A DNA stretch of 64,000 nucleotides from an uncultured Actinomycetes bacterium (GCA_947085535.1 CAMTWV010000002.1:94199-158198); one strand, 5' to 3'; shown: positions 1 to 64,000, counted from the first letter of the stretch. Translations and numbers: made by a program. The notes: generated from the letters alone by a model not told the origin.

Positions 1-86
1 GTTGCAACTGTTTCACGCACTTCAAGCTCAAAAGGATTAAATTCGGATTTGTATTCGACTTGTCTTTTCTGCACACGCCATGTCAT
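1..86 (-). CDS. 5' end of an unidentified protein-coding gene (partial, continues beyond window start)
   Basis: ATG at 84-86 on minus strand with AAGGAG about 9 nt upstream. Translation MTWRVQKRQVEYKSEFNPFELEVRETVAT. Absent from ORF track because truncated by the window edge. Confidence 0.35.
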   Translation of the reverse strand, partial: MTWRVQKRQVEYKSEFNPFELEVRETVA

Positions 87-316
87 TCTGAATACTGCTC
101 CTTAGCTTTTTGGATTTATTATAAACTACAACTGTAAGCTAGTTTATCAAACGTTTGTTCGGAAAACAAGGATTATTTTTTGAGGTTAGTATGGCAAGCC
201 ACAATCTTAAAGATTCAACAAAATGTGGTTTTGTCCTCTGTGGTCGATAGTTGGAAGTCGGGAGCATAATTAACTTCCAGCCATCAGCTAATTCAGGGAT
301 AAGGGATGAGTCTCTA

Positions 317-405
317 GTCTAAAGGGATATTAAAGGGTTTTTCCCTCCAGATTCCTCCCTCTTCGCTAATCCCTCTCCCATAAGCCATAAGCCATAAGCT
401 ATCAG
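317..405 (+). repeat. Copy A of a pyrimidine-rich interspersed intergenic repeat (about 70 nt core), followed by 3 x CCATAAG tandem 7-mers (379-399) and a TATCAGC motif
   Basis: gtctaaagggatattaaagggtttttccctccagattcctccctcttcgctaatccctctcccataagc is about 90% identical by eye to the reverse complement of 39781-39867 and partly to 8767-8815. Confidence 0.7.
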
Positions 406-414
406 CTCTCTGCT

Positions 415-726
415 TTACTTCATTTTTTCAATTTTAATTACTTCAATGGGTGTTCCCCACATATGGTACGTAGCAACATCTTTGCGTGTTTTTGCTTCAA
501 AACGCACACGCATGCCCTCAACTTGGAATTTTTTATCTAAGTTAATTGGGTCATAGTGATTGCCGTCATCGGCTACTATGCCATAGAATCCACTCTCGAG
601 GTCAACAAACCGAACGGTACCTGTCATAGAAATAACGCCTTCTTTATCTGGTTCTTTATTGGCTTTCTGGCAGCCACAGATAAGTATCAAGGTTAAAATG
701 ATGATTAGCGGCGCAATTTTTCTCAT
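415..726 (-). CDS. small lipoprotein of unknown function
   Basis: N-terminal signal peptide MRKIAPLIIILTLILICGC with lipobox LICGC. 103 aa. No recognisable domain by eye. Confidence 0.55.
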   Translation of the reverse strand: MRKIAPLIIILTLILICGCQKANKEPDKEGVISMTGTVRFVDLESGFYGIVADDGNHYDPINLDKKFQVEGMRVRFEAKTRKDVATYHMWGTPIEVIKIEKMK

Positions 727-751
727 TTAAACCCTTTATTGGTTAGCATTC

Positions 752-1120
752 TTATTCGCATTCACCGTAGCCATCTTTTTCGTGGGTTTTTACCCATTTT
801 TTCTCGTGTTTAACCATACAGCGGCCGAATCGTGTCATTACTGATTTTACTTTGTCTTCTAATCCAACTTTTTTATCTCGACGGTCATCAATTTCAATGG
901 TGGTAATTACACGGAGGATGCCTTTTTTAAAAGGTGTTTCGTGAAGTTTTTGAGCAAGTGCAAATAAATCAGTCGGTTCCCCTTCGATAATTGTTCCCAT
1001 GTCTGTTAGTTTAAACTTTGCTTTTTCTTGCTCGAGGGTTTTTACCACTTCAGCGATGTAATCGCCAATGCTGGGGGTAAGAGTTCCAACTGGAACGACG
1101 CTTATTTCCATTAATGCCAT
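752..1120 (-). CDS. MTH1187/YkoF-family (DUF77) small protein. Probable start at MALMEISVV
   Basis: MEISVVPVG...IGDYIAEVV...TDMGTIIEGE core typical of the MTH1187/YkoF thiamine-binding-like fold. ORF track start 1162 is probably an N-terminal over-extension. Confidence 0.55.
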   Translation of the reverse strand: MALMEISVVPVGTLTPSIGDYIAEVVKTLEQEKAKFKLTDMGTIIEGEPTDLFALAQKLHETPFKKGILRVITTIEIDDRRDKKVGLEDKVKSVMTRFGRCMVKHEKKWVKTHEKDGYGECE

Positions 1121-1182
1121 CTTTCCCTCCTTTCTGTTGGTTAGGAGTCGAGAGTGTTCCAAATGAAAAAGTAAAAACGCTA

Positions 1183-1200
1183 TGTCTGCCGACAGGCAGG
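1183..1200. repeat. GC-rich palindrome TGTCTGCCGACAGGCAGG (short copy of the hairpin at 39873-39899)
   Basis: 18 of 19 nt identical to 39881-39899. Stem CTGCC/GGCAG. Lies in the AT-rich intergenic region between rodZ and the YkoF-like gene, followed by three spaced TATCAGC motifs (1280-1327). Confidence 0.5.
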
Positions 1201-1340
1201 AAAAATGTAAAATTATAATTAAAAACTAAGAGTGATTTTAAGGCTTTTAAAACATTTTAATCCTTTACCCTTTACCAATACCATCAGCTATCTGCCACCC
1301 GCTATCAGCCATCAACTATCAGCTGGCGACTGATTTTTCT

Positions 1341-2087
1341 TTACTCGGCTGTTATTGTGGCCTCAAAGGTCCCTCGGGCGAAAGGTATAATTAATGTATC
1401 GTTTAATTTAATCTCTAAACCAGGAGGATTGCCTGCAAATAAGTAAACAGATTCATCTGCTTCCCACTCTTTTTCATCTCCGGGATTAAGAGTTCCCTCA
1501 AAACTAAGATTACCATCAACTTTAACTCTCAACCAACATCGTTCAACCACTTTTATATTTAAGGTAAATTTAGCTGTTTGAGTCTCTTCTGCGGTTACTG
1601 TTGTTTCAGGAAATATTTCAGGCGGAACTGTGATTTCAGGAGTTTCTTTTGCCACTTCGGTTGGTTCTTCTGAGAGAAGCAATTCTTGGTCGATGGTCGG
1701 ACTGGATTTTCTTAATGCGTTAACGGCAATTGCTCCAATTATAATTAAAATAATTATGGCTACTACGATGTATATTTTTCGAGGTGGAGCAAATCTTCGG
1801 GTAAATTTTTCTTCTTTAGTTTCAGGCGGCTTAGCGGGAATTTCAATTTTATATGAAGTGCTTCGGGCTTTAAATTCACGAATTAGCGGTGCGGGGTCGA
1901 CTTCAAGAAATCGGCAATATGAACGGATAAAACCAATAACAAAAACATCTTCTGGCAAAACTTCGAAATTTTCTTTTTCCAACGCTTCAAGATATTTAAC
2001 CCTTATTTTTGTAGCTTTTTCCGCGTCTTTGAGGGTTTTGTTAAGTTTGCGTCGAGTTTCAAAGAGTGTGTCACCAATTAAACCCAT
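1341..2087 (-). CDS. rodZ: RodZ-like cytoskeleton protein (N-terminal XRE-type HTH, single TM segment, C-terminal DUF4115-like domain)
   Basis: N-terminal LNKTLKDAEKATKIRVKYLEALEKENFEVLP HTH. Hydrophobic IYIVVAIIILIIIGAIAV segment. Position next to ftsK. Confidence 0.7.
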   Translation of the reverse strand: MGLIGDTLFETRRKLNKTLKDAEKATKIRVKYLEALEKENFEVLPEDVFVIGFIRSYCRFLEVDPAPLIREFKARSTSYKIEIPAKPPETKEEKFTRRFAPPRKIYIVVAIIILIIIGAIAVNALRKSSPTIDQELLLSEEPTEVAKETPEITVPPEIFPETTVTAEETQTAKFTLNIKVVERCWLRVKVDGNLSFEGTLNPGDEKEWEADESVYLFAGNPPGLEIKLNDTLIIPFARGTFEATITAE

Positions 2088-2111
2088 AAACGCTCCCGAT
2101 TTTGTCTTTTT

Positions 2112-2185
2112 AAGATAATGCTATCTTATAATATAATTTTATTATTGGCTAATATTTTTTAATCGGGACTAATATTTTTTTAATC
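2112..2185. promoter_or_regulatory. rodZ upstream region: palindrome AAGATAATGCTATCTT (2112-2127) and two tandem copies of CTAATATTTTTT(T)AATC (2149-2164, 2169-2185)
   Basis: Read directly. 6-nt inverted arms AAGATA/TATCTT. The second tandem copy overlaps the ftsK stop codon. Confidence 0.3.
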
Positions 2186-4315
2186 AGGATTTTTTCTAAT
2201 CTGGTCAAGTTCGTCGGGTGTGATTAAAACTGCCCGAGGTTTGCTTCCCTCATATCCTCCAACAATGCCTCTTTCTTCCATCATATCAATTAAACGAGCA
2301 GCTCGAGAATATCCTATTCGCAATCTTCTTTGCAGCATAGACACAGACGCCATCCCGCTCCTAGCGACAATATCGACAGCATCGTCGAATAGTTTATCTT
2401 CGAAAAGGTCTGCTCCATATTTAGCTTTGCCTGCTCTTAATATTTCTTCATTGTAATGGGGTTTTGCCTGTTTTTTGATAAAGCTTGTAATTAGTTCTGT
2501 TTCTTGCTCGGTAACAAAGGCACCCTGAACCCGCCGCGGTTTAGTTAAACTAGCAGTGGCAAACAGCATATCCCCCTTCCCTACTAATTTCTCTGCTCCA
2601 GCCATATCGAGGATAACTCTTGAATCTGTTTGAGAAGACACAGCGAAAGCAATGCGGGTTGTTATGTTTGCTTTAATAAGTCCAGTGATAATATCTACAG
2701 AGGGTCTCTGAGTAGCAACGACAAGATGAATACCGACGGCCCTTGCCATTTGAGCAATGCGACAAATTGAATCTTCTACTTCATTTGGCGCTGCCATCAT
2801 TAAATCGGCTAATTCGTCAATTACAACCACAACGTAAGGCATAAAAGAATCTTCGCCTCTTGCTTTAAGAGTCGCATTATAAGAATCAATGTTTCTGACA
2901 CCTGCTTCTGAGAGAGTCTCGAAACGGCCTTCCATTTCTCCCACTAACCAGGTTAAGATGGTTGCGGATTGTTTTGGATGAGTTGCCACAGGCGTTAAAA
3001 GATGAGGTATGTGGTTATAAAGATTAAGCTCGATACGTTTTGGGTCGATGAGAATAAGTTTTACTTCGTCGGGTCGAGCACGAGTAAGAATTGAAACAAG
3101 CAAACTGTTTAAACAAATGCTTTTACCTGAACCAGTGGCTCCAGCAATTAAAAGATGGGGCATATCTCCTAAATCAGCTAACACTGGTTGACCAGCAATA
3201 TCTTTTCCTATGCCGATGGTTAAAAGGGAGCGATTTTGTGTCTCGGGGGCATTTAATATATCTCCTATGGTAACTAATTCTCGATACTGGTTGGGAACCT
3301 CAATGCCCACGGCTGATTTTCCAGGGATAGGAGCAAGTATGCGCACATCAGCGGTGGCTAAAGCTAAAGCAATATCGTCTGACAAGCTTAAGATTCGATT
3401 AACTTTAACGCCAGAAGCAAGCTGAATTTCATATCTGGTTACGGTGGGTCCTTTGATTACCCGACTAACTGCAGCATCAACATCGAAATTTCTTAAGGTT
3501 CTTTCGAGAATAGCCACATTTTCTTTAACATCTTTTTTGGCAGCGGACACCGTTGATTTTGGCATAGTTTTTAAGAGCGAAAGAGGTGGAAGTTGATAGG
3601 TCTCTTTTAAAGAAGGTTCGACTTCCATTATCTGAAGCTGGGTTGTTTTTCTTAGAGATTCTTCACCCGGGTAAGGGATTTGCTCAAGTCTTTCAATTGG
3701 TTCGAGAGGAGCTTCCTCGATTATCAGGGGGCGTCCTCCTTTTTCTTCGTAAAGCTCGTCTCTTGTGAAGACAGGCATTTTCTTTGCTTTAAGACCTTTT
3801 AATTTCCCATAAAGTTTAGCAAGTGTTTTTGATGGAGAAATTGTGGTAGAGATAATGACGCCAATTGTGAAAGTCGCCAATAGAACAATGTAGACTCCTT
3901 TTTTAATCAATATGCCGAGTATGTAAGCAAAAAGAGCCCCAACAAGCCCACCATAAGCGTTTATTAAGTCGGGTTCAAAGGCGCGAGAAATAGAAATGTT
4001 CTGGTAATCAAGGGCAATGAAGTGAATTAAAGAAATTAAGCTCACAAAAGAAATTAATAACCCGAGGCCAACTGATTTTCCATCAAGAGTGGTTTTGCGT
4101 CTCATGAAAGCAATTCCCCAGCCTGCTATAAGAAGAGGAACTAAAAATCTACCTACCCCGATTAAAACTCGTAATATTTTTGTGGTGTAAGCTCCAATAA
4201 ACCCTGTAGCGTTACTGAAAATAAAAAGAGCCAGCAAAAGACCTATGGAAATTAAGGCAATGCCGTAAACTTCATCTAAGTATTCTTTTCTTTTGTTTAC
4301 TTTATTCCTGCTCAT
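2180..4315 (-). CDS. ftsK: DNA translocase FtsK/SpoIIIE
   Basis: N-terminal multi-TM region, Walker A GATGSGKS, FtsK alpha/beta and C-terminal gamma (winged-helix) region. 711 aa. Confidence 0.9.
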   Translation of the reverse strand: MSRNKVNKRKEYLDEVYGIALISIGLLLALFIFSNATGFIGAYTTKILRVLIGVGRFLVPLLIAGWGIAFMRRKTTLDGKSVGLGLLISFVSLISLIHFIALDYQNISISRAFEPDLINAYGGLVGALFAYILGILIKKGVYIVLLATFTIGVIISTTISPSKTLAKLYGKLKGLKAKKMPVFTRDELYEEKGGRPLIIEEAPLEPIERLEQIPYPGEESLRKTTQLQIMEVEPSLKETYQLPPLSLLKTMPKSTVSAAKKDVKENVAILERTLRNFDVDAAVSRVIKGPTVTRYEIQLASGVKVNRILSLSDDIALALATADVRILAPIPGKSAVGIEVPNQYRELVTIGDILNAPETQNRSLLTIGIGKDIAGQPVLADLGDMPHLLIAGATGSGKSICLNSLLVSILTRARPDEVKLILIDPKRIELNLYNHIPHLLTPVATHPKQSATILTWLVGEMEGRFETLSEAGVRNIDSYNATLKARGEDSFMPYVVVVIDELADLMMAAPNEVEDSICRIAQMARAVGIHLVVATQRPSVDIITGLIKANITTRIAFAVSSQTDSRVILDMAGAEKLVGKGDMLFATASLTKPRRVQGAFVTEQETELITSFIKKQAKPHYNEEILRAGKAKYGADLFEDKLFDDAVDIVARSGMASVSMLQRRLRIGYSRAARLIDMMEERGIVGGYEGSKPRAVLITPDELDQIRKNPD

Positions 4316-4318
4316 AGC

Positions 4319-5134
4319 TTACCTCGGATAAGTTAAAATCATTGAGATTATGCCAATAGCAAAACAATAATAAGCAAAAATATTTAACTTGCCTTTTTGA
4401 AGAAATTTTAGCAAGTATTTAATGCATAGGTAACCACTGATAAATGCGGCAACAAAACCGAAAAAATAATTTATTAAAAGGGCTGTGTTGGTTTGGCTTA
4501 ACAAAATAAGGTCTTTTGTTTTATTTGCAGTCGCAGCAAAAATTATGGGGATGCTTAGCAAAAATGAATAACGAGCTGCCACTTCTCGTTTAAAACCCCT
4601 CAGAAGTCCACAAGAAATGGTGACTCCTGACCTTGAAATTCCAGGAGCGATGGCTAAACCTTGAGCAAAACCAATAATTAAACTATCAGTGAGATTAATT
4701 TTATTTAAAGCTCTATTTTTTGATGACATTCTTTCGCTACTCCATAATATAGCACCAGTGACAATTAAAAAACAGCTTACATAGAAAGGCAGCTCAAATA
4801 AGTTTTCAAAGAAATCTTTAAAAAGTAGAGCCATAACAACAGCAGGAAGTGTGCCAATAATAATTAGCCAGGCTAATTTCCGCTCAAAGTCTTTTTGAAT
4901 ATCTCTTTCTTTAATGCTTGCCAGAAAAGCGTTTAAAAGCTGTATGACTTCGGAACGGAAGTAAACAAGAAGGGCTAAAAGTGTTCCAGCGTGCAATAGG
5001 ACATCAAAGACAACGGATGGTTGTTTCCAGCCGAGCAGGTACGGCAATAGAACTAAATGACCGCTACTGCTAACTGGAACAAATTCTGTTGTTCCTTGAA
5101 CGATTCCTAAGATAACTGCTTGAATCAAACTCAT
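4319..5134 (-). CDS. uppP: undecaprenyl-diphosphatase UppP (BacA)
   Basis: MSLIQAVILGIVQGTTEFVPVSSSGH N-terminus and polytopic membrane profile typical of UppP. Confidence 0.9.
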   Translation of the reverse strand: MSLIQAVILGIVQGTTEFVPVSSSGHLVLLPYLLGWKQPSVVFDVLLHAGTLLALLVYFRSEVIQLLNAFLASIKERDIQKDFERKLAWLIIIGTLPAVVMALLFKDFFENLFELPFYVSCFLIVTGAILWSSERMSSKNRALNKINLTDSLIIGFAQGLAIAPGISRSGVTISCGLLRGFKREVAARYSFLLSIPIIFAATANKTKDLILLSQTNTALLINYFFGFVAAFISGYLCIKYLLKFLQKGKLNIFAYYCFAIGIISMILTYPR

Positions 5135-5148
5135 TTAAACTCCTTAAG

Positions 5149-6816
5149 TTAAACCTCGATAACGATAGGCATAATCATGGGTCTTCTGCCTGTTTGCTCA
5201 TAAAGAAAACGACTTAAACTGCTTCTGATGTCATTTTTAAGAGCGCTAATGTCTGTTATTTCTTTAGCTCTTGTATCGGACAGGACTTTTTCAATTAAAT
5301 CTTTCGCTTCGTTCATAAGTTTGGTTGATTCTTTGACATATACGAAGCCCCGAGAGGTTAAATCAGGTCCAGCGACTATTTCTCCTGTATTTTCGTTTAT
5401 GCCCACGATAACAATAAAAGCACCGTCAGTTGAAAGTTGTTGTCTGTCGCGCAAAACTACATTGCCAATATCTCCCACTCCAAGTCCGTCAACATAAATG
5501 ACGCCCGCTGGTATACGGCAAGCAATACGAACTTTGGAATCAGTAAATTCAATAACATCACCGTTGCTTACTAATATTATGTTGCGCTTTGGCAACCCTG
5601 CCTCAAGAGCTAAATCGGTATGATGTTTAAGGTGACGATATTCTCCATGGATAGGAATAAAATATTTTGGATTGACGGAATTTATCATAATTTTAAGTTC
5701 TTCCTGAGTTGCGTGGCCTGAAACGTGAACAGGCGAAATTGCCTCATAATAAACCTCAGCTTTAAGTTTATATAATCTGTCGATAGTTCTTGCCACTGAT
5801 TTTTCATTACCGGGGACAGGGCGAGCCGAAATTATTATCATGTCTCCAGGTTGAACATCAATATGTTTATGTTCACGAGAAGCTATGCGGACAAGAGCAG
5901 AGAGCGGTTCACCCTGGCTTCCCGTACAAAGAATAGCCACTTCTTCTCGTTTAAATTTATTTAACTCACTTATGTCTATAAGCGTATCAGCGGGGATTTT
6001 TAAATAACCCAATCTCTGACTAATTTCAATATTTGTGCTCATTGTTCTGCCTGCTATAGCAATTTTACGTCGAGTTTGATGGGCAACATCAATTATTTCC
6101 TGAATACGGTGAATATGAGAAGCAAAACAGGCGACAATAACACGCTTCCGAGCTTTTTTAAACAGTTTTTTTAAAGTTTCTCCGACTACCCGTTCCGAAT
6201 GACTATAACCCTGAGTTTCTGCATTCGTGCTGTCTGAAAAAAGAGCTAAAACATTTTTCTCTTTAAAGGAAGAAAATTTATTAAGTTCAGTTGGTTTTCC
6301 ATCGACAGGGGTCTGATCGAGCTTAAAATCTCCTGTGTGGATTAAGATGCCGAGAGGAGTGCGGATAGCCAATCCTACTCCATCGGGGATACTGTGGCAC
6401 ACTCTCATAAATTCTATTGTAAAAACACCTATTTTAATAGGTTTAAGTGGGTTAATAACATTTAGCTTAACATTATCGAGGTTGTGCTCTTCAAGTTTTG
6501 ATTCAACCAGTCCCATGGTAAGTTTTGTTCCATAAACAGGGACATTAAGTTGTTTTAATAAATAAGGAAGAGCGCCTACATGGTCTTCATGTCCGTGAGT
6601 TAGAATGATTGCTTTAAAGCGGCGCTTGTTTTTAATCAGGTAGGAAAAATTAGGTAAGACTAAATCAATGCCAAGCATTTCTTCCTCAGGAAACATCAAA
6701 CCAGCGTCAATCGCAATAATATCTGCTCCGTATTCGATTACCATCATATTTTTGCCAATTTCGCCCAATCCCCCGAGGGGAATTACTCTCAGTTTAGTTT
6801 TTCTTTTTTTATCCAT
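5149..6816 (-). CDS. rnj: ribonuclease J (metallo-beta-lactamase/beta-CASP RNase)
   Basis: HGHEDHVGALP motif, beta-CASP and C-terminal domain. 555 aa. Follows dapA as in Bacillus. Confidence 0.9.
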   Translation of the reverse strand: MDKKRKTKLRVIPLGGLGEIGKNMMVIEYGADIIAIDAGLMFPEEEMLGIDLVLPNFSYLIKNKRRFKAIILTHGHEDHVGALPYLLKQLNVPVYGTKLTMGLVESKLEEHNLDNVKLNVINPLKPIKIGVFTIEFMRVCHSIPDGVGLAIRTPLGILIHTGDFKLDQTPVDGKPTELNKFSSFKEKNVLALFSDSTNAETQGYSHSERVVGETLKKLFKKARKRVIVACFASHIHRIQEIIDVAHQTRRKIAIAGRTMSTNIEISQRLGYLKIPADTLIDISELNKFKREEVAILCTGSQGEPLSALVRIASREHKHIDVQPGDMIIISARPVPGNEKSVARTIDRLYKLKAEVYYEAISPVHVSGHATQEELKIMINSVNPKYFIPIHGEYRHLKHHTDLALEAGLPKRNIILVSNGDVIEFTDSKVRIACRIPAGVIYVDGLGVGDIGNVVLRDRQQLSTDGAFIVIVGINENTGEIVAGPDLTSRGFVYVKESTKLMNEAKDLIEKVLSDTRAKEITDISALKNDIRSSLSRFLYEQTGRRPMIMPIVIEV

Positions 6817-6849
6817 CTTTATTTCCTGCTGTGTCGATTGGTGCGATTT

Positions 6850-7731
6850 TTAGAGTACTCCTACTTCTTCCATTACTTTCTTGAGCTTATTAATTTGTTC
6901 TTCTGTTGCGCTGATAAGAGGTAATCTTAAACCACCAACGTTTAAGCCCTTTAAATTTACTGCTGCTTTAACCATAATTGGATTTGTGGTCATAAATAAA
7001 GCTTTAAATAAAGACATCAATTTTAGATGTAAATCTTTTGCTTTTGAAACATTGCCGTCCTTATATCCTTTTATCATTTCCGCAATCTCTTTTCCTGCAA
7101 CATGGCTGGCAACACTAATTACGCCTGTTCCACCCAGAGCAAGTATGGACAAAGTCATACTGTCGTCTCCACTGTAAATTAAGAAATCATCGTCTGTTTC
7201 CTTAGAAATTTTAGCAATTTGTTCGAAATTTCCACTTGCCTCTTTAACTGCCACAATGTTTTTGATGGCAGATAGCCTAATAATTGTTTCTGCTTCGATA
7301 TTACAGGCGGTTCTTGATGGAACATTGTAAACAATCACAGGAAGAGAGGTATTTTCTGCAATAGCTTTAAAGTGCCTAAATAAACCTTCCTGTGGTGGCT
7401 TGTTATAGTATGGACCTACCAGCATACAGCCATCAATTCCCGTTTTTTCGGCTTTTTTAGTAAGTTCTATGCTTTCGTTTGTGCAATAGTTTCCTGTTCC
7501 GCCAATAACAATGGCTTTGTTGCCCACAGTATCTTTGACGGTTTTAAAGAGATTAAGTTTTTCTTCCGAGGTTAAGGTGGGAGATTCACCTGTTGTACCT
7601 GAGATTACTAATCCGTCAGAACCATTCTCGATAAGGTAAAGGGCAAGTTCCTGAGCTTTTTCGTAATCAACACTTAGATTATCTTTAAAAGGAGTAACCA
7701 TTGCAGTTAAAACATTGCCAAAATTAATCAT
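6850..7731 (-). CDS. dapA: 4-hydroxy-tetrahydrodipicolinate synthase
   Basis: MINFGNVLTAMVTPF...GTTGES N-terminus typical of DapA. 293 aa. Confidence 0.9.
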   Translation of the reverse strand: MINFGNVLTAMVTPFKDNLSVDYEKAQELALYLIENGSDGLVISGTTGESPTLTSEEKLNLFKTVKDTVGNKAIVIGGTGNYCTNESIELTKKAEKTGIDGCMLVGPYYNKPPQEGLFRHFKAIAENTSLPVIVYNVPSRTACNIEAETIIRLSAIKNIVAVKEASGNFEQIAKISKETDDDFLIYSGDDSMTLSILALGGTGVISVASHVAGKEIAEMIKGYKDGNVSKAKDLHLKLMSLFKALFMTTNPIMVKAAVNLKGLNVGGLRLPLISATEEQINKLKKVMEEVGVL

Positions 7732-7764
7732 TCAAATTCCTCCTGACTAAATTATCAAATTTGA

Positions 7765-8499
7765 CTATATGCCGAGGAGTTGCTCTAAACCATAGGTTAG
7801 TCCTGGTCTCTGTCCTACATTTTTGATTGCCATTATAACACCGGGCATAAAGGAAGTTCGATCGATTGAGTCGTGTCTGATGGTTAGGGTTTGCCCTGTT
7901 CCGCCAAAAATTACTTCTTGGTGGGCAACTAATCCAGGCAGTCTAACACTGTGAATCGGGATATTTGGGTTATTTGTGATTCTCGAGATGCCCTGCGCAG
8001 TTTTTAAAGCGGTTCCTGACGGGGCATCTACTTTTTGCTTATGATGAAGTTCGATTATTTCCACATCGGGCAAGAAACGAGCAGCTATTTCTGATAGTTT
8101 CATCATAAGTACAGCACCAACAGCAAAATTAGGAGCAATAAAAGCATTTACCCCTTTTTTTTCGCACAGAGATTTAACTTCGAATAAATTATCCTCTGTG
8201 ATGCCTGTGGTTCCAATGACTGTGTGTACCCTGGCATTTAATGTTTTTCTGATATTATTCATTACCGCTCCAGGATGAGTAAAATCGACCACAACATCAG
8301 GTTGAGAAGACTTAATGGTTTCCTCTAAGTTATTCTGGATTAAAACACCTATTTTCCCTAACCCGATAAGTTCACCTATGTCGGTGTTAACCATTGATAT
8401 ATCTACTGCTCCAACCAGCGAAAGTTCTTGGTCAACCAGAACAGCCCGACAGACTTCTCGTCCCATTTTCCCGGCAGCGCCTGAAACTAACACGCGCAT
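7765..8499 (-). CDS. dapB: 4-hydroxy-tetrahydrodipicolinate reductase
   Basis: MRVLVSGAAGKMG Rossmann start and DapB C-terminal domain. SD AAGGAGG upstream. Confidence 0.9.
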   Translation of the reverse strand: MRVLVSGAAGKMGREVCRAVLVDQELSLVGAVDISMVNTDIGELIGLGKIGVLIQNNLEETIKSSQPDVVVDFTHPGAVMNNIRKTLNARVHTVIGTTGITEDNLFEVKSLCEKKGVNAFIAPNFAVGAVLMMKLSEIAARFLPDVEIIELHHKQKVDAPSGTALKTAQGISRITNNPNIPIHSVRLPGLVAHQEVIFGGTGQTLTIRHDSIDRTSFMPGVIMAIKNVGQRPGLTYGLEQLLGI

Positions 8500-8534
8500 C
8501 GTTCTTCACCTCCTTAAAATTCAGACTATAGACA

Positions 8535-8597
8535 TCTGACACCTGCCCGCCATTGGCTATCGCCTTCAGGCGTAGGCAGGCGGGTCAGGTGGTCTGA
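8535..8597 (-). ncRNA. GC-rich nested hairpin in the dapB 5' leader (candidate regulatory RNA structure / REP-like element)
   Basis: Minus-strand RNA: GACCACCUGACCCGCCUGCC...CGCCUGAAGGCG...GGCGGGCAGGUGUC. Long imperfect outer stem enclosing a CGCC-UGAA-GGCG hairpin. About 25 nt upstream of the dapB SD. Confidence 0.4.
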
Positions 8598-8766
8598 GAT
8601 TAATTAAGATTTAGAATAAGGTTGAGTTTAAGATTAAAGTTAAGTCATTGCTAAGTTTTAAGACCTTTATTAGCTTATTCAAATCTTTACATAAGAAACA
8701 AAGTATTACATCAATATTTTCTTTGTCTTGACTGCTTAACCTTAATCTCTATTAATCTCTACTTAA

Positions 8767-8815
8767 TTTCCCTCTAGACTCCTCCCTCTTCACTAATCCC
8801 TTTACTATCAGCCAC
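8767..8815 (+). repeat. Partial copy C of the pyrimidine-rich interspersed repeat
   Basis: tttccctctagactcctccctcttcactaatccctttactatcagccac matches the core of 330-378 with about 3 mismatches. Confidence 0.6.
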
Positions 8816-8824
8816 TTTTGACTT

Positions 8825-10090
8825 CTAACCGACTGTCTTTGCAAGTGTTTTTTCATTTACTGGCCCAATAGCTACCAGCAACATTTTTTCAGGTTTAAAT
8901 AAAAGTTTAGCTATCCTTTGCACATCTTCAAGAGTAACTTTGTCAATACGTTTAACTATTTCATCGAGACTTAAAATTTCTCCCTGTGTTAATTCAGACT
9001 TACCTAATCTTATCATTCTGTTGTGCGTGCTTTCCAAACTCAGCACCAACTGTCCTTTTAAATGTTCACGAGCTATATTTAGTTCTTTTTCAGTTACCCC
9101 GTTCTCAGCAATATTCATTAGTTCGTTTTGAGTAATCTTTAAAACTTCTTCGACTTTTGATTTTCTTGTTCCTGCGTAGACAGCAAATAATCCTGAATCT
9201 GAGTATAGCGAATGGTAAGAGTAGACGGTATAGACAAGCCCTCTTTTTTCTCTTATTTCTTGAAATAGTCTGGAGCTCATTCCCCCGCCCAAAATGACAT
9301 CAAGGATAGCCAGAGTAAATCTATCAGCATGTTTAGCTGGAACAGCAGTAGTTCCGTAGCATATGTGGACTTGCTCTGTCTCCCGTGAATTGACAAGCAA
9401 TCCTTTTTTAGGTTTGGATTCAAGTTCCTGTCTTTTGGTTGATGCTAAAGGTGAAGGAGTTTTAGTTTTCGGAAAATGTTTGTTGATTAAATTAACAATG
9501 CTTCTTGTTTCAAGATTACCAGCGGCGGCAACAAGGATGTTTTCAGGAACATAATTCTCACTAAAAAACTCAGAGATATTTTCGCGGTTAAAAGATTTAA
9601 CCGTTTCAATTCTTCCAAGAATGTTTTTGCCCAAGGGGTGATTTTGAAAAAGCGTTGACGCAAAAAGGTCATGAATTAGCTCATCTGGTGTGTCTTCATG
9701 AAGATTTATTTCTTCCAGAACAACATTTTTTTCGGACTCGATGTCTTTTTTGTTTAGAAGTGGATTCTGGAGCATGTCTGCTAATACATCAACCGCAATG
9801 GGAAGATGCTTATCGTGAAAACGAGCATAATAACAGACATACTCTTTTGAAGAAAAGGCATTAATATCTGCCCCTAAAGACTCGAAGATTTCGGAAATGT
9901 CGCGAGATGAGTATTTTTTGGTTCCCTTAAATAGCATATGCTCAATGAAGTGTGAAATTCCTTCATGTTTGTCATTTTCATCTCGCGTGCCCACTTTTAT
10001 CCAGAAACCAAGAGCTATTGATCTCATGTGAGGCATGGGTTCGCTTAATATCTTAATGCCTGAATCAGAATATGAAAAAGTGAAAGACAT
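8825..10090 (-). CDS. M16-family zinc peptidase (insulinase-like, YmxG/MlpA type)
   Basis: Inverted zinc motif HFIEHMLFKGT. 421 aa. Located after pnp as ymxG/mlpA is in Bacillus. Confidence 0.85.
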   Translation of the reverse strand: MSFTFSYSDSGIKILSEPMPHMRSIALGFWIKVGTRDENDKHEGISHFIEHMLFKGTKKYSSRDISEIFESLGADINAFSSKEYVCYYARFHDKHLPIAVDVLADMLQNPLLNKKDIESEKNVVLEEINLHEDTPDELIHDLFASTLFQNHPLGKNILGRIETVKSFNRENISEFFSENYVPENILVAAAGNLETRSIVNLINKHFPKTKTPSPLASTKRQELESKPKKGLLVNSRETEQVHICYGTTAVPAKHADRFTLAILDVILGGGMSSRLFQEIREKRGLVYTVYSYHSLYSDSGLFAVYAGTRKSKVEEVLKITQNELMNIAENGVTEKELNIAREHLKGQLVLSLESTHNRMIRLGKSELTQGEILSLDEIVKRIDKVTLEDVQRIAKLLFKPEKMLLVAIGPVNEKTLAKTVG

Positions 10091-10099
10091 AGAGGTATC

Positions 10100-12196
10100 C
10101 TAAGCTTTATTTGTATCTTCTACTAGTGCAAGGCTAGTTCGGTTTGTCTTTTTATCAAATTCAATGACTTCAACGAGAATTTTATCCCCTGCTTTAACAA
10201 CATCTTCAACAGCCCTTATCCTTTGGCGTGATAGTTTAGAGATATGAACCAACCCCTCTTTCCCGGGAAATATTTCAACGAATGCGCCAAAAGCAGTTGT
10301 TTTGGTGACCGTTCCAAGATATTTTTCACCAACCGCTGGTTCTTTTATTATGCTTTCAACAATTTGTCGAGCGCGCGCTCCATTTATTACGTTTTTAGAA
10401 GCAATATAGACGGTTCCATCGTCTTCGATATCTATGGAGACCCCGGTCTCTTCAATTATGCCTCTTATTATTTTTCCTCCTGGTCCAATTAATTCACCGA
10501 TTTTATCTTTCGCCACTTTTAAAATGTAGATTTGCGGAGCGAATTCAGAAATTTTCTCTCGAGGTGTGGCAATTGCTTCATTCATTTTTTCAAGGATAAA
10601 CAGTCGGGCTCGTTTAGCCTGCTCAAGTGCTTCTTTTAGTATCTCTTTTTTGATACCGGCTATCTTTAAATCCATTTGAAGTGCGGTCACGCCTTTAGTT
10701 GTTCCAGCAACCTTAAAATCCATATCGCCAAGAGCGTCCTCCATGCCTAAAATATCAGTTAAGATAGCATGTTTGTCGCCTTCAACTACAAGACCCATGG
10801 CAATACCACCAACATTTTCCCGAATAGGAACCCCGGCATCCATTAAAGCCATACTGCCTGCGCAGACAGAAGCCATTGAGGTTGAGCCGTTAGATTCCAG
10901 AGCTTCAGCAACCAATCTAATTGTATAGGGAAATTCAACTTCATCTGGAATGAGTGGAAGCAGAGCCCTTTCCGCCAAAGCACCGTGTCCAATTTCCCGT
11001 CTCCTTGGACCACGCAACACACCAGTATCTCCTGTTGAAAAAGGTGGGAAATTATAGTGGTGTATAAATCGCTTTGACTCTTCAGTACCAATGCTGTCGA
11101 TTCTTTGTTCATCGCTTAAAGTTCCAAGCGTTACAGTGCTTAAAACTTGAGTTTGTCCCCGAGTGAAAATTGCAGAGCCATGAGGACGTGGCAAAGGATG
11201 AATCAGACACGAAATTTGCCTGATTTCATCAGTTTTCCTGCCATCAGCTCTCTTATTTTCTTCTAAAATCATTCGCCTAATTTCTTCTTTCTGAATTTTT
11301 TCCAGCGTTTGAACAATATAGCGCTCTTTTCCTTCCAGCATGGTTGTAATTCGTTCAACCGTTTCATCTTCAACTAAAGCAAGTGTTTCTTCTCGCTCCA
11401 GTTTGTCTGGATTTTTTAAGGCTTCTCTGAGTTTATCCGTTGCATGTTCGCGCACTTTATATTCAACTTCGCCCGGGATGGTAATTATTTTGGGCTCCTT
11501 TTTTTGGGTGCCAACCTGAGTTTGGAACTTTTCCTGAAAGTTAATTAACTCTACGATGTACTTATGAGCTTCTTCAAGAGCCTGCATGGTTTCTTCTTCA
11601 GATATTTCATTTAATCCGGCTTCAACCATCAGGATTCCTTCACGGTTGCCGGCAACAGTGACATCTATGTCGCTTTGTTCTAACTCTTGAAAAGTGGGGT
11701 TGACCACCCAGCGATTATCGCACCGACCTATTCGCACAGCGCCTATTGGACCTAAAAAGGGAATATCGGAAATAGAAAGCGCAGCTGAAGCACCTATTAT
11801 AGCAAGCACATCGGGTGGGTTTACCTGGTCAACTGATAAAATACTCGCTATTACTTGAACTTCATTTCGATAACCTTTAGGAAAAGATGGGCGTATCGAC
11901 CTGTCAGTTAATCGGGCGGTTAAGATTGATTTTTCACTAGGTCGCCCTTCACGCTTAATGTAGCCGCCGGGAATTTTTCCTGCAGCATACATTTTTTCTT
12001 CTACATCAACGGTTAATGGAAAAAAATCCGTACCTTCAAGTGGTTTATCTGAAGCTGTAGCTGCTGCTAAAACTACTGTGTCTTCGCATCTGACTAAGAC
12101 ACTTCCGTTTGCCTGTCGGGCAAGTATTCCTGATTCAATAGAAATAGTCTTCCCGCCCAGCAAAATTTCTTCTTTAACAGTGTTTTTTAAATACAT
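10100..12196 (-). CDS. pnp: polynucleotide phosphorylase
   Basis: Two RNase PH domains, KH and S1 C-terminal domains. 698 aa. Follows rpsO. Confidence 0.95.
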   Translation of the reverse strand: MYLKNTVKEEILLGGKTISIESGILARQANGSVLVRCEDTVVLAAATASDKPLEGTDFFPLTVDVEEKMYAAGKIPGGYIKREGRPSEKSILTARLTDRSIRPSFPKGYRNEVQVIASILSVDQVNPPDVLAIIGASAALSISDIPFLGPIGAVRIGRCDNRWVVNPTFQELEQSDIDVTVAGNREGILMVEAGLNEISEEETMQALEEAHKYIVELINFQEKFQTQVGTQKKEPKIITIPGEVEYKVREHATDKLREALKNPDKLEREETLALVEDETVERITTMLEGKERYIVQTLEKIQKEEIRRMILEENKRADGRKTDEIRQISCLIHPLPRPHGSAIFTRGQTQVLSTVTLGTLSDEQRIDSIGTEESKRFIHHYNFPPFSTGDTGVLRGPRRREIGHGALAERALLPLIPDEVEFPYTIRLVAEALESNGSTSMASVCAGSMALMDAGVPIRENVGGIAMGLVVEGDKHAILTDILGMEDALGDMDFKVAGTTKGVTALQMDLKIAGIKKEILKEALEQAKRARLFILEKMNEAIATPREKISEFAPQIYILKVAKDKIGELIGPGGKIIRGIIEETGVSIDIEDDGTVYIASKNVINGARARQIVESIIKEPAVGEKYLGTVTKTTAFGAFVEIFPGKEGLVHISKLSRQRIRAVEDVVKAGDKILVEVIEFDKKTNRTSLALVEDTNKA

Positions 12197-12229
12197 AAAA
12201 CCTCCATTTGTTTTGCGGAAACATGTTTA

Positions 12230-12499
12230 TTATCCGCGCAAACCTAATTTTTTAATTACATCATTGTATCTTTTAGGGTCGATTTTTTTGATGTAAGCCA
12301 AAAGACTTCTTCTCTGCCCCACCATTTTAAGTAATCCGTGTCTTGAGCTATTATCTTTTTTGTGGATTTTGAAGTGGCTGGCTAATTTGTCGATTTTTTT
12401 TGTGAGAATTGCAATTTGGACTTCTGGGGAACCAGTATCAGTTGTATGCAGCTTAAAATCGTTAATAATCTTTTCTTTTTCGTCCTTAGCTAAAGACAT
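12230..12499 (-). CDS. rpsO: 30S ribosomal protein S15
   Basis: 89 aa, [17 protein letters not shown]...HLKIHKKD..SRRGLL signature. Confidence 0.95.
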
Positions 12500-12614
12500 T
12501 TTTTCACCTCCCCTTTTTAATCCCGCTTACCAAGAATGCGTTGGTGATTCGCGATCCCAGTGAAACGGTGAAACAGCTTGTTGCCGCTCCATTGTAAAAA
12601 ATAATGATACCATA

Positions 12615-12640
12615 GGTTGAAATTGATGTAAAATTCAACC
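12615..12640. promoter_or_regulatory. Inverted-repeat operator GGTTGAA-N12-TTCAACC upstream of the XRE gene promoter
   Basis: ggttgaaattgatgtaaaattcaacc. 7-nt perfect inverted arms. Sits in the divergent rpsO / XRE promoter region. Confidence 0.5.
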
Positions 12641-12668
12641 AAAATAGACAAGAAAAAATAGACAAGAA
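12641..12668. promoter_or_regulatory. Exact tandem direct repeat 2 x AAAATAGACAAGAA immediately upstream of a TTTACA(-35)/TATATT(-10)-like promoter of the XRE gene
   Basis: aaaatagacaagaa aaaatagacaagaa read directly. Putative -35 TTTACA at 12683-12688. Confidence 0.5.
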
Positions 12669-12752
12669 ATTTTTGCTATCTTTATTTACAAAATTGAGTT
12701 TATAAAATATATTTAAAGTCAGTAACGAAATTAAATTAAAAGGAGGATTAAA

Positions 12753-13142
12753 ATGGCAAGTATTGACGAAAAGTTGAGATTTTTATTTACCACACATTTA
12801 AGCCCTGACGGAGATGAATACACCTACGAGGAAGTTGCTCAAGGAACCGGAGGTGTAATTTCACCAAGTTATGTCTGGAATCTCCGAAATGGGAAGAAGC
12901 TGAATCCAAGCCGGTCTAAGATGGAAATACTGGCAAAATTCTTCGATGTGTCACCTTCCTACTTCTTTGATGAGGAAGACGCTCTAAAGAAAAGCTTAAG
13001 CATTGATACAAGAATCGTGAGAGCAATTGAAGACCCAGTGGTAAGAGACATTGCTTTGCGGGCAATGGACTTAAGCGACAGAAACAAAGAGTTTATTTTA
13101 GCTATGGTTGATAAAGCGAAAGAGTTAGTTGAGGAAAAATAG
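12753..13142 (+). CDS. XRE-family helix-turn-helix transcriptional regulator (ImmR/CapH/DdrO-like repressor candidate)
   Basis: HTH_3-like core YTYEEVAQGTGGVISPSYVWNLRNGKKLNPSRSKMEILAKFFDVSPSYFF plus about 50-aa C-terminal extension. SD AAAGGAGG 7 nt before ATG. Stop TAG overlaps the GTG of the next gene. Confidence 0.8.
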   Translation: MASIDEKLRFLFTTHLSPDGDEYTYEEVAQGTGGVISPSYVWNLRNGKKLNPSRSKMEILAKFFDVSPSYFFDEEDALKKSLSIDTRIVRAIEDPVVRDIALRAMDLSDRNKEFILAMVDKAKELVEEK

Positions 13143-13660
13143 TGCTCAACCAGAGCAAGCTTAGAAAAAAGGTTAATAAATTGCTAAAAGAATTGAATTT
13201 TGAAGGAAGTTTTGATTCTTTTAGGTTTGTTGAGAAACTCGGGGAGCAATTAAACTTAAAGATAAAACTCCAATCTGTTCCCATGCCGCCCGGTTTTTTT
13301 GGCTTCTGGAGTTTAATCAATGACTGTCATGTCATTCTTTATCGGGCAAATACTTCTTGGTTTCATCAGCAACAAATTATCTTCCATGAATGCGGGCATA
13401 TTTGTTTAGGCCATCATTCAGGAAGCATTGAAAAGTTTTTAAAAAGAGAAATTCTCTACTCCGAGCCCGAGGAGCAAGAAGCAGAAACTTTTGCCACACT
13501 TCTTCTATGTAATGCTATAACTCAGGGATTGACTGAGCAAGGTATTTCTCTAAGCCAATATTATAACCAAAACAGTTCTTTTTACAACGAGTGTCCCCAG
13601 GATGTAATTTCAATGCAGGATTTTATGCTTCAATTAAAAGAAGTAATGGAAATGAGGTGA
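13142..13660 (+). CDS. ImmA/IrrE-family (COG2856) HEXXH zinc metallopeptidase-domain protein
   Basis: IFHECGHICLGHH HEXXH motif followed by EAETFATLLL, matching the ImmA/IrrE E-x3-A-N-x-FA region. GTG start overlapping the upstream stop (translational coupling). Confidence 0.75.
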   Translation: MLNQSKLRKKVNKLLKELNFEGSFDSFRFVEKLGEQLNLKIKLQSVPMPPGFFGFWSLINDCHVILYRANTSWFHQQQIIFHECGHICLGHHSGSIEKFLKREILYSEPEEQEAETFATLLLCNAITQGLTEQGISLSQYYNQNSSFYNECPQDVISMQDFMLQLKEVMEMR

Positions 13661-13670
13661 GGTAACTCCC

Positions 13671-14960
13671 TTGCTTTATTACTTAGATTACCTTTTTCTT
13701 ATGCTCTTTTGGACTTGTACTTTGTATGCGCTTAAAGCTTATTATGTAAATCCACGTGATTCGAAGAATAAGCATGTTTTTTTGGTTTTTTTATTTGCTT
13801 CTATTGCTTTTACCTTTGCCGCACCCATTATTGCTCAAAAATTCAATAAGTTTTTGGGAATTAGCAGCATCAGTCGACCAATCGAGAATATCTCGAGCCT
13901 TATAGCTCTTTACTTTGGCTACCTTTTTTTTACGGATTTTGCTCCTAAAAAAAAGAAAAGAATTCCATGGCTTACTTTCTATCTTTTTTTGGTTACTGTA
14001 GCTCTAATTTCAATTTTTTCCCTGTTTTTGTCCAAACCTCAGCTTGAACCAATTTTTTTGGGTGAGGACACAAGAAATTTATCTGTTTTCATTTACAGTT
14101 TAGTTCTTCAGTCCCTTTTTCTCCCCCTTTTTGCTATTTATGCTTTAAATTTTTATAGATATGCTCGCCTGGTCAAAGAGCAAGCAACAAGAGTCAGACT
14201 TTATTCTTTATCGATAGGTTGTTTAATGGGCGCTTCGGGTCGCATTCTTGAACTCGTTTACTGGTTTGATATGCGGTATTTTGCTTATCTAAAGTTTTTC
14301 GGATTCTCTGCGGTTATTAGAATAATCAATTTATTTATGGTTTTATTTCTTTACGCTGGTTTTATAATGCCTGCTTTTTTAAGGAAAATTGTAGAGTCGT
14401 TTGGCGAACTGTTAGGATTGCGTCGAACTCGATATAATTTGATTTCCTTGCTTGCTTTAATTAACGACGCCCGTTCTTTTCTTCATTCTGATAATGAAAT
14501 GATTAATTATGTGCGGCGACTGTGCGAAAAATTTTTCTTAAGCTTAGAGGAGACAGCGCAGGCGGTAGAAAGTGCTCGGATAATTTCTGCTCTGGCTGGA
14601 AAAACAGATCAAAATTCAACTATGGAGTCTGCTCAGGTTTTTCATAGCGCTGCCAAGTATGCAGCGGCTGCCTTTGCTGAAGAAATTAAGTTTTATGACC
14701 AGGTTTATAAGAATATTTTGTATGCCAAGGAAAGGTATGACGGAAAGGATGCTATTTCTGACTTAAGTGGGGATAAATTACCAATGGGCTCACGCATTAT
14801 AAAAGTGGTTGATTGCTATTTCAATTCAAATCTTTTTCCCTTCGAAGCAGTCAAAGTTTTAAAGAAAGGTGCGAATAAAGAATTTGATCCCGAAGTAATA
14901 AAAGCTTTTATTGAAATACTCGAGGAAGAAAAAAACCTCAATCTCTTAAGATCTTCTTAG
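13671..14960 (+). CDS. 7-TM membrane protein with C-terminal degenerate (catalytically inactive) HD-GYP-like domain
   Basis: Seven hydrophobic segments in residues 1-235. The C-terminal 190 aa align by eye to the HD-GYP fold (ERYDGKDAIS ~ HHERWDGSGYP; GDKLPMGSRIIKVVDCYFN ~ GEEIPLEARILAVADVFDA; KEFDPEVIKAF ~ GTQFDPEVVEAF), but HD, HHE and GYP are replaced by LA, AKE and GKD. TTG start with SD AGGTGAGG. 3' end overlaps ribF by 23 nt on the opposite strand. Confidence 0.7.
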   Translation: MLYYLDYLFLMLFWTCTLYALKAYYVNPRDSKNKHVFLVFLFASIAFTFAAPIIAQKFNKFLGISSISRPIENISSLIALYFGYLFFTDFAPKKKKRIPWLTFYLFLVTVALISIFSLFLSKPQLEPIFLGEDTRNLSVFIYSLVLQSLFLPLFAIYALNFYRYARLVKEQATRVRLYSLSIGCLMGASGRILELVYWFDMRYFAYLKFFGFSAVIRIINLFMVLFLYAGFIMPAFLRKIVESFGELLGLRRTRYNLISLLALINDARSFLHSDNEMINYVRRLCEKFFLSLEETAQAVESARIISALAGKTDQNSTMESAQVFHSAAKYAAAAFAEEIKFYDQVYKNILYAKERYDGKDAISDLSGDKLPMGSRIIKVVDCYFNSNLFPFEAVKVLKKGANKEFDPEVIKAFIEILEEEKNLNLLRSS

Positions 14961-15864
14961 CTTTTTTAATATCTTCATGTATCTCTTCTATTAGTTGTTT
15001 CTCATCTTCAAACATTTTAATATCTCGAACTCTTTCTCTTATTTCGAGTTCAACTGGCTTTCCATATAAATTCTGGTTAAATCTAAAAATATGAGCCTCA
15101 ATGTGTCTTTTTAAGATACCAAAAGTTGGACTCTCTCCTATGTGAATAACACACGGGTTTTTTTCAGCGTTATACCAAAAAAAGCCAGCATAGACTCCTT
15201 TTTTGGGAACAGAAGCTTTATCGGGTGTTTTTATGTTAGCGGTAGGAAGTCCTAATTTTGAGTGAGCAATTCCTGTTCCTTTGATAACTTTCCCCGTAAT
15301 TCTTGGCCAGTGCCCGAGCAAACTTTTTGCTTTCTTAATATCCCCTGCTCTAATATGGTGTCTTATATTGCTGCTGCTGACCAATTCTTCCTCCAGATAC
15401 AGGAATGGTACGATTTTAGTTCCAAAACCCGTCTTTTTTTCGTAACCAATTAAGAAATCATGATCTCCTTTTGCGCCTTTTCCAAAATGAAAGTCCTCGC
15501 CTACCACTAAACTTGAGGCTTTAAGTTTTTTAAGGACTATTTCGTTAAGGAATTTTTCAGGGCTTAAGTTAGCTAACCGTTTGTTAAATTTAAGGATGAG
15601 TAAATAATCGACACCTAATTCTTCTATTAACTCTGCTTTTAAATGGGTGGCTGTCAAAATGGGGGGATGACTGCCTGGTTTAAGAACTTCGAGCGGATGA
15701 GGCTCAAAAGTAATAACAATGCTTTTGGCTCCACTTATTTTTGCAGTTTCTACCGCGGTTTTAATGATTTTTTGGTGCCCTTTATGAACACCATCAAAAA
15801 CGCCGATGGTGACAACGCTTTTTTCTATGAATGGCATGTCTTTAAGTTCTCTTATAATTTCCAT
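14938..15864 (-). CDS. ribF: bifunctional riboflavin kinase / FMN adenylyltransferase
   Basis: GVFDGVHKGHQ nucleotidyltransferase motif and C-terminal riboflavin kinase domain. 308 aa. Confidence 0.9.
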   Translation of the reverse strand: MEIIRELKDMPFIEKSVVTIGVFDGVHKGHQKIIKTAVETAKISGAKSIVITFEPHPLEVLKPGSHPPILTATHLKAELIEELGVDYLLILKFNKRLANLSPEKFLNEIVLKKLKASSLVVGEDFHFGKGAKGDHDFLIGYEKKTGFGTKIVPFLYLEEELVSSSNIRHHIRAGDIKKAKSLLGHWPRITGKVIKGTGIAHSKLGLPTANIKTPDKASVPKKGVYAGFFWYNAEKNPCVIHIGESPTFGILKRHIEAHIFRFNQNLYGKPVELEIRERVRDIKMFEDEKQLIEEIHEDIKKAKKILRD

Positions 15865-15866
15865 TT

Positions 15867-16778
15867 TTATTCGTTAAATACTCTTATGGGTTGAGCGAAA
15901 AAATGTTTTGTTTTTTTGGCAATGGCAACTAAATTCTCTTTTTCGTCGACTATTTTTAACAACTTGTTTTCAACTAACGTGGTGTGCGGTGCAATTTCAA
16001 TTATCATGTTTTCGATTAAAGCCTGCCCCTGACGGATGACTTTTGCTGCCTCATTTCCGATTTTAATGGAAGGATAAGGCAAAATCCGATTTAAGGAAAA
16101 AATGTGCTTTTTGAGTTCATTTAAATTCATTTCTTTAATTTTGTCTAAATCCATAGCTTGTTTTAAGTCAAATTCCCCTACCTTTGTTCGAGTTAACTTG
16201 CTTAAATGGCCACCACAGTCAAGTCTCTTTCCTATGTCGGCACACAGGCTTCTTATGTATGTTCCACTGGATGAGAGAACTCGAAAATCTACCCTCGGGT
16301 ACTCGCCATTCTCTATGTTTATTAATTCTAATTCATGAATCGTTACTTCTCTCTCAGGTATTGTAATCGTTGTTGCAATGCCTTTTCGTGCCAGTTTATA
16401 AAGGGGTGTTCCGTTTATTTTTATAGCGGAAACAAGAGGTGGTGTTTGTTTAATTTTCCCTCTAAATTCATCAAAAACGGTTGAAATTTTCTCGGTGGTT
16501 ATGCTTACAGGTTTTTGGGTAAGAATTTTTCCCCATTTATCCAGGGTATCAGTGGTTATTCCTAATGTTAATTGAGCAAGATATTCTTTATTCTGATTTT
16601 GCAGAAAAGGGGTAAGTTTTGTGGCTTCTCCAAGACATAAAACTAAAATTCCTGTTGCCATCGGATCTAAAGTGCCGGTATGACCTACTTTCTTAAGTTT
16701 AAATAGCTTTTTCACAATTAAAACTGCATCATGCGAAGTTATTCCGGCTGGTTTATTGATAATTAATACACCATTCAT
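15867..16778 (-). CDS. truB: tRNA pseudouridine(55) synthase
   Basis: GVLIINKPAGITSHD...KVGHTGTLDPMATG catalytic Asp motif, PUA C-terminus. Confidence 0.9.
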   Translation of the reverse strand: MNGVLIINKPAGITSHDAVLIVKKLFKLKKVGHTGTLDPMATGILVLCLGEATKLTPFLQNQNKEYLAQLTLGITTDTLDKWGKILTQKPVSITTEKISTVFDEFRGKIKQTPPLVSAIKINGTPLYKLARKGIATTITIPEREVTIHELELINIENGEYPRVDFRVLSSSGTYIRSLCADIGKRLDCGGHLSKLTRTKVGEFDLKQAMDLDKIKEMNLNELKKHIFSLNRILPYPSIKIGNEAAKVIRQGQALIENMIIEIAPHTTLVENKLLKIVDEKENLVAIAKKTKHFFAQPIRVFNE

Positions 16779-16780
16779 AT

Positions 16781-17758
16781 TTACTCTGTTTGGGTAAGCT
16801 TTTTGGTCAAATCAATTAAAATCTCAATAGTCTTTTCTTCTTTGAAGGGCGAAGAGAATCCAGCGGCGTTAGGATGTCCCCCTCCACCAAATTTTTCAGC
16901 AATTTTAATTACGTTAAATGGACCATGCGACCTCAAGCTCACCTTTATAGTTTTGTCGGGTAGCTCTTTTAAAATAGCTGCCACTTTTGTACCATTAATA
17001 CCTCTAATAATGTCGATAAAGTTTTCTGTTTCTTCCATTTTTGCGCCTGTTTGCGCGAGGTCTTTTTGGGTGATAACTGAGTAAGCAAGTCCAATTTCAG
17101 GAAGAAAGTTTAGCTTTTGAAGAGTATGCATAAGCAACTTAACACTTTCATGGGAATAATTTTCATAGACATTTTGAAAAACAAAATTAGGGGAAACACC
17201 GTATCCTAAAAGCTCTTCTGCCATTTTAAGAGTCTTTTTTGAAGTGTTTGAATACTGGAATTTGCCTGTGTCAGTAACAAGTCCTGTATAAAGACAAAGA
17301 GCAATTGAGTGGTCAATTTCCTCATTTAAATATTTAATTAAATCAAATATCACTTCTGTTGTGGCGCTAGCTTTTCCGTCAACTATGTTTATGACGCCGA
17401 ACATTTCGTTGTCTGCGTGATGATCGATGTTGACCAAGGTAATTGCACTTTTTGCTTCTTCGATGAGATTACCCAGACGCTCAATGTTAGCACAGTCTAA
17501 AGCAATGAATACTTCAGGTTTTTTAGGGCATTCGAAGTGTGGTTTTATAAGGTTTGCTCCCGGAAGAAAGGTATATTGAGGTGGGATGCGTAAAATTGGT
17601 TCACCCCAGCTTAAACAAACTTCTTTGCCCAGATTGGAGAGAAAAAGCCCCAAACCCAACAGCGAACTGATGCCATCGCCATCAGGCTGAACATGGGTGG
17701 CAACAACAAAACTGTTTGTCTTTTGAATTAAATTTGCAAATGGTTGAAAATCATTCAT
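16781..17758 (-). CDS. nrnA: DHH/DHHA1 phosphoesterase, NrnA-like nanoRNase / pAp phosphatase
   Basis: DGDGISS and NIDHHADN DHH motifs, GGGH DHHA1 motif. Start probably at MNDFQPF (ORF track start 17827 overlaps rbfA by 77 nt). Confidence 0.8.
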   Translation of the reverse strand: MNDFQPFANLIQKTNSFVVATHVQPDGDGISSLLGLGLFLSNLGKEVCLSWGEPILRIPPQYTFLPGANLIKPHFECPKKPEVFIALDCANIERLGNLIEEAKSAITLVNIDHHADNEMFGVINIVDGKASATTEVIFDLIKYLNEEIDHSIALCLYTGLVTDTGKFQYSNTSKKTLKMAEELLGYGVSPNFVFQNVYENYSHESVKLLMHTLQKLNFLPEIGLAYSVITQKDLAQTGAKMEETENFIDIIRGINGTKVAAILKELPDKTIKVSLRSHGPFNVIKIAEKFGGGGHPNAAGFSSPFKEEKTIEILIDLTKKLTQTE

Positions 17759-18107
17759 CAGGTGTTCCCTCGTGAATTTTTTTAAGTATTTCGGTAATTC
17801 TAATGCCGTACTCAATTGATTCATCAATTTTAAAAGTTAGTTCAGGGAGAAATTTAATTTGCACTCTTTTTCCCAATTCATTTCGAATATGACCTTTAGC
17901 GTGCTCTATTGCTTTAAATGTTCGCGCAATTTCCTTTTCTTTTCCCATAATACTTAAATAAACGTGGGCGTTTTTCAAGTCAGGAGAAACCTCAACGCTT
18001 GTAATGGTGACAAATCCAATACGAGGGTCTTTTAGCTCTTTCTGGAAAATAGACGATATAGTTTCTCTTAGAACTTTATTAACACGAAGAGTTCTTGGAC
18101 GTCGCAT
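17751..18107 (-). CDS. rbfA: ribosome-binding factor A
   Basis: 118 aa KH-like RbfA, RVNKVLRETISSIFQKELKDPRIGFVTIT. Confidence 0.9.
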   Translation of the reverse strand: MRRPRTLRVNKVLRETISSIFQKELKDPRIGFVTITSVEVSPDLKNAHVYLSIMGKEKEIARTFKAIEHAKGHIRNELGKRVQIKFLPELTFKIDESIEYGIRITEILKKIHEGTPDE

Positions 18108-18123
18108 ATCAGTTCCTTTCTTC

Positions 18124-18441
18124 TTAGTCAGGAGTCATGATTGAGACATTTGTTTTTAAGATGCTTACTGAATGCATTTGTTCAATAAAACGTTCAATGG
18201 TGTGAAGTGTTCTTTTTGCTTGAAAACTCGACTGGCTGATGCAAGCAATTCCTATTGTTGCTCTTTGCCAGAGGTCGTGATGGTCAACCTCATTTACTGC
18301 CGCATTAAATTGGTTTTTAACTTTATTTATGAGACTTTTAATTACCCGTCTTTTTTCTTTAAGGGAGTTGCAGCCGGGTATAAGCAAATCTAATTTCATT
18401 AAACCCACTACCATACAAACTCCTGATTCGATCGTAAGCAA
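18124..18441 (-). CDS. DUF503 (YlxP-like) protein
   Basis: 105 aa. Conserved position between infB and rbfA. Confidence 0.7.
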   Translation of the reverse strand: MLTIESGVCMVVGLMKLDLLIPGCNSLKEKRRVIKSLINKVKNQFNAAVNEVDHHDLWQRATIGIACISQSSFQAKRTLHTIERFIEQMHSVSILKTNVSIMTPD

Positions 18442-18444
18442 AAC

Positions 18445-20253
18445 TTAAACGCGCGGTTTTTCAATAATTTTATATGTTTCTATGATGTCTCCCTCTTTTA
18501 CATCATTGAAATTTTCAAGTCCAATGCCACATTCGAAACCAGATTTAACCACAGAGACATCTTCTTTAAATCGTCTTAGTGAGTGAATTAAGCCGTCGTA
18601 AACAACCACGCCATCTCGAATAAGTCTTGCTTTAGCGTCTAAATTAATTTCTCCATCCTGCACAAAAGTACCTGCAATAGTTCCTACTTTAGTGATTTTA
18701 AAAATAGCTCTAACTTCTGCTCGACCAAGGAGAATCTCCTCGTATTCAGGTTTTAACAAACCAATGCGAGCGGCGTTTATATCCTCAATAACTTGATAAA
18801 TTACCCGATAAGTTCGTATGTCAACTTTTTCTTTTCGAGCAAGCTCTCGGGCTTTTGGAGCAGGGCGAACATTGAAACCGATAATTATTGCGTTTGAAGC
18901 TGCCGCGAGCATAACATCAGTTTCACTGATTGCTCCAGCACCCTGATGGATAATGTTAATTTTTACTTCGGACTGGTCTAACTTGTTAAAAGAATCTCTT
19001 AAAGCCTCTACGGAACCTTGCACATCGGCTTTAATAATAAGATTTAACTCTTGAAGTTCGCCTTCTTGAATTTTCTGGAATAAGTCTTCCAGGCTTAATT
19101 TTTTCTCCCTTCCTCCTTCAATGATTCTAAGTTTTAAGGCACGTTCTTCGGCTTTCTGTCGGGCAACTTTTTCATCGGCGACTACCTTGATTTCATCGCC
19201 TGCATGTGGAACAGATGAAAAACCAATCACTTCTACAGGCATTGATGGGGTAGCTTCCTCCACAGGGTTTCCCTGGTCATTAGTGAGAGCGCGGACTTTA
19301 CCGTTAACTACACCACTAATTATGGAGTCACCAACTTTGAGTGTTCCTTGCTGTATAAGTACTGTAGCGACAGGTCCCCTTCCTTTGTCCAACTTCGCTT
19401 CAATGACAAATCCTTTAGTTGTGGCTTTGCAGCTTGCTTTTAGTTCCTGTAATTCGGCAGTGATTAAAATCATTTCAAGGAGATCATCGATATTAGTACC
19501 AAGTTTGGCTGAGATTTCCACAAAGATGGTGTCTCCTCCCCATTCCTCAGAAACGAGACCATATTCAGTTAGTTGTTGTTTTATTTTTTCCGGGTTAGCT
19601 TCGGGCTTGTCTATTTTATTGATAGCGACAATTATTGGTACTTTTGCGGCGTGAGCATGGTCAATGGCTTCTATTGTTTGAGGCATGACTCCATCGTCAG
19701 CGGCAACAACTAAAACAGCTATATCAGTAACTTTAGCACCGCGAGCTCGCATGGCTGTGAAAGCTTCATGGCCAGGTGTATCAATGAAGGTTATTTTTTT
19801 ATTATTTTTGATAACCTGATAAGCACCAATGTGCTGAGTAATTCCACCTGCTTCGGAAGCAATGACATTTGTTTTCCGAATTCCATCTAAAAGCGAAGTT
19901 TTTCCATGGTCAACGTGACCCATAACGGTAACAACAGGAGGCCGAGGCTCTAAATCTTCCAAAGTTTCTTTAACCTCGGGTGCTGTTTCTTCTACCGGGG
20001 AAACTATTTTTAATTCATAACCTAATTCTTCAGCCAGAACATTGATTGCCTCGTTGCTTAACGGCTGATTTATGGTAACCATTTCGCCTAAAGAAATTAG
20101 CCTTTTTATTATGTCACTCGGGTTCTTTTTAACAAGTTCAGCAAAATCTTTAACTGTGGCGCCTTCTGTAACAACTAATTCACCCAAGGACTTAGGATCA
20201 TCGAGTTTATGTTTATCTTCATTTTCGCTGTCGCTAACAATCTTTTTAACCAT
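18445..20253 (-). CDS. infB: translation initiation factor IF-2 (short form)
   Basis: G domain [22 protein letters not shown]-terminal beta-barrels. 602 aa. Confidence 0.95.
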
Positions 20254-20536
20254 TTTCCATCTTCCCGGAAGATAAGATTTTTACTGCTTCTAATTCTAAC
20301 TCTTTTATTTTTTCTAGAGTTAACTTAGATTTTAGCGAATACCCCAATCTTCCTTCCTTAATAGCTTTAGCTAAACATTCTTTGTTGTAGCAAATATACA
20401 CCCCACGGCCATTTAGTTTGCCTGTGGTGTCAACCTTAATTTCGTCTGATGGTGTTCGAACAACCCTTAAAAGCTCTTTTTTAGATTTAACTGCTTTACA
20501 ACCAACGCAAGTTCTTAAAGAAATCTTCTTAGGCAT
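20246..20536 (-). CDS. YlxR-family (DUF448) RNA-binding protein
   Basis: LRTCVGCK...GRGVYIC motif. 8-nt overlaps with nusA and infB. Confidence 0.8.
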   Translation of the reverse strand: MPKKISLRTCVGCKAVKSKKELLRVVRTPSDEIKVDTTGKLNGRGVYICYNKECLAKAIKEGRLGYSLKSKLTLEKIKELELEAVKILSSGKMENG

Positions 20537-21650
20537 TTGATTCCTTATCTTCTAAATTTTTGTGTCTTCCGCAATATTTGCTCCCTGGTTTGGCTTTTGC
20601 TTTGCATTGCCCGCCGCTTGAAGTAATTGCCTGGCATTGCTCAGAAGAAGTTTCGGTTTTAACCTCAATCTCAACCTCTTTTACTTGAGATTCACTTTTA
20701 ATATCGATTCGCAAACCAGTTAGTTTAGCTGCTAATCTTGCATTTTGGCCTTCTTTTCCTATGGCTAAAGAGAGCTGGTTATCAGGAACAATCACAAAGG
20801 CACCATGCTCTTTCTCGTTTATTTTTACTTCTTTAACTTTAGCTGGACTTAATGAGTTAGCCACAAAGATGGGAGCGTTTTCGTTCCATTCAATAATATC
20901 AATTTTTTCGCCTCTCAGCTCACTTGTGATCATGCGAACGCGAGAACCTTTAGGTCCGACGCATGCACCTATGGGGTCGATGCTTGGGTCGCGAGAAAAT
21001 ACAGCAACTTTTGAACGATGACCAGCTTCGCGAGCAATGGCTTTAATTTCGACAAAGCCATTGTAGATTTCAGGAACTTCAAGCTCAAAAAGCCTCATTA
21101 GAAGACCCGGATGAGTTCTTGATAGAACAATCTGGGGCTCTTTAGTTGTTTTTCTTACCTCAACAATATAAGCCTTTATTCGTGTTCCGTGTTCATATTT
21201 TTCTGTTGGAATTTGTTCAGTTGGGGGCAATAAGGCTTCGACGCGACCTAAATCCACAAGGGTATAACGTTGGTCGCTTTGTTCAATGATGCCTGTTACA
21301 ACCTCGCCTTCCCTATCAATGTATTCTTCATACATTTGTTTGCGCTCGGCTTCTTTAATTTTTTGCAAAATTACTTGTTTAGCAGTCTGCGTGGCGATTC
21401 GTCCAAAACTTTCAGAAGTTACTTCAATTTCAGTAATTTTTTCTTTGCCGTTTTCTTCAATTATTTGCTGAGAAAACACCCTAATCTCTCCTGTTTCTGG
21501 ATTGATGTCAACGCGAACATCTGCCTCTGTTCTATGGTCTCTTTTGTAGGCAGCAGCCAAGGCGGCTTTAAGGGTTTCTAAAACAATTTCCCGACTAATT
21601 CGTTTTTCAGTTTCTAATTGTTTTAAGGCATCAATGAGTCTTGGGATCAT
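20529..21650 (-). CDS. nusA: transcription termination/antitermination factor NusA with a C-terminal Cys/His tail
   Basis: N-terminal domain, S1, KH1/KH2. C-terminus CQAITSSGGQCKAKAKPGSKYCGRH instead of acidic repeats. Confidence 0.9.
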   Translation of the reverse strand: MIPRLIDALKQLETEKRISREIVLETLKAALAAAYKRDHRTEADVRVDINPETGEIRVFSQQIIEENGKEKITEIEVTSESFGRIATQTAKQVILQKIKEAERKQMYEEYIDREGEVVTGIIEQSDQRYTLVDLGRVEALLPPTEQIPTEKYEHGTRIKAYIVEVRKTTKEPQIVLSRTHPGLLMRLFELEVPEIYNGFVEIKAIAREAGHRSKVAVFSRDPSIDPIGACVGPKGSRVRMITSELRGEKIDIIEWNENAPIFVANSLSPAKVKEVKINEKEHGAFVIVPDNQLSLAIGKEGQNARLAAKLTGLRIDIKSESQVKEVEIEVKTETSSEQCQAITSSGGQCKAKAKPGSKYCGRHKNLEDKESNA

Positions 21651-21668
21651 TTTGGCTTTAGTCTCCTT

Positions 21669-22139
21669 TCAAAACTCAATATCCACTTTAAGGTGAGCTT
21701 TTAAAACAAGCTCATAAGGGATTTCATACAAGTTTTTATCACAATCAATAATAAATGCCTGGTTTCCACTGGCTTTTACAGTTCCTGTAAATTGCCGTCT
21801 TTTGTTTATAGGCTCAGCTGTTTTGACAAATATTTTAGAACCAACAAACCGTCTAAAGTCCTCTGGTTTGGTCAACGGCCTTTCGATTCCAGGCGAAGAA
21901 ACCTCTAAGTTATATGGCTCGTTAATTAAGTTATGAATATCGAGCAAAGGACTAATTATTTTACTTGCCCGACAACATACATCAAGGTTAACACCGCCTT
22001 CTCTGTCAATAAATAAACGCAAAACAAGTCCTCCCTGTGGCTCTCTTTTTAATTCGATATGTACAAGCTCGAGTGCTTCTTCGTTTAGCACAGGCGTGAT
22101 TATCTCTGTAATTTTTTCTAATATTTCCTCGTTTTTCAT
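21669..22139 (-). CDS. rimP: ribosome maturation factor RimP
   Basis: 156 aa, typical position upstream of nusA. Confidence 0.85.
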   Translation of the reverse strand: MKNEEILEKITEIITPVLNEEALELVHIELKREPQGGLVLRLFIDREGGVNLDVCCRASKIISPLLDIHNLINEPYNLEVSSPGIERPLTKPEDFRRFVGSKIFVKTAEPINKRRQFTGTVKASGNQAFIIDCDKNLYEIPYELVLKAHLKVDIEF

Positions 22140-22149
22140 CTTACCTAAC

Positions 22150-22180
22150 TAATGAAAAGAGTGGGTTTAAGCCCACTCTA
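22150..22180 (-). terminator. Rho-independent terminator after the GT2 gene, 20 nt upstream of the rimP start (possible nusA-operon leader attenuator)
   Basis: Minus strand AGAGUGGGCUUAAACCCACUCU (8-bp GC-rich stem, 6-nt loop) followed by UUUUCAUU. Confidence 0.6.
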
Positions 22181-22251
22181 AGTCGAGTTTAAATTTCATA
22201 TTTAATTTAACATAATTAAGGCAATTGTGCAAACAGGAACGAGTTCTAAAG

Positions 22252-22947
22252 TTATTTTGTTTTAAACAGATGGGAAAATATTTCTTTGTACATTTTGAGA
22301 CGATAAACAAATCCGTGCGGATAGCCCAACTTTTCCTCTTTCATAACGTGGGTTAAATTTTTCAAGAGTACTTCTTTTAATCTGGTTTTCTTAGTTTTTG
22401 CATGTTGGGTAAAGATTATTTCTACTGCAAAACCAGAAGAGGCAAAATCCGGGATATCCCGGACAAAATTTCGTCTGAAAGCTCTTTGTCCTGATATAAA
22501 AGGAACCATTTTTTGGGAAAGGTCGGTGCAGATTCTACCCCCTGAGAATTTACCCACTGTCATCATAAGTTTTGGGTCTTGAATTAAAGGGTCGACTAAA
22601 CTTTTAAGGTGATTGACGGTTAATCCAACAAGGTCTGCGTCAATAAAGGCAATAATATCTCCTTTAGCAGAATCGAGCCCGTCTTTTAAAGCCGCGCCTT
22701 TTCCACCGTTTTTTTCGCGGTTTATTAGTTTTACTGCAGGGTAGGTTTTTACTATTTCGGCTGTCTTATCTGTGGAACCATCGTTGACAACAATTATTTC
22801 ATCGATGAATGATGCCTTGCTGACAGTATCAAGAACTGGCTTTACATGATTTTCTTCATTGTAAGCAGGTATAATAACAGAGATTTCTGGCAAATCTTTC
22901 TTGTTAGTAAGACCTGGCAAAGTAAACCCTCTCCCCTTCTTTTTCAC
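22252..22947 (-). CDS. family-2 glycosyltransferase (polyprenyl-phosphate sugar transferase-like)
   Basis: VIIPAYNEE...DGSTDKT...DADL GT-A motifs. The annotated ATG overlaps proS by 44 nt, so the true start is probably later and non-ATG. Confidence 0.75.
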   Translation of the reverse strand: MKKKGRGFTLPGLTNKKDLPEISVIIPAYNEENHVKPVLDTVSKASFIDEIIVVNDGSTDKTAEIVKTYPAVKLINREKNGGKGAALKDGLDSAKGDIIAFIDADLVGLTVNHLKSLVDPLIQDPKLMMTVGKFSGGRICTDLSQKMVPFISGQRAFRRNFVRDIPDFASSGFAVEIIFTQHAKTKKTRLKEVLLKNLTHVMKEEKLGYPHGFVYRLKMYKEIFSHLFKTK

Positions 22948-24346
22948 ACACTACGCATTTGCCTGTGCCCTCTTTTGTGAGGGGTATGAAGCGTATAGTT
23001 GCCATAGTTTTCTCTTTAACATGAGCTTCGCAATCAGGGTTTCCACACCAGAAAGCACGGACAAATCCTTTTTTATTTGAAATGATGTTTTCTAACCCTT
23101 TAAGATTTTTCGCATCAGAAGTAAGTTCTTCCCTGAACCTCAAAGCTTTATTAAATAAATCTTTTTGGATTTCACCAAGGAGTTCTCTTACTCGTCCCGG
23201 GGCGTCCTCAAATGAAACAAACTCTTTGACTCGATTGTCTCTTCTAAATAAAACTACCTGATTTTTTTTAATGTCTTTAGGTCCAATTTCTAATCGTAAA
23301 GGTACCCCTTTAAGCTCCCATTCGTTAAATTTCCAGCCAGGGGTATACTCCTTTCGGTCATCGATTTCTACTCTTATGTCAGGAAACATTTCCTTAAGTT
23401 CGCTTAATTTAGCCGAAACGATTTCTTCATTTTCTTTCTTGCCAAAAATTGGAATAATGACTAATTGAGTCGGGGCAATTTTTGGGGGAAAAACAAGCCC
23501 AAAATCATCGCCGTGAACCATAATAACAGCGCCAATCAAACGGGTAGATACTCCCCAACTGGTTTGCCAGACATATTTTCTTTCGCCGTCCATGTCCTGA
23601 AAAGTGATATTAAACACTCGGGCGAAATGTTGACCGAGATTGTGAGAAGTACCAGCTTGAAGTGCTTTTCCGTCGCCCATTAAAGCTTCCAGGGTATAAG
23701 TTCTAAGTGCGCCAGCAAATTTTTCTTTTTCTGTTTTTTGTCCAATATAAACCGGTATAGCCAATTCGGTTTCAGCAAAGTCTTTATAGACATTGAGCAT
23801 TTTTAAAGTTTCTTCCTCTGCCTCTTCTTCAGTTCGGTGAGCTGTGTGTCCTTCTTGCCATAAAAATTCGGTTGTTCTTAAAAAAAGTCGAGTTACTTTC
23901 TCCCAGCGAACCACATTTGCCCATTGATTAATTAAGACAGGCAAGTCTCGCCAGGAATCAATCCACTTAGCATACATACTGCAAATAATTGCCTCCGATG
24001 TCGGCCTTATAGCTAATTTTTCTTCTAATTTTTCTCGGCCCGCATGAGTTACCCAGGCAACTTCTGGGGCAAATCCTTCCACATGCTCGGCTTCTTTCTC
24101 TAAAAGGCTTTCAGGAACGAAAATGGGGAAATAAGCATTCTTATGGCCTGTTTCTTTTATGCGTTTACCCAACAAAACTTGCATGTTTTCCCAGAGTGCA
24201 TAGCCAAAAGGACGAATAACCATACAACCTTTAATGGGAGCGTAATCTGCAAGCTGTGCTTTGGTAATTACATCTGTATACCAGCGAGAGTAATCCTCGC
24301 TTTTGTCAACAATGGCTTCAACAAACTTACTCTCCTCTTTTGTCAT
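22904..24346 (-). CDS. proS: prolyl-tRNA synthetase, archaeal/eukaryote-like type (no INS editing domain, C-terminal zinc-binding domain ending in Tyr)
   Basis: Class II motifs, WYTDVI N-terminus, C-terminal CGNPDCE...CVVCEKEGERVYFARSY. Confidence 0.9.
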   Translation of the reverse strand: MTKEESKFVEAIVDKSEDYSRWYTDVITKAQLADYAPIKGCMVIRPFGYALWENMQVLLGKRIKETGHKNAYFPIFVPESLLEKEAEHVEGFAPEVAWVTHAGREKLEEKLAIRPTSEAIICSMYAKWIDSWRDLPVLINQWANVVRWEKVTRLFLRTTEFLWQEGHTAHRTEEEAEEETLKMLNVYKDFAETELAIPVYIGQKTEKEKFAGALRTYTLEALMGDGKALQAGTSHNLGQHFARVFNITFQDMDGERKYVWQTSWGVSTRLIGAVIMVHGDDFGLVFPPKIAPTQLVIIPIFGKKENEEIVSAKLSELKEMFPDIRVEIDDRKEYTPGWKFNEWELKGVPLRLEIGPKDIKKNQVVLFRRDNRVKEFVSFEDAPGRVRELLGEIQKDLFNKALRFREELTSDAKNLKGLENIISNKKGFVRAFWCGNPDCEAHVKEKTMATIRFIPLTKEGTGKCVVCEKEGERVYFARSY

Positions 24347-24350
24347 ATCT

Positions 24351-25403
24351 TCACCTCTTTGCCACTTTTTCTATTTCAGCTAAAAGTGCTTTTATTAGCT
24401 CTTTTTCAGGCACTTTTTTAATGGCTTTTCCTCGGGCAAAAAGTACCCCGCTCCCTTTTCCGCAAGCTATTCCTATATCAGCTTCTCGTGCTTCGCCAGG
24501 TCCATTAACAATACAGCCCATAACAGCAACAGTTATAGGTGAATTATACCTTAAAAGTGCCCGTTCGACTTCTTCGGCAATCGGAATTAAATTTACTTCA
24601 CACCGACCACAGGTAGGACAAGAAATAAGAATAGGTCCCTTTATTAAATTAAGAGTTTTTAAAATTTCTTTGGCAACCAGTACTTCATTAATTGGATTAG
24701 CGGTTAGAGAAACACGAATTGTATCGCCAATTCCTTCGTAAAGCAGCATACCCAGACCAATTGCTGATTTTACTGTGCCTGAGGTAATTGTTCCAGCTTC
24801 AGTTATTCCTAAATGTAATGGGTAGTCTATTTTCTTAGCTATTGAACGGTAAGCTTTAATGGTAGTTAAAACCGATGAGGATTTAACGGAAATAACTAAA
24901 TCATAAAAGTTCAATTTTTCGCAAAAATCAATATATTCAAGTGCGCTTTCAACTAAAGCTTGAGCGAGATTTTCTTCTCTTTTTGCCCCGTATTTTTTAT
25001 GAAGAGAACCAGCGTTTACCCCGATTCTTACGGGTATCTTTTTTTCTCTGGCTTTTTCAATAATAGCTGCTACTTTAGCTTCATTCCCGATATTACCCGG
25101 ATTAATTCGTATTTTGTCAGCCCCGGCTTCAATCGCAGCAATAGCTAAACGCCAGTCAAAATGTATATCGGCAACAATTGGGATTTTTATTCTCTTTTTA
25201 ATTTCAGAAATAGCTAAGGCGGACTCTCTATCCGGAACAGCCACTCTAATTATTTCGCAACCTGCCTGCTCAAGTTCTTTTATTTGAGCTGCTGTTGCTT
25301 GAACATCAGAGGTTTTTGTGGTTGTCATGGACTGTATGGATATTGGGGCGTTATCGCCAATTGTAAGAGTGCCAACTTTTATTTCTTTTGAAAAGCGACG
25401 CAT
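24351..25403 (-). CDS. ispG: 4-hydroxy-3-methylbut-2-en-1-yl diphosphate synthase (GcpE)
   Basis: 350 aa, TIM-barrel plus C-terminal CPTCGRC ... C 4Fe-4S motif. Confidence 0.9.
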   Translation of the reverse strand: MRRFSKEIKVGTLTIGDNAPISIQSMTTTKTSDVQATAAQIKELEQAGCEIIRVAVPDRESALAISEIKKRIKIPIVADIHFDWRLAIAAIEAGADKIRINPGNIGNEAKVAAIIEKAREKKIPVRIGVNAGSLHKKYGAKREENLAQALVESALEYIDFCEKLNFYDLVISVKSSSVLTTIKAYRSIAKKIDYPLHLGITEAGTITSGTVKSAIGLGMLLYEGIGDTIRVSLTANPINEVLVAKEILKTLNLIKGPILISCPTCGRCEVNLIPIAEEVERALLRYNSPITVAVMGCIVNGPGEAREADIGIACGKGSGVLFARGKAIKKVPEKELIKALLAEIEKVAKR

Positions 25404-25416
25404 TTTTCTTTCCTCG

Positions 25417-26448
25417 TTACCAGCCAGGTGAAACTTGGGGAAGTAATCTCATAATATCTGAAAATATGACATAAAGCATTAAAATTAGTAGAAGAGTCAT
25501 ACCAACAGCCTGAATGATTGCCAATTTTGATGCGTCTACAGGTTTTTTTCTTATTTTTTCGGCTAAAAATATCAAGACTATTCCTCCGTCGAGAGGCGGT
25601 ATGGGGATTAAGTTGACAATAGTTAAGTTTAAGCTGATTATCGATAAAAACATGAGAAAATCAAGAAAACTTTCTCTCGCAACCTGTGTTGCTTCTGAAA
25701 CGATTCCTATGGGTGAACGGGCTTCTTTGAAAAATGTGTCAAGTTGTTGTGTGATGAGTTTGTAAAATAATTTAAGCATTTCCTTAAAAACGGCAAATGT
25801 CCACGTTACTCCCTCTTTAATTGAACCAACTAGCCCCAAACTTCTTGTTTCGAGTTTTGTTTCAACACCTAAAAATCCAATTGAATCCTTTTCAGCAAGT
25901 GTTGTTTTAAGCGCGACTCTTTTATCATTTCTTAAAACAACAAATTCAACTTCTTTATTTGGATTGGCTCGGATAATTTTAATAATTTCACTCCATTCTG
26001 AAACCTTAGCTCCGTTAATTTCAACTATTTTGTCTCCACTTTGAAAACCAACCTTTTCGGCAGGAAAACCTTGAAGAGTATGTTTAATAGTGTTTGTGGG
26101 GTAAGGAACACCGATTAAAAAAACAGTGGTGGCTAAAAATATTGGAAGAATAAAATTCATCAATGGTCCAGCTAAAATTACGGTAATTTTTTTCCAGATG
26201 GGCTGGAGTTCAAAAAGATGTTTAGAATTTTTGCTACCTTTGGAATCAGCGAATTTCACATAACCGCCAAGAAGAAGTGCTGTGACCCCATAAGTAGTCT
26301 CTTTTCTTTTGAATTTGAAAAGCTTAGGTCCTGGTAGCCCTAACATGAATTCGTTTACTTCAATTTTCATTAGTTTCGCGGCAATAAAATGGCCAAATTC
26401 GTGAACAAAAATTAAAAGCCCAATACCTATTATTGCTATGATGACCAT
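25417..26448 (-). CDS. rseP: RIP site-2 zinc metalloprotease RseP (M50) with PDZ domain
   Basis: HEFGHFIAA and LDGG motifs in TM helices. PDZ in the middle. Confidence 0.9.
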   Translation of the reverse strand: MVIIAIIGIGLLIFVHEFGHFIAAKLMKIEVNEFMLGLPGPKLFKFKRKETTYGVTALLLGGYVKFADSKGSKNSKHLFELQPIWKKITVILAGPLMNFILPIFLATTVFLIGVPYPTNTIKHTLQGFPAEKVGFQSGDKIVEINGAKVSEWSEIIKIIRANPNKEVEFVVLRNDKRVALKTTLAEKDSIGFLGVETKLETRSLGLVGSIKEGVTWTFAVFKEMLKLFYKLITQQLDTFFKEARSPIGIVSEATQVARESFLDFLMFLSIISLNLTIVNLIPIPPLDGGIVLIFLAEKIRKKPVDASKLAIIQAVGMTLLLILMLYVIFSDIMRLLPQVSPGW

Positions 26449-26482
26449 TGATAACTCCTTTATTCAAACTTTGAATTTTGAC

Positions 26483-27643
26483 TTAATTTTTTGAAATGGT
26501 TTTGATTATTTCTTTTGCTTTATTCCTTGCCCAGTTTCCAGCTTCTTTCAATGTTACAATGTTTTTGACTTCGAGAGGAGTATGTGCATTAAGAGTTTTC
26601 TCAATAATTTTACTGATATCGGTAAAATTAATCTGGTTGTTTAAAAGAGCAGCAACTGCCTCTTCATTGCTCGCGTTAAGGACAGCAGGATAAGTTTTTC
26701 CTTCTTTTCCAGCTTGAAGAGCATATTTAAGACATGGAAAGGTTTCCAAATCAGGTTTTTCAAAGGTGAGATTAGCTATTTCAATAAAATCTAAGGGCGG
26801 CAAAGGCGAAGACAATCTTTCTGGATAAGAAAGCGCATACTGAATGGGAATACGCATATCTGTTTGTCCAAGGTGTGCCTTAATGGAACCGTCTTTGAAT
26901 TCAATCATTGAATGAATAATGCTTTGTGGATGAATAAGCACCTCTATTTTGTCGTAGTCGATACCAAAGAGAAAATGAGCCTCAATTACCTCCAAACCTT
27001 TATTCATCAGTGTGGCTGAGTCAATTGATATTTTCTTGCCCATTCTCCAGCGAGGATGCACAAGTGCTTCTTCGACTGTAACCTTTTTAAGTTCGTTATT
27101 TTTTTTGCCTCGAAAGGGTCCGCCTGAACCCGTGATAATTAAACGAGAAATATCTTCCTTTCTTTCTCCAATCAGGCACTGAAAAATAGCATTATGCTCA
27201 CTGTCAATGGGAATTATTTGTGCGTTTTTTGCTCGTGCAACCTTTATAACAATTTCTCCTCCGACCACCAAAGATTCTTTATTGGCTAAAGCAAGAACTT
27301 TGCCAGATTCAAGAGCAGCAATGGTTGCATCAAGTCCAATTGAACCGACTAAAGCATTAACAACCACATCATTTTCTTTAAGAGAGGAAAGTTCAACTAA
27401 TCCTTGCAAGCCAACAACGAGAGAAATTTTTTCAGGAATGATATCTCGAATTTTTTGAGCTGCTTCTAAATCTACAACACCAATAAATTTTGGTTTGAAT
27501 TGTTTTATCTGGCTTATCAAAAGTTCAATATTTTTATGAGTCGATAGGGCAATGACCTTAAATTTATCAGGATTTTGTGAAACTACTTCAAGAGTTTGTT
27601 TTCCTATCGAACCTGTTGAGCCAAGAATTGAAAAATTTTTCAC
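26483..27643 (-). CDS. dxr: 1-deoxy-D-xylulose 5-phosphate reductoisomerase
   Basis: MKNFSILGSTGSIGKQTLEVV NADPH-binding start. 386 aa. Confidence 0.9.
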   Translation of the reverse strand: MKNFSILGSTGSIGKQTLEVVSQNPDKFKVIALSTHKNIELLISQIKQFKPKFIGVVDLEAAQKIRDIIPEKISLVVGLQGLVELSSLKENDVVVNALVGSIGLDATIAALESGKVLALANKESLVVGGEIVIKVARAKNAQIIPIDSEHNAIFQCLIGERKEDISRLIITGSGGPFRGKKNNELKKVTVEEALVHPRWRMGKKISIDSATLMNKGLEVIEAHFLFGIDYDKIEVLIHPQSIIHSMIEFKDGSIKAHLGQTDMRIPIQYALSYPERLSSPLPPLDFIEIANLTFEKPDLETFPCLKYALQAGKEGKTYPAVLNASNEEAVAALLNNQINFTDISKIIEKTLNAHTPLEVKNIVTLKEAGNWARNKAKEIIKTISKN

Positions 27644-27649
27644 TCAAGC

Positions 27650-28456
27650 TCACCCGATTATGAGTTTAAGAATGTAATATGCGGCTGGCGCAGCGAACAA
27701 TAGACTATCAAATCTATCTAAAATACCACCGTGACCAGGCAGAATGAAACCTGTATCCTTAACTTTCATTTCGCGCTTAAGGCGCGATTCAGCCAGGTCG
27801 CCAACAGGCGCAGCGATGCCAAGAATAAACCCAACTAAAAATCCCCAGAGGATGCCTTTTAAAGAATGGAAGGGTTTTACCAGTAAAAAATAGAGAAGCC
27901 CTGAAATGAGCGCACTTGAAATGAGACCTGCCAATGTGCCTTCCCATGTTTTATTTGGGCTGATTGACGGCAAAAATTTCTTTTTTCCTTTCCAAATGCC
28001 ATAACCATAAGCAGCAGAATCAGAAATCCAAACGGTTATAAGAGTAATTAAGGCAAGTACAGCGCCATATTTTTCAATGCCTCTGATTAAAATGAGATGG
28101 CTAAGGAGAAAAGCCACATATAAATCGGCGTAGATGGTGATACCAAAATCAGACACGGTAAAAGTTTTTGGGGTAAATACTTCCCAGAAAAGCGAGAGAA
28201 AAATAGTTGTCAATAAAGCAGTAGCTAAACCTACGCCTCCTCCAACATAGGCGCCTGTGCAGAGAAGGATGCCGCTAAACATGCCGAAAAGTATGTTGGG
28301 ATTCATACCGCGGAAGCGGACCAGCGAATAAAATTCATCAAGACCAATTAAAACAATGGCGGTGATTAAAAGGTAAAAAGTAAAATGACTTAAAAATAAA
28401 AAGAACAGCATTAAAGGAACACCAATTACTGCTACCAGAATTCGCTGTTTTAACAT
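27650..28456 (-). CDS. cdsA: phosphatidate cytidylyltransferase
   Basis: C-terminal CTP-transferase signature SxxKRxxxVKDxGxxxPGHGGxxDRxDS. Start chosen at MLKQRIL to avoid a 44-nt overlap with uppS (ORF track gives 28522). Confidence 0.8.
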   Translation of the reverse strand: MLKQRILVAVIGVPLMLFFLFLSHFTFYLLITAIVLIGLDEFYSLVRFRGMNPNILFGMFSGILLCTGAYVGGGVGLATALLTTIFLSLFWEVFTPKTFTVSDFGITIYADLYVAFLLSHLILIRGIEKYGAVLALITLITVWISDSAAYGYGIWKGKKKFLPSISPNKTWEGTLAGLISSALISGLLYFLLVKPFHSLKGILWGFLVGFILGIAAPVGDLAESRLKREMKVKDTGFILPGHGGILDRFDSLLFAAPAAYYILKLIIG

Positions 28457-28478
28457 TGTTTCGTTTTGCTTAAGTTCT

Positions 28479-29261
28479 TCAGTCAATAGCTCCAAACCGC
28501 CTTTTTCTTTGCTGAAATTCATAAATAGCTTTAAAAAATTCTAGTCGAGAAAAATCAGGCCAGAGAGTCTCAGTTACCCAGAGTTCAGAATAAGTTGATT
28601 GCCAGGGCAAGAAATTACTTAAACGCATCTCCCCACTTGTCCTGATTAAAAGCTCAGGATCGGGCATGCCTGCTGTATAAAGGTAATTTGCCACGGTTTC
28701 GGGTGTAATTAAGTCAGGGCTTAAGTTCTTTAATAATACCTCTCTGACTATTTTTTTAACCGCCTCAGTTATTTCTTGTCTGCCCCCATAGTTTAAAGCT
28801 AAGTTTAAAACCAACCCTGTATTATTTGAAGTTGCCTTAATGCTATTTTCGAAGCATTTCTTGGTCGAATCAGGAAGTTCTTCAAGATGCCCTAATACAT
28901 TCAACCTTACATTATTTTCACTAAGTTCACCCAACTCTTCTTTAAGCGTATTTTTAAAAAGACTCATTAAGCTTGAAACTTCCTTTTTTGGTCTTTTCCA
29001 ATTTTCAGTTGAGAATGTGTAAAGCGTTAGGTATTTAATTTTAATTTCGGCTGCGGCCTTCACAATTTCACGAGTAGCTTTAACACCTGCGTGATGACCA
29101 ACAATTCGAGGCAACCCCTTTTTCTTTGCCCACCGTCCGTTTCCATCCATTATTATGGCAATGTGCCGAGGGAGCTTATCGAAATTGATTTTTTTTAAAA
29201 AAAAATCCTCACTTTCCTCTTTATGAGTTTTACGAAGACGTTCTCTATTTTTACTGGGCAC
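28479..29261 (-). CDS. uppS: undecaprenyl diphosphate synthase
   Basis: HIAIIMDGNGRWA and cis-prenyltransferase C-terminus. Confidence 0.9.
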   Translation of the reverse strand: MPSKNRERLRKTHKEESEDFFLKKINFDKLPRHIAIIMDGNGRWAKKKGLPRIVGHHAGVKATREIVKAAAEIKIKYLTLYTFSTENWKRPKKEVSSLMSLFKNTLKEELGELSENNVRLNVLGHLEELPDSTKKCFENSIKATSNNTGLVLNLALNYGGRQEITEAVKKIVREVLLKNLSPDLITPETVANYLYTAGMPDPELLIRTSGEMRLSNFLPWQSTYSELWVTETLWPDFSRLEFFKAIYEFQQRKRRFGAID

Positions 29262-29274
29262 TTTATTGGCTCAC

Positions 29275-29832
29275 CTATATTTCCATTATTTCTTTTTCTT
29301 TAGCTGCCAAAAGTTCATCAATTTCATGAATATTTTTGTCAGTCAATTTTTGAATTCTTTCTTGAGTGCGAAGTAGTTCATCCTCAGAAATTTTCTTTTC
29401 TTTTTCTTCATTTTTGAGTATGTCATTTGTGTGTCTTCTGATATTTCTAATAGCAACCCTTCCCTCTTCTGCGTATTTTTTAGCGATTTTAGCGAGTTCT
29501 TTTCTTCGTTCTTCAGTTAGTGGTGGTATTGGTAATCTAATGACATTACCGTCGTTTGTGGGAGTTATTCCTAAATCAGACTGCTGAATTGCCTTTTCAA
29601 TATTTCTTAAAATTGATTTGTCCCAGGGCTGGATGACTAATAACTGTGGTTCAGGAGATAGGATGGTTGCCACCTGGTTTACCGGCATTTTTGCTCCGTA
29701 ACAATCAACAAAAATTCTGTCGAGAAGACTGGCTGAAGCCCTACTTGTTCTTAGTCCTTTAAACTCCTCAACCATAGTTAAAACAGCTTTTTTCATATGT
29801 TCTTCAGCATCTTTAACAATAGTTTCAGTCAT
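29275..29832 (-). CDS. frr: ribosome recycling factor
   Basis: 185 aa. Position after pyrH. Confidence 0.9.
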   Translation of the reverse strand: MTETIVKDAEEHMKKAVLTMVEEFKGLRTSRASASLLDRIFVDCYGAKMPVNQVATILSPEPQLLVIQPWDKSILRNIEKAIQQSDLGITPTNDGNVIRLPIPPLTEERRKELAKIAKKYAEEGRVAIRNIRRHTNDILKNEEKEKKISEDELLRTQERIQKLTDKNIHEIDELLAAKEKEIMEI

Positions 29833-29837
29833 TTTCC

Positions 29838-30566
<729 letters not shown>

Positions 30567-30570
30567 CTAA

Positions 30571-31170
30571 TTAAATAGTCACGCCTAATTCGTAACGAAC
30601 GAATCGTCTGATAACAATATTTTCGCCGATTTTTGTAGCAATTTCACCCAGGTAATCTTCAATTTTAATATCAGGATTTTTAATGTAAGGTTGGTCAAAC
30701 AAACAAACTGACTGATAAAATTTTTCTATTCTTCCTTCAGCTATTTTTTCGATAACATGAAGGGGTTTTCTTTCCTCAAACCCTTGAGCTTTGTAAATTT
30801 CAATTTCTTTTTCAATTACTTCCGGCGGCACATCGTCTCTTTTAATATAAAGGGAATTACTTGCTGCGATATGTAAAGCAATATTATGGACGAATTCTTT
30901 AAAGTCTTCGTTTCTTGCGACAAAATCTGTCTCACAGTTTACCTCAACCAGAACTCCGATTTTTCCGCCTGCGTGAACATATGAATCAATGAGTCCTTCT
31001 TTGGTGATTTTAGCGGCTCTTTTTTTAAGTTCAGCTAATCCCTTTTTTCTTAAAAGTTCAACCGCAGTTTCTATATCTCCCTTTGCTTCTTCAAGAGCTT
31101 TTTTGCAGTCCATAAATCCAGCTCCGGTGCGAACGCGTAAGTCTTTTACTAATGATGCGGATAACTCCAT
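30571..31170 (-). CDS. tsf: elongation factor Ts
   Basis: LVKDLRVRTGAGFMDCKKAL UBA-like N-terminus. 199 aa. Confidence 0.9.
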   Translation of the reverse strand: MELSASLVKDLRVRTGAGFMDCKKALEEAKGDIETAVELLRKKGLAELKKRAAKITKEGLIDSYVHAGGKIGVLVEVNCETDFVARNEDFKEFVHNIALHIAASNSLYIKRDDVPPEVIEKEIEIYKAQGFEERKPLHVIEKIAEGRIEKFYQSVCLFDQPYIKNPDIKIEDYLGEIATKIGENIVIRRFVRYELGVTI

Positions 31171-31202
31171 CTTTGCCTCCGTAATTAATTTAACTCTGGA
31201 AT

Positions 31203-31931
31203 TTAAGCTTTTTTAACTTCGACCATATCATCTGCTTCAGGTTTGATGCGGCTTTCTTTGCCTTCAAAGCAGGCGTTGGAAATGATTTTTGTAATTAAAG
31301 CTATGGCTCTTATGGCGTCATCATTACCAGGAATCACAACATCAACTTCGTCAGGGTCACAATTTGTGTCAATAATGGCAATAACCGGAATGTTTAACCT
31401 TCGGGCTTCTTTTATAGCGATTTCTTCCTTTTTTGAATCGACCACAAAAATAGCCGCAGGAAGTTTAGTCAAATTTTTCATGCCGCCAAAGTTCTTTTCC
31501 AATTTTTCTTTTTCTTTAAGGAGTGCTTGCGCTTCTTTCTTGAGTAGTTTCTGAAGTGTTCCATTGGCTTCCATAGCCTCAAGCTCTTTTAATCGCTTAA
31601 TTCTTGATTGAATTGTCTGAAAGTTGGTTAGTGTTCCACCCAACCATCGATTGTTTACGTACGGCATTTCACAGCGAGTAGCTTCTTCTTTTATGGCATC
31701 CTGAGCTTGTTTTTTAGTTCCGATAAATAAAATGTCACCGTTGGTGCTTACTGTGCTGCGAGTAAACTCATAAGATTTTTCGATTCCGACGAGAGTTTTT
31801 TGAAGGTCAAAGATGTGAATATCATTTCGCTTGGTGAAGATGTAATTCTTCATCTTGGGATTCCATCGGCGAGTTTGATGTCCGAAATGCACCCCCGCTT
31901 CCAAAAGCTGTTTCATTGAAACTACTGACAT
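31203..31931 (-). CDS. rpsB: 30S ribosomal protein S2
   Basis: [27 protein letters not shown]. The ORF track N-terminus is extended by 21 codons; true start at internal Met. Confidence 0.9.
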
Positions 31932-32084
31932 ATAGATTTTTTCTCCTTTTCTGGTTTTTTCCCGCCACCCGCTTCGATCTTTTCTTTGCCCCACTTTTGG
32001 CGAGGACCAGAAGAAAAGTCAGCGGATGTGAGTATTTAAAACGGTCAATAGTTTAGCATAGTCAGAAATTAACATCAATTATTT

Positions 32085-32870
32085 TTATTCCAGGACAGCC
32101 TGCGATTTTATTTTGCGAAGATATGTTTTTAACCTGAAAATAGCTTTAGTGTGAAGTTGGGAAACTCTCGATTCAGTTATGCCCATGATTTCCCCGATTT
32201 CTTTTAAAGTTAAACCTTCGTAGTAATAAAGTGCAACCACAATATTTTCTTTATCAGGGAGCCGTTCTATCGCTTTCATAAGAGATTCCTTAAGCTCTAA
32301 AAATTCAAAAACTTTAGAGGGGTCACGAGCAGTCACATCTTCAATTGTGTCAATTACGGCAATTTTGTCTTCCTTGTTTGTGTCAATTGTGTAAAGGTCT
32401 TCAAGTCCGGCTACACAGGAATGGCTTAGTTGAAACATTAAATTGTAAAGCTCATCCTGACTAACATTGAGCGCTTTGGCTAATTCTTCGTCTGTGGGAA
32501 TGCGTTTTAATTTTGCCTCTAAATCATTATAAGTTTTTTCCATTTCTCTTGATTTATGTCTGAGAGAGCGAGGCACCCAGTCCATAGCCCGAAGTTCGTC
32601 GATTATTGCTCCCTTAATTCGAGTTATTGCATAGTTCTCAAATTTGATATTTCGGGATGGGTCGAATTTTTCTATAGCATCGATTAAACCCAGGATGCCA
32701 TAACTAATTAAATCGGCAATCTCAATATTTGATGGGAGTTTGGAGTAAATTTTGCCTGCTACATATTTTACTAAAGGAGCATAATAAAGAATAAGTTTAT
32801 CGCGGGTCTCATTGGATTTGGCTTTTTTATATCCATCCCAGATTTTTTGGATTTCTGGTGCGGTTTCTAT
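32085..32870 (-). CDS. FliA/WhiG (sigma-28) family RNA polymerase sigma factor. Orphan (no flagellar genes nearby). No canonical start codon upstream of region 2
   Basis: Regions 2.x (LILYYAPLVKYVAGKI...GLIDAIEKFDPSRNIKFENYAITRIKGAIIDELR), 3 and 4.2 (LTLKEIGEIMGITESRVSQLHTKAIFRLK) are all in one frame that stays open to a stop at 32952-32954 with no ATG/GTG/TTG. AGGAGG sits 9 nt before ATA at 32868-32870, the position expected for Met1 by comparison with the SigD N-terminus. The ORF track starts at an internal Met (32585). Confidence 0.75.
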   Translation of the reverse strand: METAPEIQKIWDGYKKAKSNETRDKLILYYAPLVKYVAGKIYSKLPSNIEIADLISYGILGLIDAIEKFDPSRNIKFENYAITRIKGAIIDELRAMDWVPRSLRHKSREMEKTYNDLEAKLKRIPTDEELAKALNVSQDELYNLMFQLSHSCVAGLEDLYTIDTNKEDKIAVIDTIEDVTARDPSKVFEFLELKESLMKAIERLPDKENIVVALYYYEGLTLKEIGEIMGITESRVSQLHTKAIFRLKTYLRKIKSQAVLE

Positions 32871-32905
32871 TTTTACTCTCCTCCTACTTGTTCTTTTAAT
32901 TAAAC

Positions 32906-33814
32906 CTAAGCACGTGGGTGAGTTTGTTGATAAATTTCTTTTAACTTTGTTTTACTTAAATGAGTATAAACTTGGGTTGAGGATAAATCAATGTGCCCTA
33001 AAAGCTCTTGAACAGACCTTAAGTCAGCTCCACGCTCAAGCAAATGGGTGGCAAAAGTGTGTCTTAAAAGGTGAGGAAAAATTTTAAGGTCACTGCCTAT
33101 TTTTTTAATGTACTTATCCAAGCAAGCTCGAATTGCTCTTTGAGTGAGTCGTTCGCCGTCTTTATTTAAAAATAAGGCTTTTTCAGTTTTTGCTCGTTCG
33201 GGGTGTTTTGAAAGAAGTTTTTTTCGTCCGTTTGCAATGTAGACTTGAATTGACTCGAGGGCTTTTCTGTTTAAAGGAAGGATTCTTTCTTTTCTTCCCT
33301 TTCCGACAACCTTAATTTCGCCTTGAGCAAAATTAACCTCGTTTATATCCATGTTTGTAAGCTCACCAACACGTATGCCTGCGCCATAAAGTGTTTCAAT
33401 CATTGCTTTGTCTCTTTGTCCTAATGGGGTGGTTTCATCAGGTGCAGATATCAATCGTTCTATGAAATCGACTTTTAAAATGCGAGGCAGTCTTTTTTCG
33501 ATTTTAGGAGAAGAAAGCATTGTAGTGGGATTTGTTTTAAGCTGGCTGGTTTTTTTAAGATAAGCGAAGAATGTTCTTAAAGCAGCTATTTTCCTAGCGA
33601 TGCTTGTTTTGCTGTACTTTAAAGTTTGAAGATAAGCAAGATATTGACGAAGAAGATTATAATTGACGTTTGAAAGCTTAATCCTGCTACGCTCGAGAAA
33701 AGTCAAAAATTGAGTTATGTCAAATTTGTATGCCTCAATGGTGTTTAAAGAGAAATTTCTCTCGGAAGATAGATACATTAAAAACTTTTTTAAAGCGTCC
33801 TTTGCTTGTGCCAT
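32906..33814 (-). CDS. xerC: tyrosine recombinase XerC/XerD family
   Basis: N-terminal SAM-like core-binding domain. C-terminal R...HxxR...Y (LLRHTFATHLL...QVYTH). 302 aa. Confidence 0.85.
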   Translation of the reverse strand: MAQAKDALKKFLMYLSSERNFSLNTIEAYKFDITQFLTFLERSRIKLSNVNYNLLRQYLAYLQTLKYSKTSIARKIAALRTFFAYLKKTSQLKTNPTTMLSSPKIEKRLPRILKVDFIERLISAPDETTPLGQRDKAMIETLYGAGIRVGELTNMDINEVNFAQGEIKVVGKGRKERILPLNRKALESIQVYIANGRKKLLSKHPERAKTEKALFLNKDGERLTQRAIRACLDKYIKKIGSDLKIFPHLLRHTFATHLLERGADLRSVQELLGHIDLSSTQVYTHLSKTKLKEIYQQTHPRA

Positions 33815-33820
33815 TAATTT

Positions 33821-34912
33821 TTATCGTAACCTGATATAGTTTTTACCGATGTCTTGCTTAACATAACCTTTTAGTTCTAAAATCGTTAAGCAGCCAATAA
33901 CTGTTGCAATATCTAAGTTAATAAGCTGACTTATTTTATCTATGTGTACAGTTTCCCACCCAATAGTTTCAATTATCTGTTTTTCGAGATGAGAAAGCCC
34001 TTCTTCGCTTTCTTTCTTTTCCAGCTTCTTTGTCCGAAAAAGATTAAGAATACTAAGAATATCGTTAGCATTTTCAACAAGATAAGCACCTTGTTTAAGC
34101 AAATTATGAACTCCTTTACTTAAACTGCTTTTGATGTGACCTGGAACTGCCATTACATCTCGTCCTTGTTCGAGAGCAAAATCGGCTGTAATTAAGGCGC
34201 CGCTTTTTTCTGACGCCTCGATAACAATAACGCCCAGAGAAAGCCCACTAATAATTCGGTTTCGGGCAGGAAAGTTTGATTTAAACGGTGGTGTCCCTAA
34301 AGGATATTCTGAGATGAGAGCACCATGTTCTTCAATTTTTTCAAAAAGTCTTCGATTTTCGGGTGGGTAAATAATGTTTAAGCCGCAGCCAACAACTCCA
34401 ATAGTGCTGCCAACTTCCGATACTGCTCCTGTATGAGCAGCTGAATCGATTCCTCGAGCAAGACCACTTACAATTGTTATTCCGCATTTTGATAAATCAC
34501 GGGCTAATTCTTGAGCAAAAGTTTGTCCAGATAGACTGGCTCGACGGGCACCAACAATTGCCACACAGGTTGGAAAATTGGAGAGCGAATGTCCTTTAAT
34601 AAACAAAACCGAAGGAGGACTTGCTATCTCGCGAAGCAAAGGTGGATAGTCAATATCATCCATGGTTAATATTTTAATATTATAGGAAGAAAGTTTTTTA
34701 AACTCTTTATCGAGGTCAATTTTTGCCTGTTTTTCTTTAATTTTTTGAGCTGTTTTTTCAATGACAATCCCTGAATCGATAAGTTCTTTAAGTGAGACAT
34801 TCCAGATGTTTTCAGGAGTTTTAAAATGAGTGAGCAAATACCTTTCTCTGGTTGAAAATTCGCTTATTAATTTTAGTCCGAGCCAGAATTTCTTGTCTGA
34901 CAAATAGTTCAC
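33821..34912 (-). CDS. dprA: DNA processing protein DprA (Smf)
   Basis: Rossmann-like DprA core GxARGIDxxAH. 363 aa. Next to xerC/topA-like context. Confidence 0.85.
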   Translation of the reverse strand: MNYLSDKKFWLGLKLISEFSTRERYLLTHFKTPENIWNVSLKELIDSGIVIEKTAQKIKEKQAKIDLDKEFKKLSSYNIKILTMDDIDYPPLLREIASPPSVLFIKGHSLSNFPTCVAIVGARRASLSGQTFAQELARDLSKCGITIVSGLARGIDSAAHTGAVSEVGSTIGVVGCGLNIIYPPENRRLFEKIEEHGALISEYPLGTPPFKSNFPARNRIISGLSLGVIVIEASEKSGALITADFALEQGRDVMAVPGHIKSSLSKGVHNLLKQGAYLVENANDILSILNLFRTKKLEKKESEEGLSHLEKQIIETIGWETVHIDKISQLINLDIATVIGCLTILELKGYVKQDIGKNYIRLR

Positions 34913-34928
34913 CCTACGGGTCGTAGAC

Positions 34929-36449
34929 CTATTTTAAACTCGTTCTATACTGAATAGCTTCAGCAATATGTCCTAACTCGATATTTTCTGAATTGACTAA
35001 ATCCGCAATGGTTCTTGCCACTTTTAAAATGCGGTCGTAAGCCCTCGCGCTTAAGGCAAACTTATCAACAGCATTTTCAAGAAGCGATTTAGCCGATGGC
35101 GAAAGAGAACAAAATTCCTTAATCTCTTTTGCTCTCATTTGCGCATTCAAAACAATATTTCTTTCATAGAATCTCTCTTGCTGTTTTATTCTTGCCTTCT
35201 GGATTCTTTCTTTTATTGAACTTGATGGCTCACCGCTAAGATTTCCAGAGAGCTCTTCTTTGGTGAGTCGAGGCACCTCAACACAGATATCCATTCTGTC
35301 CATAAGTGGTCCAGAAATCTTATTTCTGTATTGCTGAACTTTTATTGGCGTGCAAACACATTCTTTTAATCGGTCGCCTGAGTGGCCACAAGGACAAGGG
35401 TTCATTGCTGCGATGAGGACAAATTTACTTGGATAAGTAAGTGCTGTAGAAGCTCTTGAAATGGTTACATAACCATCTTCTAAAGGTTGTCTGAGAACTT
35501 GAAGAACACTTTTGCTAAATTCAGGAAATTCGTCTAAAAATAAAACACCGTTATGACTGAGCGAAATTTCACCCGGTTTAGGAAAGTGACCACCGCCCAC
35601 AAGACCAGCATAAGAAATTGTGTGATGAGGGGATCTGAATGGTCGGGTTAAAATTAGAGATGTATTGGAAGCCAGAATTCCAGCAACGCTGTAAACTTTA
35701 GTTGTTTCTATTGCTTCGTTTAAAGTCAAATCAGGAAGTATTGTTGGAATTCGGCGAGCAAGCATTGTTTTACCCGAGCCAGGAGGTCCAATCATTAAGA
35801 CATTGTGGCCACCTGCGGTGGCAACTTCGAGTGCCCTTTTAGCATGTTCCTGCCCTTTAATATCAGAGAAATCGATACCAAAATCAGTATTCGAGGTAAA
35901 AATACTCTTTAAATCAGTTTTTTGAGGTTCAATGATTATTTTATCATTTAAAAAATCAACTACTTCTCTTAGTGTTTTTACTGGAATGACTTTAACGCCA
36001 TCTACTATTGCGGCTTCTCTTGCATTATCAAAAGGGATAATGATTCCCTCTTTTTTCTCATTTTTGGCGCAAATAGCTAAAGAAATAGCCCCGTTAACCC
36101 TTCTTATTTCACCATTTAGAGAAAGCTCGCCAACAATTAAGTATTTTTTAAGGTTATGGTGAGAAATAACTTTAAATGCAGCCAGTGAAGCTAAGGCAAT
36201 AGGTAAATCAAAAGAAGGTCCTTCTTTTTTAATGTCAGCCGGAGCTAAATTTATTGTGATACGCTTTAAGGGAAACTCAAACTCGGAATTACGAATGCTG
36301 GACCTGACTCTTTCTCTTGATTCCTGAACGACTGTATCAGGAAGTCCAACAATGTTAAAAGCAGGTAAGCCCGTTGAAATATCAGCCTCAACCTCTACTT
36401 TTATAGCTTCCAGTCCGTAAAGTGTAGCGCTTTCTAATTTAGCAATCAA
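34929..36449 (-). CDS. comM: Mg-chelatase-like AAA+ protein YifB/ComM
   Basis: Lon-protease-like N-terminal domain, Walker A GPPGSGKT, C-terminal Mg-chelatase subunit ChlI domain. 506 aa. Confidence 0.85.
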   Translation of the reverse strand: MIAKLESATLYGLEAIKVEVEADISTGLPAFNIVGLPDTVVQESRERVRSSIRNSEFEFPLKRITINLAPADIKKEGPSFDLPIALASLAAFKVISHHNLKKYLIVGELSLNGEIRRVNGAISLAICAKNEKKEGIIIPFDNAREAAIVDGVKVIPVKTLREVVDFLNDKIIIEPQKTDLKSIFTSNTDFGIDFSDIKGQEHAKRALEVATAGGHNVLMIGPPGSGKTMLARRIPTILPDLTLNEAIETTKVYSVAGILASNTSLILTRPFRSPHHTISYAGLVGGGHFPKPGEISLSHNGVLFLDEFPEFSKSVLQVLRQPLEDGYVTISRASTALTYPSKFVLIAAMNPCPCGHSGDRLKECVCTPIKVQQYRNKISGPLMDRMDICVEVPRLTKEELSGNLSGEPSSSIKERIQKARIKQQERFYERNIVLNAQMRAKEIKEFCSLSPSAKSLLENAVDKFALSARAYDRILKVARTIADLVNSENIELGHIAEAIQYRTSLK

Positions 36450-36459
36450 ATTGCTCCTC

Positions 36460-36801
36460 CTAAAAAGCGTTTTCTATGTGAATAATCTCTGTTCTATCTT
36501 CATTGACAAGAATTCCTATAACGTCAAATCTGAATGATTCCGCTTGAGGCTTGTGGAAAGCAATAAAAGAATCAGCAAGTTTTTTTAATCTTTTCTGTTT
36601 TGAAATATTGACAGCCTCAAATGGTTCGCCATATTTTTTATTGGACCTTGTTTTTACTTCAACAAAGACAAGAGTCTTTTTATTAAAAGCAATTATATCA
36701 ATTTCACCAAATTTTAAGCGATAATTTCTTTCAAAAATTTTAAAACCTTTTTTGAGAAGAAGCTGGCAGGCGAGGTCTTCGCCTTGAGATTTGAGTGGCA
36801 T
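36460..36801 (-). CDS. YraN/UPF0102 family endonuclease-like protein
   Basis: 113 aa, GEIDIIA...VFVEVKTR motif. Confidence 0.8.
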   Translation of the reverse strand: MPLKSQGEDLACQLLLKKGFKIFERNYRLKFGEIDIIAFNKKTLVFVEVKTRSNKKYGEPFEAVNISKQKRLKKLADSFIAFHKPQAESFRFDVIGILVNEDRTEIIHIENAF

Positions 36802-36804
36802 AGC

Positions 36805-37449
36805 TTAACCTTCGCATATTAATTTTTTAATGGGAGAAAAGTTTTTCCGATGGATTTTTGACGGACCCCATCGGGCAAGTGCTTCCTGGTGATATTTTGT
36901 TCCGTATCCTTTGTTGAAAGAGAACCCAAAGCTGGGAAACTCTTTATCGAGTTTATCCATAATTCTATCTCGTGTAACCTTGCACACTATTGAGGCAGCA
37001 GCAATGCACGCACTTATGGAGTCACCTTTAATTAAAGCTTTATTGGGAATTTCCAAATTGGGCAGAAGATAGCCGTCAGAAAGAACAAAATCGGGCTTAA
37101 CTGAAAGTTTTTTAACCGCTTCTTTGAGACATTCAAGATTTGTTTTTTGCAGTCCGAGAGCTTCGATTTTTTTTACGTCAAAAATAGCGACGCTCCAAAA
37201 GCAAGAATCAGTAATTGTTTTAAATAGTTTTTCTCGAGTCTTAGGAGTTATTTGCTTGCAATCTTTTAATCCAGAAATAAAAACATTTTGAGGAATGATA
37301 ACTGCGGCAGCAACCAGCGGTCCAGCCCAGGCACCCCTTCCTGATTCATCAACACCAGCAATTAGCTGGTATTTCTTACTGCGTAAATCATTTTCAATTT
37401 GACACAAATTTTTAAAATCTTCAATTTCGAGGTTATCCTTGGCTTTCAT
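36805..37449 (-). CDS. rnhB: ribonuclease HII
   Basis: IAGVDESGRGAWAGPLV catalytic motif. 214 aa. Confidence 0.9.
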   Translation of the reverse strand: MKAKDNLEIEDFKNLCQIENDLRSKKYQLIAGVDESGRGAWAGPLVAAAVIIPQNVFISGLKDCKQITPKTREKLFKTITDSCFWSVAIFDVKKIEALGLQKTNLECLKEAVKKLSVKPDFVLSDGYLLPNLEIPNKALIKGDSISACIAAASIVCKVTRDRIMDKLDKEFPSFGFSFNKGYGTKYHQEALARWGPSKIHRKNFSPIKKLICEG

Positions 37450-38045
37450 TCTCGACCTATTAAAGCAATTCTGTGAGGGGGCCAGTAAGTTAAAATTGCT
37501 TTTCCAATTATTGTGTCTTTATCTATGGGTCCGAAAATTCGACTGTCCTGACTGCTTGGACGGTTATCTCCCATCACAAATAATTTGTCTTCAGGGATAG
37601 TTATAGGTCCAAAGTTGCTCAAATCAGGCATATTAATCAAATAAGGTTCATCAATTTTTTTGCCGTTGATGTAAACAATGCCACTTTTAACCTCAATAGC
37701 TTCGCCCTCAGTAGCGATAACTCGTTTAATGTAGTCTTTGTGAGAGTCAAAGGGTGCTTCAAAAACAATGATATCGCTTCTTTTGGGTTCTCCTAGCCAG
37801 TAGGAAAATCTGGCGACTAATACACGGTCGCCGGGGTAAAAAGTGGGTTCCATTGAACTACTTGGAATCATGAACGGTTGAACAATAATGGTTTTAAGCA
37901 AAAAAGCTAAAATGTAGGCAATTACGAGGATAAAGAAGACTTCTTTTATAAATACCCAGACTAAGTTAACAGGTCTTTCAGATTTGGTTTGTTCAAAAGA
38001 ATCAGAACCAGACTCCTCAAAATCTTCTTCGTTATTCAAATCCAC
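37446..38045 (-). CDS. lepB: signal peptidase I
   Basis: SSSMEPTF (Ser box), KR box, GDNR box. Confidence 0.9.
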   Translation of the reverse strand: MDLNNEEDFEESGSDSFEQTKSERPVNLVWVFIKEVFFILVIAYILAFLLKTIIVQPFMIPSSSMEPTFYPGDRVLVARFSYWLGEPKRSDIIVFEAPFDSHKDYIKRVIATEGEAIEVKSGIVYINGKKIDEPYLINMPDLSNFGPITIPEDKLFVMGDNRPSSQDSRIFGPIDKDTIIGKAILTYWPPHRIALIGRE

Positions 38046-38057
38046 GCTTTCCTTTCC

Positions 38058-38408
38058 TTAAGAGTCCTGTCTTTTTTCTTTAATTCGAGATGCTTTGCCA
38101 ATTTTTTCACGCAGGTAATAAAGTCGGGCTCGTCGTACTTTTCCTTTCGTTGAAACTTCAATTTTGGAAATTCGGGGGGAATGCAGTGGGAATGTTTTCT
38201 CTACCCCTACACCAAAAGAAATTTTTCTTACCGTGAAGGTTGATTTAATTCCACTTCCCTGTTTTCTGATGACTGTGCCTTGAAAGACTTGAATTCTTTC
38301 ACGGCCACTTTCACTGATTTTGTAGTGGACTTTAACTGTATCGCCTGTATCAAAAACAGGCAAATCTTGTCTCATATTCTCTTTTTCGTAAACATCGATT
38401 TCCTGCAT
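38058..38408 (-). CDS. rplS: 50S ribosomal protein L19
   Basis: 116 aa, [13 protein letters not shown]...GKVRRAKLYYLR. Confidence 0.9.
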
Positions 38409-38470
38409 CGTAGTCGCCTCCTTAAATCAAACAAAGTCGAATTATAACACAGTTCATTTTGGATTAAAAG

Positions 38471-39214
38471 TTATTTTGAGATTAGCCCTTTTATTTCTTT
38501 AAGGATTTCTTTCTCTTCTTCAGTTAAGGAGTCTTCGTAAATTAAATCAGGACGTCTTGCAAGTGTCTTTTCTAAAGATTTGCGTATTCGCCACTTCCTT
38601 ATAGCTTCATGATGACCACTTATGAGAATCTCAGGCACTGCCCAGCCTTGCCATTCGCGAGGACGAGTATATTGGGGGTATTCCAGAAGACCGCGGGTAA
38701 ATGTTTCTTCGGCAAGAGACTCACGTTTGCCGAGCACTCCAGGAACTAAACGAATAACACTGTCAACTAACGCCATAGCTGCATATTCTCCTCCTGAAAG
38801 AATATAATCCCCAATTGAAATTTCATCAGTTGCCAGATTTTCGTGGACTCTTTCGTCAATTCCCTCATATCTTCCGCAAAGAACAATAAGGTGCTTTTCT
38901 CTTGATAGCTCTTCGGCTAAACGTTGATTAAAAGGTTTGCCCTGGGGGGTAAGTAAAATAACTCTTGGTTTTCCTGAAATTGAATTTTTAGAGATGGATT
39001 CAACAGCTTCAAAAAATGGCCCAGGTTTCATAACCATACCAAAACCTCCGCCATAAGGTGCATCATCAATTTGAGAATGCTTATTATGCACATAATCTCG
39101 CAGATTATGTAACTTAACATCAACAAGCTTTTTTTCAAGAGCTATTTTAATAACGCCCTCTTTCAGGGTTGACTCAAACATTTGAGGGAAAATAGTGATG
39201 ATATCGATTTTCAT
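38471..39214 (-). CDS. trmD: tRNA (guanine37-N1)-methyltransferase
   Basis: MKIDIITIFPQMF start (internal to the track ORF). SPOUT knot motifs. Confidence 0.9.
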   Translation of the reverse strand: MKIDIITIFPQMFESTLKEGVIKIALEKKLVDVKLHNLRDYVHNKHSQIDDAPYGGGFGMVMKPGPFFEAVESISKNSISGKPRVILLTPQGKPFNQRLAEELSREKHLIVLCGRYEGIDERVHENLATDEISIGDYILSGGEYAAMALVDSVIRLVPGVLGKRESLAEETFTRGLLEYPQYTRPREWQGWAVPEILISGHHEAIRKWRIRKSLEKTLARRPDLIYEDSLTEEEKEILKEIKGLISK

Positions 39215-39224
39215 AGAAGTACTC

Positions 39225-39734
39225 CTAAAATAAGCCTGGTATCCTTGACACAACCATTCGTTTTCGTTTTAAGTCAATTTTTTTAATTACTTCTTTAATG
39301 GCAGGTATTAAAATTTCGGTTTGTTCATTCGAAATCACGTAAACATCATTTGCCGGCGTTTTTATTATCTCCTTGATTATACCAAGAAGTTCGCCTTCTT
39401 CCGTAAAAACATCAAGACCAATGATTTGGTAAATCCAGAAGTGTCCTTTGGGCAATTTTTTTGTTTCGTTAGACGGGACTTCGAGCCAATATTCGACAAT
39501 TTCATTTGCTTCGCCTCGATTATTAATTTCTTCAAATTTAACCAGTCCGAAATCGCCCCTAAAAGAAGCATGTTCAACTTTGAGGGTTTGATATTTGCCG
39601 TGTGGCGGATAAACATAGAATATTTGTCCTTTGGCAAATCTTTCAGGAAAATCTGTGTGGCTTGCCACTTTAGTCAAGCCTTTTGTGCCATGAACAGAAA
39701 CAATTTTACCGACAGCTATGAACTCATCAGCCAT
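39225..39734 (-). CDS. rimM: 16S rRNA processing protein RimM
   Basis: FIAVGKIVSVHGTKG...PRZ barrel. 169 aa. Confidence 0.85.
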   Translation of the reverse strand: MADEFIAVGKIVSVHGTKGLTKVASHTDFPERFAKGQIFYVYPPHGKYQTLKVEHASFRGDFGLVKFEEINNRGEANEIVEYWLEVPSNETKKLPKGHFWIYQIIGLDVFTEEGELLGIIKEIIKTPANDVYVISNEQTEILIPAIKEVIKKIDLKRKRMVVSRIPGLF

Positions 39735-39780
39735 ACTATCATTATTAATTGTAAATTGAAAATTGTAAATTGTAAAAAAC

Positions 39781-39867
39781 AGTTAGCAGATGGCAGATAG
39801 CTTATGGGAGAGGGATTAGTGAAGAGAGAGGAGTCTGGAGGAAAAAATCTTTTAGTATCCCTTTAGA
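39781..39867 (-). repeat. Copy D (inverted orientation) of the pyrimidine-rich interspersed repeat
   Basis: The reverse complement reads gtctaaagggatactaaaagattttttcctccagactcctctctcttcactaatccctctcccataagctatctgcc, about 90% identical to 317-385. Confidence 0.7.
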
Positions 39868-39872
39868 CTTCC

Positions 39873-39899
39873 TGCCTGCCCTGTCTGCCGACAGGCAGG
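39873..39899. repeat. GC-rich hairpin GCCTGCC(C)TGTC-TGCC-GACAGGCAGGC adjacent to repeat copy D
   Basis: About 11-bp stem with one bulge. Shares the 19-mer TGTCTGCCGACAGGCAGG with 1183-1200. Resembles the CCTGCCCGCC...GGCGGGCAGG stem at 8535-8597. Confidence 0.55.
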
Positions 39900-40035
39900 C
39901 ATCAGACACGGTAGACCCATCCCTTTTCCCTAAATTAACTGGAAGCTGGTAACTGTGCTATTAGCTATCGAGGCTGTAAAGCTGAGCTATGTCGCTATGT
40001 CGAGAGACGATTGAAATAAAGAAGGCGGATAAAAA

Positions 40036-40266
40036 TCAATCGATAATTTCAACAATTGCTCTTTTGTTTTCTTTAGCTGCGGCAGCTCCCACAATTACTC
40101 TAAGGGCTTTAGCTATCCTTCCCTCTTTACCGATTACTTTACCAATGTCGTCGGGAGCAACTTTTAATTGCAAAATGACAGATTTCGCACCTTCTACTAT
40201 GCTAACATCAACTTCCTCGGGAGTGTCCACAAGCGCTCGGGCTAACGTCTCTAACAGTTCTTTCAA
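40036..40266 (-). CDS. KH-domain RNA-binding protein (YlqC/UPF0109)
   Basis: 76 aa, VIGKEGRIAKALRVI GXXG loop. Confidence 0.85.
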   Translation of the reverse strand: MKELLETLARALVDTPEEVDVSIVEGAKSVILQLKVAPDDIGKVIGKEGRIAKALRVIVGAAAAKENKRAIVEIID

Positions 40267-40320
40267 CTCAGCACCTCCTATTCTTTCTCAACGGGTTTCG
40301 CTTTGGTTGACGCCTTGGAT

Positions 40321-40677
40321 TTAGACGGTTTTTTTTGCCTCAACAGTCTTTTTTGCTGGAGCTTTTTTAGCGGTAACTTTTTCTTCTGGCAACTTTTCTT
40401 TTGACTCTACTTTCTTTTCTACTTTTTTTGTAGGAAGAGCTATATTTGCAATTTTAAGCAGCTTTTCCACTGTATTAGTAGGTTTCGCTCCTTGCGAAAG
40501 CCATAATAACGCTCTTTCTTCATCCATTTTCACAAAGGAGGGTTCTTGCCTCGGATCATATTGACCAATGATTTCGATAAATCTACCATCTCTCGGCATC
40601 CGAGAATCTGCTATAACAACACGGTAAAATGGCTTATTCTTGCTGCCCCCTCTGCTTAATCTGATTTTGACTGCCAA
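40321..40677 (-). CDS. rpsP: 30S ribosomal protein S16 with Lys/Ala-rich C-terminal tail
   Basis: [21 protein letters not shown]... plus about 40-aa [12 protein letters not shown]...[16 protein letters not shown] extension. Confidence 0.9.
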
Positions 40678-40695
40678 TCACTCACCTCCTTATTC

Positions 40696-42030
40696 TTATT
40701 TCATAAACGGAAAAAACTTTTTACCAAAAGGTACACGATTAATTTTACCAAACTGTTTCACTATTTTACGCATTTGTTCAAATTGTTTCAATAACTGATT
40801 TACATCCTGAATGGTTACACCACTTCCCTGCGCAATCCGAGCTCGTCTGTTTCCGTTTAAGATGTTTGAATTTTTTCTTTCCTCTGGCGTCATCGATTGG
40901 ATGATTGCCTGAGTACGCACAAAATATTTTTCATCTACTCGGGTATCATTGCTTTTTAATTTATCTAAACCGGGAAGCATTTCAAAAATCTGGTTAACAG
41001 GACCCATTTTCCTCAAGTCTTCAATTTGACTTAAAAAATCTTCCAAAGTTAGCTCTTGCTTTTTTAATTTATCTTCAATTTGTTTAGCTTTTTCGAGGTC
41101 GATTACCTCTTCAGCTTTTTCTACGAGTGTAAGAACATCGCCAAATCCTAAAATACGAGAGGCAATTCTATCAGGATAAAATATTTGCAAGCTATTAGAT
41201 TTTTCTCCAAAGCTAGCAAAATAAATTGGTTTTCCTGTGATGGATTTAACTGAAAGAGCAGCTCCACCGCGGGCATCACCATCAAGTTTGGTCATAATTA
41301 ATCCGTCTATTCCCACTTGCTCATTAAACGAAGAAGCAATATTTACAGCATCTTGACCTGTCATGGCATCGACAACCAAAAGTATGTAATGCGGGTGAAC
41401 CTCCTGTTTTATTCTAAGAAGCTCGTCTAACATTTCTTTATCAATATGAAGACGTCCAGCAGTATCTAAAATTACCGCGTCATAAAAGCCTGAAGAGGCT
41501 TCGCTTACTCCCTTTCGGGCAATTTCAACAGGAGATGTTTTTGGTCCCAATGAAAAAAATGGAACAGAAATTTCTTCACACAAAGTTTTTAGCTGGTCAA
41601 TAGCTGCGGGACGATAAATATCTGCTGCTATTAATAGAGTCTTTTTGTTTTGTTTTTTTAAAAAGTAAGCCAACTTTGCTGCTGTTGAAGTTTTTCCTGA
41701 ACCTTGAAGTCCGACAAGCATAAAAATGGTGGGCGGTTTAGAGGAGTAAGAAACTTTTTGAGGTGTGTTTCCCAGTAGCTCCACAAGTTCATCATGAACA
41801 ATTTTTATTATTTGTTGAGAAGGAGTCAGGCTTTTTGTAATTTCAGTTTTTTCTATTTTTCCTCTGATGTTTGAAATAAAATCTTTGACAACTTTAAAAT
41901 TGACATCGGCTTCGAGCAAAGCCAGTCGAATTTCTCTCAAGGTCTCATCAATGTCTTTTTCATTAATAAAACCGCGACTGCGAAGCTTTCGAAAAGTTTC
42001 ATTTAATCGTGAGGATAAGAGGTCAAACAA
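40696..42030 (-). CDS. ffh: signal recognition particle protein Ffh
   Basis: N, G (GLQGSGKTST, DTAGR) and Met-rich M domains. Confidence 0.95.
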   Translation of the reverse strand: MFDLLSSRLNETFRKLRSRGFINEKDIDETLREIRLALLEADVNFKVVKDFISNIRGKIEKTEITKSLTPSQQIIKIVHDELVELLGNTPQKVSYSSKPPTIFMLVGLQGSGKTSTAAKLAYFLKKQNKKTLLIAADIYRPAAIDQLKTLCEEISVPFFSLGPKTSPVEIARKGVSEASSGFYDAVILDTAGRLHIDKEMLDELLRIKQEVHPHYILLVVDAMTGQDAVNIASSFNEQVGIDGLIMTKLDGDARGGAALSVKSITGKPIYFASFGEKSNSLQIFYPDRIASRILGFGDVLTLVEKAEEVIDLEKAKQIEDKLKKQELTLEDFLSQIEDLRKMGPVNQIFEMLPGLDKLKSNDTRVDEKYFVRTQAIIQSMTPEERKNSNILNGNRRARIAQGSGVTIQDVNQLLKQFEQMRKIVKQFGKINRVPFGKKFFPFMK

Positions 42031-42044
42031 AGTCGTCTCCTTAT

Positions 42045-42971
42045 TTACTCTGACAAGAGGGCTTCCGTGAATTCATCAGGATTAAATTCACGCAAATCTT
42101 CCAAGCCCTCACCTATGCCAATTAGTTTAATGGGTATTTTTAGTTCGTCCTGAATAGCTATAACTATGCCGCCTCTGGCTGTACCGTCAAGCTTAGTCAG
42201 AATTATTCCATCAATACCCAGAGTTTCTTGAAAAACTTTTGCCTGGGTAATTCCGTTGTGTCCTGTCGTAGCATCAACCACAAGAAGTGTTTTTAAGTTC
42301 GCCTTGGGTGCCTCGCATTCAATTATGCGTTTAACCTTTTTTAGTTCTTCCATTAAATTTAAATAAGTATGCAGTCTTCCGGCCGTATCGATTAATAAAA
42401 CATTTGCTTTTCGGGCAAGTGCAGCGTGTACAGCATCAAAAGCTACAGCCGAAGGATTAGCGCCGCGTTTATGGCAAACACACTCAATGTCTAATTTTTT
42501 TGCCCAGACTTGAAGCTGTTCAATAGCAGCAGCCCTAAAAGTATCCGATGCGCAAAGTATTGGTTTTAAGTTTTTTTGCTTCACCTGATGGGCCATTTTT
42601 GCAATGGTAGTGGTTTTACCTGTGCCATTAACTCCCACAATTAAGAAGACATTTAGCTGATTGTCCTTTAAAAGTACATCCTCTTCCTTTCTTAAAATGG
42701 TTATTAATTCCCCCTTTAGATACTCCAAAATTTCCGGAGGATTTTTTAATTCGCCTCTTTTAACTTTCTCTTTTAAGTTGGAGACAAGCTTTATAGTAGT
42801 AGTCACACCTACATCAGCCCCAAGGAGTATTTCTTCGACTTTTTCCCAAACATGTTCTTCGAAACGAGTAAGTCGAGGAAAAATAGAAGAAAGCTCATGC
42901 GTAAGATTCTCGCGACTTTTTCTCAATCTTCTCTTAAGTTTTTCAAACAATTTTTCATCGGTAATTTTCAT
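42045..42971 (-). CDS. ftsY: SRP receptor FtsY (short, NG domains only)
   Basis: GVNGTGKTTT, DTAGR, TKLDG motifs. 308 aa. Confidence 0.9.
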   Translation of the reverse strand: MKITDEKLFEKLKRRLRKSRENLTHELSSIFPRLTRFEEHVWEKVEEILLGADVGVTTTIKLVSNLKEKVKRGELKNPPEILEYLKGELITILRKEEDVLLKDNQLNVFLIVGVNGTGKTTTIAKMAHQVKQKNLKPILCASDTFRAAAIEQLQVWAKKLDIECVCHKRGANPSAVAFDAVHAALARKANVLLIDTAGRLHTYLNLMEELKKVKRIIECEAPKANLKTLLVVDATTGHNGITQAKVFQETLGIDGIILTKLDGTARGGIVIAIQDELKIPIKLIGIGEGLEDLREFNPDEFTEALLSE

Positions 42972-45900
42972 ACTGCTTCACGCTCAGCGTTAAGTTTTTG
43001 TGAAATCAGTTTGGAAACACCATCAGCCTGCATGGTTGTGCCATAAATTGTGTCAGCCATTTCCATGGTTCGTTGCTGATGGGTGATGATTAGAAACTGA
43101 GTTTTGTCCTTTAACCTTAATAAAAGATTAATGAAGCGCTGAAGATTAGCTTCATCCAGAGACGCTTCAACTTCATCAAGGATGTAAAATGGGCTAGGCC
43201 TTGTAAAGTATAGGGCAAACAAGAAAGCTAAAGCAGCGAGTGCGGTTTCGCCCCCTGACAAAAGAGAAAGTTTCTGAAGTTTTTTCCCTTGCGGCTGAAT
43301 CTGTATCTCAATTCCTGACTCAAGAAGATTATCTTCTTTTTCTAAAACAATCTCAGCTTTTCCACCGGGAAATAAATAAGAAAAAACGGATTGGAAATTC
43401 TTATTAACTTCAACAAGAGTTTGGGCAAATTTTTCTTTTATTTTTTCATCTATTGCTCTGGTGACTTTTTCTAAAGCTTTTTTGCTATGCGATAAGTCAT
43501 TTATTTGTTCGTTCAAGAATTCATAACGCTCATCAAGCTCTTTAAATTCCTCAAGCGCCATGGGATTAACAGGACCCAGACTGCTTATTTTGCGCTTAAT
43601 TTCGCCAATTTTAGTCTGGCACTCAGAGTAAGAAATTTTTAGAGGATAATTTTCAAGTGCTTTCTCGAGCGGCGTATCGTATTCATCGACAATTTTTTCA
43701 ACAGCTGAGGTGATTTGTCCTTCCAACTGCACCCGACTTAATTCTTTTAAGCGTAAATCTTCTTGAAGTGTCTCTTTTTTTGCCTCGCATCCCTCTTTTT
43801 CTTCTTTAAGTTTTTTGAAAGCCCGCCTGATTTCTTCAAAGAATGTTTCATCCCCTGAAGCAATATCAGTCAGTTTCGCCGCCCACCAGTTTCCTTTTTC
43901 GTATAGGGCGGTAAAGAGCTCATAAGTGGGTTGTATGCGACCGACTAAAACTTCAAGCGCTTGAGAAATTTTGTGTTCGGATTCAGTTAAACTTTCAATT
44001 TCTCTTAAATCCTGATTTAATTTTTCTTTTTGCTGGTTTAGATGATTTTTTTGATTGACCAGCGATTTTAAATTAACTTCATTTTCCATTATTTTATGGC
44101 TGAGAGTAAGTTCTTCTTTATGGTTTGCATTTAATTCAACTTTGAAAACCTGGAGAGCTTCCTTTGCTTCATCTATTTTTGCTACAATATTTTTACTTTC
44201 TTTTGAGAAATTTTCTTTTGTGGTTTTGTCAATCTTTATTTCTTCACCAAGTTTATTTGACTCATTTTCAGCTTTTACTAAGTTATCTTTAAGCTTAATT
44301 AAGTCAGCCTCAAAATTGTGTATAGTCACTTTAAGAATTTCAATTTGAGAAGACTCATTGTTTAGCTTTTGTTGATATGAAGCTAAATTTTCTTTTGTTT
44401 GAGCGAGCCTTTCTTTATCTTTTTTAATTTCTGCCTCTAAAGTTGAAATCCCATGAGTTAATTTATTTTTTTCATCTTCAAGTGCTGTAAGCTCTCTTTT
44501 TCTATTTAAGATTTCCGAGGAATTGTTGCCAGCGATATTCCCGTAGCTTATTTTAAATGGGCAAAACACTTTGCCATTAGTTGTAACAAAAGTTAAATCA
44601 GAGCTTGTTTTATCGCTTAAACAACTGTCTTCGTTGATCAAATAAATATCTCTGGTTAGATACTCAATCGCCGATTTAAATTTTTCGTTTATTTCAATAA
44701 CGTCGCTTAATTTTTGTCCATTTGATTTGTGAGTATCAGGCATAGGAAGATTATTTATTGGAAGAAAAGAGATACCGCCCTGAATCGAGTTTCTTCGAAT
44801 AAGCCCAAGAGCATTTAAAGCCGTTTCTTTTGTGTCGCAAAGCACTGTGAATAAGTCAGGACCTAAAGCTGCCTCCAAAGCTTGTTCAAATTTAGGGGAA
44901 ATTTTAATTAAATCAATAAGGCAACCTGCTATGCCTTGAGGTTTGTTTTCTTTTTTTAATAACCAAGCTACTGCCTCAGGATAACCGGTTAAGTTGTTGT
45001 TCATGCCTTGAAGAGCATTGCTTTTTGATTTGCATTCAGCTGATTTTATTTTTAAGTCAGATAACTTCACCAGATGATTGTCTAATTTAAGTTGAACCTT
45101 ATTTAGTTCCTCTTCTAATTGTTTTATTTCTTTCCGGGAGTTTTTAATGTTACCCTCAAACCCTTCTCTTTCTTTGCTTTTAGCTTCAATTAACTTATTT
45201 AGCTCACTTATTTTTGTGAGATTAGAATTTCTTTCCGAGTCGATGAGTTTTAATTTTTCTTCGTTAAGGGTAATTTTTCTGTCAATATCAGATAACTTGT
45301 GCTGAATTTCAGAAAGATAAGCAGTGTTTTTATTAAGCGTCTCTTCCAAATTTTCAATCGTTTCTTCCAGATTAGAGCTTTTCTTAGTTTGATTTTCTTG
45401 AGAATTTTTAAGTTCATTTAAAGTATTTTCAATATGGCTTATTTCTTCCTCTGTTTTTTTCTTTCTATCATTTGTTTCTGTTATCTCTTTGTTCTTTTGG
45501 GTCTTTTGTTTTTCAAGCCGGTAAATTTCCTGCCGAATCTCGCTCATTTTTTCAATTAAGTGTTTACCTTTTTCCTCTAAAAGCAACATACTGCTATGAA
45601 GTCTTTCCTGAATAGCAGCAAGATGTCTTCTTTGTTCACTTAAATTTCCGGTAAAAAGTCTTTTCTCCTCTAAAGAGATCTGAAACTCTTCAATTTGGGT
45701 TTCTTTTTGTTTAAATTCATTTTTAAAAGTTTCAAAGCTTTCTTTTAACTGCTTTTCCTCTAAATTAAGCTTTTCCCATCTCTTTTGCATCTCTTTTAAT
45801 TCGAAAATTGTCTGACTTAGCTCTAACGTTTTTAACTCGTCGGTCAGCTTCTGGTATTCTTGAGCTTTTTCCGCCTGAGATTTTATGGGTCTAAGTTGAC

Positions 45901-46501
45901 GATGTACTTCTTGAGAAATATCTCGAATTCTTGATAGAGTTTGCTCCATTGACTCCAATTTTTTAATTGCCTTTTCTTTCCTTTTCTTATACTTCAATAC
46001 ATGAGCAACTTCCTCAATTAGAAGCCTTTTTTCTTCTGGCTTACTGGTTAAAATTTCTTCTAATTTCCCCTGACTGATAACAGAGTGGCACTCCCTTCCC
46101 ATTGCGGAGTCAGATAATAATTCCTGGATATCAAACAGTCGGCAAGGGGAATTATTTATGAAGTACTCTGAATCACCTGAGCGAAACAGACGGCGGCTAA
46201 TTGTTACCTCAGAAAATTCCAGGGGTATACTTTTATCTGAATTATCCATACAAAGAGTAATCTCGGCTAAGCCTAATGCTGGACGAGCGCTACTACCAGC
46301 AAAAATTACATCTTCCATAGCAGTGCCTCTAAGCGAGCGTGGACTTTGCTCTCCCAGCACCCAGAGGACTGCATCAGAAATATTACTTTTGCCGCTGCCG
46401 TTTGGACCTGCAATTACAGTTATTCCTGGTTTAAACTTTAAAATTGTTTTATCAGCAAAGGATTTAAATCCTTTGAGCGTTAAAGATTTAAGATACATCA
46501 A
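42968..46501 (-). CDS. smc: chromosome segregation protein SMC
   Basis: Walker A GPNGSGKSN, long coiled coils, hinge, C-terminal LSGGE signature and Walker B. 1177 aa. Confidence 0.95.
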   Translation of the reverse strand: MMYLKSLTLKGFKSFADKTILKFKPGITVIAGPNGSGKSNISDAVLWVLGEQSPRSLRGTAMEDVIFAGSSARPALGLAEITLCMDNSDKSIPLEFSEVTISRRLFRSGDSEYFINNSPCRLFDIQELLSDSAMGRECHSVISQGKLEEILTSKPEEKRLLIEEVAHVLKYKKRKEKAIKKLESMEQTLSRIRDISQEVHRQLRPIKSQAEKAQEYQKLTDELKTLELSQTIFELKEMQKRWEKLNLEEKQLKESFETFKNEFKQKETQIEEFQISLEEKRLFTGNLSEQRRHLAAIQERLHSSMLLLEEKGKHLIEKMSEIRQEIYRLEKQKTQKNKEITETNDRKKKTEEEISHIENTLNELKNSQENQTKKSSNLEETIENLEETLNKNTAYLSEIQHKLSDIDRKITLNEEKLKLIDSERNSNLTKISELNKLIEAKSKEREGFEGNIKNSRKEIKQLEEELNKVQLKLDNHLVKLSDLKIKSAECKSKSNALQGMNNNLTGYPEAVAWLLKKENKPQGIAGCLIDLIKISPKFEQALEAALGPDLFTVLCDTKETALNALGLIRRNSIQGGISFLPINNLPMPDTHKSNGQKLSDVIEINEKFKSAIEYLTRDIYLINEDSCLSDKTSSDLTFVTTNGKVFCPFKISYGNIAGNNSSEILNRKRELTALEDEKNKLTHGISTLEAEIKKDKERLAQTKENLASYQQKLNNESSQIEILKVTIHNFEADLIKLKDNLVKAENESNKLGEEIKIDKTTKENFSKESKNIVAKIDEAKEALQVFKVELNANHKEELTLSHKIMENEVNLKSLVNQKNHLNQQKEKLNQDLREIESLTESEHKISQALEVLVGRIQPTYELFTALYEKGNWWAAKLTDIASGDETFFEEIRRAFKKLKEEKEGCEAKKETLQEDLRLKELSRVQLEGQITSAVEKIVDEYDTPLEKALENYPLKISYSECQTKIGEIKRKISSLGPVNPMALEEFKELDERYEFLNEQINDLSHSKKALEKVTRAIDEKIKEKFAQTLVEVNKNFQSVFSYLFPGGKAEIVLEKEDNLLESGIEIQIQPQGKKLQKLSLLSGGETALAALAFLFALYFTRPSPFYILDEVEASLDEANLQRFINLLLRLKDKTQFLIITHQQRTMEMADTIYGTTMQADGVSKLISQKLNAEREAV

Positions 46502-46523
46502 TGCCTCTTTGTCAAAGTTGATA

Positions 46524-47237
46524 TTATTTAATTATTTTTAAAGCTTTTAAGACTTCTTTAGCAGCTAACTGTTCAGCCTTCTTTTTACTGCCTGCTTTTC
46601 CCTGTTTTTTTATTTTCGAACCTATGTTTACCTCGACATGGTAAAGTCTATTATGTGGCGGACCTAATTCTGAAATAACTTTATATTCAGGCATAAGCTT
46701 AAATCTTTGAACAGCTTCTTCTTGCAGGGTTGTTTTAAAATCAAAAAACTTATTTTCGCTTGAAAGTTTTTCAATAACTTCGCCAAAGAGTTTTGTTAGA
46801 AACTTCTCCGCTTTCCTTAAACCCTGGTCGAGAAAGATAGCGCCAATAATAGCTTCAAAACAACCACTTAATATTGAAATATTTTCTTTAACCCCAGCGA
46901 GCTCAACACCCTTTCCGGTTTGCACAAAATTTTCCAGATTTAACTTTAGAGCTAATTCGTACAATGTCTCCGAGTTGACTGCTGCTGCTCGCAGTTTGGA
47001 CAGTTCACCCTCATTATAACTGGGGAATCTCGTGTAGATAAACTTGGTTATAGCAAAGTTAAGTACAGAATCCCCTAAAAACTCAAGTCTTTCATAGTTG
47101 TTAATTTTATCTTTAGACTCGAAAACAAACGAACGGTGTGTCAAAGCATTAGATAGAAGAGTTTTATCTTTAAATGAAACATTCAGAGCTTTTTCGGCTT
47201 GCTTAAGCAATTCAATTGAGATCATTTTTTTAATCAA
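46524..47237 (-). CDS. rnc: ribonuclease III
   Basis: ERLEFLGDSVL signature and C-terminal dsRBD. Confidence 0.9.
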   Translation of the reverse strand: MIKKMISIELLKQAEKALNVSFKDKTLLSNALTHRSFVFESKDKINNYERLEFLGDSVLNFAITKFIYTRFPSYNEGELSKLRAAAVNSETLYELALKLNLENFVQTGKGVELAGVKENISILSGCFEAIIGAIFLDQGLRKAEKFLTKLFGEVIEKLSSENKFFDFKTTLQEEAVQRFKLMPEYKVISELGPPHNRLYHVEVNIGSKIKKQGKAGSKKKAEQLAAKEVLKALKIIK

Positions 47238-48468
47238 GTTGGCGAATGATTATTGCTGCGTTATGACCACCAAAACCAAAAGAGTTAGACATCGCGCACT
47301 TAATCTCTTTCTTAACTGCTTTGTTTGGCACATAATTGAGATCACACAAGGGGTCGGGATATTCAAGATTTATTGTGGGTGGAACAATCCCATTTTTAAT
47401 TACCAGCGCGCAGGCTATCAATTCAAAAGCACCTGCCGCACCCAGAGCATGGCCAGTCATTGATTTAGTCGAGCTTACTAAAAGCTTATAAGCGTGGTCT
47501 CCAAATATATTTTTGATAGCCATTGTTTCAAACTCGTCATTGTATTGCGTGGAAGTTCCATGAGCATTTATATAATCGATATCTTCAGCTATAAGTCCTA
47601 CTTCATCAAGAGCCTGTTGTATAGCACGAGCAGCACCTTCGCCATCCGGAGAAGGTGAGGTTATGTGATAAGCATCGCCCGTTGCCCCGTAACCAACAAT
47701 TTCACCATAGATATGAGCGTCACGAGAAAGTGCGCTTTCTAAAGTTTCCAAAATTAAAATCCCTGCGCCCTCAGCAATAACAAAACCATCACGCTTGGTA
47801 TCAAAAGGACGACTGGCTTTTTGAGGCTCATCATTTCGAGTTGAGAGTGCTCTTGCCGCACAAAAACCAGCTACTCCTAACGGGGTAACCCCGGCCTCTG
47901 TACCACCTGTAATGCAGATATCAATGGCACCTCGTTTAATGGCTTCAAAAGCTTCCCCGATTGCATGGGTGCCGGAAGCACAAGCAGTGACTGTACAAAG
48001 ATTGATACCCTTTGCGCCCGTAGATATTGAGACATAACCGGCAGCCAAATCGCAAATCATCATGGGTACAAGGAAGGGGCTGACACGCTTAACTCCCTTT
48101 TCGAGTAAGATTTTGTGCTGGGCTTCGAGGGTACCCAGTCCACCGATACCCGAGCCAATAATAACACCTGTCTCATTGGCAATTTCGGGTGTTATTTTTA
48201 ATTTTGCGTCTTCTAAAGCTAATTGGGCGGCTGCCACGGCAAAATGACAGAAGCGGTCCATTCTTCTAATCTCGCGTTCGTCAATGAAGTTTTTAGGCTC
48301 AAAGTCTCTAACCTCACCGGCAATTTGGGATGGATATTCAGAAGCATCAAACAAGGAAATCTTATCAATTCCAGATTTTCCTTCTACCAAAGATTGCCAG
48401 TAAGTATCTTTTCCGATGCCAATTGGGGTAATTGGACCAATGCCTGTAACGACTACTCTTCGATTCAA
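47230..48468 (-). CDS. fabF: 3-oxoacyl-ACP synthase II
   Basis: Active-site Cys in TACASG, His-His in HGTST / GHxxGAAG. 412 aa. Confidence 0.9.
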   Translation of the reverse strand: MNRRVVVTGIGPITPIGIGKDTYWQSLVEGKSGIDKISLFDASEYPSQIAGEVRDFEPKNFIDEREIRRMDRFCHFAVAAAQLALEDAKLKITPEIANETGVIIGSGIGGLGTLEAQHKILLEKGVKRVSPFLVPMMICDLAAGYVSISTGAKGINLCTVTACASGTHAIGEAFEAIKRGAIDICITGGTEAGVTPLGVAGFCAARALSTRNDEPQKASRPFDTKRDGFVIAEGAGILILETLESALSRDAHIYGEIVGYGATGDAYHITSPSPDGEGAARAIQQALDEVGLIAEDIDYINAHGTSTQYNDEFETMAIKNIFGDHAYKLLVSSTKSMTGHALGAAGAFELIACALVIKNGIVPPTINLEYPDPLCDLNYVPNKAVKKEIKCAMSNSFGFGGHNAAIIIRQLD

Positions 48469-49445
48469 TTTCTACCCATCCTTGAAGCCGCTTCATTAAA
48501 CTCGTTAATTAAATTCGCCATTATTTCCTTAACAGAAAGAACTTCTTTAATCTCAGACACTCTTTCGCCAATGGTAAAGAGACCTTTTATTACGTCTCCT
48601 TGCTGGGCTTTTTCGAGAGCCTCGATTATGCAGTAGTTTTTCTTGCAATCCTGCAAACATTGGCGGCATCTGACAAGGGTATCTTTGCCAGGAATAGGAA
48701 CTTTCCCTTCCCTTAAGTTTTTAACAAATGTGCTTACGACTGCCCTAAAAGGCATTCCGACAGGACTTTCAATTATCGTAACATTTTCTTTTTCTGCTTC
48801 TAAACAAATCTTTTTCCATTCATCGGCGCCGCTTGCTTCTTTACTTAAAGAAAATCTTGTCCCCATCTGTACACCCTTAGCACCCAAACTTAGTGCTTTG
48901 GCTATGTCGAATCCGCCAATTATTCCGCCTGCAGCAATTAACGGTAACTTCACGCTATTTATAATCTCAGGCAATATGGAAAAGAGTGTTTTGTCTGTGC
49001 CAAGATGTCCGCCTGCCTCAAAACCTTCAATTATAATAGCGGGTGGATCAAATTTTTCTGCCAATTTAGCTGCTTTCAATGACGAAACAACAGGTAAAAA
49101 TGGTATGTTTGCTTCGCGACAACGTTTAAAGGCTTCGCGCGAAAACCCGGCGCCTGAAACCACCAAATCGACTTTTTCCCTGATTGAAGTCTCGAGAAGG
49201 TCGCTAAAGTTTTTTAGAGCCACCATGATATTCACGCCAATTATTCTGTCAGTTAACAAACGAGCCTCTCTGATATGTTTAGCAAGCTCATTGCTTTTTA
49301 ACCCTGAACCGGCTATTAACCCAATGCCTCCTTCATTAGCTACAGCAGCAGCAAGTGGTGCTAACGAAATTCTAACCGCCATACCTCCTTGTATAACTGG
49401 AAGTGGCGCTTCTAAATTTCCAATTTTTAAAGTAGGAAGTTTCAC
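48465..49445 (-). CDS. fabK: NMO-family flavoprotein, enoyl-ACP reductase II (FabK-like) with an extra Cys cluster (possible Fe-S; FabX-like alternative)
   Basis: IQGGMA and FMN/TIM-barrel NMO motifs. C-terminal insertion VRCRQCLQDCKKNYC (C-x2-C-x3-C-x4-C). Confidence 0.65.
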   Translation of the reverse strand: MKLPTLKIGNLEAPLPVIQGGMAVRISLAPLAAAVANEGGIGLIAGSGLKSNELAKHIREARLLTDRIIGVNIMVALKNFSDLLETSIREKVDLVVSGAGFSREAFKRCREANIPFLPVVSSLKAAKLAEKFDPPAIIIEGFEAGGHLGTDKTLFSILPEIINSVKLPLIAAGGIIGGFDIAKALSLGAKGVQMGTRFSLSKEASGADEWKKICLEAEKENVTIIESPVGMPFRAVVSTFVKNLREGKVPIPGKDTLVRCRQCLQDCKKNYCIIEALEKAQQGDVIKGLFTIGERVSEIKEVLSVKEIMANLINEFNEAASRMGRN

Positions 49446-49462
49446 TTTTTTCTCCTGTTTAA

Positions 49463-49699
49463 CTATTGTTTTTTGCTTTCGATGTAATTAACAGCATCGC
49501 CAACGGTGACAATCTTTTCAGCATCTTCGTCAGAAATTTCGATGCCAAATGATTCCTCGAGAGCCATTACAAGCTCAACAATATCGAGCGAATCAGCACC
49601 AAGGTCGTCAACAAAGGCTGTTTTTTCAGTGACTTCACTTACCTCCACACTTAGTTGGTCAGCAATTATATCCTTTACTTTTTCAAAAATAGCCGACAT
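49463..49699 (-). CDS. acpP: acyl carrier protein
   Basis: [17 protein letters not shown] phosphopantetheine Ser site. 78 aa. Confidence 0.95.
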
Positions 49700-49757
49700 A
49701 AATTCACCTCCTTATCTAACAGAAATTGCAAATTGACTTTTGACTTCCAACTACCTA

Positions 49758-50504
49758 TTAGGTAACCATTCCACCATCAATCTGAATGACCTGGCCTGTG
49801 ATATAGCCCGATTCATCAGAGGCAAGAAAAGCAACTAAATTTGCCACATCTTCGGGTTGACCAAATCTGCCAAGCGGAATTTGTTTATTTATAGCACTTC
49901 TTGTGTCCTCGGAAAGCTTTTGAGTCATTTCTGTTTCAATAAAACCAGGAGCTACAGCGTTAGCCCTGACTCCTCTTGAAGCCATTTCTCGAGCGATTGT
50001 CTTGGTTAAACCAATAACCCCGGCTTTTGAAGCCGAGTAATTTGCTTGGCCAGGGTTTCCAGTGATTCCAACAACAGAAGCTATGTTAATAATATTCCCG
50101 CTTCGCTGTTTCATCATATATTTACTCACTGCCTGACTGCAATTAAAGGTGCCTTTAAGATTAACAGTTAAAACAGCATCCCAATCTTCTTCTTTCATCC
50201 GAACAAGAAGATTGTCGCGAGTAATCCCGGCATTGTTAACGAGAATATCAATTTTACCAAACTTTTCAATTATGCTCTCGATAAGTGAATTTGCTTCATC
50301 GAGTTTCGCGACATTTGCTTTTATAAAAACAGCTTCGCTTCCCATCTTTTTTATTTGTTCGACCAGTTCTTGAGCTAACTCTTCATTTCTTATAGCATTT
50401 ACAACTATGTTTGCGCCTAACTCGGCTAATTTTAAGCAAATTGCTTTGCCAATTCCGCGAGCGCCTCCTGTAACGAGAACCACTCTACCAGTAAGTTCAG
50501 GCAT
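49758..50504 (-). CDS. fabG: 3-oxoacyl-ACP reductase
   Basis: TGGARGIG, NNAG, catalytic S...YSASK. 248 aa. Confidence 0.9.
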   Translation of the reverse strand: MPELTGRVVLVTGGARGIGKAICLKLAELGANIVVNAIRNEELAQELVEQIKKMGSEAVFIKANVAKLDEANSLIESIIEKFGKIDILVNNAGITRDNLLVRMKEEDWDAVLTVNLKGTFNCSQAVSKYMMKQRSGNIINIASVVGITGNPGQANYSASKAGVIGLTKTIAREMASRGVRANAVAPGFIETEMTQKLSEDTRSAINKQIPLGRFGQPEDVANLVAFLASDESGYITGQVIQIDGGMVT

Positions 50505-50506
50505 TT

Positions 50507-51460
50507 TTAATACTCCTTTCTTAAAAAATCAATCGTTTTTTGAAGCGATTCGCTATCTTCAACATTTAAAATTGTACAATCAGTAGAAATTCTTTTCACT
50601 AAACCTGAAAGAATTTTACCGGGTCCTACTTCAATAAAGATATTAGCCATTTTAAGCATCTTGTTTACTGATTGCTGCCACTTAACAGAACCTGTAATTT
50701 GTTTTCTAAGAGTCTCTTTGATTGTCTCTGGCTCTACAGAAACCTCTGCCGTGTAGTTTGAGATAACAGGAATCCTTGCTTTCTTAAATAATGCCTTATC
50801 TAAAAATTCACCAAATTCGTTCTCAGCTTTTTTCATTAGTGGAGAATGAAAACCTCCACTAACTGCTAATTTTACTACACGTTTTGCTCCTGCTTCATTA
50901 AAAAATTTAATCGATTCGTTTATAACTTTTGATTCGCCTGACACAATTATCTGACCAGGAGAATTGTAATTAGCTATGGTGATAACACCCTCGTCTTTTA
51001 AAGACGCGGTAACTTTTTCAACTTTTTCTTCTTCGAGCCCTAAAACAGCAATCATTTCACCGTATTTTCCAGAAGTCGAGCTTGTTGCAGCTTTTTGCAT
51101 TAATTCTGCTCGCTTCATAACTAATTTTAAGCCATCATTGAAATTAAAGGCATCAGCCACAGCTAAAGCTGTGTATTCGCCAAGACTATGTCCTGCCATA
51201 ACCTCAGGAATTATACCTTCTTTAGCAAGAAGCATCCAGGCAGCAAAGCTAACTAAAAAAATGGCAGGCTGGGCATTTATAGTTTCAGTTAGTTTTTCAA
51301 TCGGTCCATTAAAGCATAACTCTTTTAAATCAAAGTTTAAAATTTCATTTGCCTGCAAAAACAAATCTTTAATCTCAGGATAATTTTTATATAAATCTAA
51401 TCCCATTCCCACATATTGTGAGCCCTGACCTGGAAATACTAAAGCAATTCCTTTTTTCAA
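50507..51460 (-). CDS. fabD: malonyl-CoA:ACP transacylase
   Basis: FPGQGSQ and GHSLGE motifs. Confidence 0.9.
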   Translation of the reverse strand: MKKGIALVFPGQGSQYVGMGLDLYKNYPEIKDLFLQANEILNFDLKELCFNGPIEKLTETINAQPAIFLVSFAAWMLLAKEGIIPEVMAGHSLGEYTALAVADAFNFNDGLKLVMKRAELMQKAATSSTSGKYGEMIAVLGLEEEKVEKVTASLKDEGVITIANYNSPGQIIVSGESKVINESIKFFNEAGAKRVVKLAVSGGFHSPLMKKAENEFGEFLDKALFKKARIPVISNYTAEVSVEPETIKETLRKQITGSVKWQQSVNKMLKMANIFIEVGPGKILSGLVKRISTDCTILNVEDSESLQKTIDFLRKEY

Positions 51461-52645
51461 CTAAGAACACCTTGTCTCTTTAAGTTTAGAAATTAAAACA
51501 GGGACGACCTCAAATAAATCGCCCACTATCCCATAATTGGCTACACTAAAGATAGGAGCATCTGGGTCTTTATTAATAGCCACAATTGTCTCTGATGTTT
51601 GCATGCCAGCTAAATGCTGAATTGCACCCGATATACCACAGGCGATGTATAATTTAGGACAAACTGTCTTTCCTGTTTGTCCAACTTGATGAGAGTAAGG
51701 TATCCACTCGGCGTCAACAGCTGCTCTTGAAGCACCAACTGCAGCGTTCAAAAGAGAGGCAAATTCCTTGATTAGTTTAAAATTATCAGCTTTCCCTAAA
51801 CCTCGACCGCCAGAAACGATAACATCTGCTTCCTCAAGTTTTACTTTCTCGGTTAAATCTTCGACAAAATTAAGGACATTTATTTTTGAAGAAAGATTTT
51901 TTGGTTCGAATTTAATAATTTCACCTTGCCGCGAACTTGAAAAGTCAAGCTTTTTCATTACACGAGGCCGAACAGTTGCCATTTGCGGTCTTTTATTAGG
52001 ACAAACAATTGTAGCCATGATGTTTCCACCGAAAGCCGGTCGGGTTTGAAGAAGTAATCTGTTTTTTAAATCAATTTCAAGTCCAGTGCAATCAGCAGTT
52101 AAACCTGTTTTTAAGATAGCAGCAATCTTGGGAGCAATTGATCTTCCAACAACTGTTGCTCCAAAAAGCACAGTCTCTGGCTTATATTGATTAATTAAAT
52201 CAACCATGACTTGTGCGTAGGCATCGTCAAGGTGATCTTTTAATAAGTCATCCTCAACAAGAAAAACCTTATCAGCTCCATGACCAATTAATTTGTCCGT
52301 TCCATCTTTTATGTTTTTCCCTAAAAGAACCGCTGCGAGATAAGTTCCTAACGAATCGGCTAACTTCCTTCCTTCCCCTAAAAGCTCATAAACAACAGAA
52401 GCAATATTTTTGTTTCTTTGCTCGGTAAAAACCCAAATTCCATTATACCCAGAGGTATCCTCAATTTTTCTTTTGTCTTCAATAACAATGGCATTAGACT
52501 TGCAAACCTCCACACAAGCTCCGCACAAGTTGCAATTTGCTTCAATAATTGCTTTTTTTTCAAATACTTTAATGGCTTGATAGGGACAGCTTTTTACACA
52601 GAGTTTGCAGCCATTACATTTTTCAAGAATTACCTTGATTGACAT
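51461..52645 (-). CDS. etfA: electron-transfer flavoprotein alpha subunit with N-terminal 2x[4Fe-4S] ferredoxin domain (CarE-type EtfA)
   Basis: CNGCKLCVKSCP and CNLCGACVEVC ferredoxin motifs, then EtfA FAD-binding domain. 1-nt gap to etfB, 0-nt gap to fabD. Confidence 0.85.
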   Translation of the reverse strand: MSIKVILEKCNGCKLCVKSCPYQAIKVFEKKAIIEANCNLCGACVEVCKSNAIVIEDKRKIEDTSGYNGIWVFTEQRNKNIASVVYELLGEGRKLADSLGTYLAAVLLGKNIKDGTDKLIGHGADKVFLVEDDLLKDHLDDAYAQVMVDLINQYKPETVLFGATVVGRSIAPKIAAILKTGLTADCTGLEIDLKNRLLLQTRPAFGGNIMATIVCPNKRPQMATVRPRVMKKLDFSSSRQGEIIKFEPKNLSSKINVLNFVEDLTEKVKLEEADVIVSGGRGLGKADNFKLIKEFASLLNAAVGASRAAVDAEWIPYSHQVGQTGKTVCPKLYIACGISGAIQHLAGMQTSETIVAINKDPDAPIFSVANYGIVGDLFEVVPVLISKLKETRCS

Positions 52646-52646
52646 T

Positions 52647-53432
52647 TTAAATTAACCTACCTTGTTTTAATTTATCAATTAAAGTGTCGACCTGAGTTTC
52701 TAAGTTACCTTGAAGCATTCCACCTTTTTGGTGTCTTTCAGGAGTAAAAATTTTAATCACCTGAGTGGGTGAACCGGCTAAACCAACTTTATCTTTTTTA
52801 GCGTCTATATCTTGATGGTTCCAAATGGTAACTTGGGCACTTTTTGCCTTCATCATTCCCTTGAGCGAAGGAAGACGGGGCTCATTTATTTCCTTAACTA
52901 CAGTAATTAGACCTGGAAGAGGCATTCCAATAACTTCATAACCTTCTTCAACCATTCTTTCAACCACAATCTTATTTTCATTAATTTCTTCAACTTTTTT
53001 AACAAAAGTGACATAGGGAATGGAAAGAAAATGAGCAAGCTCGGGACCAACTTGGCCAGTGTCACCATCCATAGTTTGTTTACCACAAATTATAAGGTCA
53101 AATGAACCGATTTTTTCGATGGTTTTAGAGAGAGTATATGAAGTTGCCAGAGTATCGGCACCCGCAAACGCTCTATCGCTCAAAAGTATGGCTTCATCTG
53201 CTCCTACTGTAAGAGCATCACGTAAAACTTGCTCGGCTTGAGGAGGTCCCATAGTAATTACGGTAACTTTCCCACCCACACGCTCTTTTAATCTAACTCC
53301 CTCTTCAAGAGCGTATGTGTCAAAAGGATTGATGATACTATCGACTCCCTGTCTTATGAGAGTATTTGTGTTAGGGTCAATTTTTACTTCGGTTGTTCCA
53401 GGAACTTGCTTAATGCAAACAATAATTTCCAT
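52647..53432 (-). CDS. etfB: electron-transfer flavoprotein beta subunit
   Basis: MEIIVCIKQVPGTTEVKIDPNTNTLIRQGV typical EtfB start. 261 aa. Confidence 0.85.
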   Translation of the reverse strand: MEIIVCIKQVPGTTEVKIDPNTNTLIRQGVDSIINPFDTYALEEGVRLKERVGGKVTVITMGPPQAEQVLRDALTVGADEAILLSDRAFAGADTLATSYTLSKTIEKIGSFDLIICGKQTMDGDTGQVGPELAHFLSIPYVTFVKKVEEINENKIVVERMVEEGYEVIGMPLPGLITVVKEINEPRLPSLKGMMKAKSAQVTIWNHQDIDAKKDKVGLAGSPTQVIKIFTPERHQKGGMLQGNLETQVDTLIDKLKQGRLI

Positions 53433-53450
53433 TTTGACTTCCTTTGGTCA

Positions 53451-54611
53451 CTAATTTGCTGTCAGAGTGCTTTCTTTAATTAGCTGAAGCGCAATAACAT
53501 TTCTTTGAATTTGATTAGTGCCTTCATATATCTGAATAATTTTTGCATCCCGCATCATTTTTTCGACAGGATATTCTCGCATGTAACCATATCCACCAAA
53601 AATCTGAACAGCATCAACTGTTATTTTCATAGCCACATCGGAAGCAAAAACTTTTGCCATAGCCGAAATTTTAGAGACATCTTTTGCCCCTGCATCTATG
53701 GATTTTGCCACTTGGTAAACCAAAGCCCTCGCAGCTTCAATTTCTGTAGCCATATCAGCTAACATATGCTGAATAGCCTGAAAAGAAGAAATTGATTGGC
53801 CAAACTGCACTCGCTGACGGGAGTAATTCAAAGTAGCTTCGAGAGCACCCGCAGCTAATCCCACAGCTTGAGCACCTATGCCAGGACGCGTCACATCCAG
53901 TGTTTTCATAGCAACAATAAAGCCAAGTCCTTCTTTCCCGATTAAGTTTTCGGCCGGTATTTTACAATTTTCAAAAATAAGTTCTCTTGTGGCTGAAGCT
54001 CTGATACCAAGTTTTTTTTCTTTCTTGCCAAAAGAAAACCCAGGGATTCCTTTTTCAACAATAAAAGCACTCGCTCCACGAGCACCTTTGCTTTTGTCTG
54101 TTAAAGCAATAATTGTGTATATTTCGGCTTCTCCGCCATTAGTTATCCATTGCTTTGTTCCATTCAATATATAGTAATCGCCTTCGCGAACTGCGTTTGT
54201 TTGGATGCCACCAGCGTCGCTTCCTGCGTTTGCTTCCGTTAAACCAAATGCTGCTAATTTTGTTCCCTTAGCAACGTCAGGTAAGTACTTCTTTTTTTGC
54301 TCGTCAGAACCAAAAAGAAGAATGGGATAAGCTCCTAACGCGCTTGCCGCATAACTCACCGAAACACCGCAACAACCTCGGCTCAATTCTTCCATGACTA
54401 AACAATTCTCAAAACAGCCCATCCCGAAACCTCCATATTCTTCCGGGACGTATAAGCCAAATAAATCTGACTCGGCTAAAATTTTAAGTATTTCCCAGGG
54501 AAACTCTTCTTTCTCGTCGAGTTCGGCTCGCGCTGGGATTATTTTTTCTTCAGTAATTCTTCTTGCTAAATCCTTAATCATTCTTTGCTCATCAGTTAAG
54601 AAATAATCCAT
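53451..54611 (-). CDS. acyl-CoA dehydrogenase family flavoprotein (butyryl-CoA dehydrogenase-like; CarC-type), embedded in the fab operon
   Basis: ACAD N-, middle- and C-terminal domains. Catalytic Glu in YEGTNQIQR. 15-nt gap after fabH and 18-nt gap before etfB. Confidence 0.85.
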   Translation of the reverse strand: MDYFLTDEQRMIKDLARRITEEKIIPARAELDEKEEFPWEILKILAESDLFGLYVPEEYGGFGMGCFENCLVMEELSRGCCGVSVSYAASALGAYPILLFGSDEQKKKYLPDVAKGTKLAAFGLTEANAGSDAGGIQTNAVREGDYYILNGTKQWITNGGEAEIYTIIALTDKSKGARGASAFIVEKGIPGFSFGKKEKKLGIRASATRELIFENCKIPAENLIGKEGLGFIVAMKTLDVTRPGIGAQAVGLAAGALEATLNYSRQRVQFGQSISSFQAIQHMLADMATEIEAARALVYQVAKSIDAGAKDVSKISAMAKVFASDVAMKITVDAVQIFGGYGYMREYPVEKMMRDAKIIQIYEGTNQIQRNVIALQLIKESTLTAN

Positions 54612-54626
54612 ACCTTTGACCCCTCT

Positions 54627-55646
54627 CTATTTAAAATTTTTATGCCATCTAATAACATTGGCTCCCCAAGTTAAACCTCCTCCAAATCCAACGGAAAGAA
54701 CAATATTGCCTTTTATTAGTTTTCCGGCTGCCCAGAGCTCGTAAAGAGCTATTGGGATGGAGGCCGAGGAAGTATTTCCATACTTATTAATATTACTGAC
54801 AACTTTTGAAGAGTCTATTTTTAATCTTTCGACTGCGACATCAATAATTCTCTGATTTGCCTGATGCGGGATTAAAAAATCAATATCTCCAACTTTCAAA
54901 TTTGCTTTTTTAAGTGCTATTTTAGCTGCACGAGGAAGCACTTTGACGGCAAATTTAAAAATTTCATTTCCGCTCATATGGATGTAATGTAAATTATTTT
55001 TAACTGTTTCACTGCTGGTTGGGAGCATTGCGCCACCAGCAGGGATTTTTAAAAGGTCGCCTCGAGTGCCATCTGCTGATAAGTAATTTGATAAAATACC
55101 GTAACCTGGCTCCACTTCTTGCAAAACAACTGCTCCAGCCCCATCGCCAAAAAGCACACAGGTATTTTTATCTTTCCAATTGACAAAACGAGTAATGGCT
55201 TCAGCGCCGATTAGAAGAACTGTTTTATAAGTGCCGGTGGCAACAAAGCTTGAAGCCACGGCTAAACCATAACTAAAACCTGTGCATGCAGCCTGTAAAT
55301 CAAAAGCAGGACAACCTTTGATACCCATTTTTTGCTGGGCAACACAAGCAGTTGAAGGAAAAATCATGTCAGGCGAACCAGTGGCAACAATAATCAACTC
55401 AACATCTTTAGGACTTACATTTGCATCTTCTAATGCTTTTAAACCAGCTTCAGCAGCTAAATCCGAAGTAGACAAATCATCGGCTATGATGTGTCTTTCT
55501 GATATCCCTGTTCGACTGCGTATCCACTCATCACTGGTTTCAACCATTTTTTCTAAATCATGGTTATTAAGTATTCTTTCCGGAATTGATACACCAATTC
55601 CTGTAATACCAACCGGAATTAAAATTAGATTTTTCATTTGCAACAT
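54627..55646 (-). CDS. fabH: 3-oxoacyl-ACP synthase III
   Basis: Active-site AACTGF, HQAN, NxGNTSSAS motifs. Confidence 0.9.
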   Translation of the reverse strand: MLQMKNLILIPVGITGIGVSIPERILNNHDLEKMVETSDEWIRSRTGISERHIIADDLSTSDLAAEAGLKALEDANVSPKDVELIIVATGSPDMIFPSTACVAQQKMGIKGCPAFDLQAACTGFSYGLAVASSFVATGTYKTVLLIGAEAITRFVNWKDKNTCVLFGDGAGAVVLQEVEPGYGILSNYLSADGTRGDLLKIPAGGAMLPTSSETVKNNLHYIHMSGNEIFKFAVKVLPRAAKIALKKANLKVGDIDFLIPHQANQRIIDVAVERLKIDSSKVVSNINKYGNTSSASIPIALYELWAAGKLIKGNIVLSVGFGGGLTWGANVIRWHKNFK

Positions 55647-55648
55647 CC

Positions 55649-56656
55649 TTAAGAACTTTTTAGAGATTCCTTAATTTCACCGATTAGGTTTTCCTGGATA
55701 GTTTTAGCGGCTACTTTTATGGCATTCTTTATTGCTTTGCTGCTTGAGCTTCCGTGACTGATGATGCAAACTCCGTCTACACCGAGAAGTTGTGCTCCGC
55801 CATACTCTTCATAATCGAGTTGTTTGATTAATTTTTTAAGTCCAGGTTTTAAAAGTAAAGCGCCGATTTTAGAAATCAATGACCCTTCAGCGGTTAATCT
55901 TATTTGCTTAAAAATGGTGCTGGCTAATCCTTCCATTAGCTTTAAAACAACATTTCCTGTAAAACCGTCACAAACACATATGTCAACTTTACCTTTAGGA
56001 ATATCGTTGCCTTCCACATTGCCAAAAAAGTTTAATTGTGATGCGGTGAGAAGTTTATGAGCAGCAACAGTAATTTCATTTCCTTTGCTTTTTTCTTCTC
56101 CAATACTTAAGAGTCCAACAGTCGGATTTTCAATGTTAAGAATTTTTTTAGCAAAAAGACTACCCATCTGGGCAAATCGTACTAAGTGTTCGGGTTTACA
56201 GTCAGCTGTAGCTCCAACATCTAAAATCACCACTGGTTTATAGGGTGTAGGAACAACAATGGCAATAGCCGGCCGCGAAATTCCTTTTATACGCCCATAA
56301 GTAAGCAAAGCTGCGCTGACCACAGCTCCTGTGTTTCCTGCAGAGAGAAAAGCGTGTACCTTACCTTCTTTTACCAATCTGGTACCGACAACAATAGATG
56401 AGTTGCTTTTTGAACGGACAGACCACGCTGCTTCTTCGCCCATTTCGATAACATCAGATGCTGTCTGAACTTCAAGATTTGGTAGTTTACTAAAGCGGTT
56501 TAGCTCTGCCTGAATAGCCGATAGTTCTCCAACTAAAATTACTTTTAAATTTTTTAACTCTAAAGCTGCCCTATGTGCACCTTTTACAATTTCGTGAGGC
56601 GCATGGTCGCCTCCCATAGCGTCTACAGCAATTATTAAATTATTTTCCTCTGGCAT
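55649..56656 (-). CDS. plsX: phosphate acyltransferase PlsX
   Basis: IAVDAMGGDHAP start. 335 aa. Confidence 0.9.
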   Translation of the reverse strand: MPEENNLIIAVDAMGGDHAPHEIVKGAHRAALELKNLKVILVGELSAIQAELNRFSKLPNLEVQTASDVIEMGEEAAWSVRSKSNSSIVVGTRLVKEGKVHAFLSAGNTGAVVSAALLTYGRIKGISRPAIAIVVPTPYKPVVILDVGATADCKPEHLVRFAQMGSLFAKKILNIENPTVGLLSIGEEKSKGNEITVAAHKLLTASQLNFFGNVEGNDIPKGKVDICVCDGFTGNVVLKLMEGLASTIFKQIRLTAEGSLISKIGALLLKPGLKKLIKQLDYEEYGGAQLLGVDGVCIISHGSSSSKAIKNAIKVAAKTIQENLIGEIKESLKSS

Positions 56657-56674
56657 ATCAAACCTCTTTAAGGT

Positions 56675-56851
56675 TTATTCAACCTCGATTACCTTTTTAC
56701 CATCATAATAACCGCAATTTGGACAAATATGATGTGGTAATTTTGACTGGTGACATTGAGGACAATTTGAAAGAGTAGGCTCGGTAGCACGCCAGTTTGC
56801 TCTTCGCTTATCTCTTCTTGCTTTAGATGTTTTTCTTTTTGGTACAGCCAT
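56675..56851 (-). CDS. rpmF: 50S ribosomal protein L32
   Basis: MAVPKRKTSKARRDKRR and CPNCG zinc ribbon. The track ORF starts at a TTG six codons upstream. Confidence 0.9.
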   Translation of the reverse strand: MAVPKRKTSKARRDKRRANWRATEPTLSNCPQCHQSKLPHHICPNCGYYDGKKVIEVE

Positions 56852-57014
56852 TACAAGCACTCCTTCCAACGGAATCTTTTCTAATAATAGAAATCTCTTT
56901 TTCTTCTTTTTGGGGGGATTTTAAGTCTAATTTAGTTTTAATTTTTAATTCTGCTCCAACGCTTTCTAAAGTTTGTGCAACGTTTATTTTGTATTGACTC
57001 ACCGCTTTACCTTC

Positions 57015-57045
57015 GGAATATTGAGAAAAAATTATACCACAGTTT
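57015..57045 (-). promoter_or_regulatory. Candidate extended -10 promoter (TGGTATAAT on minus strand, plus 57021-57029) for the rpmF-plsX-fab operon with an untranslated leader of about 170 nt
   Basis: Minus strand ...GTGGATTATGTTTGAAACTGTGGTATAAT... The -35 is poor, the extended -10 is perfect. Confidence 0.4.
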
Positions 57046-57161
57046 CAAACATAATCCACTTTTTATAAAGACAAAAATTCCTGCGACACAATTTAGCACA
57101 GGAAAATTATTCAAAAAGTCACTATCTTTTTAGAAATTAAAGAATGATAAATTAGAAGAAA

Positions 57162-57620
57162 CTACCCTCGTTGTTCCATTTTTCCTTGTAGTCTATCTCT
57201 ACCACGCTGAACAGCTGCTAAAAGTTTTCCTAAATTGACTTCAAGGTTGGCTAACATCTCGTCAGCATAATCTTCAGCACCTAAACGAATTTCTCTTTCA
57301 TGTGCTCTTGCTTTATCTAATATTTCAGCTGCCTGCTGTTCTGCAAGTTTAACAACTTCAGTTTCAGAAGCTAAAGCTTTTGCTTGTTCTCTTGTATCTT
57401 CAAGAATCCGATTAGCTTCTTTTTCCGCCTCTTCAAGCATTTCCTGTCTTTCTTTGACTATCCATCGAGCTTGTTTGAGTTCATCCGGCAAGGTTGCCCG
57501 CAATTCGTCAATAATTTCGTAAATTTTCTGCTCGTTTATAATAACCGATGAAGTAAGGGGCATTTTTTTGCTTCTTGCTACCACGTCTTCTAATTTATCA
57601 ATTACTGTCATTATATCCAT
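57162..57620 (-). CDS. coiled-coil protein resembling ATP-synthase b / H-subunit-like proteins. Function unknown
   Basis: 152 aa, almost entirely alpha-helical heptads (EEAEKEANRILEDTREQAKALASE...). Lies between coaD and rpmF. Confidence 0.5.
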   Translation of the reverse strand: MDIMTVIDKLEDVVARSKKMPLTSSVIINEQKIYEIIDELRATLPDELKQARWIVKERQEMLEEAEKEANRILEDTREQAKALASETEVVKLAEQQAAEILDKARAHEREIRLGAEDYADEMLANLEVNLGKLLAAVQRGRDRLQGKMEQRG

Positions 57621-57631
57621 AAATTACCTCC

Positions 57632-58120
57632 TCAATATTTAACTTGTGAGAATGCCTTTTTTAATGCGATTTCAACATTCTCTGGCACCATACTCGTGAG
57701 ACATCCTCCATACTTAGCAATTTCTCTTACCGCGCTTGAGCTGAGATAAGCATATTTTGGAGAAGCCATTATGAACATTGTTTCAATGGAAGGGTCCAAT
57801 TTGTGATTTAATTGAGCCATTTGAAATTCATGCTCAAAATCAGAAACTGCACGCAATCCTCTAACTATTATATTGGCTTGATTTCTTTTGGCAAATTCAA
57901 CCAATAAGCAATCGAAAGATTCGACAGCAACATTTTCAAGATGTGCGCATGCGTTTTTAACCAATTCAATGCGGTCACTTAAGCCCAAAGAAGGTTTTTT
58001 AGTAACATTTTCCGCTATTCCAATAATAACCTTATCGAAAATACTTGCCGCTCTTTCTATGACGTCAATATGCCCATTAGTTATTGGATCAAAACTACCA
58101 GGGCAAATGGCTATTTGCAT
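57632..58120 (-). CDS. coaD: phosphopantetheine adenylyltransferase
   Basis: AICPGSFDPITNGHIDVIERA motif. 162 aa. Confidence 0.9.
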   Translation of the reverse strand: MQIAICPGSFDPITNGHIDVIERAASIFDKVIIGIAENVTKKPSLGLSDRIELVKNACAHLENVAVESFDCLLVEFAKRNQANIIVRGLRAVSDFEHEFQMAQLNHKLDPSIETMFIMASPKYAYLSSSAVREIAKYGGCLTSMVPENVEIALKKAFSQVKY

Positions 58121-58689
58121 TAAGAGCTCTCTCCTTCACTTTTAATTTTATAAATAGAAACGCATGTATTGCCAAATTTTCGATTCTTAACACAAATTAA
58201 GCCTTCAACTGAATGTGCATAAAACTCTTTCGAGTGCTCAAGAACGACTAATCCTTCCGGATTAAGTATTAACGAGCAGTCTTTCAAAATTTCTATTAGT
58301 TTATCAAAGTCAATTTTATAGGGAGGGTCAATAAAAATCAAATCAAAAGCCCGTTTATCTCTTATAAACTGTTTAAGGATTTTTTCGACATTTATTGGTA
58401 AAGTTTTTGCTTTGTCTGAAAAACCTGTTAATTCAAGATTCCTTTTTAAGTAATTGAACACAACTTTGTTGTTCTCAATAAAGATTATAAAATGTGCTCC
58501 TCGGCTTAATGCTTCTATGCCTAAACTTCCAATTCCAGCGTAGAGGTCTAAAACACTGGCATCTTTAACTACGTCGCCTAAAATATTAAAAAGAGTTTCT
58601 TTTACTCTATCTGTTGTAGGACGCAAATCTTTAACTTTAGGCGCAAACAATTTTCTTCCTTTTGTGATTCCTGCAATTACTCTCATCAA
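58120..58689 (-). CDS. rsmD: 16S rRNA (guanine966-N2)-methyltransferase RsmD
   Basis: RPTTDRVKETLFNIL, DLYAGIGSLGIEALSRGA, DPPY motifs. Confidence 0.85.
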   Translation of the reverse strand: MMRVIAGITKGRKLFAPKVKDLRPTTDRVKETLFNILGDVVKDASVLDLYAGIGSLGIEALSRGAHFIIFIENNKVVFNYLKRNLELTGFSDKAKTLPINVEKILKQFIRDKRAFDLIFIDPPYKIDFDKLIEILKDCSLILNPEGLVVLEHSKEFYAHSVEGLICVKNRKFGNTCVSIYKIKSEGESS

Positions 58690-58724
58690 AACTCCATTGT
58701 AAGTTTGTATCTTTTAAGCATATT

Positions 58725-60872
58725 TTAAGCATAAAACAACCAATCGAGATTGCTGGCAAATTTTCTTCTCACAGCTTGAAATAGTGGTCGATTTTCAGAT
58801 AATTTCAGAGCAGGGTCTTTTTCTATTAATTCGAATGCATCATCTCGAGCTTGAAGCAAAATATTTATGTCACGAGTAATCTTGGCTAACTTTAAATCGG
58901 GTAAACCCGATTGTCTGACTCCAAAAATTTGCCCCTCGCCTCTTATTTCAAGATCAAGCTCCGCGAGTTTAAAACCATCATGAGTGTTAACAATAGCTTC
59001 CATCCGTTGTCTGCCTTCATCTGTGGTTGGGTCAGCAAAAAGGAAACAATAGCCCTTGTGCTGTCCTCGTCCAATCCTGCCTCTTAACTGGTGAAGCTGG
59101 GATAAGCCAAATCTTTCAGCATCCTCAATTAACATAACAGTTGCATTGGGAACATCAACACCAACTTCAACGACTGTCGTTGAGATAAGAACATCTAATT
59201 CTCTTCCGACAAAGGATTCCATGATTGTTTCTTTTTCTTCTGTCTTTAATTTGCTGTGAATAAAACCCACTCTTAAATCAGGAAAAACTTCGTTTTCTAA
59301 TCTTTCAATTTCAGCCATAACTGCTTTAACTTCTAACTTATCGGATTCTTCGATTAAAGGACAAATTATGTAAGCCTGTCTTCCCTGCCTTACTTCGCTT
59401 CTTATTTTCTCATTGGCGAAATTTCGGTGAGTTTTATCTAAAACAGTAGTTTCTACATGTTCAGATAGGTTTCTCCCTCCGGGAAGTTCATTAATAATTG
59501 AAATATCGAGGTCTCCATATAAAGTAAGTGAAAGAGTTCGGGGAATTGGTGTCGCAGTCATGACAAGAACGTCAGAAAAAGTTCCTTTTTCTTTAAGTGC
59601 CACTCTTTGTTGAACACCAAATCTGTGTTGTTCATCCACGATAACTAAACCAAGTTTAGAAAAGACAACGTCTTTTTGGATTATAGCGTGTGTTCCGATA
59701 ACTATATCAACTTTACCTTTACTGATTTCTTCTTGTAAAACTTTCTTTTCTTTTTCAGTTAAACTTCCTTTAAGTAAGGCTATTCTTACGGAAGGCATTC
59801 TTTCATGGGATACAAATAAACTTTCCAGTAAGTGAGTTATTTTTTTAAAGTGCTGTTCGGCTAAGATTTCTGTTGGAGCCATCATGGCTGCTTGATAACC
59901 ACCTTGCACAGCAACAAGAAGTGAAGCAAGAGCCACTACTGTTTTACCTGAACCGACCTCACCTTGCAGCAAGCGATTCATTGGTAAAGGAGAAGCCATG
60001 TCTTTTAAAATTTCTGAAATGGTTTTTTTCTGGCTGTTTGTCAATGCAAAAGGTAAAGAGCAATAAAATTCATCAATGAGTGGTCCTTCAATCTGGTGAG
60101 CTATGCCTGTTGTTTGATTCTTAAATTGTTTCTTACGAAAAGCTAATCCGACTTGCATTAAGAATAATTCCTCGTAAAGCAATCTTCTTCGAGCTTCCTC
60201 ACAATATCTCTCCGATGTGGGAAAGTGTATTTCTTTAAGGGCTGAATAACGGTCTAAAAAATTGTATTTGGCTAATATAAAGGAAGGCAGCGAGTCAGAA
60301 AGAACCGGAGAAGTGTCAAGCATATTTTTAATTATTCGTCGAAGTCGGGCTGTGGTTAGATATTGGGAAGCAGGATGAAACGGAATAATTCGACTGGTAT
60401 GGACAGTGTCTTCGCCTAATCGGGTATCTTCATCAATTACTTCGTAAAGAGGATTTTCTATTTGGAGCTGACCATATCTAAAGGAAGTTTTTCCGCTAAA
60501 AGCAACGACCATACCATCTTTTAACCTATCCGCAATGAAATCCTGATTAAACCACACTCCATAGAGATATTCTGTTCCATCAAAAATACCCACATTTATA
60601 ACTCGAATACCGCTTTTGCCCACAGTTTTCCGAACAATTTTAACCTCGCCGACTACAGTTACCTCTTCACCAACCTTTACATTTGATATGGATAAAACTT
60701 TTGCCGTGTTTAAATAGCGATGCGGAAAGTGATAAAGCAGATCTTCAACAACAAAAATACCCATTCGATTAAGCTGCTTCGAGATACCAGGACCAACAAA
60801 CTTAAGATAAGTTACTTCTTTGTCTAAAAAGTTCGATTCTAAAGCATAACCATTTTTCGGGGATTCTTTTAT
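58725..60872 (-). CDS. recG: ATP-dependent DNA helicase RecG. Conserved N-terminal helix-hairpin-helix lies upstream of the first ATG
   Basis: Helicase motifs GEVGSGKT, DEQHRFG, wedge domain. Upstream of the track start (60764) the same frame encodes LKFVGPGISKQLNRMGIFVVEDLLYHFPHRY, matching the RecG N-terminal LTGVGAALSNKLAKIGIHTVQDLLLHLPLRY. The frame stays open to the degV stop at 61083 with no ATG/GTG/TTG. Proposed start ATA at 60870-60872 after AAAGGAA. Confidence 0.8.
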   Translation of the reverse strand: MKESPKNGYALESNFLDKEVTYLKFVGPGISKQLNRMGIFVVEDLLYHFPHRYLNTAKVLSISNVKVGEEVTVVGEVKIVRKTVGKSGIRVINVGIFDGTEYLYGVWFNQDFIADRLKDGMVVAFSGKTSFRYGQLQIENPLYEVIDEDTRLGEDTVHTSRIIPFHPASQYLTTARLRRIIKNMLDTSPVLSDSLPSFILAKYNFLDRYSALKEIHFPTSERYCEEARRRLLYEELFLMQVGLAFRKKQFKNQTTGIAHQIEGPLIDEFYCSLPFALTNSQKKTISEILKDMASPLPMNRLLQGEVGSGKTVVALASLLVAVQGGYQAAMMAPTEILAEQHFKKITHLLESLFVSHERMPSVRIALLKGSLTEKEKKVLQEEISKGKVDIVIGTHAIIQKDVVFSKLGLVIVDEQHRFGVQQRVALKEKGTFSDVLVMTATPIPRTLSLTLYGDLDISIINELPGGRNLSEHVETTVLDKTHRNFANEKIRSEVRQGRQAYIICPLIEESDKLEVKAVMAEIERLENEVFPDLRVGFIHSKLKTEEKETIMESFVGRELDVLISTTVVEVGVDVPNATVMLIEDAERFGLSQLHQLRGRIGRGQHKGYCFLFADPTTDEGRQRMEAIVNTHDGFKLAELDLEIRGEGQIFGVRQSGLPDLKLAKITRDINILLQARDDAFELIEKDPALKLSENRPLFQAVRRKFASNLDWLFYA

Positions 60873-61082
60873 AGAAATTCCTTTATTTATGTAAGAGTTA
60901 AGGAATTTTTCGCGCTCTTTAACAAGGGAAAAAGGATAAATGCGGGCAATTTCTTTGAAAGATTCATTTATTGAGGAAAGGTAAACATCAAATCCCCCGA
61001 TGACAGCTCTATTTTCCGCATTTAAGTTTTTTTCAACTAAAAAAGAAATTTTTTCAGAGGATTTTGTTTCGGAAATTTTCGA

Positions 61083-61940
61083 TTACCCCTCCTCGTAGAA
61101 AAAGAGAGCTACGGCACCTGGACCGATATAAGTTCCAATTACGCTTCCTATTTGAGCTTCAAGAAGAGAAACATGCTCAATATTTTCTTTTTTAATTTCC
61201 TTTATAAGTAAGTCAGCTACTTTTTTATCATCAGAATAAGCCACGCCTAAACGGAGGGGCTTTTCCCCACTGATACTTTCTTTAAGAGAACTAATTAGCT
61301 CAGGCATGATTCGTGCGGTTCCCCTGATCTTTTTATAAGGTGCGACAACACCGTCATCAAGGGTTAAAACAGGTTTTATGCTAAGCAAAGAACCTACAAG
61401 AGCTTGTGCTTTACCAATTCTCCCACCCAGATGAAGGTACTTTAATGTGTCAAGAACGAAGAAAATTTTAACTTTCTCACTTAAAGAATTGGCTAAATTA
61501 GCCAGGTCATTAAAAGATTTTCCTTCGTTTCTTGCCCTTACAAGAGCATCAACAATCATTCCGAGGGCAGCAGATGCTTGTTTTGAATCGATAATTTCGA
61601 TGGCTGCTCCTTTTATCATTTCTTTAGCCGCAGTGGCTGAACCAATGGTACCGCTTAATTTTTCAGAGATATGCACTGATATAATCTGAGAGCACCCTTC
61701 TTCAACAAGTTTTTTGTAAGCGCTCATAAATTCCATAGTGGTTGGTTGAGAAGTTTTGGGTAAAACCTCAGATGTTTTTAATCTCTGGTAGAAATCTTCA
61801 GGATTCATTTCTGTCCAGTCACGATAGATTTCTTCCTCTCCAAACCGAACGGTTAAGGGAACTATTATCACCTCGTTTTCTTTGTAATATGAAAGCGGTA
61901 AGTCGGCAGTACTATCTGTTACAATAGCAATTTTTTCCAT
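61083..61940 (-). CDS. DegV-family fatty-acid-binding protein (FakB)
   Basis: MEKIAIVTDSTADLP start. 285 aa. Directly downstream of the DAK2-domain gene. Confidence 0.85.
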   Translation of the reverse strand: MEKIAIVTDSTADLPLSYYKENEVIIVPLTVRFGEEEIYRDWTEMNPEDFYQRLKTSEVLPKTSQPTTMEFMSAYKKLVEEGCSQIISVHISEKLSGTIGSATAAKEMIKGAAIEIIDSKQASAALGMIVDALVRARNEGKSFNDLANLANSLSEKVKIFFVLDTLKYLHLGGRIGKAQALVGSLLSIKPVLTLDDGVVAPYKKIRGTARIMPELISSLKESISGEKPLRLGVAYSDDKKVADLLIKEIKKENIEHVSLLEAQIGSVIGTYIGPGAVALFFYEEG

Positions 61941-61951
61941 TCTTATCCTCC

Positions 61952-63556
61952 TTATTCAGCTGAAATTATGAGAGGGTAAAACAGTTGCTTGCCTTCGCAA
62001 ATTTCTATTTCAACATCAGAAAAGTTCTCTTTTAAAAACCTGGTTAATTTTTCAATATCTTCTTCGGTAACGCCTTCGCCTTTAATTAATGTTACTAAAT
62101 TTACAGTGTTTTTTGACACCATAAGCGAGAGCAGGTTTTGCGAAGCTTCAATTAAGTTTGAAGCTTTAATTTTTAAATCGTGATTTAAAAGTCCAATGTA
62201 ATCTCCTTCTCCAATTAAACCTATCTTTGATTTTGTTTCTCTAACAGCTCGAGTAATTTCTCCTGTTTTTACATTCTTTAGTGCTTCAGTCATCTCTTCC
62301 ACATTTTCTTCTAACTTTTTTTCTGGATTAAAAGCAAGAAGTGCAGCAAAAGCTTCTGGTATAGATTTTGTCGGGACAACTTCAATGTTTTTTTGACTGG
62401 CTTCTTTAGCTTTTTCAGCAGTTAAAATAACATTTTTATTATTTGGAAGTATAATCACATTTAAAGAGGAAGCTTTCTCGACTGCATGCAAAATTTCGGA
62501 AGTACTTGGATTCATCGTTTGTCCACCATTAACAATCTGGCTAACACCAAGACTTTTTAAAATATCATTAATTCCTTCTCCGACGGAAACAGCAACCAGA
62601 CTTATTTTTTCCTCCTTTGCTGCTTGAGCTAATGTGCGAGCTCTTTCTATACTTTGTTCTACCATATTATTTATCTGTACTTGTGAAATTGTGCCGAGCG
62701 AAGTCACGTAATTAAGAACATTTCCCGGTTCATTGGTATGTACATGCACGCGAGTTAATTGAGGTGTTCCAACTACCATTATCGAATCCCCAAGCGGTTC
62801 AAGATATTCTTCTATGTTTGTTAAATTAACACCTTCGCTTTTAAGTAAAAATTCAGTGCAATAAGTGTATTTGAGAGAAACTTCTTCTTCTACATAAGAA
62901 GGCGCTTTCCCCAAAGTAACCATTTCTTCAAGAGTTATTCCTTTAAGGGCAGCTAAAATACCTTCTCCCAAAACAACCAGACCAAGCGCTCCTGCATCAA
63001 CTACCCCGGCTTCTTTTAAGACAGGCAACAAATCGGGGGTCCGCTCTAATGAAGCTCTGCCTTCCATAAAAACAATCTCAAGAAAATTCTCTATTTCAAT
63101 ATCCTGTCCTTTTAAAGCTTTGGCTTGAGTTGCCATATCTTTAATGACAGTTAGCATTGTTCCTTCAACAGGTTTTCTTACTGCGTGATAGGCAACTTTA
63201 ACTGAATTTTCCAGAGCCTCAATTAAATCCGACACAGTAATAGTCTCGCATTTACTGAGGACTTCGCTCATTCCTCTAATAATCTGTGACAAGATAACAC
63301 CCGAATTACCTCTTGCCCCCATTAAGGAACCGTAGGATAAAGCATGCATTAAGGCAGAAATAGAAGTTTTATCGGTTTTGGAAATCTCTTCGCAAACAAC
63401 TTGCATTGTTAAAACCATATTGGTGCCCGTATCACCATCGGGGACAGGAAAGACATTTAATCTGTTTATTTCATCGCGATGAGCTTTAAGATTTGCAAAA
63501 GCCGCCTCAATCAATCTGGGTATTTCCATTGAGGTTAAGCGGGAAGTCATAAGCAA
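61952..63556 (-). CDS. DAK2-domain fatty acid kinase subunit (FakA/YloV-like)
   Basis: N-terminal Dak2 domain (PDGDTGTNM), C-terminal domains. 534 aa. Confidence 0.8.
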   Translation of the reverse strand: MLMTSRLTSMEIPRLIEAAFANLKAHRDEINRLNVFPVPDGDTGTNMVLTMQVVCEEISKTDKTSISALMHALSYGSLMGARGNSGVILSQIIRGMSEVLSKCETITVSDLIEALENSVKVAYHAVRKPVEGTMLTVIKDMATQAKALKGQDIEIENFLEIVFMEGRASLERTPDLLPVLKEAGVVDAGALGLVVLGEGILAALKGITLEEMVTLGKAPSYVEEEVSLKYTYCTEFLLKSEGVNLTNIEEYLEPLGDSIMVVGTPQLTRVHVHTNEPGNVLNYVTSLGTISQVQINNMVEQSIERARTLAQAAKEEKISLVAVSVGEGINDILKSLGVSQIVNGGQTMNPSTSEILHAVEKASSLNVIILPNNKNVILTAEKAKEASQKNIEVVPTKSIPEAFAALLAFNPEKKLEENVEEMTEALKNVKTGEITRAVRETKSKIGLIGEGDYIGLLNHDLKIKASNLIEASQNLLSLMVSKNTVNLVTLIKGEGVTEEDIEKLTRFLKENFSDVEIEICEGKQLFYPLIISAE

Positions 63557-63570
63557 GATTCTCCCTTAAA

Positions 63571-63924
63571 TTACTCCTTAGTTCTTATGCCTTGAACATG
63601 GACATCGACGCTAACTACATTAACCTGCGCCAGTCTTTCAAGCTCATACTTAATTTTAGTTATTAAATTATGCGCAACTTCAGCAACATTTATTCCGTGC
63701 TCAACAACAACATACAAATCAACTTCAATTCCTTCATCAACCGGGGTTACCTTTATACCCTTTTTTAATTTATCACGGCTGAGTAGCGAAGCTACCCCAG
63801 ATTTTAAATTTGGATTAGCCATACCAACCACGCCATAACATTCGAGAACAGTATAACCTGCTATCTCAGCTAAAGCATTATTGGAAATTTGAATTTGTCC
63901 AAGATTTGGCAGATAGTTACTCAT
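63571..63924 (-). CDS. Asp23/Gls24 family (alkaline shock protein-like)
   Basis: 117 aa. Conserved position upstream of fakA. Confidence 0.8.
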   Translation of the reverse strand: MSNYLPNLGQIQISNNALAEIAGYTVLECYGVVGMANPNLKSGVASLLSRDKLKKGIKVTPVDEGIEVDLYVVVEHGINVAEVAHNLITKIKYELERLAQVNVVSVDVHVQGIRTKE

Positions 63925-64000
63925 CTTCCTGGGTTAACTTGTTTAATTCATTAATAAGTTTATCAGGGTCGATACCGTGAGCAAGTGCTCCTTCTTCAAT
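63917..64000 (-). CDS. 3' end of an unidentified gene (partial, enters from beyond window end)
   Basis: Open minus-strand frame ...IEEGALAHGIDPDKLINELNKLTQEDE-stop. Stop TAA overlaps the Asp23 start (ATGAGTAA). Confidence 0.3.
   Translation of the reverse strand: MEEGALAHGIDPDKLINELNKLTQEDE

Follow-up and report, generated by a model that had tools for sequence, protein, structure and literature searches.

Introduction

The described systems that come closest to the locus reported here couple a flavoprotein of the acyl-CoA dehydrogenase (ACAD) family to the two subunits of an ETF. AcrABC, the acryloyl-CoA reductase of Clostridium propionicum (propionyl-CoA dehydrogenase plus ETF), is an ETF-dependent enoyl-CoA reductase that is not known to bifurcate. 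In Bcd-EtfAB (C. difficile, 5OL2; A. fermentans, 4L1F/4KPU) the Etf is bifurcating and a trans-2-enoyl thioester, crotonyl-CoA, is reduced with NADH, while CarCDE of Acetobacterium woodii (6FAH) has the gene order ACAD, EtfB, EtfA and carries 2x[4Fe-4S] at the N-terminus of EtfA. The ACAD fold can also take phosphopantetheine-tethered ACP/PCP substrates, for which FkbI, MbtN, RedW/PigA and prolyl-ACP dehydrogenase (4IRN) provide precedent; these enzymes are oxidative and belong to secondary metabolism. In type II fatty acid synthesis (FAS II), the enoyl-ACP reductase FabK is a single TIM-barrel FMN/NAD(P)H protein with no ferredoxin link, and FabX of Helicobacter pylori, an NMO-family FMN protein of the same pathway, shows that backtracking dehydrogenation occurs in FAS II (PMC8626469).

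Here we analyse a 64-kb stretch of DNA (the window) from an uncultured Actinomycetes bacterium, in which one ACAD gene and two Etf genes lie among fab genes. We suggest that this module is probably an undescribed enoyl reductase of membrane-lipid synthesis, and possibly an energy-conserving one; we found no published description of such a FAS module in the literature.

Results

On the minus strand of the window, gene calls together with Pfam and NCBIfam matches give the order plsX-fabH-ACAD-EtfB-EtfA-fabD-fabG-acpP-NMO-fabF-rnc-smc (Table 1). The preliminary description had placed an ACAD, EtfB and a ferredoxin-EtfA between fabH and fabD, and both the domain matches and the coordinates bear this out: the ACAD gene starts 15 nt past the fabH stop codon, the following gaps are 18 nt (to EtfB) and 1 nt (to EtfA), and the TTG start codon of fabD abuts the etfA stop codon (0 nt). 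Further along, fabF and the NMO gene overlap by 4 nt. The tight spacing leaves no room for a terminator, from which we infer that ACAD-etfBA is co-transcribed with the fab cluster, and the acpP product is presumably the carrier of the reductase's substrate. The ACAD, EtfB and EtfA genes have a GC content of 0.38-0.41 and a GC3 of 0.27-0.31 and match the flanking fab genes in this respect, so there is no sign of a recent insertion. No SDR other than fabG is encoded in the 64-kb window. We note that plsX, the first fab-cluster gene after rpmF, is separated from fabH by 2 nt, and that 6 kb upstream the window also encodes a FakA/DegV fatty-acid kinase pair. The setting had at first been discussed in terms of Clostridium, which does not hold; among named relatives, the closest belong to Actinomycetota (Ca. 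Subteraquimicrobiales, 91% identity), and the host lineage is probably Ca. Aquicultoria (Actinomycetota).

Table 1. Genes of the fab cluster and the embedded ACAD-Etf module, with positions counted from the first letter of the window
Feature	Position	Strand	Basis or remark
rpmF	56675-56869		precedes plsX
plsX, phosphate acyltransferase	55649-56656	-	TIGR00182 375 bits (cut-off 243)
fabH, ketoacyl-ACP synthase III	54627-55646	-	TIGR00747 425 bits (cut-off 292)
ACAD-family flavoprotein, 386 aa	53451-54611	-	Pfam Acyl-CoA_dh_N/M/1, all three domains
EtfB, small ETF subunit	52647-53432	-	bifurcating-type by similarity to solved Etfs
EtfA, large ETF subunit	51461-52645	-	Pfam ETF, ETF_alpha, Fer4 x2
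fabD, malonyl-CoA:ACP transacylase	50507-51460	-	TIGR00128 337 bits (cut-off 261)
fabG, 3-oxoacyl-ACP reductase	49758-50504	-	TIGR01830 362 bits (cut-off 298)
acpP, acyl carrier protein	49463-49699	-	TIGR00517 112 bits (cut-off 70)
FabK/FabX-like NMO-family flavoprotein ("Cys4-NMO")	48465-49445	-	TIGR03151 195.6 bits (cut-off 453.1)
fabF, ketoacyl-ACP synthase II	47230-48468	-	TIGR03150 640 bits (cut-off 494)
rnc	46524-47237		overlaps fabF by 8 nt

The ACAD subunit shares its fold and catalytic Glu with the Bcds. Its best solved relative is C. difficile Bcd (5OL2_C; 421 bits, 55% identity), closely followed by that of A. fermentans (4L1F_A; 419 bits, 54-55% identity for the pair), whereas CarC (6FAH) ranks only 19th at 329 bits. 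The original label "CarCDE-type" thus suits the two Etf subunits and the order of the genes, but not the ACAD. The catalytic Glu proposed from the motif YEGTNQIQR proved correct, since Glu363 aligns with Glu376 of medium-chain ACAD (MCAD) and is invariant in 83 of 83 clade members. All NCBIfam equivalogs score under their cut-offs, AcrC coming highest (461 bits against 640), and public annotation calls the protein "butyryl-CoA dehydrogenase". Membership of the carrier-protein families MbtN (79 against 700), RedW (278 against 650) and PigA (257 against 500) can be rejected, all scores falling under the family cut-offs, and 4IRN is similarly distant at 219 bits; these enzymes are oxidative, whereas we propose the window ACAD as a reductase of primary FAS.

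The 83 ACADs of this clade (pairwise identity 60-98%) come from Nitrospirota, Thermodesulfobacteriota, Omnitrophota, Margulisiibacteriota, Bacillota and deep Actinomycetota; their tree follows phyla, and the clade stands apart from the Bcds on a long branch. A one-residue insertion in helix E, found in both butyryl-specific Bcds, is absent from all 83, and all 83 have a small side chain where MCAD has Gln95 and Glu99, a combination that we take to fit longer acyl chains. Eight positions are kept basic in the clade and are not basic in the two Bcds, and two of these, K236 and K314, flank the segments corresponding to MCAD 250-256 and 324-327 near the substrate entrance. That the clade-specific basic positions form an ACP-docking surface is only suggestive. 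The equivalents of MCAD Ser142, Asp253, Arg256 and Arg281 are conserved in the clade and do not discriminate ACP from CoA.

The Etf subunits resemble those of bifurcating complexes. Among solved structures, EtfB is closest to CarD (264 bits) and to the EtfB of A. fermentans, LctB, C. difficile EtfB and T. maritima EtfB, with human ETF beta reaching only 105 bits; its motif DGDTGQVG recurs as DGDT[AG]QVG in 46 of 46 neighbours of clade ACADs, and we propose that it carries the NADH/second-FAD site. EtfA aligns over its full length to CarE (6FAH_A, 446 bits), and its N-terminal 2x[4Fe-4S] ferredoxin domain, recognized in the preliminary description, is confirmed by two Pfam Fer4 stretches in residues 4-59 and by two CxxCxxCxxxC motifs, CNGCKLCVKSCP and CNLCGACVEVCK. 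The domain spans approximately residues 1-60 (window 52466-52645) and is an addition relative to Bcd-EtfAB; the pair of motifs is present in 40 of the 43 EtfA orthologues beside clade ACADs, the other three having no ferredoxin domain. Among solved structures, the five best matches to each subunit (6FAH, 4KPU, 5OL2, 7QH2 and 7KOE; 236-446 bits) all come from experimentally bifurcating complexes, whereas human and Paracoccus ETFs give 96-188 bits. By similarity, the pair falls in the bifurcating (two-FAD, NADH-binding) group and not with the AMP-containing respiratory ETFs.

These comparisons bear on whether the module, if an enoyl-ACP reductase, would bifurcate at all. Electrons might instead pass from NADH through Etf to the ACAD, as in the acryloyl-CoA reductase of C. 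propionicum, or reduced ferredoxin might serve as donor through the Fe-S domain of EtfA, a domain that could be used in either direction and is missing from three of the 43 orthologues. The best NCBIfam models for the three subunits are moreover those of AcrC, AcrB and AcrA (461, 241 and 383 bits). However, the scores against these models (NF042972, 460.7 against 640; NF042971, 240.7 against 475; NF042970, 382.5 against 600) are far under the cut-offs and the genomic context differs, while both Etf subunits have proven bifurcating complexes as their nearest matches and 40 of 43 orthologues retain the CarE-type Fe-S domain. We therefore consider a non-bifurcating reductase quite improbable.

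The arrangement is not specific to this strain. We surveyed 80 species-level genomes encoding an ACAD of 70-77% identity, viewing each locus over +/-8 kb. In 51 of the 80, spanning at least eight phyla, the ACAD gene is part of or next to the rpmF-plsX-fabH-fabD-fabG-acpP-fabF cluster and has its orientation, and in 31 of these 51 etfBA is present as well; occurrence of the same arrangement in many genomes excludes a chance juxtaposition. Three positions are used: the interval from fabH/plsX to fabD/fabG, directly after fabF/rnc, or before yceD-rpmF. The ACAD is not adjacent to fab genes in 29 of the 80 loci and has no adjacent Etf in 40; the unlinked loci that were annotated have unrelated housekeeping genes around them. 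Neither E. coli FabI, used as query, nor genuine FabK found a match within +/-8 kb of the 80 ACAD loci, and no crotonase, 3-hydroxyacyl-CoA dehydrogenase or thiolase gene occurs in the annotated neighbourhoods, linked or unlinked.

What occupies the interval between fabH and fabD differs among sister lineages. The order plsX-fabH-FabK-fabD-fabG-acpP-Cys4NMO-fabF-rnc is found in Desulfitobacterium, Coriobacteriaceae and Anaerolineae genomes, and also in Ca. Aquicultorales and another Actinobacteria MAG. The four FabKs in this slot that were scored (L087, L089, L170 and L172) reach 488-539 bits with TIGR03151 (cut-off 453), and a 67%-identical FabK occupies it in L088 and 11 metagenome loci. In otherwise collinear operons the slot is filled by ACAD-etfB-etfA (the window, L053 and L171), including those of Ca. 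Oleimmundimicrobium and a Margulisiibacteriota MAG. FabK and ACAD never occur in one locus among approximately 175 loci. Since the two share a slot in collinear operons of sister lineages and are never found together, ACAD-EtfBA is, judged by gene order, an in-place replacement of FabK as the predicted enoyl-ACP reductase. The earlier idea of an alternative enoyl-ACP reductase is strongly backed by this exchange and by the conserved linkage. We also note that Ca. Oleimmundimicrobium belongs to the taxonomic order that contains the nearest relative of the window.

The same data weigh on the possibility that the module is a CoA-specific Bcd-type complex with an accessory role, supplying FabH primers such as butyryl-CoA or handling exogenous fatty acids, rather than the reductase of elongation. 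Such a role would fit the nearest solved relatives of the ACAD, which are CoA enzymes (5OL2_C and 4L1F_A), its database label, the conservation of those pantetheine- and nucleotide-region residues that could be mapped, and the FakA/DegV pair upstream. It accounts poorly for the position-for-position replacement of FabK, and the enzymes needed to make an enoyl-CoA (crotonase, 3-hydroxyacyl-CoA dehydrogenase and thiolase) are in none of the annotated contexts. Furthermore, clusters without fabH still carry the ACAD (L041, L042, L047 and L049), and the ACAD lacks the helix-E insertion seen in butyryl-specific Bcds. On balance we regard a CoA-specific accessory complex as unlikely, if deserving of serious consideration. 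A counterpoint to the reading with ACP is that the closest characterized relatives, at 55% identity, are CoA-specific.

The operon contains a further flavoprotein, which the preliminary description took for fabK. It is not a canonical FabK: the score of 195.6 bits against a cut-off of 453.1 (TIGR03151) led us to reject that assignment, and its orthologues score 203-218 bits when genuine FabKs of the same operons reach 488-539. It cannot, then, simply be counted as the resident enoyl-ACP reductase. Four invariant Cys lie in its C-terminal subdomain and may, as in FabX, take the place of the NAD(P)H motif of FabK. The Cys spacing differs, being CX2CX3CX4C in this protein (hence Cys4-NMO), conserved in 120 of its 120 top homologues, and CX3CX3CX11C (C300/C304/C308/C320) in FabX. 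The motif probably holds an Fe-S cluster. The best match of the C-terminal 118 aa is the [4Fe-4S] subdomain of FabX (7E1Q, E 1.7e-8; FabK, 0.004-0.15), whereas over its full length the protein scores higher against FabK (166 bits) than against FabX (126 bits). The electron acceptor of FabX, O2, would be absent from a strict anaerobe.

Might Cys4-NMO be the true enoyl-ACP reductase, with ACAD-EtfBA as its supply of low-potential electrons or unrelated to it? It is the only NMO-family protein in about ten fab clusters with nothing between fabH and fabD (L099, L100, L102, L103, L105, L108, L111 and L113-L115), so it might itself be an enoyl-ACP reductase, in which case the window would have no need of the ACAD module; its putative Fe-S region would stand in for the NAD(P)H-binding part of FabK. 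However, at least 14 clusters also have a genuine FabK, so that Cys4-NMO is not simply the reductase there, almost all fab-linked ACAD loci (at least 48 of 51) have no Cys4-NMO, and the ACAD subunit would be left functionless. We give this arrangement very little credence.

The preliminary description had also raised a dehydrogenase step for anaerobic unsaturated fatty acid formation. Here the ACAD would oxidize acyl-ACP and feed a trans-2/cis-3 isomerization, with Etf as acceptor; ACADs acting on carrier proteins exist, the models for prolyl-PCP dehydrogenase and MbtN match weakly, and FabX offers a precedent for backtracking. The data disfavour it. The gene displaced is a reductase, FabK; FabZ already yields enoyl-ACP in every cycle; the Etf belongs with the NADH-linked, bifurcating ones that drive reduction, not with the quinone-linked ones; and the operon already has a separate FabX-like candidate in Cys4-NMO. 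Unless a high-potential acceptor is available, a Bcd-Etf type reaction run in reverse is strongly endergonic. An oxidative role accordingly seems to us highly improbable.

Discussion

The gene content of the module, its packing in the operon, its conserved linkage to fab genes, its exchange in place with FabK and, by similarity, the bifurcating type of its Etf are established here. From sequence we further infer that the carrier is ACP and not CoA, that the module works in the reductive direction and that it reduces ferredoxin. The nearest characterized enzymes of the ACAD (Bcd, 5OL2/4L1F; CarC, 6FAH) reduce trans-2-enoyl thioesters and the Etfs are near bifurcating ones, so the chemistry fits enoyl reduction. 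We think it probable, though far from assured, that ACAD-EtfB-EtfA is the trans-2-enoyl-ACP reductase of the host's type II FAS, replacing FabK and linked to NADH and ferredoxin.

The proposed enzyme would differ from each of its counterparts. Its genes lie with fab genes and not with crt/hbd/thl as for Bcd-EtfAB, and its substrates would presumably be acyl-ACPs of C4-C18 instead of crotonyl-CoA. In comparison with CarCDE, it has fabH and fabD as neighbours, with no CoA-transferase/ligase or caffeate-activating genes. FabK shares the slot and the proposed reaction but is a single protein, whereas the window would encode a three-subunit complex of another fold with 3 FAD and 2 [4Fe-4S].

If the mechanism resembles that of Bcd-EtfAB and CarCDE, NADH would reduce the bifurcating FAD of EtfB, and single electrons would pass from it to the FAD of EtfA and on to that of the ACAD, which would supply enoyl-ACP with a hydride at C3 and, via Glu363, a proton at C2. 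The other, low-potential electron would reach ferredoxin by way of the two [4Fe-4S] clusters at the N-terminus of EtfA, giving the net reaction 2 NADH + Fd(ox) + enoyl-ACP -> 2 NAD+ + Fd(red) + acyl-ACP. If this is so, an energy-limited anaerobe would regain reduced ferredoxin in each elongation cycle.

The ACAD-EtfB-EtfA genes within the fab operon

Every gene from 42.9 to 57 kb of the window lies on the minus strand, and Pfam and NCBIfam matches give the order of transcription as rpmF, plsX, fabH, ACAD (the acyl-CoA-dehydrogenase homologue), EtfB, EtfA, fabD, fabG, acpP, an NMO-family gene, fabF, rnc and smc. Coordinates and sequence both return the spacings reported in the preliminary description around the ACAD, EtfB and EtfA genes (15, 18, 1 and 0 nt), and the other genes of the operon are packed just as closely (gaps of 2, 2, 58 and 17 nt, two overlaps). 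Two further claims made there also hold: the catalytic Glu in YEGTNQIQR (residue 363) corresponds in alignment to Glu376, the catalytic residue of medium-chain ACAD (MCAD), and the N-terminal 2x[4Fe-4S] domain of EtfA is visible as two CxxCxxCxxxC motifs. GC and GC3 of the three genes are like those of their neighbours. In a promoter and terminator scan, sites were no more frequent than in shuffled sequence, and none fell between genes within the operon.

Features of the operon, in window coordinates
Feature	Position	Strand	Basis
plsX	55649-56656	-	Pfam/NCBIfam
fabH	54627-55646	-	Pfam/NCBIfam
acyl-CoA-dehydrogenase-family protein (ACAD), 386 aa	53451-54611	-	Pfam/NCBIfam
EtfB	52647-53432	-	Pfam/NCBIfam
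EtfA, 394 aa, two N-terminal Fer4 stretches	51461-52645	-	Pfam/NCBIfam
fabD, TTG start	50507-51460	-	Pfam/NCBIfam
NMO-family protein (Cys4-NMO)	48465-49445	-	Pfam/NCBIfam
fabF	47230-48468	-	Pfam/NCBIfam; start codon by ORF calling
rnc	46524-47237	-	Pfam/NCBIfam; start codon by ORF calling
smc	42968-46501	-	Pfam/NCBIfam; start codon by ORF calling

By ORF calling only, TTG is the apparent start of fabF, rnc and smc as well as of fabD. The fabD TTG follows immediately on the stop codon of etfA, and the ends of fabF overlap the genes on either side, which suggests that translation may be coupled along the operon. We note that yceD (DUF177), found 5' of rpmF in the related loci L086 and L171, is not evident at 56870-57620 (minus strand) of the window; upstream of rpmF the gene caller gives only a 152-aa ORF with no Pfam match and a 44-codon ORF.

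Linkage to fatty-acid synthesis genes across phyla

Exact (100%) matches to the window ACAD were found on metagenome contigs only, and its nearest named relatives are from a Ca. Subteraquimicrobiales MAG (91%) and other Actinomycetota MAGs, including Ca. Oleimmundimicrobium (77%); Subteraquimicrobiales is an order of the class Ca. Aquicultoria, phylum Actinomycetota. Judged by this one protein and by synteny, the window probably comes from an anaerobic actinobacterium of a deep branch rather than from a Clostridium. The sources annotate the protein only as "acyl-CoA dehydrogenase family protein" or "butyryl-CoA dehydrogenase". Scanning one genome per species yielded 595 relatives, and we used the best 80 (70-77% identical to the window ACAD), which belong to MAGs labelled Nitrospirota/Thermodesulfovibrionia, Thermodesulfobacteriota, Omnitrophota, Margulisiibacteriota, Saganbacteria, Riflemargulisbacteria, Ratteibacteria, Rokuibacteriota, Bacillota and Actinomycetota.

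The linkage to fab genes from which the preliminary description argued is conserved in related genomes. When the loci of these best 80 relatives were searched with the window's own proteins, the ACAD proved to lie within or next to rpmF-plsX-fabH-fabD-fabG-acpP-fabF, on the same strand, in 51, spanning several phyla, with etfB-etfA attached in 31 of the 51. Its site varies: it lies between fabH (or plsX) and fabD/fabG, right behind fabF or rnc, or just upstream of yceD-fapR-plsX, the last in a Bacillota organism on more than 100 contigs. That the linkage has outlasted several independent rearrangements argues for functional coupling of the ACAD with the fab genes. At the 29 unlinked loci the annotated neighbours are unrelated housekeeping genes (PTPS, a PilZ protein, a SurA-like protein, DAHP synthase, argJ/argB, a corrinoid protein), and no crotonase, 3-hydroxyacyl-CoA dehydrogenase or thiolase occurs in any ACAD context annotated. 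It is unlikely that the module is a CoA-specific accessory enzyme situated beside the fab genes, as its partner genes are absent from the contexts examined and the exchange with FabK, described below, disfavours it.

Two variant arrangements were seen. In five Syntrophorhabdaceae and related loci (L041, L042, L047, L049 and L061) the order is rpmF-plsX-ACAD-fabD-fabG-acpP-fabF, with the ACAD at the usual place of fabH and with fabH and etf genes absent nearby. In locus L077 (9174-11007) the ACAD lies right behind fabF with no Etf adjacent, and is followed by genes for a radical-SAM/SPASM protein and an SDR that is 33% identical to FabG.

In a neighbour-joining tree of 83 ACADs and two butyryl-CoA dehydrogenases (Bcds), all 83 group together as one clade that a long branch separates from the Bcds, the topology tracks phyla, and fab-unlinked members are nested among fab-linked ones. 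Pairwise identity is 60-98% (median 70%) inside the clade and 47-59% against the Bcds. Nesting led us to reject the idea that the unlinked Nitrospirota ACADs are a separate paralogue, and a recent horizontal insertion was rejected on native composition, the tracking of phyla and the sharing of the arrangement with another genus of the same order. Across loci, median identity to the window proteins is 73% for ACAD, a figure biased upward since loci were picked by ACAD similarity, 64% for ACP, 59% for EtfB, 56% for FabG, FabF and EtfA, 50% for FabH and 41% for FabD.

Exchange with FabK

Desulfitobacterium, a Coriobacteriaceae genome and an Anaerolineae MAG encode homologues of the operon's NMO-family protein, here Cys4-NMO, in their fab clusters. 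The gene order in these is plsX-fabH-X-fabD-fabG-acpP-NMO-fabF-rnc-smc, X being an additional NMO-family protein. X is a genuine FabK (539 and 493 bits against TIGR03151, cut-off 453.1), that of the Coriobacteriaceae genome being 67% identical to the Anaerolineae FabK. The NMO behind acpP in these clusters reaches 203-218 bits, like the 195.6 bits of Cys4-NMO, which is thus not the canonical FabK that its label "fabK" in the preliminary description implied. Within the window's own class, too, FabK lies between fabH and fabD, in Ca. Aquicultorales (L170, 488 bits) and in another actinobacterial contig (L172, 495 bits). In Ca. Oleimmundimicrobium (L171, order Subteraquimicrobiales) that slot holds ACAD-EtfB-EtfA with the ferredoxin domain, and the rest of the gene order is collinear from yceD-rpmF to smc-ftsY-ffh. 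A Margulisiibacteriota MAG (L053) has the ACAD version in the same slot, and in about 175 loci examined there was no case of a genuine FabK together with the ACAD.

The pattern amounts to a non-orthologous displacement, in place, of FabK, an enoyl-ACP reductase (ENR), by ACAD-EtfBA, and it is our main reason for reading ACAD-EtfBA as an ENR. An oxidative acyl-ACP dehydrogenase serving unsaturated fatty acids is highly improbable, since it clashes both with the identity of the displaced gene and with thermodynamics. Neither E. coli FabI nor genuine FabK had a match within 8 kb of the 80 loci, E. coli FabZ had none in the 80 loci, and no other SDR was found in the 64-kb window. We also observed that the Coriobacteriaceae locus (L088, 801-3972) and the Ca. 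Aquicultorales locus (L170, 671-3829) have two genes inserted between rpmF and plsX, the first for an ADP-forming acyl-CoA synthetase-like protein of about 698 aa (CoA_binding/Succ_CoA_lig/ATP-grasp_5) and the second for a DRTGG/AAA_26 protein; the window has neither gene.

Enzyme type and substrate

The closest solved relatives of the ACAD are the Bcds of bifurcating Bcd-EtfAB complexes (5OL2_C, 421 bits; 4L1F_A, 419 bits), with CarC more distant (329 bits). EtfA aligns with CarE end to end, including the ferredoxin domain (446 bits), and CarD is the closest solved relative of EtfB (264 bits). Next for both subunits come Etfs from systems that all bifurcate (A. fermentans, C. difficile, the lactate dehydrogenase LctBCD and T. 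maritima EtfABCX). Respiratory ETFs score 96-188 bits. Among genes adjoining clade ACADs, 40 of 43 for EtfA encode the ferredoxin domain and all 46 for EtfB encode DGDT[AG]QVG. No NCBIfam equivalog claims ACAD, EtfB or EtfA; the best are acryloyl-CoA reductase models, all far under their cut-offs.

Bcd/Car-type enzymes carry out the ENR reaction, reduction of a trans-2-enoyl thioester, on a different carrier. We read ACAD-EtfBA, from its sequence and context, as the putative ENR of type II FAS, which would act on an ACP carrier in the reductive direction with putative reduction of ferredoxin. By analogy, electrons from NADH would pass to the FAD of EtfB and be split there, one branch running through the FAD of EtfA and that of the ACAD to enoyl-ACP and the other through the two [4Fe-4S] clusters to ferredoxin. 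An ENR that works without bifurcation, or that consumes ferredoxin, seems to us unlikely, though still compatible with the sequences.

The one-residue helix E insertion of both butyryl-specific Bcds is missing from all 83 clade ACADs, which are gap-free against MCAD in this helix and have Ser, Ala or Thr at the position of Gln95 and Ala at that of Glu99. We take the insertion and these side chains to set the depth of the acyl pocket, so the clade pattern might, as a weak indication, suit longer acyl chains. Eight positions are Lys or Arg in at least 80% of the clade and in neither Bcd, and two of them, K236 and K314, border segments close to the entrance for the substrate; these extra charges are only suggestive of ACP over CoA. 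The attempt to tell CoA from ACP by MCAD Ser142, Asp253, Arg256 and Arg281 failed, these being conserved in clade and Bcds alike, and the mappable pantetheine and flavin contact residues, conserved everywhere, are likewise non-discriminating.

The NMO-family protein between acpP and fabF

As a whole, Cys4-NMO is nearest to FabK structures (7L00, 166 bits), but the best match of its last 118 residues is the [4Fe-4S] subdomain of H. pylori FabX (7E1Q; E 1.7e-8, versus 0.004-0.15 for FabKs), which in FabX stands in place of FabK's NAD(P)H motif (PMC8626469). All 120 best homologues have CX2CX3CX4C, and the four Cys are invariant in an alignment of 28 sequences; the motif probably binds an Fe-S cluster that replaces the NAD(P)H motif. 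The subfamily is large and has no name of its own; in Actinomycetota, Bacillota, Chloroflexota and Margulisiibacteriota its members are encoded between acpP and fabF, and the only label it has in databases is "nitronate monooxygenase".

A metagenome scan found two cluster types, with genuine FabK in the fabH-fabD slot (11 loci) or with the slot empty (about 10). In the empty-slot clusters (L099, L100, L102, L103, L105, L108, L111 and L113-L115, on metagenome contigs, several from human gut) Cys4-NMO is the sole NMO-family protein, and either it is itself the ENR, possibly ferredoxin-dependent, or the ENR is encoded elsewhere. We rejected the view that Cys4-NMO is simply the resident FabK, on its score, its Cys motif and its coexistence with genuine FabK, and equally the view that it is certainly not an ENR, as it is alone in some clusters. 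Taken with the FabX-like C-terminus and the Cys motif, the two cluster types make it a candidate for either an ENR that depends on ferredoxin or a FabX-like enzyme serving unsaturated fatty acids. Either way, the place taken by the ACAD module is FabK's and not that of Cys4-NMO. There is very little to commend the ACAD module as a mere supplier of electrons to Cys4-NMO, as most ACAD-bearing clusters have no Cys4-NMO.

Other genes in the window

Upstream of recG-rsmD-coaD and the fab operon, 61083-63924 (minus strand) encodes an Asp23-family protein, a FakA-like kinase (Dak2/FakA domains) and a DegV/FakB-like fatty-acid-binding protein; the organism can therefore probably also activate exogenous fatty acids. 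The sole sizeable plus-strand ORFs of an otherwise minus-strand window lie at 12753-14960, among minus-strand housekeeping genes (ftsK, uppP, rnj, dapA, dapB, pnp, ribF and others); one, of 429 aa, has no NCBIfam match at E <= 1e-25.

Discussion

A full-text literature search found no description of an ACAD/ETF-type enoyl-ACP reductase; among its matches, work on D. alaskensis lipid isotopes, the Caldithrix genome and an archaeal FAS preprint proved unrelated. The machinery of Bcd/Car-type bifurcating complexes is already known, and it is the recruitment into type II FAS that would be new. In bacteria, every round of fatty-acid synthesis is pulled through to its end by enoyl-ACP reductase. The enzyme is a major target of antibiotics, and its known classes are FabI, FabL, FabV and FabK. 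It is possible, although we would put it at somewhat less than an even chance, that an ACAD with a bifurcating Etf constitutes a further bacterial class, replacing FabK/FabI across many strictly anaerobic phyla (Nitrospirota/Thermodesulfovibrionia, Thermodesulfobacteriota, Omnitrophota, Margulisiibacteriota, deep Actinomycetota and some Bacillota), with each elongation cycle yielding reduced ferredoxin.

If this is true, it would be a fifth ENR solution, of unrelated fold and widespread in uncultured, energy-starved anaerobes, and would account for "missing fabI" gaps where the metabolism of these organisms has been reconstructed. It would also be the first case of flavin-based electron bifurcation built into a core biosynthetic pathway, extending bifurcation from catabolism into anabolism. 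Low-potential electrons (ferredoxin), up to about seven per palmitate, would then be regained from lipid synthesis, a recovery that would matter for growth near thermodynamic limits.
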